Sequence record: JX128258
DNA length: 64,000 nucleotides
Reading direction: 5' to 3' (one strand)
Source: Escherichia phage ECML-117
Shown: one piece after another, positions 1 through 64,000 of the stretch
Layout of the letters: every line of letters begins with the position of its first letter
Numbering within the stretch: the stretch's first letter is position 1
The notes under the pieces: model-generated
The model's input: the letters and a program-made list of their open reading frames with translations, nothing else
Database searches by the model: none
What the model was told of the DNA's origin: nothing
Translations under genes and position numbers: made by a program

Positions 1-116
1 GCATGACGCTGACCAGACTTTAATTCAATGGGTAAGTTTTGATAAAACTAGCGGCGGAAAGTATCGCTACTATGGCGACGAGCGATTCACCACTAAATTT
101 TATAAGGTACTCGACC

Positions 117-464
117 ATGGCTCATGTTAAAGATGAAACGCTGTATGGCGCAGAGATCAAGAAGCGTGTGCGTGAGATGGCTGAAGGCGGAACATTGCTA
201 CCGCCGCGAGTCCGCTGCGACCACGTGATTGGCGTATCCGGCACGAAGGAGATGGGCGTGTTGGTGAAAGACATTCGCGTTGGGGATGTCATGGTCATCG
301 ACCGACAAGCGCGAGTCGTTATCCAGGTGCAACCGAACGATGATGAAGGATGTGTCCTATTGAAGCTGAAGAAACTTTCATCCAGCCCAGCAAAGGCAGT
401 CATCAAGAAGGTCTGGCCAGAAGGATTACGCAAACTCATTCGTCGACCCGTGGAGAATGTGTGA
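117..464 (+). CDS. hypothetical early protein (about 115 aa)
   Basis: Track ORF 39..464; in-frame ATG at 117 preceded by AAGG; stop overlaps next start (TGATG). Start uncertain. Confidence 0.4.
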   Translation: MAHVKDETLYGAEIKKRVREMAEGGTLLPPRVRCDHVIGVSGTKEMGVLVKDIRVGDVMVIDRQARVVIQVQPNDDEGCVLLKLKKLSSSPAKAVIKKVWPEGLRKLIRRPVENV

Positions 465-700
465 TGGAAGATTATATTAACGCCATGTATATGGCATTCT
501 ATGTCGTTCAACTTCCCAATGGCGCGGTATTTTATGGCGAGTACACCTTTGACGTTCAATATGGCGTTTCAGAGCGTACAGTGTTAACAAGGGAGTTGAT
601 TGCGGACCTTAAGGACGACATCAAGCGCGTCGCGCGGCAGCAGTTCAATTTGGATGACACAGTCATCGTTCGTATAACCGGAATAACAGAGGTGCAGTAA
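464..700 (+). CDS. hypothetical early protein (78 aa)
   Basis: In frame with track ORF 350..700; ATG at 464 overlaps upstream stop; its stop overlaps next start (TAATG), suggesting translational coupling. Confidence 0.45.
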   Translation: MEDYINAMYMAFYVVQLPNGAVFYGEYTFDVQYGVSERTVLTRELIADLKDDIKRVARQQFNLDDTVIVRITGITEVQ

Positions 701-1029
701 TGACCCGTGATCAGATACTCGCCGCGCATGAGCGTGAAAAGGTCAAAGATATTTGTAAAAGGCACAAATCATTTGCCGATTCTTACGCCTTCTTAAAGTC
801 CTGCATCAAGCAAAATGCAAGGATGGATAACACTGTATTGACATTCAACCTTTTGTCTAACGGAGCAAAGCTTGATGCAATATGCGGCTGCAGATTTGCC
901 AGCGTGATGTTTGAAAGATGTGCTCACAAAGACTCTTTCTTCCATCAAGTCTCTCACCGGACGGGTGATACAAAGATAACAAGGACAAGGCACGAGATAG
1001 AGATTGACCTACTCCACTATGTAAAATGA
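700..1029 (+). CDS. hypothetical early protein (109 aa)
   Basis: Track ORF; start overlaps previous stop; same strand as neighbours. Confidence 0.5.
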   Translation: MTRDQILAAHEREKVKDICKRHKSFADSYAFLKSCIKQNARMDNTVLTFNLLSNGAKLDAICGCRFASVMFERCAHKDSFFHQVSHRTGDTKITRTRHEIEIDLLHYVK

Positions 1030-1053
1030 ATATCAAAAAGGTGAGCTAAATGC

Positions 1054-1082
1054 TTGCCTTTTCTTTTATCAATACTTATACT
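1054..1082 (+). promoter_or_regulatory. sigma70-like promoter (TTGCCT-N17-TATACT) in repeated cassette
   Basis: Hexamers read directly; the same about 80-bp cassette (AAAAAGGTGAGCTAAATGCTTGCCTTTT...TATACT) recurs at 2566-2640; precedes gene at 1115. Confidence 0.45.
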
Positions 1083-1114
1083 CTTTTCATCAAGACTAAC
1101 AAGCAAGGTGAATT

Positions 1115-1432
1115 ATGATTTACTTAGGCATCGACCAGGAACAAGACGAGCGGCTAGGAAGCGTGTTAAACGTAGAATTAAACACAGCTGTACACATCAA
1201 GCCTTGGCCAGAGGCGCACCCCGACGTAGTTGTACCCGTTGCACCTTGGACTCGTTACGTTGCCATTGACAATGATGGCCTTGTCCATTGTTACTCAGAA
1301 AAGCCGACATACTTCGAAAAGTATCACCAATGGCTTATGACTGGTTGGGCAAAGGTGCGATGCTGCGGCGAAGTCGGTCTGGAAGGCTGGAGCTTCAAGG
1401 CTAGTGAATCGTGTGTCGAGGTGCAATTATGA
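1115..1432 (+). CDS. hypothetical protein (105 aa)
   Basis: Track ORF; AAGGTG 7 nt upstream of ATG. Confidence 0.55.
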   Translation: MIYLGIDQEQDERLGSVLNVELNTAVHIKPWPEAHPDVVVPVAPWTRYVAIDNDGLVHCYSEKPTYFEKYHQWLMTGWAKVRCCGEVGLEGWSFKASESCVEVQL

Positions 1433-1647
1433 ATGCCGCGCTGGGTAAGCTGTCTTTCAACAAGCGCAATGAGTTGCGCATGGTGTCTCGTTTTCAATTT
1501 TTATTAAATGCTATGTCAAGCGTTGCCATAGCAATGCTTCGCGCTGATTGCCCTGCTGAAAAGCGTGAGACTTTATTCAAGCGTCACCAACAATTACGAA
1601 ATGCTGCTTATAAACTGCAGCAATATGCTATGGAGTATGCAAAATGA
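1429..1647 (+). CDS. hypothetical protein (72 aa)
   Basis: In frame with track ORF 1411..1647; ATG at 1429 overlaps upstream stop (ATGA). Confidence 0.45.
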   Translation: MNAALGKLSFNKRNELRMVSRFQFLLNAMSSVAIAMLRADCPAEKRETLFKRHQQLRNAAYKLQQYAMEYAK

Positions 1648-1928
1648 AGATGCAAAGATGTCCACATTGCTTGTCCACGATGCGGCTTACTGCTGAAGAA
1701 TATTTACATCACGTTAACGTTTGTGAGGCTAATCCTGAAAATTCGACGCGTTACTATTATCACTATCACGCAGAAGCGGAAGATGGATCAGGCGCAACAG
1801 GAATCGTTACCACGAAAGAAATGGTGATCACCAAAAAGGCGTATGAAAGCCTGCTGGATACAATCAAGGAAGTGTCTGGCAAAGAAATAGTCTGCATTAA
1901 ATCTTTATCTTTCTTGCACGAGGTGTGA
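1644..1928 (+). CDS. small C2HC zinc-finger-like protein (94 aa)
   Basis: Track ORF; N-terminal RCPHC...H...C motif; paralogous to the next gene. Confidence 0.5.
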   Translation: MKMQRCPHCLSTMRLTAEEYLHHVNVCEANPENSTRYYYHYHAEAEDGSGATGIVTTKEMVITKKAYESLLDTIKEVSGKEIVCIKSLSFLHEV

Positions 1929-1929
1929 A

Positions 1930-2307
1930 ATGAGAATGAAGCGTTGTCCGTATTGCCACGATGTGATGCATCTTCCGCATGAAGAGTTCGTGCAGCACAT
2001 GACTAATTGTGATAAGAATCCTAAGAGTGAAAGCCAGCTTGAAGAAAGAATGTTTCTGGTGTCATTCAAGTATTCAGCTTACGATGCACAGCCTGCTTAC
2101 GGTGCACCAAGTGCTGTTTACAGACCATTGAGAAGCGACATTGACTCAATGCAGCTTGCGGCCTGGATTAACGTTAAGGAAGGCATCACTCCGCACTTTA
2201 TCGCGCGCATCCAATCTCAGATTCTACAAATCAAGCGCGAATACAACCGTGACATCACTGAAGTGAAGGTGCTTTCCATTACGCCGATGAATAAGGAGTT
2301 GCCGTGA
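1930..2307 (+). CDS. small C2HC zinc-finger-like protein, paralog (125 aa)
   Basis: Track ORF; N-terminus MRMKRCPYCHDVMHLPHEEFVQHMTNC parallels MKMQRCPHCLSTMRLTAEEYLHHVNVC of the previous gene. Confidence 0.5.
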   Translation: MRMKRCPYCHDVMHLPHEEFVQHMTNCDKNPKSESQLEERMFLVSFKYSAYDAQPAYGAPSAVYRPLRSDIDSMQLAAWINVKEGITPHFIARIQSQILQIKREYNRDITEVKVLSITPMNKELP

Positions 2308-2564
2308 ACAAGGGTCCGATGACTAAGTTGGCCGTTGCCGCGCGGAAGCTTCGACAAGCCGTTAATGGGTCGCGGCCCGTGGTGTTGACACTCGACGACG
2401 CAAAGGCGCTGGTAGAGCTACTCGACGAGCACAACCGACGAAAGAATCTGGAGAACACATTACGCTGGCGCGTCACCCCAGCCGGGCGGGAGAGCGAGAA
2501 GAAAGCTTACTTGCGACGCAAACTAATGTCAGTCGGCCTTCACGAAGAGGCGAAGAAGATTTGA
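2304..2564 (+). CDS. hypothetical protein (86 aa, GTG start)
   Basis: Track ORF; GTG start overlapping upstream stop. Confidence 0.4.
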   Translation: MNKGPMTKLAVAARKLRQAVNGSRPVVLTLDDAKALVELLDEHNRRKNLENTLRWRVTPAGRESEKKAYLRRKLMSVGLHEEAKKI

Positions 2565-2586
2565 TTCAAAAAGGTGAGCTAAATGC

Positions 2587-2614
2587 TTGCCTTTTTATTT
2601 GCCTGTATTATACT
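2587..2614 (+). promoter_or_regulatory. sigma70-like promoter (TTGCCT-N16-TATACT), second copy of cassette
   Basis: Near-identical to cassette at 1033-1082; precedes gene at 2643. Confidence 0.45.
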
Positions 2615-2642
2615 TGTTTCATCAAGCAAAGGAGAATTGATT

Positions 2643-2948
2643 ATGAGTACCGAAGCGATGAAGAAAAAGGTTTCGAATGCTTTGCAAGAAGCCGTGAACT
2701 GTGGTGCCATTAAAGAGTTCAAGGAGACTCAAGAAGGCGGTGAGCCAGTATTCTTCTTTAAGAATAAAAAGGACGGTGTTGCAGCAATCATGTTGTTAAA
2801 GAATAGTGATGACACATTTATCCTTTGCGTCGGAGGATATGACCTTATCGTTGATGATGTATTTATCAATTGTGCCGACGGTCTTAACCCTATGCTGACA
2901 TTTGAGCGTCGCACCATCCGTGTTGCAACGTTTGGAGGGAAGTTATGA
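2643..2948 (+). CDS. hypothetical protein (101 aa)
   Basis: In frame with track ORF 2583..2948; ATG at 2643 preceded by AAAGGAGA; N-terminal region similar to product of 3587..4099. Confidence 0.5.
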   Translation: MSTEAMKKKVSNALQEAVNCGAIKEFKETQEGGEPVFFFKNKKDGVAAIMLLKNSDDTFILCVGGYDLIVDDVFINCADGLNPMLTFERRTIRVATFGGKL

Positions 2949-3130
2949 GTACCGAAGTCCACAACGCATCAGCCTTGGTTAGCTTTTACCGTAACAAAGG
3001 CGTGTCGCTCGTTAAAACGCCGCAAGGGATGTTGTTCTTTGGCACGCGATTCCTGAAAGCATCGGAGCGTGAAACGCTGTCCAAGTTCGACCAGAAAACA
3101 TTGCACGCAGTTTGGAGAAGACAACAATGA
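2945..3130 (+). CDS. hypothetical protein (61 aa)
   Basis: Track ORF; start overlaps upstream stop. Confidence 0.4.
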   Translation: MSTEVHNASALVSFYRNKGVSLVKTPQGMLFFGTRFLKASERETLSKFDQKTLHAVWRRQQ

Positions 3131-3420
3131 GACTAAGCCTAGCGCAAATTCAAACATTGTACCGGATGGAAGACGGAACGCCATACATGCTGCGCGGCGA
3201 CCGCAAGAAGGCTTATGAAAAGCGGCCATCACTGTTTCACGACATCAATGCGCCATCAATCCCTGTCTTATTCCGGTTGGGCCTTGTTGATTGGGCGGCG
3301 CCAGGAGAGAAAGACCCGACGCGCTATTCATCCGTGGTGATGACAAAAGCAGGTCGCGCGGCATTAAAAGAGATTAAAGAAAATATGGCTGGAGGTAAAT
3401 ATTATGACATCAAATCTTAA
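3127..3420 (+). CDS. hypothetical protein (97 aa)
   Basis: In frame with track ORF 3112..3420; ATG at 3127 overlaps upstream stop. Confidence 0.4.
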   Translation: MRLSLAQIQTLYRMEDGTPYMLRGDRKKAYEKRPSLFHDINAPSIPVLFRLGLVDWAAPGEKDPTRYSSVVMTKAGRAALKEIKENMAGGKYYDIKS

Positions 3421-3568
3421 AGCCCGTTTATTATTCATCAAGCCGCATGTGCCATATAAGATTAGTAAGCGCACCTGGCTTAACATTTACAACCGCAGCG
3501 GCGACCGTTGTTTGTACAAGGCAAAGCGGCGCAAGAAGGTATATTCTTACACAACATCCATCAAATAA
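3404..3568 (+). CDS. small basic protein (54 aa), not in ORF track
   Basis: ATG at 3404 with GGAGGT 7 nt upstream; translation MTSNLKARLLFIKPHVPYKISKRTWLNIYNRSGDRCLYKAKRRKKVYSYTTSIK; below the track size cut-off. Confidence 0.4.
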   Translation: MTSNLKARLLFIKPHVPYKISKRTWLNIYNRSGDRCLYKAKRRKKVYSYTTSIK

Positions 3569-3586
3569 GACTAGGAGAAGAATAAA

Positions 3587-4099
3587 ATGAAAATCGAACA
3601 ACTCGAAGCAGTATTGGAAATGGCCGTAAAGGCAGGCGCAATCAAAAGCTATCGTCGCGAGAAGTCAGATAGCGATAAGGTGTTTTGTCGCAACTTCTAT
3701 ATCGTTGGCAACCTTAACGACCACTACACCATCGAGTGGTATACTAACGTGATGACCCTTAAGTCGCGCACCATGGAGCTTTGGTGTGATGACATCTGTC
3801 TTTCGAATACTCACCCAAGCTATGATGTCGCCCTGGCATTCTATCACGGAAGCCGTCAACCTGTCGCCCACATCGGTGAGAAGCATGAGCATCTTAAGGC
3901 ACGACCAGAGGAATCAATGGAAGGTTGGATTGAATGGGCTGGCGGAAAGAATCCGGTGCCTGGTAAGATGGTCGAATACAGGCTGCGCAATGAAGGGGAT
4001 AAAGTGCTGTCAAGACTCTCTGACCATCTGCACTGGGCCCATATAGGAGGACTAAAAGGTAGTGACATCATTGCTTATCGGGTCGTTAAGGAGGGATGA
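3587..4099 (+). CDS. hypothetical protein (170 aa)
   Basis: Track ORF; AGGAGAAG upstream; N-terminus resembles product of 2643..2948 (AVKAGAIKSY vs AVNCGAIKEF). Confidence 0.55.
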   Translation: MKIEQLEAVLEMAVKAGAIKSYRREKSDSDKVFCRNFYIVGNLNDHYTIEWYTNVMTLKSRTMELWCDDICLSNTHPSYDVALAFYHGSRQPVAHIGEKHEHLKARPEESMEGWIEWAGGKNPVPGKMVEYRLRNEGDKVLSRLSDHLHWAHIGGLKGSDIIAYRVVKEG

Positions 4100-4548
4100 T
4101 GGGTAAACGCCTTATCGCCGCTGGTTGGGCCATACCGAAGTGGGGTCATCGTGCGCATTACTTTGACGAAGGAGAAGTGCAAAGCCTTTGTGGTCGCGCA
4201 ACGTATTTCGGTGATGAGCGCGTCAGCGGCGATTATATCGACTCGCTTTTAGGCAAAGGTGATTGCAAGAAGTGTCAGAATATATTAAGGGATATTCTTA
4301 CGCAAAAAGGATTGCTTGAGCTTGATGAATCGGAAGAAGTAATTGAACTTAAGCTGGAAGCCAATCACCTTATTAATATGTTCAAGAACTATTACGCAAC
4401 TAATATGCGCTCAAAAATGAGCGAGGAAGTAATAGAAAAGGTGTTCACCTACAATCCGCTAAGGATGAATAAAACCAAATTGAAGAAGTTTAATATAATG
4501 TTAAGGAAAGAATTTAAAAGGCTAGGGGTGAAGAATTTTATATTTTAA
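4096..4548 (+). CDS. hypothetical protein (150 aa)
   Basis: Track ORF; start overlaps upstream stop. Confidence 0.5.
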   Translation: MMGKRLIAAGWAIPKWGHRAHYFDEGEVQSLCGRATYFGDERVSGDYIDSLLGKGDCKKCQNILRDILTQKGLLELDESEEVIELKLEANHLINMFKNYYATNMRSKMSEEVIEKVFTYNPLRMNKTKLKKFNIMLRKEFKRLGVKNFIF

Positions 4549-4566
4549 TAGTGATTAATGTTAAGA

Positions 4567-4590
4567 GGGCCGATTGGCCCTTTTTGTTTG
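4567..4590 (+). terminator. rho-independent terminator (GGGCC-gatt-GGCCC + T-tract)
   Basis: Hairpin and TTTTTGTTT read directly after the stop at 4548. Confidence 0.6.
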
Positions 4591-4874
4591 CCCGTGGGGT
4601 GTGAGTCTTTATTATCGGATAAAGCGATTGATTTGTGTAAATCTATTAGAGGATGGTGGGGAATGAGGATTGTGACGTGATTTGTGTGTCTTGAATATGT
4701 GTGCGGATTTGGAAGAATATTGTACTGTGGTGCTGTGGGATTGGAGAGGGAATCACTAGGTTTTGGGGCGTGTACCGTGGTGTGTGGGCCTGTAGGCTGC
4801 GCCGTCTCTGGGATTGCCGCCTGAAATTTAAAAGGAGATATAGTTAGCTGGCTAACCTTACGTATAGAATTTAA

Positions 4875-5162
4875 GCGTATAATGACGTAAGATTTGGACC
4901 TATCCGTAGTTCACTCCACACACTTCTATGGTGCGCCGCGACTGGGTTCAGTGGTACATCTTACGGATGATACGGATGATACGCGTCGCCGCTATACTTT
5001 ATACAACTTTGAAAAAAACAATTAACTCCATTTTGAATTAATTTAAATTAATTTTTTTCTACATCCTCATACTTATACTAAACTTATGTTTATACGTATT
5101 ATCCGTAAGATATAAGTAAAAACAAAGACTTGCGGCAATACGGATGATACGTCATGATACGC
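4875..5162. promoter_or_regulatory. iteron/AT-rich control element, copy A
   Basis: GCGTATAATGACGTA at 4875-4889; tandem 9-mers in CTTACGGATGATACGGATGATACGCGTCGCCGC at 4960-4992; AT-rich tract 4993-5100; inverted ATCCGTAAG at 5101; ACGGATGATACG at 5140-5151. Homologous to copy B at 20906-21180. Confidence 0.5.
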
Positions 5163-5389
5163 TTCAACCAGCCAGCAGCGGCTAAGTCATTGATTTGCAT
5201 AACAAGCGGCGAAAGGGATGGATTTCTTTTATACGTATCAAACAGTACACCACGCACCACGGTCCGCTATTCATTCAGCACTATGATTTGTGTACTTTTA
5301 CAGCCAATTTGAACATCAATCTGCACTTGAATATAATGTTCATTCATTGTATAATTCACACTATTAATTTGCACTATGGGATTTGCACT

Positions 5390-5863
5390 ATGAGTCAAGA
5401 TTATGTAGCAATGCCTGAAGACTTTGAAGACCCGCGATTTGCAGAGCATAATCAGGCATTATTCGATGAGTTCATTGACCTTGTTATTCAGGGCCATGAC
5501 ATGCGCGCAGCTTTTGCACTAGTATTTGGCATGGAGGTTGCGACCGATAACTACACTGGCCAGCGAATCCTCTGCACGCAACGCAATCCGTACTACAAGA
5601 TGCGCTACAAAAAGCGTATGGAAGAGATGCCATTGAAGGAATTGTGGAGTGTAAAGAGTTCCATCCACAATTTAGTGAAGCTTGTGCGTGATCCAGAAGT
5701 CGCAGCATCAGCCAAGCTTAATGCCATTCGTGAACTGAATATCATCTACGGCATCACGATGATTGATGAGAATGGCAATAGTAAAATGGGCCGTTCCATG
5801 GACGATTTCTACAAGGATTTTGGAGAGGCAGCCAAAGAGGGTGAGCAATTCTCCCGCCACTAG
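5390..5863 (+). CDS. hypothetical protein (157 aa)
   Basis: In frame with track ORF 5195..5863; ATG at 5390 after two TATAAT-like boxes; the start codon overlaps a copy of the ATTTGCACTAT motif. Confidence 0.5.
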   Translation: MSQDYVAMPEDFEDPRFAEHNQALFDEFIDLVIQGHDMRAAFALVFGMEVATDNYTGQRILCTQRNPYYKMRYKKRMEEMPLKELWSVKSSIHNLVKLVRDPEVAASAKLNAIRELNIIYGITMIDENGNSKMGRSMDDFYKDFGEAAKEGEQFSRH

Positions 5864-5882
5864 CCAATTTGCACTATAAAAC

Positions 5883-5916
5883 GGCCCTAGAACACATTTT
5901 CTCCACTTCTAGGGCC
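5883..5916. other. perfect 10-bp stem-loop (GGCCCTAGAA-N14-TTCTAGGGCC)
   Basis: Read directly; lies 20 nt after the stop at 5863; no clear T-tract on the plus strand. Confidence 0.5.
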
Positions 5917-6261
5917 ATCGGTAATACGACGGGGAAGGTTACAACCATAAACGCTTTAGAAAGTGTATTATTATAAGTCATCTTTTAGTCACTTTACGTA
6001 ACAATTTACGACCTTCCGCCGTCCAGTCGAACGACTCCACCAGCAGATTTGCACTATAACCTAAGACGATGCGCCCTTTCTCGTTATCGACCCGCCAACA
6101 AGTCTCGAATAGCATTCGATTTGCACTATTAACTATCGCCGCAACGCGCGTTGGGTAAGCGCAATTTGCACTATGGTCGTAAAGGGATAAGGTGCGACCA
6201 CTTCCGATGGACAACGTAGCGATGAGAATAAGCGTATTCATAAGCCACCAATTTGCACTAT

Positions 6262-6284
6262 GAAAAGCGACCCCGAAGGGCCGC
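6262..6284 (-). terminator. putative rho-independent terminator for minus-strand gene 6292..6918
   Basis: Minus-strand GCGGCCC-ttcg-GGGTCGC hairpin (one mismatch) followed by TTTT. Confidence 0.4.
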
Positions 6285-6291
6285 CATTCGA

Positions 6292-6918
6292 TTAGATAAT
6301 CTGGAATGTGTAGGACTTGTTGCCGAACTCAAAGGTCAAGCGTCCAGCTTCTTTAAGCTTCATGCGGAAGCGAATGTGCTTGCTATCCGGTAATCCCAGC
6401 GCGGCGAACGCTACGCGGACCGATTTGAACTCGCCTACACCTTCGACCATGACGCCGTTACGGGTGAGACGCTTTTGCGCCACTTCCTTGTTATCCCAAC
6501 TTTTTGCAATACCTTCGCTATTCGAACGGCGATGGGAAGGACTGGCAATTTTATCCGCGCCAACCGGAGCATCATTCAGGCCGCTTTTAACGAAGGCTTC
6601 ATATTCTTCGTCGGTCATCGCGTCGAGTTCTTCCTGGGTCGGCTCCGCTTTTTTAACGACCGCACGCGCTTTGTGCGTTTTTACATCGCTGGACACTTCC
6701 TCGCGCGGCTTCGCGTCTGGGATGGGCGATTCGTTGGACGGCTCATCGAGCGCGTTTAAGGACTCGATTAACGCGATGACGCGAGTCTCAGCGGTGCGAC
6801 GGTCCGCAAACTTCTTAATCGGTTTTGAGCCGGAGTTAGCGTTATAGAATGCAACGAGGTCGGCGGTCTTAGTTGCGATAACGTCGCCGCTAGTAGAGAA
6901 ACGATTCAAGCTAACCAT
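6292..6918 (-). CDS. hypothetical protein (208 aa) with acidic central linker
   Basis: Track ORF; AGGAG upstream on minus strand; antisense plus-strand ORFs are Ser-rich and low-complexity; CpG-rich composition. Confidence 0.6.
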   Translation of the reverse strand: MVSLNRFSTSGDVIATKTADLVAFYNANSGSKPIKKFADRRTAETRVIALIESLNALDEPSNESPIPDAKPREEVSSDVKTHKARAVVKKAEPTQEELDAMTDEEYEAFVKSGLNDAPVGADKIASPSHRRSNSEGIAKSWDNKEVAQKRLTRNGVMVEGVGEFKSVRVAFAALGLPDSKHIRFRMKLKEAGRLTFEFGNKSYTFQII

Positions 6919-6987
6919 AATAAACTCCTAGTTTGGGAGCGGCGTTAACGACCTATTCGCTAACTCATCCCGTCCCGATATGAGTAC

Positions 6988-7015
6988 ATTATAATATAGT
7001 GTAGAAAAAAGTAAA
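6988..7015 (-). promoter_or_regulatory. sigma70-like promoter (TTTACT-N16-TATAAT) for 6292..6918
   Basis: Minus-strand read GTGCTTTACT...TATAATGTACTCATATCGGGACGGGATGAGTTAGCGAATAGGTCG is homologous to the plus-strand module upstream of 7554. Confidence 0.45.
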
Positions 7016-7059
7016 GCACTTTTTCGATAAAAATGCGATAAATTATTTTATCTTTTTTC

Positions 7060-7087
7060 TTTACTTCTTCGTACACTCGCGTATACT
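7060..7087 (+). promoter_or_regulatory. sigma70-like promoter (TTTACT-N16-TATACT) for 7144..7446
   Basis: CTTTACTTCTTCGTACACT shared with promoter at 7458; followed by TGTTTATATCGAGACGGG leader. Confidence 0.45.
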
Positions 7088-7143
7088 TGTTTATATCGAG
7101 ACGGGCGATGGCCCTTCCTTCTACTAGCATCGGGAGCTTTATT

Positions 7144-7446
7144 ATGACTACTTTAATCTCTTCCATCCTTACTTACGACGAAGACCGTTTAACCGTTCGC
7201 TCTCTTATCGCCGCCGTTAACGCGGAACTAGAATCTAGCGCCATTAAGGTCCGCGCGGTCGCCTTCATCGGCCTTTCCTTCGACGATATGAAGTACGCCG
7301 AACGTAGCGCCATCCGCTTCGCGAAGACCGACGACGAAGCCGTTACCCTTATCGAGACGGTTACGCCGCGCGGCGAAGCGTTAATTATCGTCGAGTATAT
7401 CGACGTAGAAGGCGATAAATCTTATAAACATTTTATCGCAGAATGA
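7144..7446 (+). CDS. small acidic protein (100 aa)
   Basis: In frame with track ORF 7087..7446; ATG at 7144 after GGGAG; codon usage rich in CpG, almost no CTG/CAG. Confidence 0.55.
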   Translation: MTTLISSILTYDEDRLTVRSLIAAVNAELESSAIKVRAVAFIGLSFDDMKYAERSAIRFAKTDDEAVTLIETVTPRGEALIIVEYIDVEGDKSYKHFIAE

Positions 7447-7457
7447 CGAAAAAGTGC

Positions 7458-7486
7458 TTTACTTCTTCGTACACTAAGACTATAAT
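7458..7486 (+). promoter_or_regulatory. sigma70-like promoter (TTTACT-N17-TATAAT) for 7554..7844
   Basis: Hexamers read directly; duplicated module of 7060-7087. Confidence 0.5.
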
Positions 7487-7508
7487 GTTTTATATCGAGA
7501 GGGGATGA

Positions 7509-7529
7509 GGTAGCGAATAGGTCGCTACC
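7509..7529 (+). other. leader stem-loop (GGTAGCGA-atagg-TCGCTACC) in 5' UTR
   Basis: 8-bp perfect stem between promoter and RBS; a related imperfect copy lies in the minus-strand leader of 6292..6918. Confidence 0.45.
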
Positions 7530-7553
7530 CTCCCGACTAACTAGGAGAATATT

Positions 7554-7844
7554 ATGATTACTTTAGCCGCTATCCGTTCCGCTCGCGTCGAAACTTCCGA
7601 AAACTCTAACGTATTTGGCGAAACCTTAGAGAGCGTTTATCTCTCTAACGTAGACGCAACTATCGAGTCTATTTATGAGCCGATCAACTTTCTCGACCTT
7701 TACAAGTATCGCGACGAGGACATCGTATCCTACCGCGTAACGATTAACGGCTTCGTTTATACGATCACCGAAATCGGCGGCGAATATATAGCTGTACCGC
7801 AACTCGGCGGCGAAGTAACTTACTTTAAAATCGTAAGCCTTTAA
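7554..7844 (+). CDS. small acidic protein (96 aa)
   Basis: Track ORF; AGGAGAA upstream; same unusual codon usage as 7144..7446; similar size and N-terminus (MITLAAI vs MTTLISSI). Confidence 0.6.
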   Translation: MITLAAIRSARVETSENSNVFGETLESVYLSNVDATIESIYEPINFLDLYKYRDEDIVSYRVTINGFVYTITEIGGEYIAVPQLGGEVTYFKIVSL

Positions 7845-7855
7845 GGAGAAGAAAG

Positions 7856-8065
7856 ATGACTAATATGAATAACTCTCTTAACGCGCGCGCCCATCGCACC
7901 GCCGTAATCGATATGTTTCGCGAGCTTAAGGAATTATGCGATAATATGAACGCGATGTTATCCATCGGCGGCTGGGGATACGAAGAAGAAGTTAAATACG
8001 CGGTTATGCGTCGCCGTCGCGATAACGTCCTTGGACAAATTAAACGCGCCGGATTATTCCTTTAA
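7856..8065 (+). CDS. hypothetical protein (69 aa)
   Basis: Track ORF; AAGGAGAAGAAAG upstream; same codon usage; followed by terminator. Confidence 0.55.
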   Translation: MTNMNNSLNARAHRTAVIDMFRELKELCDNMNAMLSIGGWGYEEEVKYAVMRRRRDNVLGQIKRAGLFL

Positions 8066-8091
8066 TTATAATCACCCACCGTTACTAATAG

Positions 8092-8116
8092 GCCGCGCTT
8101 AGTCGCGGCTTTTCTT
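8092..8116 (+). terminator. rho-independent terminator (GCCGCG-cttagt-CGCGGC + TTTTCTT)
   Basis: Read directly after the stop at 8065. Confidence 0.6.
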
Positions 8117-8586
8117 CGTCCCTATCTCAATGCGCTTCTCCGCGAAAATTCCTTTATCCTTCCCTTCGTCGTCGCATAATCTTCGTCGAGATGCTCCTTA
8201 GTTCGCATAACGGGTATTACGTTAAATGGAGAACATCGCGTAAGTCCTTGTTTTATATAGACACCTATATCGGACCGTTAAGGCGGGTCGCGTAAGTCGT
8301 TGTTTTATAAAGGCGCAAAACTTTCCCTTCGTTCCGAACTAAAACGAGAAATATGCGGACCCTTCGCCCGAAAATAGTACGCATGCGAAATTACCGACAT
8401 CTAGAATAATCCCCGCCGATATTATCCTACACGCAATCATTAGCCTTCGAATCATTATGCTTCATATTATTATGCATCGAATCATTCGCTTTCGAATTGT
8501 AACGCTGGAAACTGTAACGGCGATTGATTATTGCGTTCGTGTGGTTTTTATGGCATGGGTCTTTTGGTGCGTTTTGGTACTTGATG

Positions 8587-8709
8587 AAATTTGCAGTACA
8601 CTAATCAAAATACGACACATTTGGTCCACTAACTTTTCAAAGAAAAAGTCCTAGACAGTACCGTACTATTTTGTGCCCACAGTAAATTTGCAGTACACTC
8701 CTGCGCGGC
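8587..8709 (+). repeat. two copies of 16-bp motif AAATTTGCAGTACACT
   Basis: Exact copies at 8587-8602 and 8694-8709; shares the ATTTGCA core with the 11-bp array at 5367-6261. Confidence 0.7.
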
Positions 8710-8767
8710 AGGCAAAGAAAGGGCCGCCACAGCGACCCACGATTCACGGTTAAATCAGCAACACCCA

Positions 8768-9178
8768 CTATTCGCTCTTATGGGCATCACCAAAGCCATC
8801 CGCAATCTGGCTGATCAATGATTCAATGGACACAGTTTTACCAATTGATCGAGCGGTAATAGCAAGCATATTATCAATCAAACCATGATTGGATGCATAT
8901 GGTCCAGGTTTTGAATCATCTTCAGGACAGCCAAAAAGCTGGTCGCGCAAACTTTCGAGAGAACGCTCAATATTTTCCAGCTTCTCTTCTAAATCAGATT
9001 GGCGACGTAAAACCCATGTTAAGTCTCGGTTGCCGACTTCCAACCCATCAGAATCGCAAGCTGGAACGTCAATTTTGATGCTGCCACCAAAGGCCATTCC
9101 GCTGCCTTTAGTATATGTGTTGTGAATAGAATCATTCTTATTTGACATATCATTACCTTTCATGAGGGTGATTAACAA
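8768..9178 (-). CDS. hypothetical protein (136 aa)
   Basis: Track ORF on minus strand; start may be an internal Met. Confidence 0.5.
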   Translation of the reverse strand: MLITLMKGNDMSNKNDSIHNTYTKGSGMAFGGSIKIDVPACDSDGLEVGNRDLTWVLRRQSDLEEKLENIERSLESLRDQLFGCPEDDSKPGPYASNHGLIDNMLAITARSIGKTVSIESLISQIADGFGDAHKSE

Positions 9179-9208
9179 TAACTATAATAAAGCCGCATAG
9201 CGCGGCAT

Positions 9209-9469
9209 TCAAATCGGTTTGTTAATTGTAACGATTGGATTCATCAATCGATACCAACTGTGCTGGGTCGCCGGATACGGTCGAGCCAATGATACCCATC
9301 TGCTGAAAGAACTCTGAATAAACTTCCTTCCAGTATCTACGCGCTGCTTTCTGAGCCTGCCTTTGCGCTTGAAGCTTTTACCTTGAAAGATGAAACGGTC
9401 GCTTGCCGCTCGATACTCCACCACACCTTCCAGCCATTGTAAGAACGCTACTGATTCATTCTGATTCAT
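9209..9469 (-). CDS. hypothetical protein (86 aa)
   Basis: Track ORF on minus strand. Confidence 0.4.
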   Translation of the reverse strand: MNQNESVAFLQWLEGVVEYRAASDRFIFQGKSFKRKGRLRKQRVDTGRKFIQSSFSRWVSLARPYPATQHSWYRLMNPIVTINKPI

Positions 9470-9476
9470 GTTAACC

Positions 9477-9932
9477 TCAATATTTTAATAAGAAAGCACC
9501 CAACCAACTTTCCTCAATCTCGCGGCCAGTAGCCACACGGTCGGTCTTTGCTATGGGTCTGGATTCGCCGCAAGGTAATCCGTCTTGCAGTTGTGTACTA
9601 TTGCCAATTCTCACCATGACCTTTCCATCAGGGTCGATATAAGCGCGACAACCCATGATTTCGAGTCGTTGTAGACACTGGCGAATCGTTTTCAGCCTTT
9701 CACCGGACCGGATAGAGCGCGGTCGCGACCGCTGACCGTTCTTATTCACTGTCCGCTTAACGACCGGAATCTCATTGGTGCGTTTCGCTTTCGGTCGGTA
9801 ATAGGCTTCTTCGCCAGGAGTCGCACCTGGCGTCAATTCACGCTTGAGCGCCTTTTCAATATCGATGATCATAATTATGCCGCAGCAGCGTGGATGATTA
9901 CGTAAACTATGCCAAATAGCGCGGCAATACAT
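9477..9932 (-). CDS. hypothetical basic protein (up to 151 aa)
   Basis: Track ORF; the Cys/His-rich N-terminal extension looks unnatural, so the start may be the internal Met at 9872. Confidence 0.45.
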   Translation of the reverse strand: MYCRAIWHSLRNHPRCCGIIMIIDIEKALKRELTPGATPGEEAYYRPKAKRTNEIPVVKRTVNKNGQRSRPRSIRSGERLKTIRQCLQRLEIMGCRAYIDPDGKVMVRIGNSTQLQDGLPCGESRPIAKTDRVATGREIEESWLGAFLLKY

Positions 9933-9965
9933 ACCGTGCCCCAGAATGCAAAGCGTCGTGACTCT

Positions 9966-10187
9966 TTATCCATTGTCCACCGCTCCAATATCCTTCAAGA
10001 ACTTGTGCAAGTCACCTTTCTTATTAAGCTTTTGCATAGTTTTGATATCATCAAGTGATATGCCTTGATCGCTTTGTTGTTTGTCAATGCAGACAATGCC
10101 GCCTTTCTTGGCCTTGATTGTCATGCCTTTGGCTTCAATACTTTTTACGAAATCGGACAATAATTTAATTTCCATAATACACCTCAC
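9966..10187 (-). CDS. hypothetical protein (73 aa)
   Basis: Track ORF on minus strand. Confidence 0.4.
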   Translation of the reverse strand: MRCIMEIKLLSDFVKSIEAKGMTIKAKKGGIVCIDKQQSDQGISLDDIKTMQKLNKKGDLHKFLKDIGAVDNG

Positions 10188-10256
10188 TTGTTAACGTATA
10201 ATGAGTATAACTTAATAGCGCATAAAGTAAAGGCGCTTTTCAGCGCCTTGAGTGAA

Positions 10257-12614
10257 TTATTTTGCTGCTTTCAGCGCGGCTATTTCTGCCTTTAGTTCAT
10301 CTATCTGATCCATCAATGCAAGAATTGCCTCGTGATGGAGTGCTGCTGCAACGCCAGAAGTGTTTACTGACTTTACGTCATCCAGAATTGACCCATCACG
10401 CAGGGTGACTGGTGATGATTTTGTTTCTGATACGGCTTCAGGGAAGTCTTTCTCTACGTCCTGCGCGATGAATCCGTATCCGATTGAGCCATTTGTCTCC
10501 AGGACCCATGTGACCCCTTTGATGTTTCTCATCTTGGAGAGCGGATTACTGATGCGCTCAATGTTGCTTTTAATTCTTTCGTCAGATGTGCTTCGCCATT
10601 CCTGGCATCTTGCTATGCCGTCAGCACCAAATAGATAAGAGGCACTGCTGCCAATGCCATTCAAAATGTTAAGTTGCGCACGGTCCAATGCTGTTGTGCC
10701 ACTTCTGACTCCGCCAAGCATCCAATTCCCGTCATACCAGTCGCCGCCAACGGAGTTTATATAGCCTCCTTCTGGCACATTCGCGTAGTTGATCATCCTG
10801 ATGGCATTTCTTTCTGAAGCTGCCACCCCGACTGAATTCAACGGTTGTGCAACGACATCCTTGGGCCTTACGTATGCGTCAATGTGTAATGCGCCGTCAG
10901 GCCTTAGTGTGCCAATTTGAGTCTCTGCGCTTGGGAAGTACAAAGTCCCAGCTTGGTTGAATGACCATTCTTGCACCCCATTAGATATCACCGCACCTTG
11001 TTCAGATGTTAATCCATCAATTTTTCCGTATGCCTGCAAGAATGCTTGATACGCAACGTTCGTGCCAATCTTATATTCAGATTTTACACTACCGCCTCTG
11101 ACAAGCGTTCCGGCTGCAGGTTTTACTGCGTCGCCGTTAATCACACTCCAAGAAGTATTCGCGGCAACAAATCCACCCGATGCACGAATCACCCAAACGC
11201 CAACAAAGTTGCGACCCATGATTTCGTCAGTTGCCGCTCCATAAATCGGGCTTGATCTGGATGCATCAATATTTATTGTATTGAGACGCCCCTCCACTGC
11301 CCCGCTTCCAACAGGTATGGTGTCGCCGCCGCCTTGGGGGTACAAATCGTTGTTTGTGTAAAAAGCACCTCGGACGGCTGTGCCAAAGATTTGCGCATAA
11401 GTGCCTGCCGATACACCAGCAGCTGAGCCTGTGATGTTTGGTGCAGCAGATTCAAATATTTGACCGTTCGCAGTGGAGTTGCCGCCATCACCGCGCCCGT
11501 AAAGCGCCCGTACAGAGCCTGTCTGGACACCGTTAAGGTCTGGGACACGGAATGTCGTTGTGCCGTTACCTGAAGAATATTTTGCACGTTTGAACTTATC
11601 CGCAAGCCAGTCGGCATCTGCGATGGGTGAAAGCATCTGCGCATACGCCCAAAGTTCAGGCCAGTCAGCACGGTTTAGCAATTGCCCGTCTGCAACGACT
11701 TCGTATGGCTGAATATATGATCTACTATTGCGAAGATGGAAATCGCCAACACCATAGTTCATGACACCGTTCATACTTGGGCCAACGGTGCCTGTGTTTA
11801 CTAAGTTTTCAACCCAACGCTTAGTCGCGGCATCATAATCATTTACAGGGTCGCCAGCGAGCGGCGTTGATCCTTGTGGACGGATGTTTAGCCACGCCTG
11901 AGCATTATCTGCAGAGCCTGTGCCGCCCATTGAAGTTGGAACGATGCTCTGATCAGCAACAGGGCCGAATCCGAAAGCAGTCTTCATTCCTTGAATGGTG
12001 GTCTGCCCAGTTCCGCCATTTGCAATTGGAATCGTGCTTTGCGTACTATACATTTGCACCCAATCCGACCAGGATGATGAGCCAGCATTGTATAGCCTTT
12101 GGTATATGGCGTTGATCCAATAAGGCGTATATCTTTGGACGCAGCTTTCTCCTGCGACGCCAGTATTGTAAACTTCAAGAATACCAGCTTGTGAGACTGG
12201 ATAGTTCAGCGCCGATGATGCACCAGCATTTGCTGATTGATGATATTGACCAAACCATGAACCAGTCAAGGCATTGAGATTTATTCCGTTAGGAATCTCT
12301 CCAAAGTTTCGGACAGTACCCGTCAAAGTTGCGGCAGTGGTTCGAATAGAAAGCATGTCGCCAGCCGCCCATGCACGCGCTGCAGTCCCTTCTTGTGCAC
12401 GCTGCACGGTCAGGACGTTTCCAACAACGGCTGTTACTGTGACGATTTCGAATTGGAGGCCTGTTGCAGCGTCGACGATTGTCGCCACTACACGCTCGTT
12501 TGCGCCCAAGGTCGGAAAGCCCGACCCTGAGCGAATTGTGATTGTGGTGTCTGAAGTCGTCGTTGGTTGAGCCAGCGCGACCTCAAAGTTGTTTTTGAAT
12601 ATTAGCCTTGGCAT
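10257..12614 (-). CDS. tail spike/fibre protein with C-terminal intramolecular chaperone (S74-type autoproteolytic) domain
   Basis: 785 aa; Gly/Ser/Thr/Asn-rich fibrous body; C-terminal segment containing SDERIKSNIE and a terminal coiled coil, as in endosialidase-type chaperone domains. Confidence 0.7.
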   Translation of the reverse strand: MPRLIFKNNFEVALAQPTTTSDTTITIRSGSGFPTLGANERVVATIVDAATGLQFEIVTVTAVVGNVLTVQRAQEGTAARAWAAGDMLSIRTTAATLTGTVRNFGEIPNGINLNALTGSWFGQYHQSANAGASSALNYPVSQAGILEVYNTGVAGESCVQRYTPYWINAIYQRLYNAGSSSWSDWVQMYSTQSTIPIANGGTGQTTIQGMKTAFGFGPVADQSIVPTSMGGTGSADNAQAWLNIRPQGSTPLAGDPVNDYDAATKRWVENLVNTGTVGPSMNGVMNYGVGDFHLRNSRSYIQPYEVVADGQLLNRADWPELWAYAQMLSPIADADWLADKFKRAKYSSGNGTTTFRVPDLNGVQTGSVRALYGRGDGGNSTANGQIFESAAPNITGSAAGVSAGTYAQIFGTAVRGAFYTNNDLYPQGGGDTIPVGSGAVEGRLNTINIDASRSSPIYGAATDEIMGRNFVGVWVIRASGGFVAANTSWSVINGDAVKPAAGTLVRGGSVKSEYKIGTNVAYQAFLQAYGKIDGLTSEQGAVISNGVQEWSFNQAGTLYFPSAETQIGTLRPDGALHIDAYVRPKDVVAQPLNSVGVAASERNAIRMINYANVPEGGYINSVGGDWYDGNWMLGGVRSGTTALDRAQLNILNGIGSSASYLFGADGIARCQEWRSTSDERIKSNIERISNPLSKMRNIKGVTWVLETNGSIGYGFIAQDVEKDFPEAVSETKSSPVTLRDGSILDDVKSVNTSGVAAALHHEAILALMDQIDELKAEIAALKAAK

Positions 12615-12652
12615 TTTACGGTCCTCGTTTTGTCGACAACCGTATTATAACC

Positions 12653-12994
12653 TTAATTTCTTTTGAGAGGAATATGACGGTGGCTGCCATTATCTGGTTT
12701 AATAATGAGCATAAAAACGATTAGAAAGATGATGGCTGATATACTTAATTCAATCAGCGCGGCCTGAGATATGGATTGATCTTCGTGATACTGCTTTTGC
12801 ATTTCTGCTTTCTTCTGAGCGCAAACTTCAGGCGATATATAATCACCTTTTGAGTTGCCATAATAAATCTCGCCATTCTCAGAAATAAGTCTGCCGCAAA
12901 TATCCGTATCGGCCTTTGCGCTTGACATCATAATAACAGTGCCGATGATAGCAGCAATTGTCCAGATTAGCAGTTGTGATAAAGTATTGTTCAT
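12653..12994 (-). CDS. membrane/secreted protein (113 aa)
   Basis: In frame with track ORF 12653..13084; start at MNNTLSQLLIWTIAAIIGTVIMMSSAKA (signal-like) with a C-terminal hydrophobic segment. Confidence 0.45.
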   Translation of the reverse strand: MNNTLSQLLIWTIAAIIGTVIMMSSAKADTDICGRLISENGEIYYGNSKGDYISPEVCAQKKAEMQKQYHEDQSISQAALIELSISAIIFLIVFMLIIKPDNGSHRHIPLKRN

Positions 12995-13190
12995 GATAAC
13001 CTCTTTAAATTCCCTTCCCATATCGGGAAGGGCGAATGTTATTTTACGCGAAAGAATAGGCGCGTGCCACACAGCGAGTCCCAACGGCCCTCACCATCCC
13101 ATATCGACCCAACACCAGCGGTGATTGGGCCAGCAGAATTGGCGGCATTGGCCCAGGCGAGACGTTTCAACTTCCAACTGCACCAACGAT

Positions 13191-13454
13191 TCACAGTTCA
13201 CCTCCAGATTGCAAAACAAGTCCCGCATAGAGGATTGCTAAAGCTAAAGGCGCACCACTTCCAGCTTCTCTATTCTCTTTGATTTGAAGAGTGTCCTTAA
13301 GGAATTGCAGCTGAACGTTGAATTCATTTTCAATTCCAAGCACTCCAGCTAATTCTTTTACAGAATCTGCATATGCCTTGTCTAGCACTTCTTTTGGTAC
13401 TGTTAAAGTCAATTCATTTGCCATTTTCTTTCCACTCCACAAATGTGCTGCCAC
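13191..13454 (-). CDS. hypothetical protein (87 aa)
   Basis: Track ORF on minus strand. Confidence 0.4.
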   Translation of the reverse strand: MAAHLWSGKKMANELTLTVPKEVLDKAYADSVKELAGVLGIENEFNVQLQFLKDTLQIKENREAGSGAPLALAILYAGLVLQSGGEL

Positions 13455-13635
13455 TTGTTTCTCTATTTAGCAGGTATCTGCCGCGCATTCCATGAAGGCT
13501 GAATTCAACCGTCGATGGATTAGATTTTGAAAGCCACATCGCTTGACCGTCGAATGGTCCGCCAACGCATGTGTATTTGGCTTTTGGCTCACTCCTTTTG
13601 GGCCGTTTTGCCCGCTCTTTGATTGATAGTCTCAT
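13414..13635 (-). CDS. hypothetical protein (73 aa)
   Basis: Track ORF on minus strand. Confidence 0.35.
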   Translation of the reverse strand: MRLSIKERAKRPKRSEPKAKYTCVGGPFDGQAMWLSKSNPSTVEFSLHGMRGRYLLNRETSGSTFVEWKENGK

Positions 13636-13850
13636 CAGTCTTCACCTTGAGATTCAAGACAAGTAAGAACAAGCCATGTCATCGGAAGAATCAAAACCAG
13701 AGAAATAAGGGACCAGATGGACCAGCACAAGATGACAGACTTGAATGTGTGAACGTCGCCAAACGCAGCAGTGAAACAAAATCCCATCACGAAAGCAAGC
13801 GCGGTGGAGTGGTTATCAATGGCTTTGATGGCACGGTCGATGAGTTTCAT
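13635..13850 (-). CDS. small membrane protein (71 aa)
   Basis: Track ORF; two hydrophobic segments. Confidence 0.4.
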   Translation of the reverse strand: MKLIDRAIKAIDNHSTALAFVMGFCFTAAFGDVHTFKSVILCWSIWSLISLVLILPMTWLVLTCLESQGED

Positions 13851-13939
13851 ATTACCTCCGGTTTTGAGTTAATATGATTATAACGCAGAGCTTCAGAAAG
13901 GCAAACTTTTTGTGAATTTATGCCGTCCATGGCAAATGA

Positions 13940-14170
13940 TTAGTGAGAAGACACGACTAATGTGCCGCTTCCTTTCGCGAAAATCTCAACACCTGGCGGG
14001 ATTGTGACCGTGCCAACCACTGCGATTCCGATCAACTTGTCATCGGCTTTTTCTTCGAAACAGATCTCTGCGCCACCGCCGCGAACTTGAATAAGTGCGC
14101 CTGATACGTTTTCAGCAACAGAAAGAACGGAAGTGTAAGATGGAGTGAGTTGAATATTTACTAGGGCCAT
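13940..14170 (-). CDS. hypothetical protein (76 aa)
   Basis: Track ORF on minus strand. Confidence 0.4.
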   Translation of the reverse strand: MALVNIQLTPSYTSVLSVAENVSGALIQVRGGGAEICFEEKADDKLIGIAVVGTVTIPPGVEIFAKGSGTLVVSSH

Positions 14171-14288
14171 GATTTACTCCTGATAAAAAAATGGCCAGAA
14201 AGAATCTGGCCGAAAAGATCACCCTTTATCCACTACTAAGCTGGAATCATAATTTTACTTGATATAGCTGTCGCAAGCAAACTATAAT

Positions 14289-15749
14289 ATGAATAAAATA
14301 TTAACACATAATTGGAAAGTCATGTACCAGTTGAATCCTGCTTTAAGAGAAGTCTGGAAGACGAAAGCGCGATACAAAGTAATATACGGTGGTCGTGCAT
14401 CTTCCAAATCGCATGATGCCGCTGGTTTTGCTATTTATTTGGCGGCAAACTTTAAATTAAAATTCCTTTGCGTTCGACAATTCCAGAACAAGATTTCTGA
14501 ATCAGTATATACGCTATTAAAAGACAAAATAGAAATTTCTGATTTCAAAGATGAGTTCAACTTATTAAAGAACTCCATTGAACACAAAAGAACAAAATCT
14601 GAATTCTTATTTTACGGTATCGCACGCAATGTTGACGAAATCAAATCAACAGAAGGCGTTGATGTTCTTTGGCTTGAAGAAGCGCACGCACTTACTGAAG
14701 AGCAGTGGGACATCATTGAGCCGACAATTCGTAAGGAAGGGTCAGAAATATGGATCATATTTAACCCTGATGAAGAGGCTGATTTCGTCTACCAGAACTT
14801 TGTTATGCGACCGCCTAAAAATGCCATCGTTAAGAAGATTAACTGGCAGGACAATCCATTCTTGTCGCAAACAATGCTGGACGTTATCGCTGGCATGTAT
14901 GAGCGCGACCCGAAAAAGGCAGAACACGTTTATGGCGGAGTACCGAAGACAGGCGGCGACAAGTCGGTCATCAACCGTGCATTCGTCAAGGCCGCGCTAA
15001 ACCTCCACAAACACCCTACGTTGGGATGGAGCTTGTCAGGGTCTAACCGTATAGGCTTTGACGTGGCAGACGACGGCGACGACTTAAACGCCACAGCATT
15101 TGTCACGGGCAACGTATTGCGCGGCATCAAGACATGGGAAGGTCTGGAAGATGAATTGCTTAAGTCCGCAAGCGGAGTTTGGAAAGATGCATTAACATTC
15201 GGCGCATCAATTACCTATGACGCCATCGGTGTTGGTGCATTTGCTGGTTCAAAATTTGATGAGCTTAATGAGTATGCAATCCATGAAAATCCAACATTCC
15301 CAAGAATCGAATTTAATGCGTTCAACGCGCAAGGTGCTGTTGATGATCCTGATGACGTCTTCCTTGAGTTACCACACGTTGAAATACTCAATAAAGACCA
15401 TTTCGCAAACATAAAAGCGCAAAAATGGACTGAGATTGCCGAACGATTCAGGAAGACATATGAGTATGCAACAGGGCAGGCCGTATACCCGACTGATGAG
15501 CTGATTTCCATCGACACAGACGGCATTCCAGAACTTGGGATTCCTGCTTGGTCTGCGGAAGAAATTGAGACATTTCTTTTTGAGATGTCAGCGCCGCGCA
15601 AAGACACGTCTGTGCTTGGTAAGTTTAAAGTTGAATCGAAAAAGGATATGGCAAAGCGTGGAGTCAAATCGCCTAACAAAGCGGACGCAGCAATCATGGC
15701 GTTGATGAAACCAATTGTTGCAGCATCCGGCTTCTTCTCTAACCTTTAA
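14289..15749 (+). CDS. terL: terminase large subunit
   Basis: 486 aa; Walker A-like GGRASSKS, LWLEEAH Walker B-like segment, C-terminal nuclease-like region. TTGATA-N18-TATAAT abuts the annotated ATG, so the true start may be the internal Met at 14322. Confidence 0.8.
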   Translation: MNKILTHNWKVMYQLNPALREVWKTKARYKVIYGGRASSKSHDAAGFAIYLAANFKLKFLCVRQFQNKISESVYTLLKDKIEISDFKDEFNLLKNSIEHKRTKSEFLFYGIARNVDEIKSTEGVDVLWLEEAHALTEEQWDIIEPTIRKEGSEIWIIFNPDEEADFVYQNFVMRPPKNAIVKKINWQDNPFLSQTMLDVIAGMYERDPKKAEHVYGGVPKTGGDKSVINRAFVKAALNLHKHPTLGWSLSGSNRIGFDVADDGDDLNATAFVTGNVLRGIKTWEGLEDELLKSASGVWKDALTFGASITYDAIGVGAFAGSKFDELNEYAIHENPTFPRIEFNAFNAQGAVDDPDDVFLELPHVEILNKDHFANIKAQKWTEIAERFRKTYEYATGQAVYPTDELISIDTDGIPELGIPAWSAEEIETFLFEMSAPRKDTSVLGKFKVESKKDMAKRGVKSPNKADAAIMALMKPIVAASGFFSNL

Positions 15750-15752
15750 CAA

Positions 15753-15992
15753 TTAAAGCATTCCGTGCTGAAGGTCGAGTTTTCTTGCGGCAAACGACCT
15801 GGCACGGAATCGCTTACCCGCCCTTACTGCCTGTCGAATCTTCTTTTGCAAACACTTACGATCAAAATCGTTGCGGTCGACGGCTTCGAGTAAATCACGA
15901 CGCAGAGCACCCAGTGTCGACTTTTCAGAGACTTCAACGCCCAGCGCCGCTGCAACGTCTTTCAAAACATCGAGTTCGGTTAAAGTTCTCAT
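15753..15992 (-). CDS. small protein with Rho-N/HeH-like helix motif (79 aa)
   Basis: Track ORF; AAGGGGA upstream on minus strand; N-terminus LTELDVLKDVAAALGVEVSEKSTLGALRRDLLEAV. Confidence 0.45.
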   Translation of the reverse strand: MRTLTELDVLKDVAAALGVEVSEKSTLGALRRDLLEAVDRNDFDRKCLQKKIRQAVRAGKRFRARSFAARKLDLQHGML

Positions 15993-16405
15993 TTGATAAT
16001 CCCCTTGATGTCTGATTCTGCCATAAAGATTGGAGTTCCGCCGCCAGGAACAATCGAGCGCGTGACTTTATCAAACATATCGTTTTCTTCAACTTGAATA
16101 CGATAGAATTTATTTTTGGATGAAGATGGGCACAATCCCATAAATTTGCCGATTCCGCGAACGCATTCATCTTCAAAGTATACTGTTTCACCTTGGATGG
16201 AGTCGATGTCGTCTACTGGATAGACCTTGCGACCCAATAGCCACTCGTCCATAGTCGCCTGCAAGACGTTTCGCGCATCTAAAATCCACGGGTCAATAGT
16301 AGCACCTTCGTATCGCGCAGCAGTGGCCTTTGCCAGTTCTTCATATTCGCATACGTTAACGACTTCGCCGTTGTGCAAGACGACAAATACAATTGTTGTG
16401 CTCAT
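15989..16405 (-). CDS. hypothetical protein (138 aa)
   Basis: Track ORF; AAGGAG upstream on minus strand. Confidence 0.55.
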   Translation of the reverse strand: MSTTIVFVVLHNGEVVNVCEYEELAKATAARYEGATIDPWILDARNVLQATMDEWLLGRKVYPVDDIDSIQGETVYFEDECVRGIGKFMGLCPSSSKNKFYRIQVEENDMFDKVTRSIVPGGGTPIFMAESDIKGIIK

Positions 16406-16567
16406 TTCAATCTCCTTTCGTTTGGTTAACTAAAATATAACTCAAAATGATGCAAAAGCAAAATATTTTATGAACTATTTATGATCACCATACATATCAT
16501 TTGCTTACAAACACATGAATATTTATAATATAGATTGATTCCCTTTCACTGTCAGGTGGCGTTAACA

Positions 16568-18943
16568 ATGAAAATTCTTGGCATAAAACTCTGGGAGAAG
16601 ACGCAACCAGAAGCCGAACCAGCGGAGATGCCGCCAGGCGACCCATTGGCACCGTTTGAACGCCTTGAAAGGCGCGGCAGCGGTCAACGCTGGGAAAAGA
16701 CTGAAAGCAATCGACCTACCTTTAAGACGGTTGATGACTTCCCTTTGTATGAGCCTGATATTAATGGCGACGGTGTTGCTATCATAAAAGGTCGTTCAGT
16801 CGATTCCGCAACAGTATCCAAAAAAGTTATGGATAATGCCTTGAAGAACATCAGTTCAGAAGGGCAGGTCAACCCATACACAGTACCTATTCAACTTCAA
16901 AACTGGTATTTGTCACAGTCATTCATCGGCTATCAAGCTTGCGCAATCATCGCGCAGCACTGGCTGGTGAACAAAGCGTGTTCCATGGTAGGCCGCGATG
17001 CAGTCCGTAAAGGCTGGGAAGTCAAATCCAGTTCTGAGTCCGAATTATCAGTGCAGGCCAGCGAACGCCTAAAGCAAATTGATAAAGAATTTAATATCAA
17101 AGAGCACTTAGTTGAAGCCGAACGATTCAAAAATATTTTTGGTATCCGCGTCATCATATTTGATGTGCGTAGCGATGACCCAGAATACTACAGTAAACCT
17201 TTTAACATTGATGGTGTGACAAAGGGGTCTTATAAGGGAATCATTCAGGTTGACCCTTATTGGATGATGCCGTTTCTGACGTCTGAAAACACAGCAGACC
17301 CTGCATCACAGCACTTCTATGACCCAGAATATTGGGTAATCAGCGGACAACGTTATCATCGCAGCCACCTCATAATCTTGCGCAACGATGAGCCAGCTGA
17401 TATTCTCAAGCCGACTTATATTTACGGCGGCATTCCTCTGACTCAGCAGATTTATGAACGCATCTATGCCGCTGAACGTACCGCCAACGAAGCGCCATTG
17501 CTGGCGATGTCCAAGCGTACAACGACGCTGCGGACCGACGTTGACAAGGCTATTGCCAATGAGCGGTCTTTTGCAGAACGTCTGATGATGTGGATCAAGT
17601 ACCGCGACAACTATGCAGTCAAAGTGCTTGGCCAAAAAGAAGAGATGGACCAGTTTGACATCAACTTGTCAGACTTCGACAGCATCATCATGAACCAGTA
17701 CCAGCTTGTGGCCGCAATCGCAAAAGTTCCGTCGACCAAACTGCTTGGGACTTCGCCAAAAGGCTTTAACGCCACTGGTGAATTCGAGATGGTCAGCTAT
17801 CACGAAGAGTTGGAAACGTGCCAGCAGCATGACCTGACAAAAATTCTCGACCGCCATTACAAAATCCTTCTCAAATCAGAAGGGGTGGATGTCGATGTTA
17901 AGGTTGCATGGGAACCAGTTGGCTCACTTACTGCTACTCAACTTGCAGAAATCAATGATAAGCGAGCCAACACTGGCAAAACTCTTATTGATGCTGGCGT
18001 CATTTCTCCTGATGAAGAGCGCGACCGCATCAAAGACGACAAAAACAGCGGCTACAACCGTCTGCCGGAAGACGCAGCAGAAGAAACCCCAGGGATGTCT
18101 CCAGAGAATATGGCATTGCTTGGCAAGTCTGCTGGTGAAGTCCTGCAAGGTAAGGCCGATATTGAACAGGCGAAGGCTGATGTCGTTAAGATGGGCGGCC
18201 AGTTCTATAGCGAAACAGGTATTATGCCAGAGGGTGCCGCGCGTGGTGAGTTGGCGGAAAACCCTGACAAAGCGCCTGTCGAAATCAACATGGACGACAC
18301 CGATGATGAATCAAGCCATCAGGTTGATGTCCTAACGCAGTTGAAAGAAGGGCTGGAGGGCATTGCGGATTACTACCTGAAAGAAGGTCAGGATGTGGAT
18401 TTTGACCCTCAAAAAGATTCACGGTCGGTGCAACCGTCTACCCTTCCAAGCGTTAAAGGACACGTCGTCAACTTACGCCACAACGTGGGTAAAATGGACG
18501 CAGCATCATTACCTAAGATGAAGTTGCACGGAATGATTCTTGGCATTGAGAATCCGCGAAACAGCATTCGTAGAGGAAACAGCCTTGACGGTGAATGGGC
18601 CGTGAAGATGCCGCACCACTACGGATTCATCAAGGGCACCAAGGGCGCAGACGGTGATGAAGTCGACTGCTTTGTGGGTCCAAATCTGAAGTCGCCGAAA
18701 GTCTTTATCGTGAACCAAAACGATAACTACTCTGGCGAGTTTGATGAACACAAGTGTATGCTTGGATTCGATTCAGCAGAAGAAGCGAAAGAAGCTTATC
18801 AAGCATCATTTGGTAACGGTTGGAACGGATTCGACTCAATCCACGAATTAGATGTGAACTCATTCAAGGAGTGGTTGAAGGGTGATTGCTCTCAAGCATA
18901 CGGAGCACTCAATAATCCTACTAATTCACCGAAGCAAGGTTGA
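16568..18943 (+). CDS. portal protein with long C-terminal extension
   Basis: In frame with track ORF 16535..18943; ATG at 16568 after AGGTGG; about 790 aa; sits between terminase and head-morphogenesis genes. Confidence 0.7.
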   Translation: MKILGIKLWEKTQPEAEPAEMPPGDPLAPFERLERRGSGQRWEKTESNRPTFKTVDDFPLYEPDINGDGVAIIKGRSVDSATVSKKVMDNALKNISSEGQVNPYTVPIQLQNWYLSQSFIGYQACAIIAQHWLVNKACSMVGRDAVRKGWEVKSSSESELSVQASERLKQIDKEFNIKEHLVEAERFKNIFGIRVIIFDVRSDDPEYYSKPFNIDGVTKGSYKGIIQVDPYWMMPFLTSENTADPASQHFYDPEYWVISGQRYHRSHLIILRNDEPADILKPTYIYGGIPLTQQIYERIYAAERTANEAPLLAMSKRTTTLRTDVDKAIANERSFAERLMMWIKYRDNYAVKVLGQKEEMDQFDINLSDFDSIIMNQYQLVAAIAKVPSTKLLGTSPKGFNATGEFEMVSYHEELETCQQHDLTKILDRHYKILLKSEGVDVDVKVAWEPVGSLTATQLAEINDKRANTGKTLIDAGVISPDEERDRIKDDKNSGYNRLPEDAAEETPGMSPENMALLGKSAGEVLQGKADIEQAKADVVKMGGQFYSETGIMPEGAARGELAENPDKAPVEINMDDTDDESSHQVDVLTQLKEGLEGIADYYLKEGQDVDFDPQKDSRSVQPSTLPSVKGHVVNLRHNVGKMDAASLPKMKLHGMILGIENPRNSIRRGNSLDGEWAVKMPHHYGFIKGTKGADGDEVDCFVGPNLKSPKVFIVNQNDNYSGEFDEHKCMLGFDSAEEAKEAYQASFGNGWNGFDSIHELDVNSFKEWLKGDCSQAYGALNNPTNSPKQG

Positions 18944-18944
18944 T

Positions 18945-19796
18945 ATGGCTTTTAAAGCTTCGAAAAAACGTGAACGCCGCTCACCCGATAGAATTGGGCG
19001 CGGCAGTCCGATAATCCCATCAAACGCTATTGCGATGGCCTACCGTCGTGAGATGAAAGGTCTTTGCTATGCGATGATTGATGACTATCAGGCAGGAATT
19101 TCAGAGTGGCTTGAAAAGAAGCAGGTGCAGAAGTTCTTTGCGCAAGACTCTGCTGATTCAACATTCCAAACTCTTATGAAACGTCTGCAGCTGAAATGGG
19201 CAAAGGCGTTTGCTCGTGTTGGGTCGAAGATTGCCGCTGATTTTATCAAATCGGTTGAAAAGGGTGCTACTTCTGCTACATTCGCCAGCCTTAAGTCCGC
19301 AGGCATAGAAGCGCCAAAGGCCACATATAACAAATTCGTTGAGAACACTCTTAGAACAAGCGAGACGTTTAACACGACTCTAGTGACTAAGGTCGGCGAG
19401 GATATTCACAACAGAGTGTACGAAGCAGTCATGCTTTCGCTGACTTCGCCCGACCCAGCCCAGCAAGGCACGTCAGGCATTCAGGCGGCGTTGCGAAACG
19501 TAAAACACTTCTCTGCAAAGAGAGTCGACTTAATCGCTAAAGACCAGACAAGCAAATTGTATTGCGTTCTAAGCGATGAAAGGATGCGCCAGAATGGAGT
19601 CGAAGAATTTGAGTGGGCGCACTCAGGAGCAGGAAAGGAGCCGCGAATCTCTCATGAACACGTCGACGGAATGAGATTCAAACTTGATGACAAGCGCCTA
19701 TGGGAAGTTGGCGGCGAATTGAAGTTCAAAAAGGGTGACATCGGTCCTCCTGGATGGGCAATACACTGCAAGTGCAGAAAAATACCAATCATTTGA
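18945..19796 (+). CDS. head morphogenesis protein (minor capsid, Mu F/SPP1 gp7-like)
   Basis: In frame with track ORF 18882..19796; position immediately after portal; basic N-terminus. Confidence 0.5.
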   Translation: MAFKASKKRERRSPDRIGRGSPIIPSNAIAMAYRREMKGLCYAMIDDYQAGISEWLEKKQVQKFFAQDSADSTFQTLMKRLQLKWAKAFARVGSKIAADFIKSVEKGATSATFASLKSAGIEAPKATYNKFVENTLRTSETFNTTLVTKVGEDIHNRVYEAVMLSLTSPDPAQQGTSGIQAALRNVKHFSAKRVDLIAKDQTSKLYCVLSDERMRQNGVEEFEWAHSGAGKEPRISHEHVDGMRFKLDDKRLWEVGGELKFKKGDIGPPGWAIHCKCRKIPII

Positions 19797-19803
19797 GGTC
19801 ATT

Positions 19804-20724
19804 ATGACGATACCAATCAGCACGTTTCCTCTATCTGGACAAACGCCAGTATTGCCTGCTGTATATGCTAACGGCTTGGCGATTGTTTCAGAATTTACAT
19901 CTGATAAAAACCTGATTGTTCCATTGAGTCCGCCATTGGCGTCTGGTTACAACTCAGTTGGTCAATTCTTTATGATCGGTAATGATGGCGATTCTACCAG
20001 CAAGCCGAATCTGACACTTTCAGTTCCCAAAATGAACATAACAGACGTGCAGACTGGTTTAACTGCATCTACAATCACCATCGCTTTTGGAGAAGCAGTG
20101 ATTATAGGTATGGAGTCTGGAGGGTCAAAGAATGCTGTCGCCGTTAAAGTGGTAAAATCAAGCGGCAACCAATACACGTTACCAGCGGCAACGGCTTCTG
20201 TTCTCGGCGGCGTCAAGATAGGAAGTGGCATAAGTGTTGCAGGCGACGGTACAATTAGTGTTACTCAATACTCGTTACCGATTGCATCAGCATCAACCTT
20301 GGGTGGCGTAAAAGTAGGAACGACACTATCAATTGATGGTTCTGGAGTTCTCAATGCTGCTGCAAGCAATGTGCAAAACACAAGCAATAGTGTAAGCAAT
20401 CCTCCGACAACTCTGGTGAATCTGGCAACATTAAACCTGCCTGCAGGGAAATGGCTTGTGACAGCAAGTCAGTTGACTGTAGCAACAGAAGGAGTTCAAG
20501 CGAATACCGGAATTACAGTAAAATTGTCAACAAGTAATTCAGATATTACGGATGATGCATTTACGATGTCGGCTGGCATTCGGGCTGCAGGTCGTTTCGG
20601 CGGCAATATTCCAACAAAGATAATTACTCTTGCCGCGCCTGGCAACGTGTATCTAAACTATCAATGCACAGACGCATTGACATCTACCGTTTACGGACAG
20701 ATCACCGCAATTAAGTTGAACTAA
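19804..20724 (+). CDS. virion protein with fibre-like repeats
   Basis: In frame with track ORF 19735..20724; repeated LGGVKIGSGISVAGDGTISV and LGGVKVGTTLSIDGSGVLN units. Confidence 0.5.
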   Translation: MTIPISTFPLSGQTPVLPAVYANGLAIVSEFTSDKNLIVPLSPPLASGYNSVGQFFMIGNDGDSTSKPNLTLSVPKMNITDVQTGLTASTITIAFGEAVIIGMESGGSKNAVAVKVVKSSGNQYTLPAATASVLGGVKIGSGISVAGDGTISVTQYSLPIASASTLGGVKVGTTLSIDGSGVLNAAASNVQNTSNSVSNPPTTLVNLATLNLPAGKWLVTASQLTVATEGVQANTGITVKLSTSNSDITDDAFTMSAGIRAAGRFGGNIPTKIITLAAPGNVYLNYQCTDALTSTVYGQITAIKLN

Positions 20725-20734
20725 AGAGGAAGTT

Positions 20735-20872
20735 ATGCAAAAGATTATCCAGTCACGTTACGTTAAAGTGCGAAATATTAATTGCAACTCTTTGCTTTCT
20801 TGGAAATGGGCTGTTTACGACTCGATGCTGATTGGCGTTTTAGTTGCTGGAGTGCTTTTTAATATTCACTGA
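20735..20872 (+). CDS. small membrane protein (45 aa), not in ORF track
   Basis: ATG at 20735 after AAGAGGAAG; translation MQKIIQSRYVKVRNINCNSLLSWKWAVYDSMLIGVLVAGVLFNIH with one hydrophobic segment. Confidence 0.35.
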   Translation: MQKIIQSRYVKVRNINCNSLLSWKWAVYDSMLIGVLVAGVLFNIH

Positions 20873-20905
20873 ATCGCCTGGCAATGGATTGTCGCAGGAT
20901 TTTAC

Positions 20906-21180
20906 GCGTATAATGACGTATCATCCGTATCAAGTAAGTAGTTGTTTTCAAAAGAATCTTACGGATGATACGGATGATACGCGTTGCCGCGATACTTTAT
21001 AGGAATTCAAATAAATTAATTTAAAATTATATATCTAATTTAATTTTATTTTTTTATAAACTCTTATATATGAAAAGTATCCGTATCATCCGTATCATCC
21101 GTAGCACACCAGTGATAGCGCGGCTTATACACCGATACGGATAAAAAATACGCCTCATCTTATCCGTATCATCCGTATCA
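20906..21180. promoter_or_regulatory. iteron/AT-rich control element, copy B
   Basis: GCGTATAATGACGTA at 20906-20920; CTTACGGATGATACGGATGATACGCGTTGCCGC at 20958-20990; AT-rich tract 21001-21075; inverted triple ATCCGTATCATCCGTATCATCCGTA at 21079-21103; inverted double at 21162-21180. Confidence 0.55.
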
Positions 21181-21289
21181 CACTAATTAAGGCGCGGCTA
21201 TATCGGCTGTTATACATATTCAAACCATAATTATTGTTTGCCTAAGTTTTTTTCATTAGATATAATACACAATACTTATTTGAGGGTGG

Positions 21290-22708
21290 ATGCGAATGCA
21301 AACGGCACGCGAAATTGACAAAAATGGATTCTTGACGATTGTGGGTTGTCCCATTTCGTCATTTGGCATTTTTGATTATTCTGCAGGTCAGGTTGGACTT
21401 GATGGTGATCCGAATCGCATCGTAAAAGTTTATCGCCCAGAGTCAGCGGTGAAAGACCCCGAAGCGATAGATTCATTCAAAAATATCCCTTTCATCGACA
21501 ATCACGAAATGCTTTCTGGATTCGAAGGTGATGAGGATAACACAGCACCCGAAGAGTATGGCGTTGATGGCGTTCTAACTGGCAATGTTTATTATGACAA
21601 GCCATGGATGCGCGGCGACCTTAAAGTTTTTAGCCGTCGTCTGAAGAAGGCCATCGACTCTGGAAAGGTTGACTTGTCTTTGGGCTATGACTGTGAATTC
21701 ATCATACAGTCTGGAGAGTTTGACGGGCAGCCGTATGAAGTGGTACAGACAACTCTTCGCGGCAACCACATTGCTCTCGTGGACGTTGGTCGAGTACCAG
21801 GTGCACGGGTGCTGGATGGTCGTTGCTTTGACCATCTTTGTTTGACGACTGTAACACCATCCAACGAGGATTTAGACATGCCAAAACCGTTAAAAGGTAA
21901 AGCGCGTGATAATGCTGTTGAACAGCTGAAATCACTGATCCCTGCGCTCGAACAATTTCTGAATGAAGAGAGCACCGAAGCTGCTCATCAGGACGAAGTT
22001 GAAGTGAAAGCAGAAGAGAAGGATTCAACCGAAGAACGTGAAGAAGTGATGGTTGATCCAGAAGTCAAAGCAGAAGCTGAAGAGACTCCAGAAGGTGAAG
22101 AGAAGTTTGAATTTGAAACTGAATCTCACGCTGGCGGCGAGCTTCCGCAACTGATCAGCCAAATCGAAGCACTTATTGCAAAACTGAAAGGTGGCGCGGT
22201 AGGTGATGAAGAAGAAGTTGAAGCCGAAGTCAAAGACGAAGAAGTTGAAGTCAAGGCTGAAGATGTATCACCTTGCGACAAAGCTGAAGATGTGGTTAGC
22301 GGCCTGCAAAACAGCAACGTAAAGGGGGCTTCGGTCGAAAAAGATGACAAACCGACAAAAGCGGCGAAAGCGTCGCCAGGTCCAGCAAAAGGGGAACACT
22401 CAATGGCATCTGATTCAGCAGTTGCTGCTTTCTACGCTGATTCTGCTCGTAAGAATAGCCTCTACCAGCGCCTGTCTAAAGTTGTTGGTGCCTTTGATCA
22501 TGCAACTATGGACTCCAAGTCCGTAGCGAAATATGGCGCTAAAAAGTTAGGCTTGAAGTGCGTTGATGGTGCTGAGTTTGACGTGGTGGATAATTATCTG
22601 CGCGGCGTTGAACACGGTCAAAAACAGCGTGTAGTCGCAAAACAAAAGGCCGCTGCGGATTCTGCAGCAACTGACGAAGCGTTTGAAGCTTGGTTGAAAG
22701 GGGAATAA
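21290..22708 (+). CDS. prohead scaffold/protease-like protein with acidic low-complexity centre
   Basis: 472 aa; Glu/Lys/Ala-rich acidic repeats (EVEVKAEE...); lies immediately upstream of the capsid gene. Confidence 0.55.
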   Translation: MRMQTAREIDKNGFLTIVGCPISSFGIFDYSAGQVGLDGDPNRIVKVYRPESAVKDPEAIDSFKNIPFIDNHEMLSGFEGDEDNTAPEEYGVDGVLTGNVYYDKPWMRGDLKVFSRRLKKAIDSGKVDLSLGYDCEFIIQSGEFDGQPYEVVQTTLRGNHIALVDVGRVPGARVLDGRCFDHLCLTTVTPSNEDLDMPKPLKGKARDNAVEQLKSLIPALEQFLNEESTEAAHQDEVEVKAEEKDSTEEREEVMVDPEVKAEAEETPEGEEKFEFETESHAGGELPQLISQIEALIAKLKGGAVGDEEEVEAEVKDEEVEVKAEDVSPCDKAEDVVSGLQNSNVKGASVEKDDKPTKAAKASPGPAKGEHSMASDSAVAAFYADSARKNSLYQRLSKVVGAFDHATMDSKSVAKYGAKKLGLKCVDGAEFDVVDNYLRGVEHGQKQRVVAKQKAAADSAATDEAFEAWLKGE

Positions 22709-22710
22709 AC

Positions 22711-23328
22711 ATGACTTTCCAAACTAGTGTAGGCCGTCAATATACAACTGGCTTTCCTGGCGACATCGTTCGCGACGGCCCACAGCGTGGGAAGCCAGGC
22801 CGAATTGCCAACGCTAACGAAGGCGCAAACGTAAACGCCATCAGCCGTGTGTTCGGTTTTAAGACTGACGTATCCTTAATGGGTACTGGTCAAACCAAAA
22901 CTTTGGGCGCGCAGGACTTTGAAGTTGAGCTGGGCGGCACTAACTACTACGGCATCCTCGGCAATAGCAAGCGTTACGCGCTGTATGGCAACTCTACTGG
23001 TCCTTTGGGTGCCAGCATGGTTCTGCCTCAATATAGCGAAGGCGAGTTCTATGATATGTGCACGGGCCTCGTAGTTGAAGTATTCAACCCAAGCACCAGT
23101 CCGCAGACGCTTAACTATGGCGACCTGCTTGCTTATGTACCTAAAGGCATTTCCAGCGGTAACAACCCGAACAACTTGCCTATTGGTGCAATTATCGCCT
23201 ATACTGGCTCATTGCCAACTGGCATGGTTGCCATCCCAGGCGGTATTGTGATTGACCCGACGACTATTGCCCTTTCCGGCCCAAGCGTCCAGTCTTCCAC
23301 TTATACCATTGTACAATTGACTCGTTAA
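22711..23328 (+). CDS. head structural protein (205 aa)
   Basis: In frame with track ORF 22690..23328; ATG at 22711 after GGGGAA; between scaffold and capsid genes. Confidence 0.45.
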   Translation: MTFQTSVGRQYTTGFPGDIVRDGPQRGKPGRIANANEGANVNAISRVFGFKTDVSLMGTGQTKTLGAQDFEVELGGTNYYGILGNSKRYALYGNSTGPLGASMVLPQYSEGEFYDMCTGLVVEVFNPSTSPQTLNYGDLLAYVPKGISSGNNPNNLPIGAIIAYTGSLPTGMVAIPGGIVIDPTTIALSGPSVQSSTYTIVQLTR

Positions 23329-23342
23329 TAGGCAGGTGAATA

Positions 23343-24482
23343 ATGACTCGCATTAGCCAAACACACTCTCGCCTCCCAGCGAGCAAGGTGCGCCCTTTTG
23401 ATATGCAATCCGTGACCGACGCGGCTGTTTCCCAGCTTGCGCGTATCGGTATTGTGTTTGATTCCGCGATTGTGCGTGATCAGATTGAGCACTTAAACCG
23501 TGCAGGCGCTTTCCGCGTAGGTGACGCCGCATTTACTGCGCCGCAAACCACGCCATCAATCCCGACCCCGCTGCAGTTCCTGCAACAGTGGCTGCCTGGC
23601 TTCGTCAAAATCATGACCGCTGCCCGTAAAATTGACGAGCTGGTTGGTATTGACACCGTTGGTCAGTGGGAAGATGCAGAAATCGTTCAGGGCATCGTTG
23701 AACCAGCTGGCACCGCAGTTGAATATGGTGATTTCACCTCTATTCCTCTGGCAAGCTGGAACGTGAACTTTGAACGCCGTTCCATCGTTCGCGGTGAAAT
23801 GGGCATGGCAGTCGGCATGCTGGAAGAAGGCCGCGCGTCTGCGATGCGTCTGAACTCTGCAGAGACCAAGCGCCAGCAGGCTGCTGTATCTCTGGAAATC
23901 ATGCGTAACGCAATCGGCTTCTATGGTTGGTATAACGGGAACAACCGCACGTTCGGCTTCCTGAATGATCCAAACCTGCCAGCGGCAATGACTTCAAACA
24001 CCACTTCCGGCTGGGCTACTGCGACCTTCCAACAGGTGACTGCAGACATCCGTTTGATGGTTCGTCAAATCCGTGTCAACTCTCAGGACCAGATTGATCC
24101 AGAGAAGGTTGATATGACTCTGGCGCTGCCGACCAACTCTATTGATTGGCTGTCAAACACCACCGACTTCGGTATTTCTGTACGTGACTGGATCACCCAG
24201 ACTTATCCGAAGATGAAGATCAAATCTGCACCGGAACTCAACGGCGCACTTGGCAGTGACCCGACTTTCCTGAACGTGGCATATCTGTACGCTGATCACA
24301 TCGATTCCTCAATTGATGGCTCAAGCGATGATGGTTCCGTATTCAGTCAGCTGGTCCAGACTAAGTTTATGACTCTGGGCGTTGAGAAACGCGCTAAGAG
24401 CTACGTTGAAGACTACGCAAACGCAACAGCAGGCGTTCTGCTCAAGCGTCCTTTCGCAGTCGTCCGTATGACTGGTATCTAA
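23343..24482 (+). CDS. major capsid protein
   Basis: 379 aa; follows scaffold; typical size and position; followed by stem-loop ATGGGGCG-N14-CGCCCCAT at 24508-24537. Confidence 0.65.
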
Positions 24483-24597
24483 TTGCTGTGATTACACAGT
24501 AAAACACATGGGGCGTGGTCGAAAGGCTTCGCCCCATATCAATAGACCTCAAGGGCTGTAGGGGCTTATCTGAGGCTTATATAAATAGGACTACAAA

Positions 24598-25062
24598 ATG
24601 CCAAAATACATCGTTTCAACTATGTCTATGTCAGTCAACTACACTTTCTATACGGAAGTGAAAGAAAACCCGAATGCAAAAGCTGGTTCAGGCGCTCTTC
24701 CAAATATTCGCAAACAGATTCTGATCAAGGGCGGTGCTGGTCTTACTTCGGCAACTTCCGGCTTTGGTGAAATGGCAAAAGGCGCTGATGGTGCACCTTT
24801 GTGGACTCCTGAAGGAATCGTCACCGTTGTAAGCGATGCTGATTTTGAACATTTAAAAGATCATCACGTATTCAAGCAGCACCTTGAAAAAGGTCTGGTT
24901 AAAGTGGTTAACCACGACATCGTTGGCAATCATAAAGCTGTCGCTAAAGAAGTGCGCGGCATGTCAGATGACCCGTTCGCACCTATGACGCGTGAGACGG
25001 CTGACAAGCGCATCAAGGTTAAATTGAGCGGCGAACAAGAAGATGATTTGTTCCGCGTTTAA
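24598..25062 (+). CDS. head-associated protein (154 aa)
   Basis: Track ORF; AGGACTACAAA upstream; position after capsid gene. Confidence 0.45.
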   Translation: MPKYIVSTMSMSVNYTFYTEVKENPNAKAGSGALPNIRKQILIKGGAGLTSATSGFGEMAKGADGAPLWTPEGIVTVVSDADFEHLKDHHVFKQHLEKGLVKVVNHDIVGNHKAVAKEVRGMSDDPFAPMTRETADKRIKVKLSGEQEDDLFRV

Positions 25063-25067
25063 ATAAG

Positions 25068-25532
25068 GTGAATGCCATGTCATTAGATTACGAAAAGTTC
25101 AGAATAAAATTTCCACAGTTTGCTGATCAGGTAAAATTCCCTGACACAACGCTTCAAGTATTCTATGACATGGCATGTGAATTTATTGAATCACAAGACA
25201 GTCCTTGTCGTGTTTTAAATGGCAGTAAATTGGAGCTGGCATTGGAATATATGACGGCTCATCTTTTATGCATAGCCACAGACCAACAGGTGTCTGTGTC
25301 TTCTGGTGACGGAGTTGAACAAGGCGGCTTCGTGACTGGTGCAACAATCGGTGACATCACCGTGAATAAGGTAGCGCCGCCTGCAAGTGATGGTTGGGAA
25401 TACTGGCTTTCAAGCACTCCTTATGGCATGGCGCTTTGGGCGCTTCTGCAAGCACTGGCTGTCGGCGGCTTGTCGTTTGGCGGTCTTCCAGAGCGCGAAG
25501 GATTTCGTAAAATTGGTGGGGTATTCTGGTGA
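25068..25532 (+). CDS. head-tail connector/completion protein candidate (154 aa)
   Basis: Track ORF; position in module. Confidence 0.4.
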   Translation: MNAMSLDYEKFRIKFPQFADQVKFPDTTLQVFYDMACEFIESQDSPCRVLNGSKLELALEYMTAHLLCIATDQQVSVSSGDGVEQGGFVTGATIGDITVNKVAPPASDGWEYWLSSTPYGMALWALLQALAVGGLSFGGLPEREGFRKIGGVFW

Positions 25533-25915
25533 GGATTCCTGGCGTAAACTTATATCGAGTTGCGACAAAGGTCATCGGTCGCCAACCGATTCAATATTAC
25601 ATGTACAAGGGGCGTACTCTTGATAAAATGCGCAACTACGTTACCACTTATGAAGAGCCAATCACCCTGCTTGCTTCGGTGCAGGCTGTGCTTCGAAATC
25701 AATACGTCGAGCTTGGATTAGAGCTTCAAAAGAACTATGTCAAAATCTGGGTGGACAAAGACATCGTTGACCTTGACCGCGACGCTTCCGGCGACTATTT
25801 TGTGTTTGGTGGGAAAACGTATAAAATGGAAGACGAAACGACATGGTTTGACCAAGATGGTTGGACGTCTTGCCTTGCCGTGGAAGTAAAACAAAGCTTT
25901 CCAGTGTCTACTTGA
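25529..25915 (+). CDS. head-tail joining protein candidate (128 aa)
   Basis: Track ORF; overlapping start and stop with neighbours. Confidence 0.4.
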   Translation: MRIPGVNLYRVATKVIGRQPIQYYMYKGRTLDKMRNYVTTYEEPITLLASVQAVLRNQYVELGLELQKNYVKIWVDKDIVDLDRDASGDYFVFGGKTYKMEDETTWFDQDGWTSCLAVEVKQSFPVST

Positions 25916-25916
25916 G

Positions 25917-26498
25917 GTGCATATGACAGATGTCGACCTGATTGACATGCTGGCAACGCGAATTGAAGAAGGTCTGGCGGCGTATAGTCGTGCAGACCTT
26001 TCTGCTGTTCCGGTCCAGAAAAAGTATCAACCGACTCAACAGGGTATTCCGACTGGTGACCAAATTTGGTTTAACCTTTTATTCTCAGTTCCTTTTGGTT
26101 GGTCCATGAGGAAAAGTGAATTTGTCAATGATGAGTCTCAATTCGTAAACGGAAAATTCAAGGATATTGAAGATCAAATATACGCTACACGTTTTCAAAT
26201 TAGCGGCTTATTTCCAGAAGTCCCTGGCAATCCAGAAAAGCCTACTGCTAATGACGTGTTGACTTATTTGGCAAGATTCATAACTCATAAAGCTAATCTG
26301 AGAGATTGGTTCAAAAAGCACCAAGCTTCAGTATATCGAATCGACATGAATAATAATGAAAAGTTTTATGATGACATGTCGCAATTTGAATCATTCCCTT
26401 CTTTTGATTTAGTAATACTTCACAGAAACGCAATTTCAATTGATACTCCTGCAGTTGCAAGAGCTGTTAATAATGACTTGGGTGACGTTCCGGTGTAA
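25917..26498 (+). CDS. hypothetical virion protein (193 aa)
   Basis: Track ORF. Confidence 0.4.
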   Translation: MHMTDVDLIDMLATRIEEGLAAYSRADLSAVPVQKKYQPTQQGIPTGDQIWFNLLFSVPFGWSMRKSEFVNDESQFVNGKFKDIEDQIYATRFQISGLFPEVPGNPEKPTANDVLTYLARFITHKANLRDWFKKHQASVYRIDMNNNEKFYDDMSQFESFPSFDLVILHRNAISIDTPAVARAVNNDLGDVPV

Positions 26499-26499
26499 T

Positions 26500-26985
26500 A
26501 TGACAAAATCAAAAATGATAGAAAAACAGATTAAGGCACTTCAATCTATGAAGGGTCTTACTGTTGAGGCAGGATGGTTTGATTCAACAAGATACCCTTC
26601 AGAAACTGGTGGAGAAGGAATGTTGGTGTCAGAAGTCGCGCGGCTTAATGAATTTGGTCACATAGCCGTTTTGAACTTTGGGCAAGGGCCAGTCAGGGTA
26701 GAAGTTCCACCCAGACCATTCATGAGATATGCCTATGAATTATTCGTTAGTGAGCGCAGTGAAATAGAGAATAAAATTGCTAAAAAGATTTTTTCCGGTA
26801 AAATAGACGCTAGACAGGCATTAGGTCAAATTGGGCTTGCGATGGAAGCAAAGATTGTCGAATCAATTAAAAACGGACCGTGGCAACCAAACGCCAGATA
26901 TACTGTACGTGTGAAGGGATTCGACAAGCCTTTGATTCACACTAGCCTCATGTGGCAATCTGTCAGCAGCCAAGTCATTAAATAA
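26500..26985 (+). CDS. tail completion protein candidate (161 aa)
   Basis: In frame with track ORF 26440..26985; ATG at 26500. Confidence 0.4.
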   Translation: MTKSKMIEKQIKALQSMKGLTVEAGWFDSTRYPSETGGEGMLVSEVARLNEFGHIAVLNFGQGPVRVEVPPRPFMRYAYELFVSERSEIENKIAKKIFSGKIDARQALGQIGLAMEAKIVESIKNGPWQPNARYTVRVKGFDKPLIHTSLMWQSVSSQVIK

Positions 26986-26997
26986 GAGGACACCGAC

Positions 26998-28536
26998 GTG
27001 ATCAGTCAATCTCGTTATATTAAAATTGTATCAGGGGTCGGAGCAGGCGCGGCTGTTGCAGTTCGCAAACTGTCGCTTCGCGTCATGACTTCTAATACAG
27101 TTCTGCCGCCAGGCATTGTAGCAGAATTTTCAACGGCTGATGCTGTTGGATCATATTTCGGTTATTCTTCCGAGGAATATAAGCGCGCAGCATTATATTT
27201 TGGATTCATCAGCAAGCAAATTAACTCGCCTGATTCAATCAGCTTCTCGCGTATTGTTTCAACTGCGATTCCAGCAATGGTAATCGGTGATACTGAGCCT
27301 AAAGTGCTTGCTACGTTTCAAGCATTCACTGGCGCTATATTAAGCATCACTTACGATGGCACAGACTACCTGACTGACGCAATTAACCTTTCAGCGGCGA
27401 CAAGTCTGGCGAATGTTGCTGAACTTCTGGAGACGGCAATCAATACTAAATTTGCAGCAGAAGGTGGCACATCGGTGCCTGCACTTGCTGATGCAGAGGT
27501 GTATTGGAATGCTAATACTCAGCAGTTCACGCTGGAAGCAGCGCCGTCTACCGCTGGTGCAGGCAACCTGTCTATCAACGTCACAGGCCAACCGACCGAC
27601 CCGTCTCAAGCGTTGGGTTGGACCACCACTGGCACCGTAACAGTTGCAGGCCAGGGCGTTTCAAGTCCGGTAGAAGCAATCGCAGCATCTGTGGAAATCT
27701 CCAACAACTTCGGCTCATTCCTTTTCGCTGGAGCAGACCGAACTCTGGAAGAGATTACCGCTGTGGCAGCGTGGACTCATTCGCAGAATAATATGTACAT
27801 GTATTTATTCTCGACTTCTTTTGCTAATATCGGGTCATACTACACCGCTCTGAAAGGGTACTCAGGCGTTGGCATGATGATTCGCGCAACTAACCTTGCA
27901 AACGATTACATCGACCAAGCACCTGCTGAAATCCTCGCGGCAACAAACTATAATACTGTGAATGCAACTCAAAACTACATGTATTATCAGTTTGACACTC
28001 GCAACGTGACTGTTTCAACTGACTCTCGCGCAGATACTGCTGATCAAAACCGTGCCAACTACATCGGCGCTACTCAGCAGGCAGGACAAACATTGGCGTT
28101 CTTCCAGCGCGGTGTATTGATGGGCGGGTCAACTGCAGCAGTCGATATGAACACTTATGCCAACGAGATGTGGCTCAAGTCCGCTATTACATCTCAGCTG
28201 TTCAGCATGTTCTTGAATCTTGGTCGCGTCCCTGCTAACGAAGAAGGGAAAGCGACTGTACAAGCCATGATTCAGGTTGCTGTGGATAACGCAAAAGTAA
28301 ACGGCACCATCTCTGTTGGCAAGGCGCTGACTGAGATTCAGAAACAATACATCACGCAAACTTCCGGTGACAACACTGCTTGGCGGCAGGTTGAAACTAT
28401 CGGTTACTGGCTGACTGTAGATTTTGATACTGAAACCACTTCCGATGGGCGCACCGAATACTATGCAACATACACGCTAATCTACTCTAAAGATGATGCT
28501 GTGCGTCGCGTTGAAGGTCGTGACGTTCTTATCTAA
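26998..28536 (+). CDS. tail sheath protein candidate
   Basis: 512 aa; lies immediately upstream of a 155-aa tube-like gene; GTG start on track, with an alternative internal Met. Confidence 0.5.
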   Translation: MISQSRYIKIVSGVGAGAAVAVRKLSLRVMTSNTVLPPGIVAEFSTADAVGSYFGYSSEEYKRAALYFGFISKQINSPDSISFSRIVSTAIPAMVIGDTEPKVLATFQAFTGAILSITYDGTDYLTDAINLSAATSLANVAELLETAINTKFAAEGGTSVPALADAEVYWNANTQQFTLEAAPSTAGAGNLSINVTGQPTDPSQALGWTTTGTVTVAGQGVSSPVEAIAASVEISNNFGSFLFAGADRTLEEITAVAAWTHSQNNMYMYLFSTSFANIGSYYTALKGYSGVGMMIRATNLANDYIDQAPAEILAATNYNTVNATQNYMYYQFDTRNVTVSTDSRADTADQNRANYIGATQQAGQTLAFFQRGVLMGGSTAAVDMNTYANEMWLKSAITSQLFSMFLNLGRVPANEEGKATVQAMIQVAVDNAKVNGTISVGKALTEIQKQYITQTSGDNTAWRQVETIGYWLTVDFDTETTSDGRTEYYATYTLIYSKDDAVRRVEGRDVLI

Positions 28537-28583
28537 ATAATTGCCGCCGTAATTGGCGGCCATCTCTCTGAGAGGAATCTGTA

Positions 28584-29051
28584 ATGATTAACGTTTCCGG
28601 TTTTGGCGCTTCGATTCGTTTAGTGGCATCAAACACTTTTCCAAATGGTGTAACCCTTTCTGATTTCGCAGATGATGCTGATCCGATTGACGCGCCTGAT
28701 CTTCAAATCTCTGAAGCGGCAATGGGATTGAACGGTGACTTGGTAGTCTGGAACCGTGCCAACCCTCTTGAAGTAGGCGTCAACATCATCCCTACTTCTG
28801 AAAGCGATGTAAACTTAGATGTTCTGGCAGCAGCTAACCGTGTAGGCAAGCGCAAGAACTCTGCGAAAGACGTGATCACCCTTATTCTGACCTACCCTTC
28901 TGGCATGGTCATCACACTGAACAAGGGCACTTTGACGACTGGTTCAGTGATTCCTGGCATCCAGTCTCAGGGTCGTGTAAAAACACGTCAATATCGCTTT
29001 AAGTTTGAGAACGTAGTCAAAACTGGCGTGAGCAACCAAGAGATTTTATAA
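28584..29051 (+). CDS. tail tube protein candidate
   Basis: 155 aa; AGAGGAATCTGTA upstream; paralogous to 30002..30499. Confidence 0.5.
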   Translation: MINVSGFGASIRLVASNTFPNGVTLSDFADDADPIDAPDLQISEAAMGLNGDLVVWNRANPLEVGVNIIPTSESDVNLDVLAAANRVGKRKNSAKDVITLILTYPSGMVITLNKGTLTTGSVIPGIQSQGRVKTRQYRFKFENVVKTGVSNQEIL

Positions 29052-29380
29052 TGTATCAAATACCACTTGACAGCGTACCTAACCAGAATATCAGCTTTAA
29101 CGTTGACGGTGCTTATTGGCAGCTGCACATATTCGCCGCAATTGAGCACATGTGCGCAGATGTTTACCGCAATGGCGAATTGTTGATTCAAGGGGTGCGC
29201 TGTTTTGGTGGTGTACCAATGGTGCCTTATAAATATCTCATGATTGGGTACGGCAACTTTATTTTTGACAGCGTACCCGATTATGAGAATTTTAACTCTG
29301 GCGGCTGTAATTTATATTACATGTCAGAATCTGAGTTGGCTGAATTCCAGAAAACTGCTGAAGCGGAGTTTGCAATTTGA
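29051..29380 (+). CDS. hypothetical tail protein (109 aa)
   Basis: Track ORF. Confidence 0.4.
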   Translation: MYQIPLDSVPNQNISFNVDGAYWQLHIFAAIEHMCADVYRNGELLIQGVRCFGGVPMVPYKYLMIGYGNFIFDSVPDYENFNSGGCNLYYMSESELAEFQKTAEAEFAI

Positions 29381-29733
29381 CAACTCTAACGATTGAAGTT
29401 AATGATAACAACGACCTGTTTCTGCCTGATGGAAGAAATTTGAATATTCTGTCAGGAGAAAAGGCTATGGTACAAGTTATCAAGGCAGCGCATCAAATGC
29501 GACTTGGTGAAGACTTGTACGATGTTGAAAACGGAGTCGATTATTTGGGCACTGTTTTCAAATCGCCCGTTGATGAAGACGGTGCGAGAAAGTCGATTGC
29601 AGATGCTATTCTGAAGAAAGCAGACGTTGCCGGAATCGACTCATTGACTGTCACCATCCAAAACGGTATTCTTGGATTTACCGCTGAAGTGGTGACTATT
29701 TATGGCGAACGTATAAAGGTGAGTAATCAATAA
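29377..29733 (+). CDS. hypothetical tail protein (118 aa, TTG start)
   Basis: Track ORF. Confidence 0.35.
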   Translation: MTTLTIEVNDNNDLFLPDGRNLNILSGEKAMVQVIKAAHQMRLGEDLYDVENGVDYLGTVFKSPVDEDGARKSIADAILKKADVAGIDSLTVTIQNGILGFTAEVVTIYGERIKVSNQ

Positions 29734-29999
29734 TGGCACAAGTAATTCATTTTGCTAATGGCGTCATGAAATTTGGCGAAAAATTTGAAGACGCATCGGA
29801 ATTATTTAACAAGACTTCAAAGCCTGTTGCGGAGAAGAAAGAACAGGTCGAAGAGAAGACATTAGAGTCGAAAGTTGATTTTGATTCAATGAGCGTCTCT
29901 GAATTGAAGGCTTATGCAAAGGAACATGAGATTGACATCAAAGGTCTTTCTTATAAGGATGAAATTCTTGCGGCAGTTAAATCTGCATCTGCGGAGTAA
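29733..29999 (+). CDS. small protein with C-terminal HeH/Rho-N-like motif (88 aa)
   Basis: C-terminus MSVSELKAYAKEHEIDIKGLSYKDEILAAV. Confidence 0.45.
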   Translation: MAQVIHFANGVMKFGEKFEDASELFNKTSKPVAEKKEQVEEKTLESKVDFDSMSVSELKAYAKEHEIDIKGLSYKDEILAAVKSASAE

Positions 30000-30001
30000 A
30001 C

Positions 30002-30499
30002 ATGGTCAATATTAGTGGATTTGGCACAAGCATTAGAATTGTCGCTCTCCAATCTTTCCCTGTTGGGCTGAATATCAGTTCTTTGTCTGATGACCAGGAT
30101 TCGCTAATTATTGAGGAAGTTGAATCAGTAGGCTATCAACTTACTTATGACGGCGGCATTTGTATTTATGATAAGGCCGCCGTCGTTCGCGTATCCATTG
30201 CGGTGATCCCAAACACTGAAGACGACATAAACCTAAAGCTTTTGCTTTCCGCTCGTAAAGGCGGATTCAAGTGGCTTCCTATACAGGATGTCACGTCAAT
30301 GCTTATTACATATCCTGATGGCGGCAGAGTAGCATTTTCGAACGGGACCATAATCAGCGGTCCGCTTGGCGACTCCATTGAGCAATCCGGTCGCCGTAAG
30401 ACAAACAGATACACATTCGTGTTTGCCAGCTACGGCGGCGCACAGAGCACATCACAAATTGCAAAAGGCGTGGTGCAGAGTATATTGGGGTCAATTTAA
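30002..30499 (+). CDS. tail tube-like paralog (165 aa)
   Basis: MVNISGFGTSIRIVALQSFPVGLNISSLSDDQD parallels MINVSGFGASIRLVASNTFPNGVTLSDFADDAD of 28584..29051. Confidence 0.5.
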   Translation: MVNISGFGTSIRIVALQSFPVGLNISSLSDDQDSLIIEEVESVGYQLTYDGGICIYDKAAVVRVSIAVIPNTEDDINLKLLLSARKGGFKWLPIQDVTSMLITYPDGGRVAFSNGTIISGPLGDSIEQSGRRKTNRYTFVFASYGGAQSTSQIAKGVVQSILGSI

Positions 30500-31032
30500 T
30501 GGCTATCGATTTATTGTCATATAGTCTTTCCAACAGAAGCTTCACAATAAGAAGCTTCAACCTTGGGGAAGTGTCAACGCTTGGTTGGGCGATTGTTAAC
30601 GTTAAAATAAGACTCCAAGCAAAGATATTCAAGAACCAAAGGGAGGATGGGAGCTATATTGTCGATGGCAGGGTCAAAATGCCTAGAATATTGACTGTGA
30701 CTGTAATAGCACAGACAAAAAGCGCGTCCGAAGCAATCGCAAAGATGCTGCAAAATAGGTCCACTATATACACAATAAATTCTCGTGGGCTAATATTTGA
30801 ACGTATGGTGCTGCAAAATAACAATTTCAGCCAAGATGCTGACAATATAACTTCACAACCCATACAACTGGTCTTCCATGAGATATTAACACAGCAGGAT
30901 GTGTCTATTCAAACAGCGCAAGCAGCCGACTCCACTGTCATTGAGCGCGGCATCGCTTATATAAAAGAGACTACTGCCAGCGTCACTGGCGTTGCAACAA
31001 AGGTGATGAATGGCATCAAGGGGATGTTCTGA
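30499..31032 (+). CDS. hypothetical tail protein (177 aa)
   Basis: Track ORF. Confidence 0.4.
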   Translation: MAIDLLSYSLSNRSFTIRSFNLGEVSTLGWAIVNVKIRLQAKIFKNQREDGSYIVDGRVKMPRILTVTVIAQTKSASEAIAKMLQNRSTIYTINSRGLIFERMVLQNNNFSQDADNITSQPIQLVFHEILTQQDVSIQTAQAADSTVIERGIAYIKETTASVTGVATKVMNGIKGMF

Positions 31033-31592
31033 TGGACTTTGTTTCGATTCTGCTTTCTGGTCAATCTCTGACCATAACGAATGAGTCGACAGGGCTTCCT
31101 GTCTGGACAAGGCTTTCTCCAGTGTCTGCAGAAATAACATCACCAGCAGAAACTACTCAATTTCCCCTTGCTGGAACGGCGATGCAGGTGGTGGAAGTAT
31201 CAAGCACATCCTCAGTAAGCAATTTACAGGCGGCAAAAGTAATAATGCCAGCGCACATGGCGCTAAACGTAATTTGCAACGACCAATCGACTATTGAAAA
31301 CATAATTAATACATTCGACAATGATGAAGTCACATTTTCGATAACTTCTCGAAGCATAATTGCAAGCAAAATGTCGATGTCTGATGTCGAAATAACTCAG
31401 TCAGAAGAAAACCTGAATGGAGTCTCAATTGTAATAACATTTGAACAGACGTCATTTAGTATTCAAGGAAGCTTTGACCCTAAACAGTCCGCAGATGAAT
31501 CGTCAAATGGCGTGGCTATTAAAGAGCCAGTCAGTTTGACTACAACTGTGAGTTCGTTATATAATAAAATAAAATCAACAGTAGGAATATAA
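31032..31592 (+). CDS. hypothetical tail protein (186 aa)
   Basis: Track ORF. Confidence 0.4.
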   Translation: MDFVSILLSGQSLTITNESTGLPVWTRLSPVSAEITSPAETTQFPLAGTAMQVVEVSSTSSVSNLQAAKVIMPAHMALNVICNDQSTIENIINTFDNDEVTFSITSRSIIASKMSMSDVEITQSEENLNGVSIVITFEQTSFSIQGSFDPKQSADESSNGVAIKEPVSLTTTVSSLYNKIKSTVGI

Positions 31593-31593
31593 A

Positions 31594-32010
31594 ATGAAGA
31601 TCACCAATAAACAAACTGGTCGCAAAGTAGAAATTAAAATCAGCAAAATGACTGCGATGGAAGGTTGGAACATACAGCGCCGATTCATCGAATTTGCGAT
31701 GTCAAAAGACCCTGCCTTTCGTTCAGAATACACAATGGAAGTATTAAGCTTTGCGAAGGTTGAACTTGATGTCGGGCAAGAAATTCCTCTGAGCACTGGC
31801 GCACTTATTGACAACCATCTTGGCGACTGGGAAAACTTGAAATTGGTTTTCGAAGCAGTATTGATGGAAAACGGAATCAACCCAGAGACTCACGCTGAAC
31901 GTGAAGGATACTGGGAACAAGCTGGCGGCGAAATGGCTGCAGCATTTATTGGCGAATCGATGCGATTAATCGCGCCATTCCTCAGCGGCGAGACTCCAAA
32001 CAAGGGGTAA
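31594..32010 (+). CDS. tail assembly chaperone candidate (138 aa)
   Basis: Lies immediately upstream of the tape measure gene. Confidence 0.4.
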   Translation: MKITNKQTGRKVEIKISKMTAMEGWNIQRRFIEFAMSKDPAFRSEYTMEVLSFAKVELDVGQEIPLSTGALIDNHLGDWENLKLVFEAVLMENGINPETHAEREGYWEQAGGEMAAAFIGESMRLIAPFLSGETPNKG

Positions 32011-32013
32011 ACT

Positions 32014-34194
32014 GTGTCTGACTCATTAGAAAAATTTGTTCTTCAATATACGGTGGACTTGAAAGAGTCCATCAATCGTCTTGAGCAATTGCAAGATAAG
32101 GTTGATCAGACAAACAAAAAGGCAAAGTCCGCTGGTAAAGACTTCACCGGAGCATTCAAAGATGTGTTTGGTGAGTTGAAGCCTCTCACAGCTGAACTGG
32201 GGTCTATTGACGGAATCCTTGCGCGGCTTACTTACCGCTTTGCCGCGCTCGTTCCTGTTGTCGCAGGATTGGCTGTCGTCGTCAAATCCATTGTTGATGT
32301 TCGAAAAGAATACGAAGCGCAAAGGAAGCTGGGATTTGAAGCAGGACTTTCACCAATTGGCGTGGAGCAATTACAGCGACAATTGAATGAGAGTTCAGGC
32401 GGAGTTCTTGGTGCGCAAGGGTCAAGGGATTTAATCAGCAAGGCTTCTAATCTCGCATTCAACGCATACACCAACCCCGATGTGATGAACAAGGACAACT
32501 TGTTGCTGAACAAGATGGGGACCAGTCCTTTCAACAGTAACGGCGGCATAAAAGACACGAACCAGCTGCTTGATGAAATTGGCACAAAGCTGAGAAGTGT
32601 GAATGAGCAAACCGCTCGTGCTATTGGTGCTCTGGCAGGTTTTACCGCCGATGAAGTCCGTGCGCTTCGTGAGCGAAATCAATCAGTCAAAGAAAGCACC
32701 CGTATAAGCGACGAAGAAACCGCGAAGCTGCAAAGACAGCAGGCTGCGCTTGAAACGATACGAAACAGCATGGGGCAAATTCAAGAAGACTGGCGACGCA
32801 TTGAACTGGTAATCGGTGAGAACGTGATGCCAGCATTCTCGACGCTTGTCAGTAAAACCGCCGATACAGTCGAAGGATTCCAGATGATGTTCCAAAGAAT
32901 GTCTGATGGATGGTCCGAATTTGTCGACAATTTCATTGCTGACTTGAAGCACCCGTTTGATAAACAGGCGGCTGTTAACGAGCGCCACGAGCGCGCCGTT
33001 GATAGATGGATCACACAGATGGCAGACGGCGATGTGAAACGCCAGAGGAACCAGGAGCAAAACGCGGCTGAACAACGTTCTGCGCAAGCACTTTTCACTC
33101 GCGACATCAACCTGTTTTCAAGTGCCGTTTCAACCTTTGCTGGAGTCATTGATGAGCGACAAGCATGGGCTGCATGGGCTGGTGAGATAGGACGAAGCGC
33201 AGGCCAATCCGCAATGCCTGGCACGCCAGCACTAAGCACTGGTGCGACCGTAGGCAACAACTTGGGGTCAGGAAATCCGACTGCATATGACTCAATCTAT
33301 GAGGAAGCCTCCAAGCGTTATGGAATCCCTGTTGCGATGATGAAGGCCGTCACAGAAGTCGAATCTGGATTCAACCCTAATGCCGTAAGCGGAGCAGGTG
33401 CGACCGGATTGATGCAAATAATGCCTTCCAACTTCAAGGGGCTTGGCATTACAGACGGTAACGACCCAAGACAAAACATTATGGGCGGCGCTCAACTTCT
33501 CAAGGAATATTTAACTGCTGCCAATGGCGATTGGAATCTTGCGCTGACTATGTATCACGGCGGATATGACCGCAGCGGATGGGGGAAGAACACCCGTGCA
33601 TACCCTGGCAAGGTAATGGCCGCTCTCGAACGACAGGCAAATGGAGAATACGCCACGGGAGCGCCGCAAGGTGCACCAGTGACTCCAGTCCTTAGCGGTA
33701 GCGGAGTAGAAGCGCCGAAAGGAAGCTATGCACCAGTACAAGGCCAATCCCGCCAAACGGTGCAATACAGACAGTTGCAAGAAGCCATTGCAGGATACCT
33801 AAACGTGCCAGTTGAGCAGTTGATGCAAGGGCAAGTTAACAAAGGCGATATTGACTTTGCTCAAACTTACCTTAAACTTGGAACGCAAAGGGATTATATT
33901 AAAAACATGCAGCTGGCTTCAACTCCAGGCGTAAGACCGAACATTCAGGCCGAAGCGATGAAGAATGCTCGTCTTGCCGCATTCCAGCTTGAGGCGTTCC
34001 AGAAATACGGCGGCGACCTCTCCGCGAATAGTCGACCTGGTGGGCGTGATATTACTATGGGTCAGAAAAACGTTGTCATCAACGTCAACGGCGCTCAAGA
34101 CCCACGAAGCACGGCTATTGAGACTAAGCGCGTGCTTGAACAAGATGATATCAACGACATAAACAACCTTACTGCTACACCTTTGAAGTGGTGA
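32014..34194 (+). CDS. tail tape measure protein with lytic transglycosylase (SLT) domain
   Basis: 726 aa; helical N-terminal half; EVESGFNPNAVSGAGATGLMQIMPSNF, an SLT-type catalytic region; GTG start. Confidence 0.65.
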   Translation: MSDSLEKFVLQYTVDLKESINRLEQLQDKVDQTNKKAKSAGKDFTGAFKDVFGELKPLTAELGSIDGILARLTYRFAALVPVVAGLAVVVKSIVDVRKEYEAQRKLGFEAGLSPIGVEQLQRQLNESSGGVLGAQGSRDLISKASNLAFNAYTNPDVMNKDNLLLNKMGTSPFNSNGGIKDTNQLLDEIGTKLRSVNEQTARAIGALAGFTADEVRALRERNQSVKESTRISDEETAKLQRQQAALETIRNSMGQIQEDWRRIELVIGENVMPAFSTLVSKTADTVEGFQMMFQRMSDGWSEFVDNFIADLKHPFDKQAAVNERHERAVDRWITQMADGDVKRQRNQEQNAAEQRSAQALFTRDINLFSSAVSTFAGVIDERQAWAAWAGEIGRSAGQSAMPGTPALSTGATVGNNLGSGNPTAYDSIYEEASKRYGIPVAMMKAVTEVESGFNPNAVSGAGATGLMQIMPSNFKGLGITDGNDPRQNIMGGAQLLKEYLTAANGDWNLALTMYHGGYDRSGWGKNTRAYPGKVMAALERQANGEYATGAPQGAPVTPVLSGSGVEAPKGSYAPVQGQSRQTVQYRQLQEAIAGYLNVPVEQLMQGQVNKGDIDFAQTYLKLGTQRDYIKNMQLASTPGVRPNIQAEAMKNARLAAFQLEAFQKYGGDLSANSRPGGRDITMGQKNVVINVNGAQDPRSTAIETKRVLEQDDINDINNLTATPLKW

Positions 34195-34198
34195 TCAT

Positions 34199-35071
34199 TT
34201 GAAAAAGAGAATCCTTAAAGTCACCTTATCCATGCCGGATGGCACAAGCCAAGTGCTTGACGAAGGATTGATGCTTAGATGCCGAATCAAAAAGGCAGCA
34301 CTTTCCGTTCAGAATAAGGCCACGATTGAAGTTGCAGGATTAACAGGGTACTTGAGAGAGTACCTGCTTTCCAACTTCACGGCATTCAACAAACGTCTGC
34401 GTGATCAAGGCCAGCTGGCGGCGAACTACGTCAACGTGACTATTGAAGCTGGATACAGAGAAGGGAGTGTAATCAGCAGCAACTTGGTATACAAGGGACA
34501 GGTGACGACAGTTGAGATAACAGCGCCGCCGCCGAATATTGTCATCAGAATCACTTGCTACACCAACCAAATAAACAGAACTAAGTTCATCACTCAAGCT
34601 GCGCCATCCAACCCGACTTTCAAAGAGTTTGTGGAATGGTCTGCAAAACAAATGGACATCGATACTGTTATTTGTGATACGTCGATTAACAATCAGCGAC
34701 TTGTGAATCCAGGAAGAACGACATATGTTGCTGCTGCGCTGCTGCTTGAGATCCAGAACTATCAACGCAACTCCATCGCGGCATACATTGATGACGATAC
34801 GTTAATTGTCAAGGATAAAGACAAAATTCTAAATCCAGACCAGATTACGGTCATTGAGGAATTTGTCGGAATACCGATGTGGAACGAGTGGGGTGCAGAC
34901 TTCACTTGTATGTATAACGCAGATTTGAAGCTTGCACAAGGTGTTAAATTCAAATCAGTCTTAAACCCAAGCTTGAACGACACCACATTTGTCATCATGC
35001 AACTTGAATATGATTTAGCAAGTCGTGATGATATATTTACGGTGACGGGCGGCGTTGCACCATCGGCATAA
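34199..35071 (+). CDS. tail/baseplate hub protein candidate (290 aa, TTG start)
   Basis: Track ORF immediately after tape measure. Confidence 0.4.
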   Translation: MKKRILKVTLSMPDGTSQVLDEGLMLRCRIKKAALSVQNKATIEVAGLTGYLREYLLSNFTAFNKRLRDQGQLAANYVNVTIEAGYREGSVISSNLVYKGQVTTVEITAPPPNIVIRITCYTNQINRTKFITQAAPSNPTFKEFVEWSAKQMDIDTVICDTSINNQRLVNPGRTTYVAAALLLEIQNYQRNSIAAYIDDDTLIVKDKDKILNPDQITVIEEFVGIPMWNEWGADFTCMYNADLKLAQGVKFKSVLNPSLNDTTFVIMQLEYDLASRDDIFTVTGGVAPSA

Positions 35072-35073
35072 AT

Positions 35074-35595
35074 ATGAGAAAGAATAAAATAATCGACTTG
35101 TTTGGCGTGACTTATGAAATTCATCAATTCAGTGCAATAGATGCATTTGAAATGGTGGATGACATAAGCATATTGACTCCACTTGAATTATTAAGTGAAT
35201 GTTATGTGATCAAATATGACGGAACTAAAGTCAGATTAAATTCTGAGAAGGCCATCAGTGAAGAAGTGAAAAGTGTGCCAAATCACTTGCCGCCCAACCT
35301 TGTATTGAAAGTTCTAATGGAAGCGGTGAAGAAGCACAATTTTGGATTCCTCAGTGATTGGAAAGGCACTAAGATTCCAAATAGATTCTTGGCTGACGTA
35401 CCGACCGTAGAGCCTAATTATCTTGAGCCGATGGTTGCAAGCCTAATAAACAATGGTCTTGCTTCGTTAAAAGAATTGGAAGAATATTATTCATTGCGTG
35501 ATGCATTCGCTATGTTTGATGGACTAATAGCAAAATCACTTAATGAAGCCTACTCAAACGAAGCTGCCATTAAAGAATCAAAGTCAAATCGCTAA
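35074..35595 (+). CDS. baseplate-associated protein candidate (173 aa)
   Basis: Track ORF. Confidence 0.4.
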   Translation: MRKNKIIDLFGVTYEIHQFSAIDAFEMVDDISILTPLELLSECYVIKYDGTKVRLNSEKAISEEVKSVPNHLPPNLVLKVLMEAVKKHNFGFLSDWKGTKIPNRFLADVPTVEPNYLEPMVASLINNGLASLKELEEYYSLRDAFAMFDGLIAKSLNEAYSNEAAIKESKSNR

Positions 35596-35608
35596 AATAT
35601 TGCTTATA

Positions 35609-35651
35609 GACTCCTTATAGATTATAATTTGTTGATCAGATATAAGGAGTC
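35609..35651 (+). promoter_or_regulatory. 11-bp perfect inverted repeat enclosing TATAAT and the RBS of 35653..36381
   Basis: GACTCCTTATA (35609-35619) and TATAAGGAGTC (35641-35651) separated by 21 nt; the right arm contains the AAGGAG Shine-Dalgarno. Confidence 0.5.
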
Positions 35652-35652
35652 T

Positions 35653-36381
35653 ATGATGGCAGAAAAGTTAACCCAACTTACAAGCCCCAACCAAACTGAC
35701 AAATCAAGTATGTTTGCCGCGCTGCAGGGAATGCTGGACCGTGGCAAGTATACCACTGACGGCATGATTCCTGCACAAGTAATATCTTATGACCGCAAAC
35801 AGAATTTAGCAGTCATAAAGCCTGTTATTCATTTCGTAAGTCTTGATGATAAGCCAGTGGAGCGTCAACCTTTGGTGTCAATTCCGGTACTGGCAATCGG
35901 CGGCGGCGGCTTCGTGATCAACTTCCCTTTGAAGGAAGGGGACTTGGGCTGGATATTCGCTGGCGACCGAGAGTTGTCGACATTCCTTGAAGAATTGAAG
36001 CCGACTGCGCCTACCAATGGCCGTGTAAAAACTTTCGCTGATGGACTGTTCATACCGGATGTATTCCGAAAATACACCATAAGCGGAGAGGATGCAGGGT
36101 CAATGGTAATTCAATCCCTCAGCGGCGCTGTGAGAATTGCACTAAGCGATGACTCAATAAACATAACTGCGTCTGCTGGAGTAAACGTCAAGACCCCGAT
36201 AACCACTATCGATCAACAATTGATAGTAAATGGAAAGGCAACATTCAATGGTGGGATAGAAGGCAAAGAAGGAACGACGGCAACGCTTCCGACTGGCACA
36301 ACGGTCGGCGGCATTGATGTATCCACTCACGGGCATATCGGTAACGGGCCTGGAAACAGAACTGGGAATATGATAGAATGA
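35653..36381 (+). CDS. baseplate central spike candidate (gpV/Mu gp45-like)
   Basis: In frame with track ORF 35629..36381; Gly-rich beta-like body and C-terminal VSTHGHIGNG (HxH apex-like). Confidence 0.45.
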   Translation: MMAEKLTQLTSPNQTDKSSMFAALQGMLDRGKYTTDGMIPAQVISYDRKQNLAVIKPVIHFVSLDDKPVERQPLVSIPVLAIGGGGFVINFPLKEGDLGWIFAGDRELSTFLEELKPTAPTNGRVKTFADGLFIPDVFRKYTISGEDAGSMVIQSLSGAVRIALSDDSINITASAGVNVKTPITTIDQQLIVNGKATFNGGIEGKEGTTATLPTGTTVGGIDVSTHGHIGNGPGNRTGNMIE

Positions 36382-37649
36382 GTGCACAATATTCTTACAT
36401 AGTAAGCACTGGTGTGATCACCATTGACACGGCAGATTTATTGGCTGATGTTCAAGGTGAATGGATTGAGTCTTTAGGGGTCGGGCTTGATGTTGATGCT
36501 TCGACGCCGCAAGGCACGCTAATCGCAACAGAGACATTGGCAAGAACTTCAGTGATGAAGAACAATGCCGAATTGGGAAGCCTCATCAACCCTAACTACT
36601 CATATGGAGTATACCTTGATGCAATCGCGGCGCTTCTTGGCATCGAGCGCACAAAGAATGTAAGCACAATGTTGAAAGGTGTGACTGCAGAGGGAACGCC
36701 TCTGCTGGAAATTCCTGCTGGAAGTCTTCTTACTGATTCAAATGGTACATACTGGTATGTGCTGGAAGACGTTCAAATCACTTCGACTGGCAAGACAAGT
36801 AATATGACTCTTGCGTCAAAAGATTATGGATCATTCACTGTTGCGCCTGATGAAGAGTTTACAGTGGTGCAAGGTTATGACGTCATCGGATGGTCAAGAA
36901 CTTATTCAACGTCGGCAACAACGACCGTGCCAGGAACACAATACATGAGCGACGGAGCATTAAAGGCCGCTCGCGTTAAGCGTCTTTACCAGCAGGGCAT
37001 TGCATCACTTGGTGCCATTCGCGCTCGCGCCATGTCGGTCGACGGTGTAGAATCTGTGATGGTCGTGGAGAACGACACAGGAGCGCCTGGAACGGTGCGC
37101 GGCATCACCTTCTCAACGCCTAACGGTGTTTGGGTGTGCGCAAGCGGAACATTTGACAAGCAAGTTTTTGCGGAGACGATATTCAAGGCGAAGATGGGCG
37201 GTCAACCTTGGGACTTTGGCGCTGCTAATCAAGGTGATCCGGTAAACTCTCCTGATGGAATCGAAGTGGTCGATGCAGAATCACAGCTGTCTTATTTCGT
37301 CAAATTCAACAATGCAGTGATATATGATTTGTATGTTGATATAACCGTTTCAAGAGGAACGGCTACCGCTGATGCTGAGTCTATCATTGCCGCTGTGCTG
37401 AATTACGGCAATGGCAATTTTAACGGTGAGCAGGGATATACAGTAGGTCAATCTCAATCTTCTTTTGAAATCGCTTCAGCAGTATCCTGTGAATATCCAG
37501 GACTTTATATCAAAGATTGCAAAATTGCAGCAGTCAAAAGCGGACAGGCAGCGCCAACTTATCCTTCCGATTATGGCAGCGAGTGGATTGCCAATCCATG
37601 GGATAAGGCCAATACTATGCGCGGCTTCATCAACGTTAAATTTGTGTGA
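36378..37649 (+). CDS. baseplate J-like wedge protein
   Basis: 423 aa; follows spike candidate; size and position typical of gpJ/gp6 family. Confidence 0.5.
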   Translation: MSAQYSYIVSTGVITIDTADLLADVQGEWIESLGVGLDVDASTPQGTLIATETLARTSVMKNNAELGSLINPNYSYGVYLDAIAALLGIERTKNVSTMLKGVTAEGTPLLEIPAGSLLTDSNGTYWYVLEDVQITSTGKTSNMTLASKDYGSFTVAPDEEFTVVQGYDVIGWSRTYSTSATTTVPGTQYMSDGALKAARVKRLYQQGIASLGAIRARAMSVDGVESVMVVENDTGAPGTVRGITFSTPNGVWVCASGTFDKQVFAETIFKAKMGGQPWDFGAANQGDPVNSPDGIEVVDAESQLSYFVKFNNAVIYDLYVDITVSRGTATADAESIIAAVLNYGNGNFNGEQGYTVGQSQSSFEIASAVSCEYPGLYIKDCKIAAVKSGQAAPTYPSDYGSEWIANPWDKANTMRGFINVKFV

Positions 37650-37655
37650 GGAACT

Positions 37656-40394
37656 ATGCAAAAGTTTGACACAAACCTGTTGCAAAACCTTAAGTGGATG
37701 CAGAACAACGCGCCAAACATCACATCTTTGGTTCAGAAGAAGAGTGACTGGTATGAGCGATATCAAGATCAGTTTTGGATTGACTGGTACAAGAACATAT
37801 TCAACATTGATACTTGTGATGCAATGGGCATCTATATTTGGTGTGACATACTATGCATACCAAGGGATTTTGTTGACTTAAGCAACTATGAGCACAACTG
37901 GGCATTTGGACCCACACGCGACAACTTCGAAGGGCCGGACAATATCGGCGGCAACTTCTTTGGTGCTGGCGGAAAGGTTGTGAAAAACATCGAAGAAGCC
38001 CGCATCCTTCTGAAGCTTCGTTATCTGACGCTTACAAGTGATGGCCGCATAGAAAGCATCAACCGTATGCTTAAGTGGATTTTCAACCGTGGAGAAGATT
38101 GGGATTACTCTTCATCGCGCTACGCATATGTGACAGATAATACTCAAGGCGCGGTGTCTTCTTCTGAAGCAACAAACGGCTCATTCCTTCTGTACGACTG
38201 GCAGGGGTCAACTGAGATTCAGCACGATTATAAACAAGTTCTTTTGAGCCACGGCAACAACGCAGGACTTACCATAAGTGGGGTGGCAGGGACCGTTTCG
38301 CGAATGGCACACCCAGACTGGTATTCATGGGGTAATGGTTCCGGCGCTGGTATTGTCGGCGGTGATACACGACAATATGGCGGCCCTGACTATTACGGCC
38401 AACTGTGCGGTGACTACCCAGGAGAGGCCATAGAGAATTTCGCCAACGCAGTACGGGTCATCAAGACCGCTTCCAGCGGCGAGCCTGTGTATTCTTTGGC
38501 CAATAATCCAAGCGCCAAATCTATTGCTCTTCCTTCTCAGGCTGGTGTAAACGTTTGCTATAGCTTCTACATAAAAGTGCTTTCTGAAAACGTGGCTTCT
38601 GTTTCCGTAACAGAGAACAGTGATGCATCGAGTAATGGAAAACTTTTCGACCCAGTGACTGGGCAGTTCAACCTTGACTCTTCTTTGAGTTATTTCATCA
38701 CAGGCAAGTTCGACGGTGTGAGAAGGGAATCAAACCGTGGTGGCATCAAGGCAATCGGCGGCGATTGGTACAGAATCTGGATTGTAGAGCAAACTGCAAA
38801 CGCGACGGCTGGGGTGAAAACAAGCTTTTCAATTGAGTTGAAAGCAACTGCCGCTGGATCAACCCAGACTCGCGAATTGCCTGAAGGGTCTGATGCGCTT
38901 CTTTTTGGATACTCCATTTGTGTTTGCGACCCTGTTCAAAATCCTAATGGACCTGAGCCTTATTTCTATGGGACTCAAAATCCTCCTGCAGATGGAACGG
39001 CAATCCTGTCTGTTACGGCAGGAACGCTCAACAACATATCTTGCGCAAACGGTCCGTTGACAACAAGGGATGGCGTGGTAGGTGAATCATTCATGCAGCC
39101 TGGTTCATCGCTTGCATACTCTGGTTCAATCGACGGCTACCCGTACCCAGGAAACGCAACATTGATTGCAGAGACTGACGGCATCAGACGCTCATGGAAC
39201 GTTAGCCGATTGGACGGCGTACCGCCGCCGCCGACCGCTGACTATTACATGGAATATGTCATCGGGCCTTATTTCGCCAACAACTTATCCGACAACTTTA
39301 AGACGCTAGTTGGCGACAGGAATGAAGGATTCTTGCCAGCAAATGCCGGAATACGTTGGCAGCTTTACCAAGAAGTCGCAGACTTATCTGATATTGATTT
39401 GACTGTCAGCAACATAACAGACACGCGAGTAGGATTCGAAACGGAAGGTGTCGCATGGATTAACACTGACGGCATCATCAGAGTTGGCGGCATAAACGAG
39501 TGGCCGTTGAACAACTTCAAAGGTGTTATACGACAGCTTGAATCTTTGAAAGGTGTGAACCAAGTTATCGACGGCGCACTTGTCAACGACTATTCAATCT
39601 CAAAAGCATCAAGAGATGACTTTGGTCGTGAAATCCCACGTGCCGCGATCACAAACTACTGGCGATACACACAACCCAATGACGGCACATCTTTTGGCAA
39701 TATCGTCAAGGACGGAGATAACACGGTAACGGCGACGCCAATCAGCGGTGTGCCCAACCAGTTCCCATCATTCAAGCTTTCCGCTACAATAGGGACTGTG
39801 CCAGCATCCGGCTATGCACGTGCTGTACTTGCTACTAAATACACTGGCAACCTGACTGGTCCTTTGTCATTTATCGCAATAGTTAAAAACAACACGGTAA
39901 ACGGTCAAAAACTTTTCGTAACCGTACCGGATGGTATGGGCGGCTATATCCCTAAATTCTACAGCATAGGCGCAGGTGATTTGCAACGTATCGAAATTGA
40001 CCTTGCCGCTGAGATTGTTGCAGGAACGACTTGGGATGGTTCGACAGGTGGAATCAGCATTGGTTTGATATCAGGGAAAGACTTGCCGACCGAAGTTGGT
40101 ACGACTCTTGAACTTGATATTTTAAGCTTGATGCTTGTTTCTGGTAATACGATGAATGCGCTTGCGATTTCAACAAGCGAAGACTTTGCAAAGAAAACTG
40201 CAACTTCTATATACATCAAAAACCCAGGGTCACTGGCGACTGGAGTTCAATTGATAGCTTCGAATGGGGATGTTGTAGCGACAGTAAACTTTCCAAGAAG
40301 TGCTGCTGGCGGTTATGTTTCAAGCATGAATATAACTGACTTAACTGGTGATTGGGCATCAACCCTTTTATCAAAAATTAAATACATCGTGTAG
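37656..40394 (+). CDS. large baseplate/tail fibre protein (912 aa)
   Basis: Track ORF; Gly/Thr/Ser-rich; precedes distal fibre gene. Confidence 0.55.
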   Translation: MQKFDTNLLQNLKWMQNNAPNITSLVQKKSDWYERYQDQFWIDWYKNIFNIDTCDAMGIYIWCDILCIPRDFVDLSNYEHNWAFGPTRDNFEGPDNIGGNFFGAGGKVVKNIEEARILLKLRYLTLTSDGRIESINRMLKWIFNRGEDWDYSSSRYAYVTDNTQGAVSSSEATNGSFLLYDWQGSTEIQHDYKQVLLSHGNNAGLTISGVAGTVSRMAHPDWYSWGNGSGAGIVGGDTRQYGGPDYYGQLCGDYPGEAIENFANAVRVIKTASSGEPVYSLANNPSAKSIALPSQAGVNVCYSFYIKVLSENVASVSVTENSDASSNGKLFDPVTGQFNLDSSLSYFITGKFDGVRRESNRGGIKAIGGDWYRIWIVEQTANATAGVKTSFSIELKATAAGSTQTRELPEGSDALLFGYSICVCDPVQNPNGPEPYFYGTQNPPADGTAILSVTAGTLNNISCANGPLTTRDGVVGESFMQPGSSLAYSGSIDGYPYPGNATLIAETDGIRRSWNVSRLDGVPPPPTADYYMEYVIGPYFANNLSDNFKTLVGDRNEGFLPANAGIRWQLYQEVADLSDIDLTVSNITDTRVGFETEGVAWINTDGIIRVGGINEWPLNNFKGVIRQLESLKGVNQVIDGALVNDYSISKASRDDFGREIPRAAITNYWRYTQPNDGTSFGNIVKDGDNTVTATPISGVPNQFPSFKLSATIGTVPASGYARAVLATKYTGNLTGPLSFIAIVKNNTVNGQKLFVTVPDGMGGYIPKFYSIGAGDLQRIEIDLAAEIVAGTTWDGSTGGISIGLISGKDLPTEVGTTLELDILSLMLVSGNTMNALAISTSEDFAKKTATSIYIKNPGSLATGVQLIASNGDVVATVNFPRSAAGGYVSSMNITDLTGDWASTLLSKIKYIV

Positions 40395-40404
40395 AGGAAC
40401 GGCA

Positions 40405-42189
40405 ATGCCAACACTTATTAACAGACCTTTCGCGCAAAGCGGTGATGTATCCGTGGTGCCGGATGCAAGCCCAAGCGGTTATGTGAACTTCCAGCGCGGC
40501 TACACTCCTGACTATGCGCTTGCGCTGGAGGCCGGAAACGTCGCCGCGAAAGCTGTTGAGCGCGAATCGATGAACTGGTTGCTGAATTTGATTACAGACA
40601 ACCTTATGTTTATTCAAGATCATGGCGCTCAACAATATTTCTCTTCTGACTTGAAGCCGGATGGATACCCGAAAAACGCCATTGTTGTCAGCAACTCTGG
40701 AACGCCTTCAGCACCTGAGTGGCGCATCTTTCAAAGCGTGGTCGACGGCAACACAAGCGCCGTACCAGCTAACGGAGAAACGGAATCTTGGCAGGAATTA
40801 ACACTGCCCAGCGAAGCGCGAAAATACATTCCTATGCCTGCTGGCGGCGATGCGCAAAACCCGTACTTCGTTCGCGGATTGATTTCAAGCTTTGTTGACT
40901 TCGATAATATTACGACTTCCACAACTATCGTCATTCAATCCGATGCCGTCGCCGCTCTTTGCTCTAACATCCCGAATGCGGTTGGCGCAACGAAGGTTGC
41001 AGGTCGACTGCAGGTCTGCGCTTGGCAGGTCAATGCGCAGACCTTTGCTTTGCAGCAATATACATCAATGAATGGCTATTTGTTTACTCGCTCTTATACT
41101 TCTGGTGCTTGGAGTGCTTGGATTCAAAATGCCACTGTTCAAGACGTGCAAATCGGAACTCCAAACCTTGCATCTGGTAAAGGCGCGCAAGATATAATCC
41201 TCACCGTTCCAGCAGGGTATTCATGGCCGCCTTCTGCGGGTAGTCGTTTGACCATCGTCAATGACGTGACTACTACCGGACCTGTCACCGTGACCATTGG
41301 TGTAAACAAAGTTGCCGTTCTTGGATTCGACGGCGGCGAGTTACCAGCTGGCGCTATCGTAGGCTTGTTGCCATTCACCATCATTTATGACGGCGCTGTT
41401 TGGCGTCTCCTTCAGGCATTTGGCGCGGCGCAAATCGGCGTTGATGCTACTGAGCCGCAACAGTTTGTTACAAAGCGCCAACTCGATGCTTTGGCTGCGA
41501 AGTTGATCACTATGGGTGACGTATTCGAAGTCGGTGAGACTCGATTCCTTACCAACGGAACCAACCCAAATACTAAACTGGGCGCTTACGGTCAGGTATG
41601 GACACGACTGCCTGATAACATGGTCATTAGAACATCTGGAACGTCGCGGAACGGTCTTGCCACTGGCGGCGCGGACTCTGTCACCCTTACCGCTGCCATG
41701 CTCCCTCTTCACAACCACAGCGTAAACATAACTACGCGTCAGAGCGGCCCATGGTCCAATACTACTGGAGATGCTGGAAATCACAACCACACAGGCGATA
41801 CCAGTCAGAACGGCGCTCACTCTCATGGTATGGATGCAGCAGGAAATCATTACCATGACAGCGGTTGGGGAGAGGCGTATGCGGACCAAGCGCGTTACGG
41901 AGTTTATGACGGTACTCACAACAACCTTGGGAGTGCAAGGTCTGATTATGATAACTACAAATACAACACTTCAACTAATGGCAACCACGTCCATAATATT
42001 CAATCTTCTGGATCACACACTCATGGTTTGAATATAAATTACGCTGGCAATCACAGCCATGGCTATACCCTTCCCGCTCACACTCACGATGTGGTCGGTA
42101 ATACTGGCGATGCAGGGCAGTCGGTGCCAACGGCTGTTGCGACTTTGCCGCGATACGTTGTTTTGAATGGCTGGTACAGAAGCGCATAA
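40405..42189 (+). CDS. tail fibre with His-x-His repeat tip
   Basis: In frame with track ORF 40348..42189; ATG at 40405 after GAGGAACGG; C-terminal GNHNHTGD, GAHSHG, GNHYHD, GNHVHN, GSHTHG, GNHSHG, AHTHD repeats as in metal-binding fibre tips. Confidence 0.65.
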   Translation: MPTLINRPFAQSGDVSVVPDASPSGYVNFQRGYTPDYALALEAGNVAAKAVERESMNWLLNLITDNLMFIQDHGAQQYFSSDLKPDGYPKNAIVVSNSGTPSAPEWRIFQSVVDGNTSAVPANGETESWQELTLPSEARKYIPMPAGGDAQNPYFVRGLISSFVDFDNITTSTTIVIQSDAVAALCSNIPNAVGATKVAGRLQVCAWQVNAQTFALQQYTSMNGYLFTRSYTSGAWSAWIQNATVQDVQIGTPNLASGKGAQDIILTVPAGYSWPPSAGSRLTIVNDVTTTGPVTVTIGVNKVAVLGFDGGELPAGAIVGLLPFTIIYDGAVWRLLQAFGAAQIGVDATEPQQFVTKRQLDALAAKLITMGDVFEVGETRFLTNGTNPNTKLGAYGQVWTRLPDNMVIRTSGTSRNGLATGGADSVTLTAAMLPLHNHSVNITTRQSGPWSNTTGDAGNHNHTGDTSQNGAHSHGMDAAGNHYHDSGWGEAYADQARYGVYDGTHNNLGSARSDYDNYKYNTSTNGNHVHNIQSSGSHTHGLNINYAGNHSHGYTLPAHTHDVVGNTGDAGQSVPTAVATLPRYVVLNGWYRSA

Positions 42190-42197
42190 GGTGATTT

Positions 42198-42842
42198 ATG
42201 ATTAATGCAAACGTAATATCTAAAGGGACCGGATGCAGCATGGATGTTGCAGAGAAATGGGTGGACCCTTTCAAGCAGGCTTGTGAGCACTACGGAATCA
42301 AAAGCAAGAATGCCATCGCGGCATTCCTTGCAAATGTAGGAGTAGAGACAGGCAGCTTGAAGACATTTGTGGAAAATCTCAATTACTCCGCTCAAGGTCT
42401 TGCCAATACATGGCCTAGTCGTTACAGCGTCAACGGTCGCTCTGGAAGCGCCCCGAACTCATTGGCCCTGTCTATTGCCCGTAAACCTGTGGAAATCGCC
42501 AATAATACATATGCAAACCGCATGGGCAACGGTTCAGTAGCATCTGGCGACGGTTGGAAGTACCGTGGCCGTGGTGCCATTCAGCTGACTGGTAAGGCGA
42601 ACTATGCGGAATATACGCGCCAATCAGGTTATGATGCATTGAACAATCCTGATATTCTGACTGAACCAAAATACATCGCTGACAGCGCGGCATGGTTCTT
42701 TAAGAATAGCGGCTGTATTCCTCTTGCGGATGCAGGAAATTTTGATTCAACCGTTAAGCGGATTAACGGGGCCGCGCCGAACGCAGCAAACCACGGTGAG
42801 TTGCGAAGAAAGCGTTACAAAGATGCACTAGCAGTTATGTAA
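42198..42842 (+). CDS. endolysin, glycoside hydrolase family 19-like
   Basis: 214 aa; AAFLANVGVETG and YRGRGAIQLTGKANY motifs typical of GH19 phage lysozymes. Confidence 0.7.
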   Translation: MINANVISKGTGCSMDVAEKWVDPFKQACEHYGIKSKNAIAAFLANVGVETGSLKTFVENLNYSAQGLANTWPSRYSVNGRSGSAPNSLALSIARKPVEIANNTYANRMGNGSVASGDGWKYRGRGAIQLTGKANYAEYTRQSGYDALNNPDILTEPKYIADSAAWFFKNSGCIPLADAGNFDSTVKRINGAAPNAANHGELRRKRYKDALAVM

Positions 42843-42848
42843 GAAAAA

Positions 42849-42875
42849 GGCCCATATGGGCCTTTGTTTATTTTA
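42849..42875. terminator. bidirectional rho-independent terminator (GGCCC-atat-GGGCC)
   Basis: Palindrome flanked by A-tract upstream and TTTGTTTATTTT downstream, between convergent genes. Confidence 0.6.
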
Positions 42876-43098
42876 CGGCTTCAACTTGGACGGGCGGAGC
42901 GGAACTTGTATCAATGTCTGGTAAGTCGAAATAATACCCCGCCATACCAATTGCACCCACAATCGCGGCCCGTGCCACCTTGTTGCTAATTGACTCCCCA
43001 ATAAGCTTTACCAACAGGGACAAGATTTGAGACGTCAAAGCCTTTTTCAGCCTTTTGTTTTCTTCCAAATCTTTCTGCATAACTACCACCCATGTCAA
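42868..43098 (-). CDS. small membrane protein (76 aa), possibly holin-like
   Basis: Track ORF; one hydrophobic segment AAIVGAIGMAGYYF. Confidence 0.35.
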   Translation of the reverse strand: MTWVVVMQKDLEENKRLKKALTSQILSLLVKLIGESISNKVARAAIVGAIGMAGYYFDLPDIDTSSAPPVQVEAVK

Positions 43099-43637
43099 CG
43101 CACTTCCTGTGTCTTAACATTACCTGAAGCATCTCTCAAGGGCAGTGGATAGTAGGCCATTTGGTAGTCTGATACGCCTTCAATGTGATAAAACACGATT
43201 ACGTCTTTGCTGTTGATGAGCATGTTAACGACATCTGATTTATCTTCTGGAGTGAGTATTAGTGCGCCGCCTGTCCTGCTGTCTACTGCAACAGGGTATG
43301 TCTTGTCGACAAGGCCGCTGTCCAATGTATTATACCTGACAACGATTTCAGGGGCATCAACTTTTGCCATTGACATTCCGAACACAAACGACACGACTTG
43401 TCGACCGCGATCATTCATTACGCACATCTTTTCTTTGTCAAATCTTTCTTTTATTACGTCGTATTTGTTCCAGCAGAACTCAAAGGATTGCCCATTGTTG
43501 AAATATCTCGTCAAAACTTTCGCAATTCCATTCGGCGGAGTAAACATATTTTCAGCCGATGCAGTCTTGGTGAAGAATATAACTGTCAGCATGGCCATGA
43601 TGATGATCAAAACAATCTTTAATTTGTTAGCTTTCAT
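43095..43637 (-). CDS. secreted/periplasmic protein (180 aa)
   Basis: N-terminal signal-like MKANKLKIVLIIIMAMLTVIFFTKTASA. Confidence 0.5.
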   Translation of the reverse strand: MKANKLKIVLIIIMAMLTVIFFTKTASAENMFTPPNGIAKVLTRYFNNGQSFEFCWNKYDVIKERFDKEKMCVMNDRGRQVVSFVFGMSMAKVDAPEIVVRYNTLDSGLVDKTYPVAVDSRTGGALILTPEDKSDVVNMLINSKDVIVFYHIEGVSDYQMAYYPLPLRDASGNVKTQEVR

Positions 43638-43710
43638 TATAATTCACCTTTTGATTATGAATATTAATAGTATAGGCTTAAGGTTTTGAAAGTAAATACG
43701 CCGAAAGTAA

Positions 43711-43739
43711 ATAAAAGAAAAGCCGGAAATTTCCGGCTT
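43711..43739 (-). terminator. rho-independent terminator after ligase gene
   Basis: Perfect palindrome AGCCGGAAATTTCCGGCT followed on the minus strand by TTTCTTTT. Confidence 0.5.
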
Positions 43740-43811
43740 ATGTATACACTGTATATTAAATTCTATAAAACGGCGCGATAGATTATACGCAACAATTATT
43801 TATCCAGTGTG

Positions 43812-44786
43812 TTAAAAATACTCCATATCGGTAATATCACGGAAGCACTTATACAAGGCAGAGCGCGGCACGTCAACGATGCCAAAGTTAAAGAATTTAT
43901 ATGTCAGATATTTGTTGCGATAGTTCTCGCGATTCTCCCAAAGCATTTTTCTCTCTGCCATAGGCATTGAACCAGCGGAGACGCGGAAAGGAATCATTTC
44001 GCCTTTCTCATCAACATATTTTGGATTGACAACCACAAATGATCCAAGGTATCCTTTCGCAACTAAGCCTTCAGCCTCTTTCGAACGCTTAGTGCGACCC
44101 AACTCATCAATGAATGCCTCGTTGTTGTTCTCCATCATCTCAACGAAGTCTATGATCAATCCTTCTTCATCGGTCCACGGCTTGTCCTTCCACACATCAC
44201 GTGACTTTGGCGTCGCGCGGCCATGCTTGTATTTGCCCGTCCAAGACTTGCCATACAAGCCTTCATAGCCAAGCTGGTCTGCTTCGATTTGCATTGCCGC
44301 GTACTGTTCCATATTTTCGATGTTTCGATATTCGAGAGCGCGAAGGAATGGGCGTCGACCATGGTTGATGAGGTGCTGATTGACTTCAGCAACTCTAGCG
44401 CGATAGTTTGCATAACGCTTTTCAAAAGGCAAATCAGGGTCGCTGAAGTCATCAAACACCCACCATGTAAAGTTAGTGATTGCATCAGTATTCATGCAGG
44501 CTGTATAGGCTTGCTGCATGACGTTCTTGTCGTTCGGATTGCCGTCAATAAGCTCTCCATCAAGGCCATGAATCAATTCACCCAAAAAGAGGAACTCTTT
44601 TTTGATTTGAATGTTGCGCAGAGCCATGCCGGACGTGCCCATTGGCAAGTTGTCATACGCCATCGCGCGTATGCCATCGACCTTGAAGGACAACCCGCAA
44701 GGCAGCGGCACATCTTCGCCGCGCTCGATAATTTGCTTACGCTGGCAACCCTTCATTGGTTTTAATGCTTTGATTTCCCCTGCCAT
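43812..44786 (-). CDS. ATP-dependent DNA ligase
   Basis: 324 aa; adenylation motif I FKVDGIRAM (KxDG). Confidence 0.7.
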   Translation of the reverse strand: MAGEIKALKPMKGCQRKQIIERGEDVPLPCGLSFKVDGIRAMAYDNLPMGTSGMALRNIQIKKEFLFLGELIHGLDGELIDGNPNDKNVMQQAYTACMNTDAITNFTWWVFDDFSDPDLPFEKRYANYRARVAEVNQHLINHGRRPFLRALEYRNIENMEQYAAMQIEADQLGYEGLYGKSWTGKYKHGRATPKSRDVWKDKPWTDEEGLIIDFVEMMENNNEAFIDELGRTKRSKEAEGLVAKGYLGSFVVVNPKYVDEKGEMIPFRVSAGSMPMAERKMLWENRENYRNKYLTYKFFNFGIVDVPRSALYKCFRDITDMEYF

Positions 44787-45379
44787 TATTCGCGACCCTC
44801 ATTCATTACTTGTTCCATTGCGTAGGCATAAGCCTGATCAGTCGATTTGATGAACGTGCCGTTGTACATCACCCCTTTACGGTCCTTGATGTCTTCATAG
44901 GCGGCTTGAGCGCAATCAGAAAGTCGAAGTCCATAATCATGCGCTACGCCGGAAAGATAATCCACAGCGGCCATGATGGTGACATCAATATCCATGCTCT
45001 GATTTTTAGCAATGGCGTCGCCAAGTCGTCCGAGCGTCTTTGCCAAGCGAAGGATAAAGGAATGAGGGTGAGCGCCTTTGTCAGCGCAACCGCCGCCGTT
45101 AATGTCTTCGATTTTTGCGCCATTTTGCGCGGCAAGAATAGTTAACACAACAAGGCAATCGCCGATGTCGTCCTTGATGGCGGCTTGTAAATCACAGATG
45201 GCCTGCTCTGTATATCCGATTTCAGGGTCAAAGAACACAAGGTCATGTAATTGATCAACGTGGTCGGTCAACTCCCCAAACTCGCTAATAAGCTTCGGGT
45301 ATTGGTCTTTAAGGCCGCAACCTTTGATGATGTTACGGTCAGAAGCCCACTGGCGAATGTTTGCATAAATCTGGTTCAT
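44786..45379 (-). CDS. MazG-like nucleotide pyrophosphohydrolase candidate
   Basis: 197 aa all-helical; EFGELTDH and DIGDCLVVLTILAA segments resembling MazG metal-binding helices. Confidence 0.45.
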   Translation of the reverse strand: MNQIYANIRQWASDRNIIKGCGLKDQYPKLISEFGELTDHVDQLHDLVFFDPEIGYTEQAICDLQAAIKDDIGDCLVVLTILAAQNGAKIEDINGGGCADKGAHPHSFILRLAKTLGRLGDAIAKNQSMDIDVTIMAAVDYLSGVAHDYGLRLSDCAQAAYEDIKDRKGVMYNGTFIKSTDQAYAYAMEQVMNEGRE

Positions 45380-45894
45380 TTATTTTCCTTTGATGCGTTG
45401 AATTGGTCGATTTTAATTTTAGCCTGATTATAAGTATCAATCAAGCTATTAACTTTCTCTTTTAATCGGTTCGTTTCTGCGGCGAACTGAACAAGAAATC
45501 GGACATCCTCTTCTGATAGTCCACAGTTTCCTTCTGGGATAGAGAGGCGTCCAGTGGTCGCAGAGTCGGGCACACTCCTGAGTAATTCACGGGAGCAGCT
45601 GAGTTGCTCGCGCAGCTTGATATTCCCAGACTTGTAACGAGCAATAGTGTCATCAGCAACCAGTTGCGCTTCCTGGCGACCCTTCTCATATGCCGATGCC
45701 GATTCAACCTGTAAAGATGCAATTTGCTCTTCGAGTGCATTTATCTTGTCCTTACGCTCATTAAGCGATGTCAGATATTGATTATCCTTGGCCAGTGATG
45801 CGTTGGTTTGCTGAAGGTCTTCAACGTATGATCCAGCGGCGAACGCGCCAACAAGGGCCAGAATTTTCAGAAGCGGCACAATTCTTTCTATCAT
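45376..45894 (-). CDS. Rz: i-spanin (Rz-like)
   Basis: 172 aa; N-terminal transmembrane segment then coiled coil; contains an embedded out-of-frame lipoprotein ORF. Confidence 0.6.
   Translation of the reverse strand: MIERIVPLLKILALVGAFAAGSYVEDLQQTNASLAKDNQYLTSLNERKDKINALEEQIASLQVESASAYEKGRQEAQLVADDTIARYKSGNIKLREQLSCSRELLRSVPDSATTGRLSIPEGNCGLSEEDVRFLVQFAAETNRLKEKVNSLIDTYNQAKIKIDQFNASKENK
45462..45653 (-). CDS. Rz1: o-spanin (Rz1-like), embedded in Rz gene
   Basis: Out-of-frame ORF wholly inside 45376..45894; MTLLLVTSLGISSC lipobox-like signal; Pro-containing mature part. Confidence 0.5.
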   Translation of the reverse strand: MTLLLVTSLGISSCASNSAAPVNYSGVCPTLRPLDASLSQKETVDYQKRMSDFLFSSPQKRTD

Positions 45895-45951
45895 GATGCA
45901 CCAGATAAATAAAAGGCCGCCAATCGGCAGCCTTGTTGATTTGATTGTCGA

Positions 45952-46812
45952 TTAAAACTCTTCTGCGTCAGTCGGAGTTTCGTTGACAGGACCAGCGGCA
46001 CCGCTTGCTTCTTCCTGCTTGCTGCGGTCAATGTTAACGTTGCCGCCAACTACGTCGTTGTGGAATGCTTTGGCGACTTCATACAGACCTTTGTCCTGCA
46101 CCAGACCTTCCAGCTCAAACTTCAGAACTGACCAGGTGTTGCCGTCTTTGGACTGAGACGCAGTACCCATGCGAACGATGTTCATAAAGGTCGGCGGAGT
46201 TTTCAGGCCCTGCGGAGTCTGAACTTTCTTCTGCTGCAGAGCGGTCATCAGCATGCGAGACGGCTTGATCATGGAAGAAGTCAGAGACAGCATTGCGCTA
46301 CCAAATTCACCAGTTTCTTCGTTTAACAGGATCACAAAGTGGTTACGTGTATCTGCGTAGTAAGGTGATTTCTTCTCGTGCACTTTGCCGTTTTCATCCG
46401 GCACAAACACCTTACCGTTGATCTCAACAGCGCGGCCTGCCGCGACTTCTGCATCAACGTGCTCTTTGGTGAATTCACCTTTAAAGCCTTTATCGTCTGA
46501 CTCGCGACCGCCCCAAAGGATGAAGGTGCGTTTGAATGCGCAAGGGATGATCTGCACGCCTTTCTTGCCGTCATACAACTCACCAGTAACTGTGTTGTAC
46601 AGCATACCAGCTTTTGCGCCAGGCACGTGTTTTGGATCATCTTCGTCGACCATCGGAGACATCTTTTGCAGTACAACGATAAAAGGAATGGCATAAGCGT
46701 CGGCATCGGCACCTTCAAAACCAGCGCCAAAATCGGTCATATCGACAAAATCAGCCATAGCGGACATCTGGGTGTTTTTCACTGCAACTTCGGTAGTTTC
46801 TTTCTTAGACAT
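45952..46812 (-). CDS. putative ssDNA-binding/annealing protein with acidic C-terminal tail
   Basis: 286 aa; C-terminus NETPTDAEEF as in phage SSB tails; call is tentative. Confidence 0.3.
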   Translation of the reverse strand: MSKKETTEVAVKNTQMSAMADFVDMTDFGAGFEGADADAYAIPFIVVLQKMSPMVDEDDPKHVPGAKAGMLYNTVTGELYDGKKGVQIIPCAFKRTFILWGGRESDDKGFKGEFTKEHVDAEVAAGRAVEINGKVFVPDENGKVHEKKSPYYADTRNHFVILLNEETGEFGSAMLSLTSSMIKPSRMLMTALQQKKVQTPQGLKTPPTFMNIVRMGTASQSKDGNTWSVLKFELEGLVQDKGLYEVAKAFHNDVVGGNVNIDRSKQEEASGAAGPVNETPTDAEEF

Positions 46813-46871
46813 TTGATGTTTTCCTATAGTATCAAGTTTCGTGGCAACCTGATTTCAAGATAAAGGTTAAA

Positions 46872-47429
46872 TTACTTTTTGCTTTTAGGCAAGGTTATTT
46901 TAGCTTCTTTATACTCAAAAACGCTAATATCTTCACTAACTGGATTACCCGCTTCCAGCTGTTCTTTTACAAATGACTTCAGTGTAGCAGAATGAACGCC
47001 TTGTTTCAACGTGGCTTCAACACCGTCTTCACGCAGCGCGGCAACAATCTCTTGCGCTTGCTCGATTTCTTCGCGACCGAACTCAGCCGTGACGCTGGAC
47101 TTGATCAAGCCGCCGTAACCGTTGTTGACAAGCCAATCGAATACTTTCAATTCATTTTCTTTCTTGATTGAAGCATTGACTTTTGACTCTACCTTGATTT
47201 TGGTTTTGTCTTCAAGCTTGATTTCGGACACGCCAAGCTCATCCATAACGCCAGGAAGCAGAACAGTTTTGATTTCACTGATGCGCTGCTTTTGCATATC
47301 AGCTTCATCTTCAAGCTCTGTCAAAGCTTCTTGGCGTTCTGCCAATTCCGATACTAAGCGCGCAAGGCGCTCTTGAATGCTCTCAGGAGCGACCTGCGGC
47401 AAATCATCTTCCCAATTAATATTGCTCAT
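46872..47429 (-). CDS. hypothetical coiled-coil protein (185 aa)
   Basis: Track ORF. Confidence 0.5.
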   Translation of the reverse strand: MSNINWEDDLPQVAPESIQERLARLVSELAERQEALTELEDEADMQKQRISEIKTVLLPGVMDELGVSEIKLEDKTKIKVESKVNASIKKENELKVFDWLVNNGYGGLIKSSVTAEFGREEIEQAQEIVAALREDGVEATLKQGVHSATLKSFVKEQLEAGNPVSEDISVFEYKEAKITLPKSKK

Positions 47430-47689
47430 ATTTTACCTTCTTGCATTAGCCCTTCAACACGGGTCATTTGATAACGTTCAGGTTTCCAAGCCGCCAAAGC
47501 CTTCTCAGCGCCTTTTAAAGTTTTATATGCCTTGATGCCAGGCATAATAACGGTATTCACCCCAGCACCGTTGCCATAATCAAACTCTTTTACAACGCGG
47601 AATATGCCGTCAATTTCTTTGACCAAAAGACGTTTGAACGCGATTGCGCCAGTAGCTTCATTTTTGTAACGTTCAAGGATGCGTACCAT
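47426..47689 (-). CDS. hypothetical protein (87 aa)
   Basis: Track ORF; AGAGGA upstream on minus strand. Confidence 0.45.
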   Translation of the reverse strand: MVRILERYKNEATGAIAFKRLLVKEIDGIFRVVKEFDYGNGAGVNTVIMPGIKAYKTLKGAEKALAAWKPERYQMTRVEGLMQEGKI

Positions 47690-47721
47690 TTTGTATTCCT
47701 CTGTTTCGTTTCGATGAAGTA

Positions 47722-47750
47722 ATTATGACTCATCTTCCCTGACAAGTCAA
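47722..47750 (-). promoter_or_regulatory. sigma70-like promoter (TTGACT-N17-CATAAT)
   Basis: Read on minus strand between the SNF2 stop and the start of 47426..47689; overlaps a CGTTTCGATGA element. Confidence 0.4.
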
Positions 47751-47763
47751 ATTATTTTTGATA

Positions 47764-49287
47764 TTAATTCATCTTTTTGCCGTCGAGGATGTGATCAGCA
47801 AGCATAGACTTCATACTTAGTGAACGCTGAATTTCTTCGTCGATGGTATCAACACCAATAAAATCAACATACAATACGCTTGATTTTGTTCCGATGCGGT
47901 GATTTCGGTCTTCGGATTGCTTGCGCAACTCGTTGTCATAGTTGCAAGAATAGTAGATTGCCAAGTCAGCGGCGGTAAGCGTGATGCCGATGCCTGCCGC
48001 TGCAGCGTGGCAAACCAATACCTGTGTTCCGCCATTCGCCACTGTGTTCTTCTGGAAGTCATCAATTAAGAACTCGCGTTGCTCTTTTGACGTTTCACCG
48101 TTGTATACACCAGTGACCACGCCTTCAGACTCAAGCCAATCCTTAATCTGGTTCATCTCTTCCTTAAAGATGGCCCAAACAATGAATTTGCGCTCTGGGT
48201 CATCTTCCAACACCCCTTCCACATAGTCCTTAAATGCCGTGAATCGTGGGTTGTCTTCCATGTAGACCATCTCATCATACACCTTAACAAAGCCGGATGT
48301 CACCTGCTTCATCTTAGTGCGCGACGCGATCATCTCAAACTTGACGTTTTCTTCTTCGCCTTTGTACTCCATCAGATAGTTGTACTCATTCTTGAGTTCA
48401 TCGTAAACATCGCGTTGTTTAGGCGACAACTCGAAGTCAATAAACTTGTACACCTTCTCTGGAAGGTCCGGCAAGTATTCCGCTTTTGTCGCACGAAAAT
48501 AGTGCGGTTCCATCAGCCGGATAAGCTTGTCAAGGTTTTTGTACATCGGTCGGCCAAACTGGTCTTTGCGCGGCACTTGCGGAATCCCATGGCCATTGCC
48601 GCCGATTTTCTTGAGGATGGCTTGCATCTCTGGGTCGTGCGCTTCAAGTAGCACCGTGAATTCAGAGTTGAATGCACGGAATGATTTGGTGCCGAGCAAG
48701 CCTGCTTCAAGGAAGTGGTATTGCATGTAAATATCCGCAGGCGAGCGCGGCAACGGCGTGCCAGAAAGGATTCGACGGGCCTTTGCCAGCCGTCCCAATT
48801 CCACAACCTTGATGGAGCGTTTTGCTGTGTTATTCTTGATTCGCGTTGATTCGTCGATAATCATCAGGCAGCGGTATTTCTTCAAGACCGACTCGATGTG
48901 TTGATAACCGACTGGTGTGTTGACTGTGTCGATGTTGAATGAGAAAATGCGCGCAGGCACTTCGCCTTCAGGGTAGTGATCAGCAAACATCTTCTCCCAA
49001 AGCGCCTTGCCCTTTTTAGTCTTCATCTTGTCATTGCCGCGCCAGTAGTGCCCAATCCACTTGATGGAAAGGTGTTCTGGTGCTTCACGACGAATCCAGT
49101 TTGAGTGGACACCGTTTGGAGCGATGACGACCATGGCATCGAACGCGCCAGCGACGAAGTGCTTTTCAAACTCTGCCAAAGCGGTCCAAGTTTTACCAAG
49201 ACCCTGTTCCATGAAATAGGCAAAGTATTTTCTGCGGCCTGCTTTATCAAGCGCCAGAAGCTGGTGGCGCATCCCTTGTGTTTTCAT
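47764..49287 (-). CDS. SNF2-family helicase/ATPase
   Basis: 507 aa; Walker A GLGKT, DEST box (MIIDESTRIKN), C-terminal helicase domain. Confidence 0.7.
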   Translation of the reverse strand: MKTQGMRHQLLALDKAGRRKYFAYFMEQGLGKTWTALAEFEKHFVAGAFDAMVVIAPNGVHSNWIRREAPEHLSIKWIGHYWRGNDKMKTKKGKALWEKMFADHYPEGEVPARIFSFNIDTVNTPVGYQHIESVLKKYRCLMIIDESTRIKNNTAKRSIKVVELGRLAKARRILSGTPLPRSPADIYMQYHFLEAGLLGTKSFRAFNSEFTVLLEAHDPEMQAILKKIGGNGHGIPQVPRKDQFGRPMYKNLDKLIRLMEPHYFRATKAEYLPDLPEKVYKFIDFELSPKQRDVYDELKNEYNYLMEYKGEEENVKFEMIASRTKMKQVTSGFVKVYDEMVYMEDNPRFTAFKDYVEGVLEDDPERKFIVWAIFKEEMNQIKDWLESEGVVTGVYNGETSKEQREFLIDDFQKNTVANGGTQVLVCHAAAAGIGITLTAADLAIYYSCNYDNELRKQSEDRNHRIGTKSSVLYVDFIGVDTIDEEIQRSLSMKSMLADHILDGKKMN

Positions 49288-49706
49288 GACAATTCCTCTA
49301 AATACTTGATGATGTGGTGAATAGTTCCCTTCACGATTATCTCACGTTGAACGTCTGCAATATTATAACGCTTTAATTCAATCGAAGGGTGGACTAAATA
49401 AAACATCTTCTCAGAATCGACTTTAAGCAAAACAAATGATGGGTATTTCCAATCATTCCACGAAGAAAGAAAGCTGCACTGACCTTTCTCAAATGCATTT
49501 CTGAAAGGTGCAGTGGTGGCCCTTGCAGGCCACGATTCAAAGAACTTCATTTCAAGCCAAAAGCCGCGCCCTTTCCGGTTGGTGCCGATTACGTCCGGCA
49601 CGCCATCACCCGTCATCGATTCGATTCGTTGAAGCTTCAATATTGATTCTGAATGTTTCTTCAAAGGAACGAAAATGTATTTTTGTTCACGGTTATTTGT
49701 TGCCAT
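49284..49706 (-). CDS. VRR-NUC domain nuclease
   Basis: 140 aa; GVPDVIG...GRGFWLEMK (PD-(D/E)xK) motif. Confidence 0.6.
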   Translation of the reverse strand: MATNNREQKYIFVPLKKHSESILKLQRIESMTGDGVPDVIGTNRKGRGFWLEMKFFESWPARATTAPFRNAFEKGQCSFLSSWNDWKYPSFVLLKVDSEKMFYLVHPSIELKRYNIADVQREIIVKGTIHHIIKYLEELS

Positions 49707-52590
49707 CTGGATACACCTGTTTGATCACGTCGACGATAAACATGTCAATGCCTTCAAGCTTGCGGCCTTTCATCAGGAAGAATGCACCGTTCCCAACGTT
49801 CTCTGCGATGTATTTCCCGTACTTCTGGAACTTCTCTGGGCGAATCCTGAAGCGCATTGGCGAGTCTGTCGAATCATCCTTGCACATAAGGTCGATGAAC
49901 TGGGTCTCAATCTTGTTTCCAAACTTATCCTTATCCGCATAGCGGCCATCAGCTTGAAGACCCTTTTTAAGTTTGCCGTGCTTTGTATAAATGCCGCGCT
50001 CAAGACGTTTACGGATGCGTGTTGCTTCGTTTTCATCTGCCAGCACTTTCTTGGTCAACTTGCCGATTACTATTGCACGCTCGTCATCGCCGACTTCCTT
50101 CATCTGGCGTATTGAAGCACCGGAAGTAACGCCAATCAGATATGGGTCATTATACGCCCAACCGAACTTGGTGTGCATCTCTGTAAGGTCGCCGTATTTG
50201 ACTTCAGCATTTGCCAATGCGTCCTTTTGTTTTTGCGTTAAGGTTCCGGCTTCACGTGCTTCGATGTACTTCATCGCCTTCACCATTCCGTACCCTTTAG
50301 CGTTCATTATGCCGCCAATTAGCTTTCCGTTAGCGATGGTCCAGTTCATTGAAGAGTGATCAGGGTCGATTGGCACATAATCCACGCCTTCCTTCGCAAG
50401 TTCACGTAATATCGCAATCGTCTGGTCTTCGTCCTTAGCAGCGCGTAAGCAAGCAGCAGCAAATTCCAACGGGTAGTGTCGTTTAAGCCACAAGGTCCAG
50501 TAGGTCACGACCGCGTATGACACGGAGTGTGACTTGTTAAAGCCCCATGACCCGAACGTCGCCATCGCCTGCCAAAGCTTTCTTGCATCCGCTTCCGGTA
50601 CGCCGTTATTTATTGCGCCTGCAACGAAGTCTTCGCCAAGCTTGTTAAAGTATTCCTCACCCTTACGACCTGACATCGCCTTACGTACAGCGGATGTTTT
50701 CGCCCAGTCAAATGAACCAATCTCTTTAACCACGGCCATGATTTGCTCTTGGTAAAGAAACACGCCGTAAGTCTCTTTTAAGTACGGCTCAAGTTGCGGT
50801 ACGTCGTACTCAATCGGCGCACGTCCTGCCGCGCGTTCAATGTATTTCTGGGCCATACCGGACGACAACGGGCCAGGTCGGCCAAGTGCTGTCAGGTTAT
50901 CGATTTTGTTAAAGTTATCAACGTGCACAAAGTTGGTCACTGAGCGTACAGCGTCGCCTTCAAACTGGAAGATGCCTGACATCTTGTTTTCGTTAAGGAT
51001 GTCAAGGACGCTTTGGTCATCAAGCTTGATTCCGTACAGCGTTTCAGCATCTATCACACCAGTATCAGAAATGATTCCGAGGGTACGAAGACCCAATGCA
51101 TCAAGCTTCAAAAGGTTAAGGTATTCGCTGTCAGGCTTATCAATTTGCGCAATCCCTTCCGCCGTCACTGTACAGTAATCAGAGATTGGGTCATTACACA
51201 CGATGATTCCCGCTGCGTGAACGCCAGTGTGGGAAGGGTGAATCTCAAGGTCACCCATGCATCGCGCGGCATCGGGATATTTAGCCACAAACTCTTGGCC
51301 CGTGGTCGTTGTTGCAAAGGTATCCTCCAGGCCGTGACCATAACGGGCGTCACCAGATGAGTATTCAAGCAATGCGTTTTTAATGTTGGCCGTTTCGTGA
51401 TATCCAATGTTGAATTTCTTACCAACTTGAGCCATTACTGAGTTGGCCTTAAGCGTGTTGATGTTGCCAAGCTTTGCAACGTTCATTTCGCCGTATTTTT
51501 CTTTAAGGTAATCAAACACCATATAGCGTTTGGTATCCTCAAAGTCAATATCAATATCAGGAAGGTCGGCGCGGCTTACGTCGATGAATCGGGCGAACAG
51601 CAGCTTATACGGGATTGGGTCAACTTCCGTGATGCCGAGGCAATAACAAACCAGTGAACCAGCCGATGAGCCGCGAGCGGGTCCGACGAGCATTTTTGTT
51701 TTTGCAAATCGTACAAGGTCCGCTACCACCAGAAAGTATGAGTCGAAATCTTTCAGCTGAATCTGGTGAATCTCTTCGTTGAATCGGTCCTCATATTCCT
51801 GAGTCCATTCTTTGATGTGACCTGCCTTAAGGCGGTACTCCATACCCTCACGAGCAAGCTTTACCATGTCACCAGCAAGGTGGATAATCGGTGCCTTGCG
51901 CAGCTTCAGGTCAAGTCCCACGATTCCGTTTGCAATATCAACCGCATTGGCAGTTGCTTGATTCAACTCATCTTCGGTCAGGATTCCTTTAAGCTGTTTG
52001 CGCAAGTCTTCCGCGTCAACAATGCAGTGCGGCTTGACCGTGTCGCGAACTTCCCAAGCATAAGCAAAGTCAACGTGCTCAGGTGAAGGCATGTGGTTGT
52101 ATCCGGTTAAAACCAGCGGCCTTCCGTTGCTGCGGTGAGCCAATACCTGGCGCTTGGCCAAAAGGAACGATGATGGGTTGACGTCTATATAATCGTAGTC
52201 CTCTGGCCGCAGCAACTCCACGGCACCGCCACAGAATTTAACGACTCCATCGAGCGCCCCGAACTCTGCACGGGTCAGTCCGCCGCGTTGTGTTGCAAGC
52301 GTGGTCGCGTTGTAAAAGGACTTCAGGTCAAGCGCCAATATCCAAGCCTTCGGTTTGAATCCATTTTTCGGGTCCGCATCAGGGTCGATGATTGGAATTT
52401 CCATGCCGAACATAGGCTTGATATCATTCTTCTGACATTCCTTTTCCCAGCGAACGTGACCCCATGTATTATTATCAACTAATGCCGCGACTTCGCAGCC
52501 CAACTCTTTGAGCCGTGCTATAATTTCAGGATGCCGTCCATATACTTCTTTGAACGTGTAACCGCTGCGAACTCTCAATTGTGGAAACAT
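49693..52590 (-). CDS. dnaE: DNA polymerase III alpha-type (DnaE-like) polymerase with PHP domain
   Basis: 965 aa; N-terminal PHP-like region, central palm-like region (GPARGSSAGSLVCYCLGITEVDP). Confidence 0.75.
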   Translation of the reverse strand: MFPQLRVRSGYTFKEVYGRHPEIIARLKELGCEVAALVDNNTWGHVRWEKECQKNDIKPMFGMEIPIIDPDADPKNGFKPKAWILALDLKSFYNATTLATQRGGLTRAEFGALDGVVKFCGGAVELLRPEDYDYIDVNPSSFLLAKRQVLAHRSNGRPLVLTGYNHMPSPEHVDFAYAWEVRDTVKPHCIVDAEDLRKQLKGILTEDELNQATANAVDIANGIVGLDLKLRKAPIIHLAGDMVKLAREGMEYRLKAGHIKEWTQEYEDRFNEEIHQIQLKDFDSYFLVVADLVRFAKTKMLVGPARGSSAGSLVCYCLGITEVDPIPYKLLFARFIDVSRADLPDIDIDFEDTKRYMVFDYLKEKYGEMNVAKLGNINTLKANSVMAQVGKKFNIGYHETANIKNALLEYSSGDARYGHGLEDTFATTTTGQEFVAKYPDAARCMGDLEIHPSHTGVHAAGIIVCNDPISDYCTVTAEGIAQIDKPDSEYLNLLKLDALGLRTLGIISDTGVIDAETLYGIKLDDQSVLDILNENKMSGIFQFEGDAVRSVTNFVHVDNFNKIDNLTALGRPGPLSSGMAQKYIERAAGRAPIEYDVPQLEPYLKETYGVFLYQEQIMAVVKEIGSFDWAKTSAVRKAMSGRKGEEYFNKLGEDFVAGAINNGVPEADARKLWQAMATFGSWGFNKSHSVSYAVVTYWTLWLKRHYPLEFAAACLRAAKDEDQTIAILRELAKEGVDYVPIDPDHSSMNWTIANGKLIGGIMNAKGYGMVKAMKYIEAREAGTLTQKQKDALANAEVKYGDLTEMHTKFGWAYNDPYLIGVTSGASIRQMKEVGDDERAIVIGKLTKKVLADENEATRIRKRLERGIYTKHGKLKKGLQADGRYADKDKFGNKIETQFIDLMCKDDSTDSPMRFRIRPEKFQKYGKYIAENVGNGAFFLMKGRKLEGIDMFIVDVIKQVYPDGNK

Positions 52591-53132
52591 TATTTACTCC
52601 ATATGTCATATACGCCAATTTGTTGGCAGACTTTGTGCAGTAATATTACGTCGTCTAATGCACGGTGCTTCTGTTCATATTTTCCGAAATATAATTCATA
52701 CAGCTCTTGAAGCTTAACTCTTCGGCCAAAAATAGGCAAGGTTTGCTCGACTGTACAAATGTTTATTTCTGGAAAATTAACATCACCAAGTGTAAGACCT
52801 TCGCGCTGTAATGCATAGTCAAGAATGTTTTTATCAAACGCATGGTTGTGCGCGATAGTTGCATCCGTCTTCTTGAAGATTTCTTTTAGTTGCGGAACGA
52901 AATGGATGAAGGGTGGATTACACTCAAGGTCTTCGTTGGTTAATCCGGTAATCTTTGTGATGATTTCTTCAATCACAATTTCAGGATTAATTATGAACTC
53001 GAACGTTTCAAGAATCTCTTTGCCGTCCGTCAGCAGTCCTGCAAATTCAATAGGGCGCGGCTGCATTCCAAGCGGCGCTTTCGGGTGCACGGTTAATCCG
53101 GTTGTTTCGAAGTCATAAGGGAGAAATAACAC
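52590..53132 (-). CDS. DnaQ-like 3'-5' exonuclease (DEDDh)
   Basis: 180 aa; YDFETTG (Exo I), HNHAFD (Exo II), HRALDD (Exo III). Confidence 0.7.
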   Translation of the reverse strand: MLFLPYDFETTGLTVHPKAPLGMQPRPIEFAGLLTDGKEILETFEFIINPEIVIEEIITKITGLTNEDLECNPPFIHFVPQLKEIFKKTDATIAHNHAFDKNILDYALQREGLTLGDVNFPEINICTVEQTLPIFGRRVKLQELYELYFGKYEQKHRALDDVILLHKVCQQIGVYDIWSK

Positions 53133-53186
53133 ATTGGCCTCCTACAAAAAGGCCGCCCATTAGGACGGCCACAGATTCACGATTCG

Positions 53187-53738
53187 TTATGCAGTGTACG
53201 GAGTACCGTCTTGATTCAAGCGCACGATAAACTTCAAATCAACGCCGATGATTTCACGCGTATCAAAGATCACATAGTTGTAACGACGCTGACCAGCAAT
53301 ATTTGGGTTGGTGTGAGAGTCGGTCACAACTTCCTGCGCAACCTGAATGCCTTCTTCTTTAAAGAACTTGCGCCATTCAGCAAGTTCAGCGGCAGTCACG
53401 TGCATACCAAGATGGCTAACCTGATTGTCGTGCGCATCGATGTATTCGATGTTTTCGTGAATCCAGTTGCAACCTTTTGTATAGTCAAGAATTTCAAGCT
53501 CAAGAGGCTTACCAGCGCCGCCATCGGTGCCGTTGCCAGCCTGATAGTTGAAGCGCAAGTCAGCTTCGTTGGTGCAATCGCCGCGCTGACCCTTAAAGAC
53601 ATCAGCTTCAAATACGCGACCAGTAGCAACAACGTGATCATGGAACCATTCTGTCAGGCCGATTTTAGCCAGGAAATTCTGTGCGCGCTGAGCACCTGGA
53701 ATTGACAGGGCGATTTGTTCAATTTTAAAGTGTGGCAT
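53187..53738 (-). CDS. hypothetical protein (183 aa)
   Basis: Track ORF; no confident motif. Confidence 0.5.
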   Translation of the reverse strand: MPHFKIEQIALSIPGAQRAQNFLAKIGLTEWFHDHVVATGRVFEADVFKGQRGDCTNEADLRFNYQAGNGTDGGAGKPLELEILDYTKGCNWIHENIEYIDAHDNQVSHLGMHVTAAELAEWRKFFKEEGIQVAQEVVTDSHTNPNIAGQRRYNYVIFDTREIIGVDLKFIVRLNQDGTPYTA

Positions 53739-53834
53739 TTTGTTTCCTTAATTAAATATTATTGATTAATTACTGTGTTATCTTCGTCCTGTTTCTTTTC
53801 AGGAGCGGGTGTGACAACTTCAAATGTTCGTGAT

Positions 53835-54518
53835 TTATTTCCCAAATGGAATATCAGTACCAGACATAAAACGCCATGCGCCCGTAATTAAGATATGGCG
53901 AATGAAGTCAGCAATTACTTGCGGCTCAGTCTCCAATCCATTCATCAACGCCTTTTTCTGGTATTCAGCAGCATACTCAGGAGTCCAGCCGCGAGTCGCG
54001 CAAACAGCATCTTCAATCTGTTTGGACATACCAGTGCCGCGCAACTTGTTAGGACTAATAGAAAATACCGTGATCCCGTATTTAGGCGTAAGCTCGTGAG
54101 CCATCTGCTTGCTAATCATGAGCGCAGCAGCCTTGGAAGCATTATAACACAAGCTGGACGTCATAGGAATATGCGCAGCGTTGGAAACGATATTGATCAC
54201 AAAACCTTTGTTGTCGATAAGACTTTTCAGCGCGGCTTGAGTCGTGTTGACGAAAGAGAAGGCGTTGGTGTGCATAACGCGATTGAACTCTTCGTAGTTA
54301 ACATCTTCAAACCAGTTGTTGGAGTTGACGCCAGCACAGTTGATCAAGCCTTCTACATCATATGGGCTTAAAATTTCTTTCATCTGTTTCGCGTCGCGGA
54401 CGTCATATCCGTATGCTGAATCGATTCCAAGCACGTTATGACCGTAAGCGCCAAGGGTGTCAAAAATAGATTTACCAAGACCGGAATTGGAACCTGTTAC
54501 AACAATTACTTTTTTCAT
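53835..54518 (-). CDS. short-chain dehydrogenase/reductase (SDR)
   Basis: 227 aa; VTGSNSGLGKS cofactor-binding motif and YNASK catalytic motif. Confidence 0.65.
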   Translation of the reverse strand: MKKVIVVTGSNSGLGKSIFDTLGAYGHNVLGIDSAYGYDVRDAKQMKEILSPYDVEGLINCAGVNSNNWFEDVNYEEFNRVMHTNAFSFVNTTQAALKSLIDNKGFVINIVSNAAHIPMTSSLCYNASKAAALMISKQMAHELTPKYGITVFSISPNKLRGTGMSKQIEDAVCATRGWTPEYAAEYQKKALMNGLETEPQVIADFIRHILITGAWRFMSGTDIPFGK

Positions 54519-54539
54519 TTATTTATCCTTTTTGGACTT

Positions 54540-54573
54540 CGTTTCGATGAGATAAATATAACTCATCGAAACG
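54540..54573. repeat. perfect 12-bp palindrome CGTTTCGATGAG-N10-CTCATCGAAACG
   Basis: Read directly between HAD and SDR genes; a related imperfect element lies at 47706-47733. Confidence 0.7.
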
Positions 54574-54583
54574 CACAAGTAAA

Positions 54584-55456
54584 CTATTTATTGAAATTAA
54601 TATTGTGGGTGTTGACGAGACGTTCACACATGGCGCTGTAAACACCATCGTCGTGTATAGAGTCTTCGTGCTTCAGGCCGCTGATTGCAAAGCGTGTAAG
54701 CTTGACAATCTTAAGCTCGAACAGATGCCACATGTGGTAGTCTTCCGGCGTTTTCAACGTTACGCCATTAGGGAAAAGCACCTGCATAACCTGGCCAACC
54801 ATCACGGCATTATCGCCATAGACAGCGTTGCGCTCACGGAAGGTTGCTGCCATTGCATCAAGAATATCGGCGGCAGTTGCCGGAGATTGTTCAACTTCCA
54901 CAGTCTTAGTCTCTTCTTGTCCTGTTGCGCTTGGATCAATTGCTAATTGTTGCACCACTTCACCTGCCTTGCAAAGATTAAATGTAAAAGCGATTTTATT
55001 TTGAGCAACGGAATTATAATACAATGCTTCATCTTGCATCCGCGCGAGCACGTCTTGTCGGTCGTCGAATACATTGATGATTCGATAATCGCCGTGCCGC
55101 AATGCGTGCGATAGCCATGCAGATTTCATAATAGTTGATGGACGTTTGTCGCCATAGTCTCTCATCTTGATTGTAAATTCATCAAAAGGAAAAACATTGT
55201 CCAGACGTTCAAAAGTCACTTGTCTGTATTTTTCTGGCCTTGCAGTCCAATATTCAACCGCCTCACCGCGAAGAGATGCCGACTCTACTGCTGATGCAAT
55301 GCGAGGATAGAACTGATCATAACCAATACCGCTGTGATAGTCATCATAGTCTGACAACGGACCTGCCACCTTTATGCGGTCCAAGCGCCAACGGTCATCA
55401 AACAGCGTTCCGTCAAGGTCGAATACGTTTAATATTTGGTTATTTTTAATACTCAT
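54584..55456 (-). CDS. HAD-superfamily hydrolase/phosphatase
   Basis: 290 aa; N-terminal motif I FDLDGTLF. Confidence 0.55.
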   Translation of the reverse strand: MSIKNNQILNVFDLDGTLFDDRWRLDRIKVAGPLSDYDDYHSGIGYDQFYPRIASAVESASLRGEAVEYWTARPEKYRQVTFERLDNVFPFDEFTIKMRDYGDKRPSTIMKSAWLSHALRHGDYRIINVFDDRQDVLARMQDEALYYNSVAQNKIAFTFNLCKAGEVVQQLAIDPSATGQEETKTVEVEQSPATAADILDAMAATFRERNAVYGDNAVMVGQVMQVLFPNGVTLKTPEDYHMWHLFELKIVKLTRFAISGLKHEDSIHDDGVYSAMCERLVNTHNINFNK

Positions 55457-56256
55457 CCCTTTGACACTCCATCTTTAGCAACTGGATTGTTGGTGATTGG
55501 CGCGGCATCCCAAAACTGGATGCGCAACTCTTCTTGCTGTGCCGTGGTATCCATCCAATCACGATACCAAGGGCAATGGGCTTTGCCATGACGAGGAAAC
55601 GCGCATTTACCCATACCGATGCATTGCGGCTGTAGTAAAGGATTAGCCCACGGGTGCACCTTGAGGACTTCCGCAACCATTGCGCGAAATACTTCTTGAT
55701 ACTCGCCTTGGGTGCGCGTGCACAAGCGGTTGGAAGCCATCTGTTGCAGCGTGCGCAAGTTGAACTTTGCCATGATATGCGTTTGCATATTAGAAGGCAA
55801 CACGGCACGTGCATCTTGAATCTCTGCGCCAGCCGCGCGAAGTTCTTGGTATAGGGCGTCAATGGTCGCCATTGCATCATCCCAGGTGTTAGCCAACTTC
55901 AAACGCTGCTCGTCGATTCTCTCGCCGATAACCCTGTCAGGGTCGTCATACTCAAACGCTTTCGGACGAATCGCATCAAACGCAGAAGACTCCTGAGCGC
56001 GGCTGGTGCGTTCTTGATATGCGCCTGTGCGTGTGCGTACCATCTGATGGGTCATGTTCTTTGATACATCTGTGATATCAAAAATATAGTCCACAAAGTC
56101 AAAAGGTGACTTGATTGTATCGAGCATGTAGCGCCAATGCTCTTGCTTCTCTGATTCCGTCATCTCAGAGACAGGCTTACCAGTCATGCGCGTGTTCTTT
56201 GTTTCCAGCAAAAGGTCAAGTGCATCTTGGGTGTATCGAATTAATTCAACTTTCAT
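55453..56256 (-). CDS. ThyX-like (flavin-dependent thymidylate synthase fold) protein with non-canonical motif
   Basis: 267 aa; SPFDFVDYIFDITDVS and RTRTGAYQERTS align by eye to ThyX TPFEHIVFTFHVKAP and RHRIASYNELS; the RHR-x7-S signature is altered. Confidence 0.4.
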   Translation of the reverse strand: MKVELIRYTQDALDLLLETKNTRMTGKPVSEMTESEKQEHWRYMLDTIKSPFDFVDYIFDITDVSKNMTHQMVRTRTGAYQERTSRAQESSAFDAIRPKAFEYDDPDRVIGERIDEQRLKLANTWDDAMATIDALYQELRAAGAEIQDARAVLPSNMQTHIMAKFNLRTLQQMASNRLCTRTQGEYQEVFRAMVAEVLKVHPWANPLLQPQCIGMGKCAFPRHGKAHCPWYRDWMDTTAQQEELRIQFWDAAPITNNPVAKDGVSKG

Positions 56257-56269
56257 TTTAATTATCCTA

Positions 56270-56716
56270 TTAACGGTAATTCACTAGTTGCTGATCACCA
56301 GAGAAGGTGCAATGATAAACGAATTGTGCGTTATAAAGCAACTGAAAACTTTTCTTTGGTTCACTATTAGCACTCATCGATGTGAATACTTCTGCACCGG
56401 AACGGTTTTCACCGATTAAGTTGACAAAGCCGCCAGTTGTGCGAGGTTGAACGAAAGTGAAGCGTTGCATCCACGGAGTCCGGTTGGCACCTTTACCTGT
56501 GAATCCTTGAATCTGAATATTCAGACCTTCTTGCTCGTTCACACCGATGTAAGTGGTAATCTTTGCACCAGTCGTTGCTGCGGTCTTCCCGTCCATCGCT
56601 TCGCAATCGTAAACAGCGATTGAATCGGAAGTGCGGATGGCAGCTTCAGTCGCTTCCATATACATGGTGCCGAGAATAGCAGTTGCGGCAAGCGCGATTC
56701 CAGTGATTCGTTTCAT
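56270..56716 (-). CDS. secreted protein (148 aa)
   Basis: Signal-like N-terminus MKRITGIALAATAILGTMYMEATEA. Confidence 0.5.
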   Translation of the reverse strand: MKRITGIALAATAILGTMYMEATEAAIRTSDSIAVYDCEAMDGKTAATTGAKITTYIGVNEQEGLNIQIQGFTGKGANRTPWMQRFTFVQPRTTGGFVNLIGENRSGAEVFTSMSANSEPKKSFQLLYNAQFVYHCTFSGDQQLVNYR

Positions 56717-56781
56717 TTTCGTTTCCTCTATGAGTTCTGCTTCAATGATTAAAGTATACGCCCATTGAAGCAGAAAGCAAA

Positions 56782-57777
56782 TTATTTATTAGCAATATAA
56801 GCAAATTTTTGATAGTTATTTGCTTTGATGAGTTTTTCGACTTCAACAAGGTCATGAGCGACGTCATCAAGCAAAATGTTTCGCCAGGTAGCGAATCTAC
56901 CGACACTAAAAACGTTCAAATCCATAGTCAGCTGCAGGAGTAGGGCGTGTCGCAAGTCTTTCGGAATGTCGACAATCTTGCCATATTTCTGGTCGACCTT
57001 TTCAACTTCTTCAAGAGCGATATCACTCCATGAAAGGCCAAATGCCGTCAACACTTCGTCGACTTCTGCGCGAAGCTTCATGTCACGGTAACGAGTGATG
57101 CCTCCAGCGGCTTCAACTGCAGCTTCACTTACGCTGACTAAAGGAATTGTTTCAATGATAAGCGTGTCACCAGTAATTGATGCGCGGTAAGTTCTGACGG
57201 AGTAGTCAGGGAAGTAAATTGTCTGATACAAATCACACTTACGTTTAATCTTAAAGCGGTAAACGCGAATGTTTGCTTTATCAAATGAAAAATCAAGCTT
57301 TTGATCAATTCCAGCAAGCTTCATCATGACTGGCAGCGGCGACGTGTTGATGATTGGCGTCTCGCTATAGCCGCAAAGAGTATCAACAGGAGTATTAAAG
57401 AATATGCGGTCACCCAGTTTGTCGACAAGCTGATCATAAAAGTCATCAGGCGCAATATAACGCGTTGCAGTCTTAAGCTTCATGATTGAACGGCTGCCAA
57501 ACTGATTGGTGACCTTCATGGAATACATATTGGCAAGGTTAATTGGGCAATGGTCATGGTAGTAGTTGCCGCGAAAATACACAGCCTTGTCAACTGTCAC
57601 GGCCTTAAAGGGGATTCCGGTAATACGGCTTACTTCTTCGCCACGGAAGCGTAGCAATGCCTTGTGCTGTTGCGCTCGTTCCCCTGCTTCGTACACAACA
57701 GAGTTCGGGAAGTGACACGCTGTGATAAGTCCTGCCAGTCCGCCGCCGATAATCATTACAGGTTGTTTCATGTTCAT
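56782..57777 (-). CDS. FAD/NAD(P)-binding flavoprotein oxidoreductase
   Basis: 331 aa; N-terminal IIGGGLAGL Rossmann motif; C-terminal GRFATWRNILLDD resembles the C-terminal motif of UGM/amine-oxidase-type flavoenzymes. Confidence 0.5.
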   Translation of the reverse strand: MNMKQPVMIIGGGLAGLITACHFPNSVVYEAGERAQQHKALLRFRGEEVSRITGIPFKAVTVDKAVYFRGNYYHDHCPINLANMYSMKVTNQFGSRSIMKLKTATRYIAPDDFYDQLVDKLGDRIFFNTPVDTLCGYSETPIINTSPLPVMMKLAGIDQKLDFSFDKANIRVYRFKIKRKCDLYQTIYFPDYSVRTYRASITGDTLIIETIPLVSVSEAAVEAAGGITRYRDMKLRAEVDEVLTAFGLSWSDIALEEVEKVDQKYGKIVDIPKDLRHALLLQLTMDLNVFSVGRFATWRNILLDDVAHDLVEVEKLIKANNYQKFAYIANK

Positions 57778-57909
57778 TTGTCCTTTGTGGGTGATATGAG
57801 AAGTATAATAGCTAAATTATTTTACAGCAACAAGTCATTTTATTTAGTACAGATGAAAAAAGACCCACAACAAGTGTGGGTCAATTACCGCTGCATAACC
57901 GTCCTAAGG

Positions 57910-58755
57910 TTATTCCGCTTGATCACCGTCTTCGGCATCGTCGTTGGATTCAACATCGACAAACTCGATGTGACCCATCTCTTCCAGCTTGCTCAGGTAG
58001 GAGCGAACGGAAGCGCCAAACAGTTGATCTTTAACTTTTTCGCCCAGCTCATCGATAGACTGCGCCACGCCAACTTCGCCTTCTTTGATCGCCGCCAGAA
58101 CGCGTCCACGGGTGGAGTGCTCTTGCGGCTGGCTCAGGCCATTGCCAGTGTAGATGAAGTGAGTAGCTTTTGCACGACGCTGACCGTTTGCCTTTTTAGC
58201 GGCCTTACGTTCTGCGATGGCTTTGCGACGTTCTTCAGCTTCTTTCTTACGCTGTTCTTTCTGCTGTTCTGCAGCTTCTTTCGCCGCAATCTTAGCAGCT
58301 TCACGCTCTGCCTTGCGTTTCGCTTTAGCTTCTTCTTTAGCCTTCTCTTTTTCGGCCTTCGCTGCAGCACGGGCTTGATCACGCTCTGCTTTCTTAGCAG
58401 CAGCTTGCTCAGCTTTCAGACGCTTGGCTTCTTCTTTAGCCTTCGCCTTTTCGATTTCTTTTGCTGCTTTAGCGGCTTCACGCTCTGCCTTCTTAGCAGC
58501 AGCCTTTTCTGCACGCTCTTTGGCTTTCTTCGCTGCTTCTTCAGCACGTTTCTGAGCCTTCTCATCAGCAGCCTGCTTACGTTTCAGTGCAGCTTCTTCA
58601 CGCTTGGCTTGTTTTTCCTGCTCACGCTTTTGGCGTTTTTCTTCGGCTTCTTTCTTTTTAGCCAGGCGTTTTTCTTCAGCCACGCGACGACGTTCTGCTG
58701 CAGCTGCTTGTTTTTCTTCTTTAGATAATACTTTGATTGCTTCGGCCATGTTCAC
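57910..58755 (-). CDS. Lys/Ala/Glu-rich (TolA-like repeat) protein with C-terminal globular domain
   Basis: 281 aa; about 180 residues of KAEEKAA-type repeats; the plus-strand ORF 57664..58728 is its low-complexity antisense. Confidence 0.55.
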   Translation of the reverse strand: MNMAEAIKVLSKEEKQAAAAERRRVAEEKRLAKKKEAEEKRQKREQEKQAKREEAALKRKQAADEKAQKRAEEAAKKAKERAEKAAAKKAEREAAKAAKEIEKAKAKEEAKRLKAEQAAAKKAERDQARAAAKAEKEKAKEEAKAKRKAEREAAKIAAKEAAEQQKEQRKKEAEERRKAIAERKAAKKANGQRRAKATHFIYTGNGLSQPQEHSTRGRVLAAIKEGEVGVAQSIDELGEKVKDQLFGASVRSYLSKLEEMGHIEFVDVESNDDAEDGDQAE

Positions 58756-58908
58756 AGTCCTTAAATAAATTAGTTTATTTTATATTCCCCGTTTGGGATA
58801 ACTTAATTATGCCTTCAGTCGCCGCCAGTAGCAACTAAAAACTCTGGCGGCAATGCCACTTTAATTAAACTGATTTTCAGTTTTATTTTTCGTAAATTTA
58901 CGTCAACA

Positions 58909-60093
58909 TTAACGCGCTTTCAAATCACGGTACACAGTCAGATTCTTCTTAGCGCGGGTAATAGCCGTATACATCATCTTGGCATACGGAACGCCGCGCA
59001 AGATTTCTTCCAGCACGCACACATTGTCCCACTCGCTGCCTTGCGATTTGTGCACCGTTATGACATAGCCATAGTCCATTCCTCCAACAGCGCGTTGGGC
59101 CTCTTTGCGCACTTCCTGATCAGTAGAGAAGGAAAGAGGATTTATCTTCACCTTTATATCTTTGCCATCGGTAAGCGAGCGCAAATTGACATACATTATT
59201 TCATTAGACTCATCTTCATCCCTTTCAAAGTCCGGCACTGGCTCATAACTAATAACAATTCCTTGTTCGCCATTACAGAATCCTGGCCCGTGTTGGTTGA
59301 ATGTGCAAATAACTTTCTCGCCGATTCCTGGCATTGGCGTTATACGTCCGCTCACTTGTCGCAATAATGAATTCCATTTATCTTTGGTGCTATTATAAGA
59401 GCAAATAATTTGATCATCTTCGCCCATAAATTTCTTCAGAGCGGTAACGCGCGGCGATTCAGCCAACACCTTTACATCATCATATTCACGCGGAGGAAGT
59501 CGGTTGCCCTGTCGCACGAAGAAGGAAGCGCGGATTATGTTGGACTCTTTCCCCTGCCGCATGATTTCGGTCAACAGTACGTCAACTGCATCTTCAGTAA
59601 AGTAGGCAGCGGCTTTTACCGGAGGGACTTGTCCAATGTCGCCTAATGCCAGCACAGGGATGCGGTGATCAAGAAGGCGTTCTGTGTCCCACTCACCGAC
59701 CATTGAAGCTTCATCAAGGACGACAAGATGCGGCCTTTCATCAAGAGTTGACTTTCTTGCGAATATTGGTTCATTGTCATCGTTAACGCCGCGCACGTTA
59801 TAGATGAACTGGTGAAGGGTCTTAGCGCCACGACACCCTTTCTGCTTCAATCGGCTGGCTGCCTTTCCGGTCGGCGCAATATAAATGGCACCGTACTCAC
59901 CGACACAACGGCGCACAATCTCACGCGCAATAGAGGTTTTACCTGTTCCTGCATAGCCAGCGATGAAAAATACGCGCTTCGTTGTTTTACCGTCCTGCAA
60001 TCGCTTGTACCATGCAACGGCCTTTTCGATGGCATCAATTTGTTGCGCGTTGAACTGAATCACCGGCTCATCATTAAATTCTGGAATGTTCAT
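58909..60093 (-). CDS. SF1 DNA helicase (Dda/RecD-like)
   Basis: 394 aa; Walker A GYAGTGKTS, Walker B VLDEASMV, C-terminal ITVHKSQGSEWDNV. Confidence 0.7.
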   Translation of the reverse strand: MNIPEFNDEPVIQFNAQQIDAIEKAVAWYKRLQDGKTTKRVFFIAGYAGTGKTSIAREIVRRCVGEYGAIYIAPTGKAASRLKQKGCRGAKTLHQFIYNVRGVNDDNEPIFARKSTLDERPHLVVLDEASMVGEWDTERLLDHRIPVLALGDIGQVPPVKAAAYFTEDAVDVLLTEIMRQGKESNIIRASFFVRQGNRLPPREYDDVKVLAESPRVTALKKFMGEDDQIICSYNSTKDKWNSLLRQVSGRITPMPGIGEKVICTFNQHGPGFCNGEQGIVISYEPVPDFERDEDESNEIMYVNLRSLTDGKDIKVKINPLSFSTDQEVRKEAQRAVGGMDYGYVITVHKSQGSEWDNVCVLEEILRGVPYAKMMYTAITRAKKNLTVYRDLKAR

Positions 60094-60419
60094 TATAACT
60101 CCACTACGCTTTCAAGGTCCAGATATACTGGAATAAAATGGCAATCTTCTTTTCGTTCAAACATCTCACCGTCAACTCGGCTGAAGAAAACAGTCGTGTT
60201 TGGTATCTTCCACCCTTGCTCGTCGCGCACCAGGTACGCCATGGATTCAACAGGGATGTAAAGTGATACCGGATTTGCGGCAAAGATGAATTTGATTCTG
60301 TCTGGTTGACCCAGGAATCGCATAATTGTAAGACTTGAATTCAGTCTTGTATTAAGGAAGGACTCAACGATGCCGACGTGTGTTGCACGTTCGCGTTGCT
60401 TCGTATCTTTTTCGTTCAT
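60093..60419 (-). CDS. hypothetical protein (108 aa)
   Basis: Track ORF. Confidence 0.45.
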   Translation of the reverse strand: MNEKDTKQRERATHVGIVESFLNTRLNSSLTIMRFLGQPDRIKFIFAANPVSLYIPVESMAYLVRDEQGWKIPNTTVFFSRVDGEMFERKEDCHFIPVYLDLESVVEL

Positions 60420-60522
60420 TTCAGGCGACCTTTGTTAGTGCGGAAATATTTTCTGATAGTATAATTGCAGATATAGTATAAAGCAAAGTAAATCGAAATT
60501 GTGAAATAAATGGTAAATATTG

Positions 60523-60550
60523 TTGACTTTGTATCACTCAATATTATACT
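60523..60550 (+). promoter_or_regulatory. sigma70-like promoter (TTGACT-N16-TATACT)
   Basis: Read directly in the divergent intergenic region upstream of 60580. Confidence 0.5.
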
Positions 60551-60579
60551 GCAGGTATTGATCACCGAAGGAAAGAAAG

Positions 60580-61662
60580 ATGGCTAGTTTAAGAGAAGAA
60601 GCAAAAATAATTGAAGAGTTTTTGACGGAACTCCAAAGAGGCATTCCAGAAGATGAACGCGTCATGACCGTGTTTGCGCCTGAAGCAACGGTGCAGACCG
60701 ACGAGCGCGGCAAAAAGATTAACAGCAGCTTCTGGCCTAAGCCTTGGAAGCTTGGCAAGCCGCTGATGCAACATCAGAACGGTTACGCCTGCATAAGTTC
60801 AATGCGTAAGTCTCCCAACCCCAAGACAGGCGAGATGCGATACTGGCGCACGGAATCGGCTTTCGGTCATGGCATGGCGATGATGGTCGACGACATTGGT
60901 CACGGTAAAGGGTCCAAAGGCGATTTAGATTTGGAATTCTTTTTCGAGCGCCTGAAGCCAACCGTCATTGTCGAGACTTCACCGAACAACCACCAGCTGT
61001 GGTATTTCTTTAAAGACCCGATTGACCATCTTATCCAGTTCAAAGCATTCCTTGGGTCTTTCGTAAACATGGTACTCAAGAAGGGCGGCGACAACACGAT
61101 TAAAGATGTAACGCGCGTGGGCCGTGTTCCTGGGTGCATCAACAACAAGCGTGTGACTCACGACGGCCCCTATAAATATGTCGATGAGAACGGCGACCCG
61201 TTCCGCTGCCGACTTGTTCATGCAGACTATTCTTTGCGCTACACAATCGAAGAGATTTGCCAAGCCTTCGGTTTCCACGTCGTTATGCCGCAAAAGCGTG
61301 AAATTCAAATCGACGTTGACGAATACAAATATGACGCTGTTTGGTATAAGATAGCCCAGCAAATCCTTGCGCGCAATAAGATGGGCGAAGGGTCCGATGG
61401 CGATGTGGTTGAAAATATGTCAGGTAAATGTCGCATCATCTGTCCTTGGGGTGAAGAGCACACCAACGGCGACCCATACGGCGCTTATTTTCGCGGCCCA
61501 ATCCCTGGCGCTGAACATGAATTCGTTTTCGGTTGCGCTCACGACTGTCACCGGAAAGGGGAAGGCAAGAAAGGATGGACCGCTTTTGTTGAAGCAGTAG
61601 TCATGCCTTATATTGAGAATCAACTTGATATGATAAATCGTCGCGCAGGTGGCATAAAATAG
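60580..61662 (+). CDS. primase-like replication protein (Prim-Pol/RepB'-like candidate) with C-terminal Cys/His cluster
   Basis: 360 aa; MVDDIGHG acidic motif, C-terminal CPWGEEH...CAHDCH; lies upstream of an SF3 helicase. Confidence 0.35.
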   Translation: MASLREEAKIIEEFLTELQRGIPEDERVMTVFAPEATVQTDERGKKINSSFWPKPWKLGKPLMQHQNGYACISSMRKSPNPKTGEMRYWRTESAFGHGMAMMVDDIGHGKGSKGDLDLEFFFERLKPTVIVETSPNNHQLWYFFKDPIDHLIQFKAFLGSFVNMVLKKGGDNTIKDVTRVGRVPGCINNKRVTHDGPYKYVDENGDPFRCRLVHADYSLRYTIEEICQAFGFHVVMPQKREIQIDVDEYKYDAVWYKIAQQILARNKMGEGSDGDVVENMSGKCRIICPWGEEHTNGDPYGAYFRGPIPGAEHEFVFGCAHDCHRKGEGKKGWTAFVEAVVMPYIENQLDMINRRAGGIK

Positions 61663-61720
61663 TTTGCTTTTATTTTTCTAGCAACTATAATCATTTTATG
61701 AACTGAAGCAGAGGTGATCT

Positions 61721-61867
61721 ATGCAAAGCGAAGAATTGAACATCGAGCTTGAAGGTCTGTTAAATTCGTTAGAACCTAAGCACGTAGAGCTTCCCACCCT
61801 TGAAGGTGTCATGGCTCACAACCAATCGGCTGCGGCCAAACACTACTTTGAATTTGTTAAGGAATAA
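61721..61867 (+). CDS. small protein (48 aa), not in ORF track
   Basis: ATG at 61721 after GAGGTGA; stop at 61865-61867. Confidence 0.35.
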   Translation: MQSEELNIELEGLLNSLEPKHVELPTLEGVMAHNQSAAAKHYFEFVKE

Positions 61868-61869
61868 AA

Positions 61870-62160
61870 ATGAACGAACCAAAAATGATGACTCCTGAAG
61901 AAGCGCAAAAACTTCGCGTGGAGAACGAGCTTAAGCTTGTCAATGAAATTCTTCCTCTGTTTAAAGGCTATGCGGTTGAAGAAGTCGTTGGCGCAATCCT
62001 TAATGTGTCGACGCACGTAGCGATGAATCTGAATGCAGAGCGTTTCAATACTTTGCTGACGATCAACAAATTTACTGTCAGTGCAACATTCACCGTTGAG
62101 CCAGTAAATTTTGAAGAAGCTGCAGCCGCAATTCAACAACAGCGAGATCAAGAGGTGTAG
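61870..62160 (+). CDS. hypothetical protein (96 aa)
   Basis: Track ORF. Confidence 0.45.
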   Translation: MNEPKMMTPEEAQKLRVENELKLVNEILPLFKGYAVEEVVGAILNVSTHVAMNLNAERFNTLLTINKFTVSATFTVEPVNFEEAAAAIQQQRDQEV

Positions 62161-62161
62161 C

Positions 62162-62425
62162 ATGGGCGCTTTCCGCAACGAGTTTATTTGGAACGTCACA
62201 AGCAGTCTTTCGACTTGTCCTAACTGTGCGAGCGATGTGATCAAGGTGCGGCAGCATCGCAGTGCAGAGGAAGGTGCCTGGGAGGACGGCGACCTTGTAG
62301 AGTGCCAGTGCTGCTCTCACGAAGGCGTGGTGGAGCTTTACGCAGGAGAAGGTTGTCCACCAGCAGAACGTTCAGCACGCGTTGAATGGGATGCGACAGA
62401 CTCCATCGGTGATCCTCAACAGTAA
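62162..62425 (+). CDS. small zinc-ribbon protein (87 aa)
   Basis: In frame with track ORF 62111..62425; ATG at 62162; CPNC...CQCC Cys pairs. Confidence 0.45.
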   Translation: MGAFRNEFIWNVTSSLSTCPNCASDVIKVRQHRSAEEGAWEDGDLVECQCCSHEGVVELYAGEGCPPAERSARVEWDATDSIGDPQQ

Positions 62426-62544
62426 ATTTAGGTATAGATACATATGAAAGCCGTAAAGAAATACACATTAATCATTTCCCTTGTTATCATCCTGGGGCTA
62501 TTATATGTATTGGATATGGCATATTATTTGGCAGGGGTGAGTAA

Positions 62545-62835
62545 ATGAATATTGTAATTCTTTATGGTGAGAATATCAGCGATGACGACATCGAAGTTGC
62601 CGTTGATGTTTACGGTATCGATGAGGTGAAACGTGTTGAAGAAATTAATGGCTCAAATCTTAATGAGATTGCCAAAGAAGCTGGTTGCCCTTCGGAAGAG
62701 ATTTTGGTGGTTACTAACGATGACCTGTCTTCTATGGATTGTTTGCGCCGCATCTTCACCGATTGCCAATACCTTCATTCTGTTCAGTCAGTAAACAAAT
62801 TGAGAAAGGCATACGCTGACCAATTTCCTTGCTGA
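62545..62835 (+). CDS. hypothetical protein (96 aa)
   Basis: Track ORF; GGGGTGAG upstream. Confidence 0.45.
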   Translation: MNIVILYGENISDDDIEVAVDVYGIDEVKRVEEINGSNLNEIAKEAGCPSEEILVVTNDDLSSMDCLRRIFTDCQYLHSVQSVNKLRKAYADQFPC

Positions 62836-62886
62836 TAGTTCACCAGTTATATTGCTTTAAACTGAGTTTTACTATATTAATATACA

Positions 62887-62910
62887 ACGCCAGATTTCTG
62901 GCGTTTATTT
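62887..62910 (+). terminator. rho-independent terminator (ACGCCAG-attt-CTGGCGT + TTATTT)
   Basis: Read directly after the stop at 62835. Confidence 0.55.
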
Positions 62911-62971
62911 ACCGCACCCTGAAAGGATATATCCATGCAACAATATAACAAAGCCGTATCAGGAGGATTAA

Positions 62972-64000
62972 ATGTCAATTGAACATGACAATCTTCCAGA
63001 GGATACAGGTGATGAATTTGGTGCAATCTTTGACGAAATTCAAGACGCTGGTGTTTCAGAAGAGATGCAAGCGGCAGAGCAGCAAGGCACCAGAGCTAAA
63101 ATCAGCCTCCAGCATAAGGCTGTTGAGAAAGATGCAGAGCGCATGGAATGCTACGGTGAAGAAGACTTGGTTGAAAGAGCACGCTTGCTCGCCTCACTTC
63201 AGGTAATCAAGTTCCCTCATTATAAACCGACGAAAGATGATTTTGTTCTTCAGGCGGACCGGACGAGTGACATGAACCGTTATGCGGTTTTCGACGCGTT
63301 GTTTGATAAGGGAAGCGGCATTGTCCCATTCCCTCACAAAGATACTTTTCGTGGACGCTTAGTCGACCATCGCGGAGAAACATTCACCGACCGGACGTTG
63401 GAAGTCACAGAGATAGTTGCCGCTGTCGACGCAGCAGGCCTGTCCAACCCAAACTCACGTCAGGTCGCTCAATCCTATAAGGAATGGGCCATGCGTTATC
63501 AGCGCGACGACCTGATGGACTTCTTCTACAAGAAGCTGCCTGAATGGGACGGTACTGCGCGCATTGAAAAATACCTTATCGAGCTATTCCGACCGTTCGA
63601 TACAGAGTTAAACCGACAAATCGGTGTGTATTTTTGGCTATCGCTCTATAACCGCCTGACCAATCCTGGCTGTCAAGCGCCAATCTCCATTGCGCTAATC
63701 GGCGGCCAGAACGCAGGGAAGAGTTATTTTAGTAAGCTACTTTGCGAAGCTATTATGAACGACCGCCACGCAACACCGATTCCGTTGAACTTGGCCGCGC
63801 AAAACTTCAACCCGTTCTTGCGAGCTATTACGGGTCGCTCAATTATCGCGAACGTTGGCGAGATGACAGGCTTTAAAAAGGCTGACATCGAAAACATGAA
63901 AGCATTCCTGACTAAGACGGAAGATGACCTGGACTTCAAATTTGAAGACACGCAGGTTAAACCACGCCAGTGGATTGCTATCATGGACGGCAACGAATAC
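62972..64000 (+). CDS. SF3 (D5/VirE-like) helicase, 3'-truncated by window end
   Basis: ATG at 62972 after AGGAGG; open to window end (343 codons); Walker A IGGQNAGKS and Walker B-like IAIMDG; absent from track because no stop lies in the window. Confidence 0.55.
   Translation, partial: MSIEHDNLPEDTGDEFGAIFDEIQDAGVSEEMQAAEQQGTRAKISLQHKAVEKDAERMECYGEEDLVERARLLASLQVIKFPHYKPTKDDFVLQADRTSDMNRYAVFDALFDKGSGIVPFPHKDTFRGRLVDHRGETFTDRTLEVTEIVAAVDAAGLSNPNSRQVAQSYKEWAMRYQRDDLMDFFYKKLPEWDGTARIEKYLIELFRPFDTELNRQIGVYFWLSLYNRLTNPGCQAPISIALIGGQNAGKSYFSKLLCEAIMNDRHATPIPLNLAAQNFNPFLRAITGRSIIANVGEMTGFKKADIENMKAFLTKTEDDLDFKFEDTQVKPRQWIAIMDGNEY

Follow-up and report, generated by a model that had tools for sequence, protein, structure and literature searches.

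A minus-strand operon next to the replicase genes of Escherichia phage ECML-117 (JX128258; the 64,000-nucleotide stretch analyzed here is called the window) encodes what we consider, with a probability of roughly 55%, to be a DNA-modification pathway. It would convert thymines in TG to a bulky sugar or polyol derivative that shields TG sites from restriction. According to our sequence comparisons, five of its six genes form an ancient syntenic module: a flavoprotein, a ThyX-family enzyme, a HAD-DUF6378 fusion, an SDR and a VOC-like protein. The operon appears to be the best candidate for the machinery behind TG thymine decoration and, by analogy, the modification would be of the same kind as that found chemically in the Pbunavirus phages F8 and 14-1. 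Pbunaviruses, among the most-used phages in therapy against Pseudomonas, were not found to carry TG-specific thymidine hypermodification until 2025 (PMC12191111). The sequence-only reading of this region had proposed a small metabolic pathway, possibly for DNA base modification. This idea is partly supported; the secreted protein that it included falls outside the module.

ORF calling showed that positions 53187-57777 are filled by six minus-strand ORFs, all at the limits previously given. As predicted from sequence, these limits match one transcription unit between two intrinsic terminators. A strong minus-strand terminator (57862..57882; GACCCACA-CTTGT-TGTGGGTC, then TTTTTT), whose counterpart is annotated in phage Mansfield, ends the upstream gene and sets the upstream operon boundary. 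It is followed on the same strand by a promoter-like element read by eye from the sequence (57805..57833; TTGTTG, 17 nt, TATTAT), which is tentatively a promoter with a weak -35 box under the scan threshold, and 3' of it by a minus-strand RBS (AAAGGA, 57781-57786) before the flavoprotein gene. The second minus-strand terminator, likewise strong (53151..53170; GGCCGTCC-TAAT-GGGCGGCC, then TTTTT) forms the operon end, just upstream of the gene for a DnaQ-like exonuclease (52590-53132, minus strand). PolIII alpha (DnaE; 49693-52590, minus strand) also lies downstream, and a RecD/Dda-like helicase (58909-60093) upstream. With 92-97% nucleotide identity to WFH and Bas98-101, this coliphage belongs to Wifcevirus.

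The first gene (56782..57777, minus strand) encodes a single-Rossmann FAD protein of 331 aa from a phage family without a characterized member. Its previously noted GGGLAG motif was borne out at residues 11-16. The fold appears nearest to UDP-galactopyranose mutase (UGM), the top match, and protoporphyrinogen oxidase (PPO); it has one dinucleotide-binding motif and is of the oxidase/mutase type, not of the flavin-reductase type. At the sequence level, no Pfam family was matched even at E<=10, GLF included, and searches of the PDB by phmmer and by profile hmmsearch gave no UGM and only matches at the Rossmann tip. A full-library HMMER search with the family profile returned only the family itself among the 150 matches listed, with no bridge to annotated families. 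Renalase-like, sarcosine-oxidase-like (CH2-THF supply) and flavin reductase roles were also considered, and the fold ranking favors none of them.

The third gene (55453..56256, minus strand) encodes a divergent ThyX-family flavoenzyme of 267 aa whose C-terminal extension is rich in Cys. The family assignment made earlier was upheld by Pfam Thy1 (PF02511, E=6.7e-30, 104.7 bits vs a cutoff of 24.8). The score against the NCBIfam equivalog TIGR02170 was 81.4, under the cutoff of 87.9, and matches to ThyX in the PDB reached only E ~5e-05. In place of the signature RHR-X7-S it has R74-T-R76...T84-S-R86. Each of the six module-linked ThyX proteins compared has R-[T/N/S]-R instead of RHR and Thr at the position of the motif Ser, while the motif Tyr is replaced by A/V/I in the subfamily (Ala in ECML-117). 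Alignment with T. maritima ThyX shows that the arginines binding dUMP and FAD there are conserved here. The protein thus shares with ordinary ThyX the Thy1 domain and these arginines, and differs here in its R-T-R, Thr and Ala, its C-terminal extension and its strict coupling to the flavoprotein. Indeed, the subfamily and the flavoprotein have the same distribution in cultured phages, both searches giving records from 292 Pseudomonas, 25 Escherichia, 9 Serratia and 6 Xanthomonas phages.

This enzyme retains the arginines one would expect in ordinary dUMP methylation and may simply make dTMP. The operon would then be a nucleotide-pool module in which ThyX supplies very fast replication, HAD-DUF6378 acts as a nucleotidase or pyrophosphatase sanitizing or shifting dNTP pools, and the flavoprotein, SDR and VOC-like protein provide or regenerate folate or redox cofactors; TG modification, if present, would come from other, unrecognized genes. 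The Thy1 score well over threshold and the conserved arginines speak for this explanation, as do the frequency of ThyX in phages, the location among replication genes and the fact that SDRs include pteridine reductases. Against it stand the oxidase/mutase-type fold and single dinucleotide-binding motif of the flavoprotein and the polynucleotide-phosphatase type of the HAD domain, and we regard it as rather unlikely.

The HAD gene (54584..55456, minus strand) shares 4 nt at its start with the end of the ThyX gene and encodes a protein of 290 aa, with a capless PNKP-type HAD phosphatase at residues 1 to ~175 and a DUF6378-like four-helix domain at ~195-280. The HAD hydrolase proposed earlier was confirmed by FDLDGTLFDD and by Pfam HAD_PNKP (E=8e-08). 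All four HAD motifs (DxDxT, T/S, K, DD) are present, with D13, D15, T71, K111, D131 and D132 invariant in 45 sequences. The capless fold is like that of the T4 Pnkp phosphatase, and the domain is structurally nearest to polynucleotide 3'-phosphatases. It superposes at 1.7-1.9 A on the 3'-phosphatase domain of T4 Pnkp and bacterial Pnkp1, with every catalytic motif present, but Pfam detects no P-loop 5'-kinase domain and, unlike in T4 Pnkp, the DUF6378-like domain is fused in its place; naming it 'polynucleotide kinase', as databases do, is therefore misleading. The ECML-117 domain itself has no match to DUF6378 (PF19905) even at E<=10 and full-length homologues match weakly (E=0.004 and 0.055), while many stand-alone homologues, 65-70% identical, carry precomputed PF19905. 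Its profile found no structure for the domain in the PDB, its one hit being to an unrelated HAD at the N-terminus that a single row of the alignment brought in. Comparisons by hhalign with the MazG-like protein of this phage and with the Ss1 DUF3310 fusion showed no relation, and a MazG-like pyrophosphatase role would be a guess. Literature searches returned nothing on DUF6378 function.

The next gene (53835..54518, minus strand) encodes a classical SDR of 227 aa (adh_short, E=2.6e-31), in which both motifs reported earlier, TGSNSGLG and YNASK, were found. It has TGxxxGxG, NAG and the Asn-Ser-Tyr-Lys catalytic tetrad; four lineages share T8, G9, G13, G15, D33, N85, S112, Y125 and K129 without variation, and the enzyme is probably NAD(H)-dependent. 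The SDR co-occurs with the gene for a putative VOC (glyoxalase/dioxygenase)-fold protein of 183 aa (53187..53738, minus strand), and neither was detected in any Pbunavirus record. This protein had been left unassigned, and it has indeed no Pfam match at E<=0.01, but a weak Glyoxalase_4 match (E=0.091, 'faint' in homologues) and InterPro IPR029068, cited in the Mansfield record only, suggest that it may be VOC-like. Identity is 51-55% to its Pam3-like counterparts and 34% to that of a Microbacterium phage, with E80, E82, H109, H113 and H142 invariant.

The remaining protein, of 148 aa (56270..56716, minus strand), is encoded between the flavoprotein and ThyX genes. Its N-terminus (MKRITGIALAATAILGTM) resembles a Sec-type signal peptide as judged by eye from the sequence, without a predictor, in line with the secreted protein first proposed. 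It has no Pfam or PHROG family. By tblastn it is confined to 27 Wifcevirus records, and is therefore a lineage-specific insert outside the conserved module; the corresponding slot in Pbunavirus holds five unrelated small ORFs. A secreted protein in the operon would suit another explanation, a sugar or small-molecule pathway apart from DNA, for example nucleotide-sugar or O-antigen precursor remodelling for superinfection exclusion, in which the UGM-like enzyme, SDR, VOC-like protein and phosphatase act on sugars and the secreted protein is the effector. The UGM fold match, the SDR, VOC and HAD folds, typical of sugar tailoring, and the published role of the O-antigen as the Wifcevirus receptor are in its favor. 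We hold it to be very improbable.

The clustering is more than chance: the order of the five genes is repeated in phage lineages that are not related. The full module adjoins the DnaQ/DnaE replicase in Wifcevirus and in Pam3-like environmental phages, where the order is flavoprotein...ThyX-(Pyr_excise)-HAD-DUF6378-SDR-VOC-exonuclease-PolIII alpha and identities are 36-44% for the flavoprotein, 41% for ThyX, 30% for HAD, 67% for DUF6378, 46-49% for the SDR and 51-55% for the VOC-like protein; tblastn found no Pyr_excise homologue in the window. The core (flavoprotein-ThyX-HAD) adjoins the exonuclease and PolIII alpha in Pbunavirus, in Cronobacter podovirus Ss1 and in a 42-kb podovirus-like contig, and its genes are more dispersed in a 206-kb Rhizobium phage. 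An actinophage keeps a replicase-linked module without ThyX, which argues against a nucleotide-pool role. Linkage to the replicase was seen in every lineage examined; in at least five phage lineages, the module and a DnaE-type replicase have been passed on together. In metagenomes, the flavoprotein forms more than a thousand clusters at 50% identity.

We observed that 6-bp palindromes with TG are exempt from the strong avoidance of palindromes in all four module-bearing genomes tested, and in none of six control coliphages. None of the 16 TG-containing palindromes is absent from the window vs 16 of the 48 others, and for palindromes with four G/C positions the median log2(O/E) is -0.12 with TG and -2.24 without. 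Using Markov-corrected expectations and GC stratification, the TG effect was 1.23 in the ECML-117 window (p=2e-4), 0.82 in F8, 0.96 in Pantoea PA1 and 0.87 in Ss1, compared to -0.65 to 0.63 in six control coliphages. The two groups are fully separated (1 in 210 by rank), the controls being partly non-independent (two Chaseviridae, two Kuravirus). No dinucleotide other than TG has an effect above zero in each of the four genomes. In the ThyX-less actinophage the TG effect had p=0.07. The footprint cannot single out the module genes, because these are inherited along with the replicase and further replication genes; its presence in Ss1, an otherwise unrelated podovirus, again speaks against the nucleotide-pool explanation.

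Published plating data give Bas98-100 an EOP of ~1 on EcoCFT_II, but no plaques on EcoP1. Our recounted restriction sites agree exactly with the table of that study, and the counts fit a recognition site CACAG/CTGTG, with two TG, that we infer for EcoCFT_II; the EcoP1 site AGACC/GGTCT contains no TG. Protection of TG sites is consistent with both phenotypes and accounts for this published paradox. Wifceviruses also resist EcoRI and EcoRV (published plating data), whose sites (19 and 4 in Wifcevirus) lack TG, and the TG rule does not account for this resistance. EcoRI cuts F8, unlike the resistant Wifceviruses (PMC12191111). The authors of the plating study state that no mechanism of genome protection is known. 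The EcoRI and EcoRV data, together with the depletion of the 4-mer CATG in the window (198 observed vs 278 expected) and a weak TG effect in control TH21 (p=0.036), count against TG modification. They would fit a reading in which signature and phenotypes arise without base modification, for instance through protection by DNA binding, mutational or codon bias, or injection of an anti-restriction protein, and in which the operon is irrelevant to both. This is improbable, as the Markov and GC corrections take out simple composition bias, the CACAG vs AGACC type III contrast is complete and sequence-specific, and F8, whose TG-specific modification is chemically proven, has the same footprint.

In the proposed modification pathway, the flavoprotein and ThyX would perform carbon chemistry at the pyrimidine C5 or C5-methyl, with a sugar phosphate as donor. 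ThyX-type enzymes alkylate C5 via a flavin-N5 iminium, and UGM-type enzymes form an analogous flavin-N5 iminium with sugar C1. The capless PNKP-like HAD phosphatase, a type acting on nucleic-acid ends, would, with help from the DUF6378 domain, dephosphorylate the adduct on the DNA, and the SDR and VOC-like protein would tailor the sugar by oxidoreduction or epimerisation. Since these two genes occur in Wifcevirus-type but not in Pbunavirus phages, the final adduct is probably not the same as in F8 or 14-1. The secreted protein of 148 aa is an unrelated insert. A possible, if doubtful, version is a new route in which ThyX and the UGM/PPO-fold flavoprotein act on DNA post-replication and join the sugar phosphate to the thymine C5 or C5-methyl at TG, through a flavin-N5 iminium or a reverse ThyX hydride, before HAD trims the phosphate. 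No sequence-specific DNA-binding element was found, which counts against TG modification. This concrete five-gene candidate pathway is testable and predicts that TG is also modified in Wifcevirus, Kylevirus and Ss1-like podoviruses. If true, flavin-based chemistry would join the DNA-hypermodification repertoire, and the flavoprotein, R-x-R ThyX and HAD-DUF6378 would be a marker set predicting modified genomes in metagenomes, relevant to sequencing, cloning and engineering of therapeutic phages and to defences such as END nucleases.

One of the closest known systems is that of F8 and 14-1, in which ~25% of T is replaced at TG by a sugar-like hypermodified thymidine (Yee et al., 2025, preprint; PMC12191111). 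The modified nucleosides, of 362 and 390 Da, are described as tetrose-alcohol and pentose derivatives, respectively, and the preprint assigns no genes to them (PMC12191111). By our own mass arithmetic, 362 equals T + tetrose or dU + pentose + 2H - H2O, and 390 equals T + pentose - 2H or dU + hexose - H2O. Between the two phages, the identity of the module proteins is 81-97%, and no gene was gained or lost that would explain the different adducts, an observation that counts against the proposed pathway and for a nucleotide-pool role. Conversely, F8 is proven to be hypermodified, yet over ~57 of its 66 kb no further enzyme-like genes are listed besides MazG-like, ligase and replication proteins. 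ECML-117 is related to these phages and shares with them the flavoprotein (~39% identity), ThyX (~50%), the HAD-DUF6378 fusion, the replicase-adjacent position and the TG palindrome footprint. Pbunaviruses lack the SDR and VOC genes and are cut by EcoRI, whereas Wifcevirus, known here from sequence, has both genes.

The comparison with known hypermodification clusters was suggested by the sequence-only reading. Literature searches returned no paper tying the module genes to DNA modification. In ViI, M6, SP10 and PhiW-14, a ThyA-type hydroxymethylase first makes 5-hmdU, and 5-HMU DNA kinase, aGPT-Pplase and PLP or radical-SAM enzymes perform later steps (Lee et al., 2018, PMC5889632; 2021, PMC8989533). 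At the annotation level, no ThyA-type dUMP hydroxymethylase, 5-HMU DNA kinase, aGPT-Pplase, PLP or radical-SAM enzyme of this kind is annotated in complete Bas99 or in the ~57 of 66 kb of F8, and Pfam finds no 5-hmdU-pathway enzymes in the ECML-117 cluster itself. The outcome proposed here resembles that in these phages, where a bulky group is placed on part of the thymidines, apparently post-replication and in a sequence-dependent manner, and protects against restriction; in both cases the genes cluster with replication genes. Unlike them, the system proposed here would employ a ThyX-family enzyme, a UGM/PPO-fold flavoprotein, a PNKP-type phosphatase-DUF6378 fusion and, in Wifcevirus, an SDR and a VOC-like protein.

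According to our ORF check and domain search, the six minus-strand ORFs that the sequence-only reading had placed at 53187-57777 are present at those positions, and the motifs it quoted are genuine. They include genes for a flavoprotein (56782-57777; PHROG 4828, "unknown function"), a ThyX-like protein that passed Pfam Thy1 (55453-56256), a 290-aa HAD_PNKP phosphatase that carries an additional domain at its C-terminus (54584-55456), a classical SDR of 227 aa (53835-54518) and a 183-aa protein with a VOC/glyoxalase match that is weak at best (53187-53738). The remaining one, a 148-aa signal-peptide protein, was found only in Wifcevirus and does not belong to the module. The block is framed exactly by two strong intrinsic terminators on the minus strand (57882-57862 and 53170-53151), and a promoter-like TTGTTG-17-TATTAT and an RBS (AAAGGA) precede the flavoprotein gene; the coordinates therefore delimit an operon. 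It is flanked by a RecD/Dda-like helicase gene on one side and by DnaQ-like exonuclease and PolIII alpha genes on the other. The end of the ThyX gene and the beginning of the HAD-fusion gene share 4 nt (55453-55456, minus strand), a hint that their translation is coupled. At the DNA level, 27 phage records match the block with 92-97% identity; all are Wifcevirus myoviruses that infect E. coli or Shigella, among them WFH, WFC, FEC19, Mansfield and Bas98-101.

Several neighbouring features were also recorded. The gap between the SDR and VOC genes measures only 96 nt in the window (53739-53834); a small ORF is annotated there in other Wifceviruses (Bas99_0047, 56 aa; Mansfield_067, 71 aa), and the Pam3-like environmental phage L009 carries a lipoprotein-like 93-aa ORF in the equivalent gap. 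The gene at 57910-58755 (minus strand) encodes a 281-aa protein whose long N-terminal part is of low complexity and rich in Lys, Glu and Ala, whereas its C-terminal domain is conserved (phrog_4765, unknown function). At the C-terminus it shares 54% identity with Pbunavirus ORF066, likewise located just upstream of the flavoprotein gene, and in L009 the flavoprotein is preceded by a 187-aa protein whose C-terminus looks similar; the 281-aa protein may serve as a regulator or as a DNA-binding partner. Beside the ligase and spanin genes lies a separate gene for a MazG-like pyrophosphatase (44786-45379, minus strand), conserved in Pbunavirus (F8 ORF049). Among the annotated proteins of these genomes, its product is the sole other small-molecule enzyme, and it could feed the pathway too.

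The flavoprotein matched no Pfam or NCBIfam family. Its own family comprises about 1955 members when clustered at 90% and forms 1144 clusters at 50%, with a single GxGxxG, E30, an HKALLRFR motif, many Arg and Lys and a C-terminal GRFATWRNILLDD motif as invariants. The fold appears to resemble those of UGM and PPO. Membership of the UGM family was considered and rejected; no sequence method linked the two.

The ThyX-like protein could be an ordinary dTMP synthase: in an alignment with T. maritima ThyX, the arginines at the dUMP- and FAD-binding positions are retained. Its score is under the NCBIfam equivalog cutoff (81.4 vs 87.9), and where ThyX has RHR, Ser and then Tyr, all six module-linked proteins (6/6) have R-[T/N/S]-R, Thr and A/V/I instead. 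In Wifcevirus and Pbunavirus a Cys-rich C-terminal segment is added. It spans residues ~203-267 in the window (55453-55650, minus strand; CIGMGKCAFPRHGKAHCPWY, plus the Cys in RLCTR), contains a further insertion of ~40 aa in Pbunavirus and is lacking in the ThyX of the other module-bearing lineages. This extension may be a metal site.

In the HAD fusion, all catalytic residues are invariant and no kinase domain was found. The phosphatase is a capless HAD, a group whose substrates are typically macromolecular. The C-terminal ~90 residues comprise four helices and appear to belong to DUF6378, whose stand-alone 95-aa homologues are 65-70% identical between very different phages, an unusually strong conservation. 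In the Cronobacter podovirus Ss1, orf32 (L002, 7561-8241) encodes a HAD phosphatase fused to DUF3310, not DUF6378, and hhalign found no relation between these two domains; different small helical phage domains may fill one role on the phosphatase. The catalytic tetrad of the SDR is intact, and the protein carries an Asp typical of NAD-preferring enzymes. The VOC protein has invariant His and Glu residues that are candidates for a metal site, and the Mansfield record gives it an InterPro glyoxalase superfamily assignment.

The module is conserved well outside Wifcevirus. A tblastn search with the flavoprotein returned 360 phage records (292 Pseudomonas [Pbunavirus], 25 Escherichia, 9 Serratia, 8 Rhizobium, 6 Xanthomonas and others), and the ThyX subfamily has the same distribution. 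In Pbunavirus the exonuclease and PolIII alpha genes adjoin those of the flavoprotein, ThyX and HAD fusion; in Ss1 the flavoprotein, ThyX and HAD-DUF3310 fusion are neighbours; a 42-kb podovirus-like metagenomic contig reads flavoprotein-ThyX-HAD-x-exonuclease-PolIII alpha; and a 206-kb Rhizobium phage has flavoprotein, ThyX and HAD all inside 7 kb. The Pam3-like phages have the complete set with its gene order kept (flavoprotein, ThyX, Pyr_excise, HAD_PNKP, stand-alone DUF6378, SDR, VOC, exonuclease, PolIII alpha), and their proteins are 30-67% identical to those of the window. The actinophage Sparcetus encodes, beside DnaE, a Pyr_excise-like protein, a distant flavoprotein, an NT5C-like HAD, an SDR, a VOC and a DUF6378 protein, and has no ThyX gene within or adjoining its module. 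SDR and VOC always co-occur, and no Pbunavirus record was found to contain either. The Pyr_excise gene of the Pam3-like modules (7160-7522 in both L006 and L009) encodes a homologue of T4 endonuclease V, a pyrimidine-dimer DNA glycosylase; a weaker match lies in the Microbacterium phage module (L005, 3234-3782), and none was found in the window.

[quoted passage not shown] In F8, a nucleoside of 362 Da ("erythrose/threose sugar alcohol derivative") replaces about 1/4 of the thymidines, and in phage 14-1 one of 390 Da ("circularized aldopentose derivative") does so; such phages are described as lacking known modification genes (PMC12191111). In the ~57 of 66 kb of F8 that we examined, and likewise in the complete Bas99 genome, no enzyme-like genes were listed beyond the module except MazG-like, ligase and replication proteins. 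By our own arithmetic, 362 equals T + tetrose or dU + pentose + 2H - H2O, and 390 equals T + pentose - 2H or dU + hexose - H2O, so the published masses fit both a thymidine-plus-sugar and a deoxyuridine-plus-sugar reading. One weak point is that the F8 and 14-1 module proteins are 81-97% identical, yet the adducts differ.

We then compared observed with Markov-expected counts for the full set of 64 six-bp palindromes. In the window, those free of TG are extremely avoided: 16 of these 48 do not occur at all, while none of the 16 with TG is missing. Among the absent ones are AGCGCT (0 observed, 25 expected), TCCGGA (0/19), CCGCGG (0/16), CGGCCG, GGTACC, ACCGGT, AGTACT, GGATCC and GAGCTC; base composition over 1-64000 predicts about 10-18 occurrences for each of these nine. 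Among palindromes with four G/C positions, the median log2(O/E) is -0.12 with TG vs -2.24 without. F8, the experimentally proven case, showed the same pattern. Pooled O/E of TG palindromes was 0.93 in the window, 0.96 in F8, 0.84 in Pantoea phage PA1 (Kylevirus) and 0.95 in Ss1, all with the module, and 0.60-0.77 in six control coliphages without it (T7, two Chaseviridae, one Drexlerviridae, two Kuravirus); fully modified T-even phages, also without the module, gave 0.91-0.98 for both palindrome classes. A GC-stratified permutation test (TG minus non-TG) gave effects of 1.23 (p=2e-4) for the window, 0.82 (p=0.012) for F8, 0.96 (p=0.0012) for PA1 and 0.87 (p=1e-4) for Ss1. Controls ranged from -0.65 to 0.63, one being nominally significant (p=0.036), and Sparcetus, which has no ThyX, gave 0.29 (p=0.07). 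All four module-bearing effects exceed all six controls (1 in 210 by rank), and TG was the one dinucleotide whose effect was positive in each of the four. Apart from the replicase and the core module, Ss1 has little in common with the myoviruses, and the TG signature therefore follows that gene set, with the weak point that the replicase is co-inherited with the module. CATG is under-represented in the window (198 observed vs 278 expected; TGCA, 348 vs 344), which is at odds with the simple rule of protection at every TG. Among tetranucleotides, GATC (111 vs 275) and CCGG (80 vs 151) were also scarce.

For EcoCFT_II we presumed the site CACAG/CTGTG. Our Bas99 site counts match the published table exactly (EcoKI 5, EcoCFT_I 3, EcoRI 38, EcoRV 8, EcoP1 89), and CACAG occurs 92 times, exactly the figure published for EcoCFT_II and one given by only 5 of 512 5-mer pairs in this genome; this count supports the presumed site. 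CTGTG contains two TG, and the EcoP1 site AGACC/GGTCT none. Bas98-100 plate on EcoCFT_II with an EOP of ~1-1.5 and form no plaques on EcoP1, EcoP1_I being the named exception in the published Wifcevirus phenotypes. The TG rule resolves this paradox, which the authors of that paper pointed out. TG likewise occurs in the type I sites AAC(N6)GTGC and GAG(N7)GTCA/TGAC, and EcoCFT_I is without effect. Wifceviruses are also nearly completely resistant to the EcoRI and EcoRV systems (EOP 0.3-0.9 for EcoRI, 0.3-1 over both). Their genomes have 19 EcoRI and 4 EcoRV sites (14 and 9 in the window); other TG-free sites in the genome are those of HindIII (48), SalI (30) and DraI (20). Neither the EcoRI nor the EcoRV site contains TG, and a modification of TG only therefore leaves this resistance unexplained; either Wifcevirus protection extends beyond TG or a second mechanism is added.

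Our results thus demonstrate a TG-specific protection footprint and a conserved, replicase-linked operon that encodes two flavoenzymes, a fusion of a polynucleotide-type phosphatase with DUF6378, an SDR and a VOC protein. These bear out part of the sequence-only proposal of a small metabolic pathway acting on nucleotides or nucleotide-sugars, possibly in DNA base modification, the secreted protein it had included falling outside. We put the probability that the module makes a DNA modification at about 0.55, and hold the specific chemistry that we infer to be far less certain. The core trio would put a sugar-derived group onto thymine at TG. Flavin-N5 iminium chemistry operates at uracil C5 in ThyX, TrmFO and MnmG and at sugar C1 in UGM; its use by both uracil and sugar enzymes makes it plausible that a flavin joins a sugar carbon to C5 or to the C5-methyl group. 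The donor would be a sugar phosphate, which would explain the presence of a phosphatase, and in phages of the Wifcevirus type the adduct would be tailored by SDR and VOC. If true, this candidate pathway would be a phage thymidine hypermodification whose enzymology differs from that of the known 5-hmdU, kinase and aGPT-Pplase pathways.

Follow-up and report, generated by a model that had tools for sequence, protein, structure and literature searches.

A ThyX-family gene in a Wifcevirus replication module

The DNA analysed here, referred to as the window, is a stretch of 64,000 nucleotides from Escherichia phage ECML-117 (JX128258); it belongs to a Wifcevirus coliphage, and across positions 52000-60000 it shares 94-97% identity with the Wifcevirus coliphages WFH, CWP003, FEC19, Mansfield and Bas98/99. 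Within a leftward replication module, with a Dda-like helicase on one side and a PolIII-alpha-type polymerase on the other, lies a gene encoding a ThyX-like flavoprotein of 267 amino acids (55453..56256, minus strand), whose open reading frame (ORF) is preceded at 8 nt by an AGGA ribosome-binding site and which is annotated as a thymidylate synthase in all GenBank records of the Wifcevirus relatives. The gene that follows encodes a 290-residue protein (54584..55456, minus strand) in which a PNKP-type HAD phosphatase domain (Pfam HAD_PNKP, E=8e-8) is joined to a DUF3310-like C-terminal region, and its ATG overlaps the TGA stop of the ThyX-like gene in the tetranucleotide ATGA at 55453-55456. 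DUF3310 was detected in the counterpart of this protein in Cronobacter phage Ss1, the C-terminal region of the window's own HAD protein having no Pfam match, and no function for DUF3310 was found in the literature.

Upstream of the ThyX-like gene lies the gene for an FAD-dependent oxidoreductase of 331 amino acids (56782..57777, minus strand), with an N-terminal GxGxxG motif and a structural model at pLDDT 85.9. This protein has no Pfam or NCBIfam match; a Foldseek search with the model placed UGM 4DSH at the top (E=1.9e-10), with MAO, LAAO and nicotine oxidoreductase nearly equal to it (MAO/LAAO at E~1e-10, TM 0.5-0.6). As judged from this model it is an amine-oxidase/UGM-superfamily flavoprotein, and it is not called a mutase here. 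Neither the FAD protein nor the HAD fusion gave any match but HAD_PNKP when searched by sequence against Pfam, NCBIfam and PDB. Two accessory genes lie on the other side of the HAD fusion, one for a short-chain dehydrogenase/reductase (SDR) of 227 amino acids (53835..54518, minus strand; Pfam adh_short, E=2.6e-31) and one for a possible glyoxalase/VOC-like protein of 183 amino acids (53187..53738, minus strand), the latter suggested by a weak Pfam match to Glyoxalase_4 (E=0.091), an InterPro note in phage Mansfield and its co-occurrence with the SDR gene. The two are found in about half of the related contigs, always present or absent as a pair.

The earlier note on this DNA had aligned the 267-residue protein to ThyX by eye and had proposed profile searches and structural modelling as checks, and both of these bear the homology out. 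The Pfam Thy1 profile (PF02511) matches residues 5-203 at E=6.7e-30, with 104.7 bits over a gathering threshold of 24.8, PHROG 85 ('thymidylate synthase') matches at E=1.4e-37, and the solved ThyX chains of T. maritima and M. tuberculosis match at E about 5e-5 (phmmer/HMMER). The NCBIfam equivalog for thyX, TIGR02170, is also matched, at 81.4 bits and thus under its curated cut-off of 87.9. The AlphaFold prediction, made from 42 homologues (pLDDT 84.7; confidence is low for residues 75-90, the active-site loop), superposes on 1O26, the T. maritima ThyX structure, with a Foldseek E of 5.5e-10 and a TM score of 0.73 on the target, indicating a ThyX fold. Profile matches and predicted fold together identify the ORF as a true member of the ThyX family, belonging to a phage-only branch.

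Kept, lost and gained residues

In PMC2826268 the motif RHR-x7-S is given, after Myllykallio 2002, as the ThyX signature. The ThyX-like protein reads R74-T75-R76-x7-T84 at this place, with both arginines kept and the histidine and the serine each replaced by threonine; the altered tripeptide (codons CGC ACA CGC, 56029..56037, minus strand) aligns by phmmer to R78-H79-R80 of T. maritima ThyX, and T84 (codon ACC, 56005..56007, minus strand) aligns to S88. All 120 nearest homologues carry RTR, which rules out a strain-specific or chance substitution as well as a sequencing accident, and the residue after the x7 spacer is T in 107 of them, S in 11 and A in 2. The earlier note had read the motif as RTR-x7-T/S in place of RHR-x7-S, and this reading stands in the HMMER alignment and is fixed in the clade; the observations that it had named as refuting, a canonical RHR elsewhere in the protein or an absence of ThyX homology, do not apply, inspection of the 267-residue sequence having found no RHR tripeptide.

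As a diagnostic mark, RTR was rejected. An exhaustive HMMER search gave 1,668 ThyX-like cluster representatives at E<=1e-3, and among the 131 best full-length ones, which were scored, the middle residue of the motif is variously H, T, Q, N or S; moreover, two of the 80 module-bearing contigs described below have RHR together with Ile48. RTR is one state of a variable position and the lesser change, the deeper signature being a coupled loss of His53 and Tyr91, and it is this loss, not that of His79, that the partner genes track.

The substitutions relative to T. maritima ThyX are His53 to I48, His79 to T75, Asn85 to Q81, Ser88 to T84, Tyr91 to A87 and His178 to R181. I48 (56113..56115, minus strand), which replaces the folate-stacking His53, and A87 (55996..55998, minus strand), which replaces Tyr91, are invariant in the 42-sequence alignment of the clade (A2), as is T75, so that the His53/Tyr91 pair associated with folate stacking is missing throughout. 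Across the 131 representatives, 116 of which are non-His at the first of these positions, the two covary: Tyr is present in 13 of the 15 with His, and a residue other than Tyr in 114 of the 116 without it. Ulmer et al. 2008 are said to have included both residues in an extended ThyX motif. It has been stated that His53 stacks on the folate pterin and the reduced flavin, held by Tyr91 and Asn85 and hydrogen-bonded to Tyr91, that Tyr91 and Ser88 are 'strictly conserved', critical and the proposed acids for the flavin-carbinolamine hydroxyl, and that mutation of Tyr91 makes flavin oxidation 1000-fold slower (PMC11940539).

Residues kept according to the phmmer alignment are Q71, R74, R76, E82, T84, R86, R150 and R177, equivalent to Q75, R78, R80, E86, S88, R90, R147 and R174 of T. 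maritima ThyX, with T84 as a conservative replacement. The entire dUMP-contact and activating set (R78, R80, S88, R90, R147, R174) is therefore represented, by R74, R76, T84, R86, R150 and R177, in columns that are invariant or nearly so in alignments A2 and A4, R177 and R86 (=R90) being invariant. R177 (=R174) presumably reads the O4/N3 face of uracil, and N166, R168 and R74, which we take to be FAD-contact positions after T. maritima ThyX, are likewise kept in the alignment. The residues that hydrogen-bond dUMP are R78, R80, S88 and R90 (PMC3498832). On this comparison the nucleotide site is intact and the folate-gating and reduction apparatus is not.

Four cysteines, C179, C212, C218 and C228 (55573..55722, minus strand), are invariant in the 42 sequences of A2 and may form a metal site; three of them fall within a C-terminal extension of ~60 residues that is absent from T. 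maritima ThyX. All four are present in 72 of the 131 representatives, and the site appears to have been gained in the sub-branch that holds the ECML-117 gene. Among long ThyX-like homologues no informative fusion partners were found, only inteins and unannotated N-terminal extensions.

Like the ThyX enzymes of T. maritima (TM0449), M. tuberculosis (Rv2754c) and PBCV-1 (A674R), the ThyX-like protein has the same fold and Pfam family, the dUMP-binding arginines and equivalents of Gln75 and Glu86, as well as the arginine at flavin N1/C2=O (R78, here R74). Unlike characterised ThyX, it combines six substitutions and the C-terminal extension with a score below the TIGR02170 cut-off and with FAD-oxidoreductase and HAD/DUF3310-like neighbours. 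Canonical phage ThyX, as in Clostridium phiCP26F and Bacillus phi18-2, keeps the His, RHR, Ser and Tyr residues. The 'ThyX-like' protein of actinophages (for example Mycobacterium phage Penelope2018 gp69) shares the four-cysteine pattern and a non-canonical motif, and has Leu and Phe as its His53 and Tyr91 equivalents; unlike the ECML-117 type, its motif is RQR (with Ser retained) and the proteins are longer, with N-terminal extensions.

Distribution of the three-gene module

A profile of the clade, run against IMG/VR, gave 80 viral contigs with ThyX-like identities of 39-59%, in which neighbouring genes were located by local tblastn. The FAD protein is encoded immediately upstream of the ThyX-like gene in 79 of the 80 and the HAD fusion downstream of it in 76, and beyond the HAD fusion come an RNase T-type exonuclease and then PolIII-alpha. 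The trio is also found in Pbunavirus, in podoviruses of ~40 kb that infect Cronobacter, Vibrio and Ralstonia (stop and start codons overlap in Ss1), and, inside a 6-kb stretch of a 207-kb genome, in Rhizobium phage RHph_Y65. The latter phage has a family-A polymerase, which argues against the module being a mere passenger of the PolIII-alpha replication module; its ThyX-like gene sits with dUTPase, RNR and dCMP deaminase genes and is its sole thymidylate-synthase-type gene.

In the phage collection searched, the FAD protein was found in 360 records (Pseudomonas 292, Escherichia 25, Serratia 9, Rhizobium 8), and by host these are distributed like the ThyX-like genes without His53. By organism tallies, tblastn gave no match to the FAD partner in phages of Gordonia/Mycobacterium, which carry the RQR type, or of Bacillus/Clostridium, which carry canonical ThyX. 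The family itself is already annotated as ThyX, and in the searchable literature we found no description of three features: the absence of His53, Tyr91 and His79 throughout the clade, the site of four cysteines, and the conserved FAD-oxidoreductase and HAD partners. Nor did the literature yield anything about a ThyX hydroxymethylase or about ThyX in either Pbunavirus or Wifcevirus.

Thymidine modification and the candidate product

It has been reported that DNA of Pbunavirus F8 resists enzymes with TG in their site, that at TG sites F8 and 14-1 contain thymidine derivatives not seen before, of 362 and 390 Da, with around a quarter of T replaced, and that Pbunavirus exemplifies phages without the genes to which modification had earlier been ascribed (Yee et al., bioRxiv 2025, PMC12191111). 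By our computation T preceding G makes up 27-28% of T in F8 and 14-1, so that essentially every TG would be modified. The two masses can be computed as 5-hmdU plus tetritol or pentose minus water, C-C linked isomers fitting equally well, and dU plus pentose minus water plus 2H gives 362.13 Da, the mass of the F8 nucleoside.

A tblastn search with an E. coli ThyA query gave no hit better than E=0.85 in F8, in 14-1, in 200 kb of RHph_Y65 or in the window, which leaves the ThyX-like gene as the one pyrimidine-C5 carbon transferase that can be recognised in these sequences, and no second thymidylate synthase was found in the trio-bearing phages examined. In Pfam searches the window's 42 hypothetical ORFs (~4 kb of the genome lies outside the window) gave only a pair of marginal matches, both to DUF families (E about 0.007-0.009), and none to a nucleotide kinase, a glycosyltransferase, an aGPT pyrophosphorylase or a 5-hmdU DNA kinase. 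Between F8 and 14-1 the ThyX-like protein is 93.8% identical and the FAD protein 97.3%, and on these grounds the trio was rejected as the source of the difference between 362 and 390 Da; modification specificity in F8 and 14-1 would lie elsewhere, with the HAD fusion (79%) and ORF70 (57%), a variable accessory gene found only in Pbunavirus, as candidates. The high identity of the ThyX-like and FAD proteins between the two phages is what would be expected of a shared first step, and it is also compatible with no involvement.

Wifcevirus phages show resistance to most tested restriction systems. The window contains 14 EcoRI and 9 EcoRV sites, and the EcoP1I site, which we take to be AGACC, has neither TG nor CA. 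Since the EcoRI and EcoRV sites lack TG, a strictly TG-specific modification would not explain this resistance, and modification in Wifcevirus, if any, may differ from that of Pbunavirus in chemistry or context.

The interpretation that we put forward, tentatively and as a possibility falling just short of probable, is that the module makes a C5-functionalised dUMP such as 5-hydroxymethyl-dUMP (5-hmdUMP); we lean slightly towards the broader view that it does not simply make dTMP. The analysis shows the fold, the kept and lost residues and the module with its distribution; dUMP as substrate, the nature of the product and any link to DNA modification are inferred. The ThyX-fold flavoenzyme, as the middle gene between the FAD oxidoreductase and the HAD phosphatase/DUF3310-like protein, would bind FAD and dUMP and add a carbon unit to uracil C5; without Tyr91 and His53 the carbon would be transferred and the canonical flavin-driven reduction altered, and the product released would be a C5-functionalised dUMP, most simply 5-hmdUMP. 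This product would seed the thymidine hypermodification of Pbunavirus and could explain the restriction resistance of Wifcevirus.

An altered product is favoured by the missing residues, which are linked with folate gating and flavin oxidation, by an obligate and mobile three-gene module that is missing with canonical ThyX, by a fixed core with variable accessory genes, which recalls the fixed core and variable tailoring genes of known thymidine hypermodification clusters, and by the thymidine hypermodification documented in relatives, for whose first step there is no other candidate enzyme. The earlier note had suggested an altered chemistry, such as synthesis of a modified pyrimidine, on the strength of RTR alone. 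That step is a weak one, as the middle residue is variable, the change from Ser to Thr keeps the hydroxyl and the dUMP hydrogen-bond residues are all kept; the suggestion itself gains real, if circumstantial, support from the loss of His53 and Tyr91, the three-gene module and the occurrence of hypermodified thymidine in Pbunavirus without a ThyA-type hydroxymethylase.

The proposed enzyme would resemble the phage ThyA-family hydroxymethylases (SPO1 gp29, T4 gp42) in role, as a thymidylate-synthase relative in which hydration replaces reduction and which feeds base modification. ThyA-family hydroxymethylases reportedly carry out the first step of the known thymidine hypermodifications, as Lee et al. 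are said to have described in 2018 and 2021. Unlike SPO1 gp29 and T4 gp42, the enzyme has a ThyX fold, unrelated to ThyA, and its carbon relay would be the flavin where theirs is a cysteine nucleophile; unlike known 5-hmdU clusters, the window's 42 hypothetical ORFs gave no detectable 5-HMUDK kinase or aGPT-Pplase.

The best-supported alternative, plausible while remaining rather short of probable, is that the gene encodes an ordinary dTMP synthase. A divergent ThyX would convert dUMP, CH2-THF and a reductant to dTMP and raise dTTP in fast lytic growth, with the changes at H53, Y91 and H79 compensated in the clade, the FAD neighbour possibly serving as a dedicated reductase in a two-component system, and hypermodification carried out by other DNA-level enzymes. 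The strong ThyX homology and fold, the uniform GenBank annotation and the position as sole thymidylate-synthase-type gene in the trio-bearing phages examined all speak for it. Other observations support it and at the same time count against 5-hmdUMP: the dUMP-binding and activating arginines are all kept, the conservative Thr retains the Ser88 hydroxyl, the motif His is naturally variable, and the dUTPase, RNR and dCMP deaminase context in RHph_Y65 is ordinary for a dTMP synthase. The same is true of the Pbunavirus pattern, in which every TG would be modified and T is kept elsewhere, since this implies a sequence-specific step at the DNA level and fits post-replicative chemistry, whereas a product entering the nucleotide pool would have to take the place of T everywhere and then be reverted outside TG sites. 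The known 5-hmdU pathway genes, with their kinase, pyrophosphorylase and glycosyltransferase, were not detected among the window's 42 hypothetical ORFs, and a ThyX-family hydroxymethylase is not known so far; both weigh against 5-hmdUMP, and the former also speaks for dTMP. On the other hand, a dTMP synthase would here lack three residues that are described as conserved and critical in characterised enzymes and would score under the NCBIfam equivalog cut-off, and a stand-alone enzyme would have no need of two obligate partners, an FAD oxidoreductase and a phosphatase, with coupled translation in phages that are unrelated. Furthermore, E. coli and Pseudomonas hosts have their own ThyA, and some Pbunavirus enzyme must functionalise the C5-methyl of thymine, for which no oxygenase or ThyA-type candidate was recognised.

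It is unlikely that the protein acts on another substrate, such as a nucleotide sugar, dCMP or UMP (the last as in Streptomyces PolB), or that it is a non-catalytic nucleotide-binding or regulatory subunit whose flavin chemistry has been lost. The absence of H53, Y91 and H79, the low model confidence at loop 75-90 and a weak match to the PolB structure 4P5A (E=0.14) would be in keeping with such roles, but R177 (=R174) and R86 (=R90) are invariant, N166, R168 and R74, the presumed FAD contacts, are retained, and strong purifying selection acts on the catalytic positions in >100 homologues. PolB, from Streptomyces polyoxin biosynthesis (PDB 4P5A), is the only known neofunctionalised ThyX, with a changed substrate preference (PMC5954106); it is bacterial and only a distant relative of the phage protein, and, unlike the enzyme proposed here, it still methylates.

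Very improbable, finally, is a folate-independent flavin-iminium pathway in which an aldose is attached straight to C5 of dUMP. Here an open-chain sugar, and not a methylene, would be captured by the ThyX-like flavin as an N5-carbinolamine or iminium, possibly with help from the UGM/amine-oxidase-like partner; attack on the iminium by dUMP and reduction of the adduct by the flavin would follow, and a sugar phosphate would be removed by the HAD enzyme, giving a 5-(polyhydroxyalkyl)-dU, whose pentose form would match the 362.13 Da computed above for the F8 nucleoside. Loss of the folate-stacking His would be expected of such a pathway, and as a precedent UGM forms flavin-sugar iminium adducts. 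A further precedent is the use of free formaldehyde by ThyX via a flavin adduct (PDB 7NDW, 7NDZ).

Pbunaviruses are among the most-used therapeutic Pseudomonas phages, and for the first step of their thymidine modification the ThyX-like gene with its two partners is so far the most concrete candidate. The interest of the locus lies less in RTR than in two questions, namely the source of the modified thymidine of Pbunavirus and the cause of the resistance of Wifcevirus. If dTMP is made, then His53, Tyr91 and the motif His would be dispensable, which bears on the mechanism of ThyX and on inhibitor design. If the module makes a C5-functionalised dUMP, as we propose, this would be the first ThyX-family enzyme to do something other than methylation, and would mirror the use that phages have made of ThyA.

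Genes flanking the ThyX-like gene

Across many lineages of phages, the ThyX-like gene is constantly accompanied on its upstream side by the gene for an FAD protein, which in the window has 331 aa (56782-57777, minus strand). This protein has been labelled UDP-galactopyranose mutase (UGM) in the annotation of phage Mansfield; its predicted structure resembles UGM and flavin amine oxidases to the same degree. Between these two genes lies a 148-aa ORF (56270-56716, minus strand) with a hydrophobic, signal-like N-terminus, for which no family match was obtained and no homologue was found in the 80 related IMG/VR loci. On the downstream side, the start ATG of a HAD (PNKP-type) phosphatase gene with a DUF3310-like C-terminal region (54584-55456, minus strand) overlaps the stop TGA of the ThyX-like gene; PHROGs labels its product 'polynucleotide kinase/phosphorylase', and no P-loop was seen in it on inspection by eye. 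A further protein, of 281 aa and of Lys/Ala/Glu-rich low complexity (57910-58755, minus strand), is annotated as 'TolA' in relatives, and its conservation with Pbunavirus ORF66/gp64 is confined to the C-terminal ~90 residues.

Accessory genes and related phages

An SDR gene (53835-54518, minus strand), for which NCBIfam gives dehydrogenases of sugars and polyols as the top hits, and a possible VOC/glyoxalase-like gene (53187-53738, minus strand) are present or absent together. The pair occurs in about half of the 80 related viral contigs, where it separates the HAD gene from the exonuclease gene, and is absent from Pbunavirus. Within the latter genus, phages F8 and 14-1 bear different thymidine modifications and share only 56.7% identity in ORF70, a 434-aa protein restricted to Pbunavirus and without a Pfam match; in the same comparison, F8 was found to lack ORF12.1 and ORF88.1.

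Rhizobium phage RHph_Y65, which bears the three-gene module, has a DHFR gene, and no ThyA was found by tblastn in the 200 kb searched with an E. coli ThyA query. Its PurA-like adenylosuccinate synthetase and HD 5'-deoxynucleotidase adjoin a family-A polymerase, a gene set that recalls 2-aminoadenine (Z-genome) phages. Among metagenomic homologues, P0170 and P0158 have the ThyX-like domain interrupted by inteins.

Sequence composition and the nucleotide pool

Over the whole window, there are 79 sites for EcoP1I (AGACC, a site containing neither TG nor CA), 14 for EcoRI and 9 for EcoRV; G follows 26.9% of T, and TA is rarer than expected (observed/expected 0.68).

A 197-aa MazG-like pyrophosphatase (44786-45379, minus strand; weak Pfam match, E=0.011), also kept by Pbunavirus, is encoded next to the DNA ligase gene, as is an annotated 'pyrophosphatase' in Vibrio phage PVA7. 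This MazG-like protein could shape the dNTP pool.

What the first reader, a model, noticed from the sequence alone, without database searches (positions are those of the whole stretch)
57910..58755. TolA-like Lys/Ala/Glu-repeat protein
About 180 residues of KAEEKAA-type repeats, resembling the long helical domain II of TolA, are fused to a short C-terminal globular domain. It sits between the flavoprotein gene and the Dda-like helicase. Candidate functions include a DNA-associated scaffold, an envelope-spanning factor or a host-takeover protein.
Basis: partly seen in the sequence, partly recalled or inferred. Interest (0 to 1): 0.45.

Follow-up and report, generated by a model that had tools for sequence, protein, structure and literature searches.

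The report
Charge-striped helix plus winged-helix phage protein
The ORF is a real, very highly expressed and strongly conserved core gene of Wifcevirus/Pbunavirus phages, wrongly labelled "TolA" in databases; it encodes a roughly 26 nm single helix with one basic and one acidic face, joined to a small winged-helix-like domain, and is most likely an abundant DNA-associated architectural protein, though its function has never been tested.

Summary
The minus-strand ORF is real, with its start at the ATG at 58749 (279 aa).

- **Coding evidence.** In five Wifcevirus genomes, all 45 variable sites in the 195 helix codons are synonymous. The long plus-strand antisense ORF has pN/pS about 2. Peptides of the orthologue were detected in CsCl-purified virions.
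- **Architecture.** AlphaFold predicts one uninterrupted helix (residues 10-186), a conserved Arg-rich arm (G-x-RR-x-KATH), a 68-residue winged-helix-like domain and an acidic tail.
- **Not TolA.** There is no membrane anchor, no TolA C-terminal domain and no similarity once composition is corrected. TolA domain II has a charge period of about 7.2 residues. This helix holds an 11-residue register for 16 repeats, with basic residues on one face and acidic residues on the opposite face. That striping recurs in 21 of 23 family members.
- **Expression.** The gene is a monocistronic unit with a sigma70-like promoter and a terminator. Its host-adapted codon bias is the strongest in the window, above the major head protein.
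- **Distribution.** The family (PHROG 4765, function unknown) is small and lineage-restricted. It always lies between the Dda-like helicase and the flavoprotein gene.

Best reading (about 0.4): an abundant, non-sequence-specific DNA-associated architectural protein, possibly co-packaged with the genome. It is a new variant of a known kind, of moderate interest.

The parts
58806..58834 (-). sigma70-like promoter, TTGCTA-17 nt-CATAAT, about 57 nt upstream of the start codon
   Evidence: Consensus scan, 9 of 12 matches. Equivalent TTGCxx-17-xATAxT sites lie 47-58 nt upstream of the orthologues in Serratia WR01, Pseudomonas tabernarius and Xanthomonas XcP1. Sequences are listed. Not detected by the scan in LBL3. 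Function is inferred.
58821..58851 (-). inverted repeat GCCGCCAG-N15-CTGGCGGC that overlaps the -35 hexamer; a probable insulator or terminator after the helicase gene, or an operator
   Evidence: Read from the sequence. Hairpins sit at the same place in tabernarius and WR01. Role not tested.
58758..58762 (-). Shine-Dalgarno sequence AAGGA, 8 nt before the ATG
   Evidence: Read from the sequence.
57910..58749 (-). coding sequence, 279 aa plus TAA; PHROG 4765
   Evidence: ORF. PHROG 4765, E 2.4e-84. Sense-frame pN/pS 0.02. Orthologue peptides found by MS. Arg/Leu codon bias ranks 1st of 64 ORFs.
58192..58722 (-). residues 10-186: a single uninterrupted alpha-helix (~26 nm) with a basic stripe and an acidic stripe in an 11-residue register, preceded by an N-capping box L-S-K-E-E
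   Evidence: AlphaFold helix 10-186, pLDDT mostly above 90. No hydrophobic periodicity. Hendecad table and 178-degree opposition of basic and acidic residues. Family-wide periodicity. 0 amino-acid changes at 45 polymorphic codons. Capping-box motif in 14 of 26 members.
58162..58191 (-). residues 187-196: conserved Arg-rich arm A-N-G-Q-R-R-A-K-A-T (family motif G-x-R-R-x-K-A-T-H)
   Evidence: R192 is invariant; R191 and T196 are at least 90% conserved in 24 sequences. Lower pLDDT suggests a flexible linker.
57958..58161 (-). residues 197-264: winged-helix-like domain (beta-H1-beta-H2-H3-beta); H3 = SVRSYLSKLEE carries invariant R249 and K254
57913..57957 (-). residues 265-279: disordered acidic tail (D/E-rich; the last 17 residues carry net -8)
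   Evidence: Composition. pLDDT below 50. Longer acidic tails occur in most relatives and are absent in a few.
57853..57882 (-). intrinsic terminator GACCCACA-CTTGT-TGTGGGTC followed by TTTTTT
   Evidence: Scan, 8-bp stem. Terminators at the same place in LBL3, WR01 and tabernarius, and annotated in LBL3 and XcP1.
57664..58728 (+). 354-codon antisense open frame: a by-product of the codon composition, not a gene
   Evidence: pN/pS 2.03 in this frame. Long open antisense frames appear in the orthologues in varying frames.

Best explanation
The gene encodes an abundant, lineage-specific phage protein that most likely associates with nucleic acid, probably the phage's own DNA, as an architectural protein rather than a sequence-specific one.

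**Shown**
- The gene is real, under very strong purifying selection, and codon-optimised like the major head protein.
- It is bracketed by terminators and preceded by a sigma70-like promoter match, so it looks like a monocistronic unit (transcripts were not mapped).
- The protein has four parts: an N-capped ~26 nm single helix with no hydrophobic seam, whose basic and acidic residues sit on opposite faces in an 11-residue register; a conserved Arg-rich arm; a small winged-helix-like domain with invariant Arg and Lys on its third helix; and an acidic tail.
- The orthologue is present, at a high score, in one CsCl-purified virion preparation.

**Inferred**
- The winged-helix domain and the arm anchor the protein on DNA.
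- The straight basic stripe lies along or bridges DNA. Alternatively it zips onto the acidic stripe of neighbouring molecules to build arrays on DNA.
- The acidic tail modulates binding.
- Part of the pool leaves the cell with the packaged genome.
For: **Real and constrained.** The sense frame has pN/pS 0.02. The helix region has 45 polymorphic sites, all third-position, and no amino-acid change. This is the most conserved gene among its neighbours.

**Abundant.** 97% of Arg and Leu codons are CGT/CGC/CTG, rank 1 of 64 ORFs. The major head protein scores 0.85 and the median is 0.36. A promoter and a terminator flank the gene in several genera.

**Virion proteomics.** The orthologue vB_Eco4M-7_83 gave 7 peptides and a score of 1198 in CsCl-purified particles. 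That ranks 7th of 33, above portal, sheath and capsid (PMC7048862).

**Compatible with DNA binding.**
- The invariant residues are mostly basic or polar: R192, R214, R249, K254, S212, Q209.
- The helix carries a net charge of about +25, with basic residues confined to a ~100-degree stripe.
- The striping is conserved in 21 of 23 relatives although the helices cannot be aligned.

**Location and loss from ghosts.** The gene sits inside the replication and nucleotide-metabolism module in 8 genera. The orthologue is absent from DNA-free 'ghost' particles of a Pbunavirus. That fits a protein that leaves with the DNA.
Against: - No DNA binding has been measured.
- Winged-helix folds also mediate protein-protein contacts, as in RPA32C, PBP2 and kleisins, which are among the hits.
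- The isolated domain is slightly acidic (net -3).
- In some relatives the helix has a net charge near zero, for example P0026 and P0015.
- Virion detection is inconsistent. The score was only 3.2 in ECML-117, other non-structural proteins were present in the same preparations, and the protein was not listed in Pbunavirus S1 ghosts.
- The cryo-EM main texts searched (E217, Pa193) do not mention it.
Confidence: 0.4

Rival explanations
1. A protein-protein adaptor or spacer within the replication or DNA-hypermodification machinery. The winged-helix-like domain and acidic tail bind a partner such as the neighbouring Dda-like helicase or a modification enzyme, and the rigid helix acts as a tether.
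Against: Expression at the level of the capsid protein is excessive for an adaptor of enzymes that are themselves weakly codon-adapted. The helix length varies between 112 and 195 residues, so it is not a strict ruler. A basic stripe and an Arg-rich arm are unnecessary for a pure spacer.
Confidence: 0.2
2. A structural component inside the virion, such as a capsid-internal, scaffold-like or ejected protein, whose primary role is not DNA binding.
For: High MS score in CsCl-purified vB_Eco4M-7. Several database records call the orthologue a 'putative structural protein'. The long charged helices resemble scaffolding proteins.
Against: The gene lies outside the structural module. Pa193 assigns scaffolding to gp24. 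The protein is not listed in S1 ghost particles and is weak in ECML-117. The LBL3 label carries a note, 'putative cell wall associated hydrolase', which suggests a composition-driven BLAST annotation rather than proteomics.
Confidence: 0.1
3. A sequence-specific transcription regulator, for example an activator of the non-sigma70 middle or late promoters, or a repressor.
Against: Codon bias at capsid-protein level and abundance in proteomics are atypical for a specific regulator. A ~26 nm charged helix has no precedent in such factors. No link to any motif was established.
Confidence: 0.1
4. A TolA-like or envelope-spanning factor: the long helix bridges the periplasm during infection or lysis.
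For: Composition like TolA domain II. The helix length of ~26 nm is of the order of the periplasmic width (inference).
Against: No signal peptide, membrane anchor or hydrophobic segment. No TolA domain I or III. No similarity after composition correction, and a different charge periodicity. The C-terminal fold is winged-helix-like.
Confidence: 0.04
5. The minus-strand ORF is not the gene; the 354-codon plus-strand ORF 57664..58728 is the gene, or neither is.
For: The antisense frame is open for 354 codons.
Against: Antisense pN/pS is 2.03, against 0.02 for the sense frame. The sense protein is conserved at 54% identity in Pseudomonas phages of very different GC content. Peptides of the sense product were detected. 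Open antisense frames are a general by-product in the orthologues.
Confidence: 0.01

Closest known systems
TolA domain II (E. coli Tol-Pal system)
   Same: A long Ala/Lys/Glu-rich helical segment of about 180-250 residues with almost no hydrophobic residues and a similar amino-acid composition.
   Different: No membrane anchor and no TolA C-terminal domain. No BLASTP similarity once composition is corrected. TolA II has a charge period of ~7.2 residues, with opposite charges alternating on the same face and no power at 3.6-3.67. This helix has period 3.65, with basic and acidic residues on opposite faces. The genomic setting is a phage replication module, not tolQRAB-pal.
ER/K single alpha-helix (SAH) domains (myosin VI/X, caldesmon)
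   Same: Predicted isolated long helix rich in E, K and R, with no hydrophobic seam. Opposite-charge i+3/i+4 pairs are enriched (z = 2.3) and like-charge pairs depleted (z = -2.7).
   Different: Charges are segregated into two faces in an 11-residue register, rather than arranged in alternating E/K blocks of about 7-8 residues. The helix is 31% Ala and has a net charge of about +25. The monomeric state is untested.
Winged-helix DNA-binding domains (BlaI/MecI, ArsR/SmtB, MarR type)
Linker histone H1 and bacterial H1-like proteins (Hc1, AlgP)
   Same: A winged-helix-type globular domain combined with a long Lys/Ala-rich extension, high abundance, and a presumed architectural role on DNA.
   Different: The domain order is reversed. 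The extension is about 22% acidic and predicted to be a rigid helix, not a disordered polycation. No sequence relationship exists, and histone H1 globular domains score only E about 4-9 in Foldseek.
PHROG 4765 / Pbunavirus ORF66 (LBL3 gp64, 14-1 gp67), BcepF1 and MTx 'TolA protein'
   Same: True orthologues. They share the architecture, the position between the Dda-like helicase and the flavoprotein gene, and the promoter/terminator framing.
   Different: The window protein is the most basic member examined (N-region net +28, against -4 to +16 in the others). It lacks the His-rich N-terminus seen in many relatives and has a short acidic tail.

Membership tests
TolA | N-terminal transmembrane anchor (domain I) | tested here: not met
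   The N-terminus is MAEAIKVLSKEEKQ. Residues 11-195 hold only 7 hydrophobic residues, none consecutive.
TolA | C-terminal TolA domain III or a match to TolA family models | tested here: not met
   No Pfam or NCBIfam TolA hit at E<=1. The C-terminal fold is winged-helix-like.
TolA | Sequence similarity to TolA beyond composition | tested here: not met
   BLASTP against E. coli K-12 TolA gives no hit at E<=10 with SEG and composition-based statistics, but 1e-32 without them.
TolA | Ala/Lys/Glu-rich long helical domain II (composition) | tested here: met
   A 31%, K 25%, E 21% here, against A 41%, K 20%, E 16% in TolA II.
TolA | Charge pattern of domain II (period of about 7 residues) | tested here: not met
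   TolA II has its best period at 7.2-7.4 and power 0.13-0.14 at 3.6-3.67 (shuffle 95% = 0.82). The window helix has its best period at 3.65, power 2.6.
Coiled coil | Heptad (3.5-residue) periodicity of hydrophobic residues | tested here: not met
   Hydrophobic residues make up 4% of the helix. Power at 3.5 is 0.01. Ala is unphased, with a resultant of 0.013.
ER/K single alpha-helix (SAH) | Long helix rich in E, K and R with no hydrophobic seam | tested here: met
   AlphaFold helix 10-186 with pLDDT mostly above 90. Composition.
ER/K single alpha-helix (SAH) | Alternating blocks of acidic and basic residues that give i to i+4 salt-bridge ladders all around the helix | tested here: not met
   Charges are segregated on opposite faces in an 11-residue register. 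There is only a modest excess of i+3/i+4 opposite pairs (z = 2.3).
ER/K single alpha-helix (SAH) | Monomeric and stably helical in solution | not testable with these tools
   Needs CD, AUC or SAXS on purified protein.
Winged-helix DNA-binding domain | Three-helix core with a beta wing; structural superposition on known members | tested here: inconclusive
Winged-helix DNA-binding domain | Match to an HTH or winged-helix sequence family | tested here: not met
   No Pfam hit for 9 members at E<=10. A profile of 24 members against PDB sequences has a best E of 0.54.
Winged-helix DNA-binding domain | Binds DNA | not testable with these tools
   Needs EMSA or ChIP.
Linker-histone-like / bacterial H1-like proteins | Lys/Ala(/Pro)-rich extension almost free of acidic residues | tested here: not met
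   40 acidic residues among residues 11-195.
Virion (internal or ejected) proteins | Reproducible presence in purified particles | tested here: inconclusive
   Literature only. Score 1198 in vB_Eco4M-7 but 3.2 in ECML-117. Not among 31 proteins of Pbunavirus S1 ghosts. Supplementary MS tables for Pa193 and FoX6 were not available.
PHROG 4765 | Full-length match to the family profile | tested here: met
   E 2.4e-84, residues 1-279 on profile positions 14-271 of 294.

The most novel reading that the evidence does not exclude
The two-faced helix is an electrostatic zipper: the basic stripe of one molecule pairs with DNA or with the acidic stripe of the next. The protein would then polymerise into a coat or lattice on the hypermodified phage DNA. 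That coat would be packaged with the genome and injected with it, making this a chromatin-like protein of a tailed phage that organises, condenses or shields the incoming and replicating genome. The 11-residue repeat (about 16.5 A) is close to half a turn of B-DNA.
Probability: 0.12. Interest if true: 0.8.

Novelty: new variant of a known kind. Interest (0 to 1): 0.5.

Why it matters
This is a core gene of Pbunavirus, among the Pseudomonas phages most used in therapy, and of the fast-replicating Wifcevirus coliphages. It appears to be expressed at capsid-protein level and is frozen residue by residue within the genus. Yet it has no assigned function and is mislabelled 'TolA' or 'structural protein' in databases.

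The analysis replaces a composition-driven label with a concrete, testable design: a ~26 nm helix with opposite basic and acidic faces in an 11-residue register, joined to a winged-helix-like domain. If the protein coats or organises phage DNA, it would be a rare case of an abundant architectural DNA protein in a tailed phage. It would then bear on packaging, on genome protection and on the handling of hypermodified DNA.

Even if its role is more modest, the charge-striped hendecad helix is a distinct variant of the single-alpha-helix theme and is worth biophysical study.

Tried and rejected
**Searches that gave nothing**
- Pfam, NCBIfam and PDB sequence searches with the whole protein, the C-domain, and a 24-member profile found nothing significant.
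- The word-indexed protein search returned only fragments (4, then 9 proteins). Full-length low-complexity proteins seem to be missed. The exhaustive representative search found just 27 clusters, all with the same architecture, so other domain contexts gave no functional clue.
- Foldseek against PDB was not significant, and the BFVD search returned only family members labelled 'TolA' or 'structural'. The afdb50 library was unavailable.

**Readings rejected**
- TolA homology.
- Coiled coil: no hydrophobic heptads.
- Tandem DNA repeats: only a weak ~100-nt internal duplication.
- A second K/E/A-rich gene in the genome: the 'second place' in the BLAST hits is that internal duplication.
- Scaffolding protein: Pa193 assigns that role to gp24, in the structural module.
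- Phage SSB: another ORF, 45955-46812, is the better candidate.

**Literature gaps**
- Supplementary tables for Pa193 LC-MS, FoX6 MS and 14-1 ONT-cappable-seq are not held.
- The Ceyssens 2009 PB1-like paper is not held, so the basis of the 'putative structural protein' label in LBL3 could not be checked.
- No paper discussing this protein's function was found.

**Not pursued far enough to conclude**
- Looking for DNA target sites found iteron-like repeats but no link to this protein.
Full report
**Source of the window.** The region is 97-98% identical at the nucleotide level to E. coli/Shigella myoviruses of the genus Wifcevirus: FEC19, WFH, WFC, vB_Eco4M-7 and BASEL phages Bas98-101. In those records the ORF is annotated either as 'hypothetical protein' or as 'TolA protein'.

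**The observation.** The minus-strand ORF 57910..58755 is present.
- *Start codon.* The start is almost certainly the ATG at 58749. AAGGA lies 8 nt upstream, while the GTG at 58755 is only 2 nt from it. Relatives are annotated with the same 840-nt CDS. The product is 279 aa.
- *Composition.* Residues 11-195 are 88% K/R/E/A, with 67 basic and 40 acidic residues (net +27) and only 7 hydrophobic residues. Residues 196-262 have ordinary composition. The last 17 residues carry net -8.
- *Repeats.* At the DNA level there is no real tandem repeat. TRF finds a 2.7-copy 12-mer, and there is one weak ~100-nt internal duplication.

**Which strand codes.** Five Wifcevirus sequences were compared (window, Bas100, Bas98, vB_Eco4M-7, TH32).
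- The sense frame has pN/pS = 0.02. The antisense ORF frame has 2.03.
- In the 195 helix codons there are 45 polymorphic sites. All are third positions and none changes an amino acid. The five amino-acid changes all lie in the C-terminal domain of TH32.
- Long open antisense frames occur in the orthologues too, in varying frames. They are a by-product of GAA/AAG/GCN-rich coding.
- Peptides of the sense product were detected by mass spectrometry in two Wifceviruses.

The minus-strand ORF is the gene.

**Family and context.**
- *Family membership.* The protein matches PHROG 4765 (unknown function) over its full length, E 2.4e-84. It matches no Pfam or NCBIfam model.
- *Distribution.* A tblastn search with the C-terminal 95 residues finds 355 phage records. 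Most are Pbunavirus (54% identity). The rest are Serratia, Salmonella, Pantoea, Burkholderia, Xanthomonas, Aeromonas and other Pseudomonas phages.
- *Family size.* An exhaustive HMMER search of 1.84 billion cluster representatives finds only 27. All have the same layout: a charged Ala-rich N-region of about 110-270 residues, the conserved domain at the C-terminus, and usually an acidic tail. Many also begin with a His-rich stretch, which the window protein lacks.
- *Synteny.* In eight genera the gene sits directly after the Dda-like helicase. In seven of these it is followed by the flavoprotein-like gene (tabernarius is the exception), and a ThyX-like gene lies further on in six.

**Expression signals.**
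- *Promoter.* A sigma70-like site, TTGCTA-17-CATAAT, lies 57 nt upstream of the start. Sites of the form TTGCxx-17-xATAxT lie 47-58 nt upstream of the orthologues in Serratia WR01, Pseudomonas tabernarius and Xanthomonas XcP1 (sequences). The scan finds none in LBL3.
- *Terminator.* An intrinsic terminator follows the gene here (57882-57862 plus a T-run). Terminators also follow it in LBL3, WR01 and tabernarius, and one is annotated in XcP1.
- *Inference.* The gene appears to be an insulated monocistronic unit. This is inferred from sequence; no transcript data could be read.
- *Codon bias.* 34 of 35 Arg and Leu codons are CGT/CGC/CTG (0.97). This ranks first of 64 ORFs of at least 100 aa in the window. 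The median is 0.36, and the major head protein (phrog_264) scores 0.85.
- *Synonymous divergence.* Against Bas100 it is also lower than in the neighbouring genes: pS 0.114 versus 0.18-0.36.

Together these signals point to very high expression.

**The helix.** AlphaFold2, with a shallow alignment, predicts one uninterrupted helix from residue 10 to 186 (about 26 nm), mostly with pLDDT above 90.
- *Not a coiled coil.* Hydrophobic residues are 4% of the helix and show no 3.5-residue periodicity. Ala is unphased.
- *Charge periodicity.* Basic residues show a strong periodicity at 3.65-3.7 residues, with power 3.65 against a shuffle 95th percentile of 1.69.
- *Hendecad register.* Written in rows of 11, the helix keeps a single register for 16 repeats without an indel.
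  - Positions 0, 3, 7 and 10 are basic in 12/17, 12/16, 9/16 and 10/16 rows. Acidic residues there number 2, 0, 0 and 0.
  - Positions 2, 5, 8 and 9 are the acidic ones.
  - At 11/3 residues per turn, the mean directions of basic and acidic residues are 178 degrees apart.
- *Family-wide.* The same charge periodicity (best period 3.65-3.70) is significant in 21 of 23 family members, although their helices cannot be aligned.
- *N-cap.* A capping-box motif ([LK]-[ST]-x-x-[EQ], here L-S-K-E-E) marks the start of the helix in 14 of 26 members.

The 'low-complexity' region is therefore a precisely specified object: a long rod with a basic face and an acidic face.

**Comparison with TolA.** E. coli K-12 TolA was fetched and its domain II analysed in the same way.
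- The composition is similar: A 41%, K 20%, E 16%.
- The charge signal peaks at 7.2-7.4 residues and has no power at 3.6-3.67 (0.13-0.14, against a shuffle 95th percentile of 0.82). This is the salt-bridge-ladder pattern of classical single alpha-helices, not a two-faced helix.
- BLASTP between the two proteins gives nothing at E<=10 with SEG and composition-based statistics. With both switched off it gives 1e-32. This explains the database label.
- The phage protein has no membrane anchor and no TolA C-terminal domain.

The resemblance is compositional only.

**The C-terminal module.** A 24-sequence alignment was built.
- *Conserved residues.* A conserved arm, G-x-R-R-x-K-A-T-H, precedes the domain. 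The invariant residues are R192, Q209, S212, R214, R249 and K254.
- *Predicted fold.* AlphaFold models the domain confidently (pLDDT about 90) as beta-H1-beta-H2-H3-beta.
- *Other searches.* Foldseek against PDB is not significant, with a best E of 0.29. No HTH sequence family matches, even with profiles.

The fold is best called winged-helix-like, with moderate confidence. Whether it binds DNA or a protein cannot be decided computationally.

**Proteomics from the literature.**
- *vB_Eco4M-7.* In CsCl-purified particles the orthologue (gp83, 'TolA protein', 31.1 kDa) gave 7 peptides, 25.8% coverage and a score of 1198. That ranks 7th of 33 proteins, above portal (1112), capsid (936) and sheath (891).
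- *ECML-117.* The orthologue scored only 3.2 (PMC7048862). Other non-structural proteins were present in those preparations.
- *Pbunavirus SCUT-S1.* DNA was removed with LiCl and DNase to make 'ghosts' before MS. The orthologue is not among the 31 proteins listed, although the neighbouring helicase is (PMC6521218).

These data prove translation. They are compatible with a protein that travels with the DNA, and equally with a sticky, abundant contaminant.

**Other literature context.**
- The E217 and Pa193 cryo-EM main texts that were searched do not mention the protein.
- Pbunavirus DNA carries hypermodified thymidine (bioRxiv 10.1101/2025.03.31.646159).
- Wifceviruses show considerable resistance to restriction (PMC11990801).
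- The genes around the target may therefore belong to a DNA-modification pathway. This was not tested here.

**Interpretation.** The best-supported reading (confidence about 0.4) is an abundant, non-sequence-specific, nucleic-acid-associated architectural protein. The winged-helix-like domain and Arg-rich arm would anchor it. The straight basic stripe would lie along or bridge DNA, or zip against the acidic stripe of neighbouring molecules. The acidic tail would modulate binding. Part of the pool may be packaged with the genome.

Capsid-level expression argues against a sequence-specific regulator and against a stoichiometric enzyme adaptor. The absence of any hydrophobic segment argues against an envelope role. 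Rivals that remain open are a protein-protein tether in the replication or modification machinery (0.2), a virion-internal structural protein (0.1) and a transcription factor (0.1). None of the mechanistic steps has been measured.

**Novelty and score.** The building blocks are known kinds: a single charged helix and a winged-helix-like domain. The family is already catalogued as PHROG 4765 and has been seen in proteomics, but without a function and under a wrong name. What is new here:
- the demonstration that it is not TolA-like in design;
- the 11-residue two-faced charge register, conserved across the family;
- the complete absence of amino-acid change in the helix within the genus;
- the capsid-level codon adaptation.

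I rate it a new variant of a known kind, with interest 0.5.

Noticed in passing
window 4958-5023, 20956-21021 and 21079-21199: Iteron-like tandem 9-mers (ACGGATGAT and its complement ATCCGTATC). They occur in two 66-nt copies that are 85% identical, and in inverted orientation about 100 nt away from the second copy. They are followed by TATACT-like boxes. These are candidate operator or origin sites for a phage DNA-binding protein.
   Followed up: no
window 16417-16474, 47705-47768, 54538-54601: A 58-64 nt intergenic element present in three copies (60-75% identical). It contains a hairpin (TTCGTTTCGATGAG...CTCATCGAAACG) and an A/T-rich stretch, so it is probably a recurring terminator/promoter cassette.
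   Followed up: no
window 45955-46812 (-): A 286-aa ORF in phrog_2402 (unknown function) is the second most host-codon-adapted gene (0.86). It ends in an acidic tip...ETPTDAEEF, like T7 gp2.5/SSB C-termini. Its size matches vB_Eco4M-7_70, which was also seen in the virion preparation. It is a candidate phage SSB.
   Followed up: partly
window 53835-57777 (-): The target gene is followed by a flavoprotein-like gene (56782-57777, phrog_4828; called UDP-galactopyranose mutase in phage Mansfield and oxidoreductase in phage Kyle). Further along are a ThyX-like gene (55453-56256), a PNK/HAD-like gene (54584-55456) and a FabG-like reductase (53835-54518). Pbunavirus relatives carry sugar-type hypermodified thymidine, so this cluster may be the modification pathway.
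   Followed up: no
family members P0012, P0016, P0019, P0021, P0022, P0013, P0017 and L005 (tabernarius) 2191-3333: Many relatives, but not the window protein, begin with a His-rich N-terminal stretch such as MSHTHHHD, MHKHHNHDHN or NHDHQHNHQHNH. This may be a metal-binding segment.
   Followed up: no
window 57910-58749 compared with neighbouring genes 53187-62948: Synonymous divergence from Bas100 is 2-3 times lower in the target (pS 0.114) than in most neighbouring genes (0.18-0.36). This suggests selection on codons or on mRNA, in addition to selection on the protein.
   Followed up: partly
GenBank records MH816966, MN176217, MH051335, MT118303 and others: The 'TolA protein' and 'putative cell wall associated hydrolase' labels on orthologues come from composition-driven BLAST hits. 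The same query gives E = 1e-32 against E. coli TolA without composition correction and nothing with it.
   Followed up: yes
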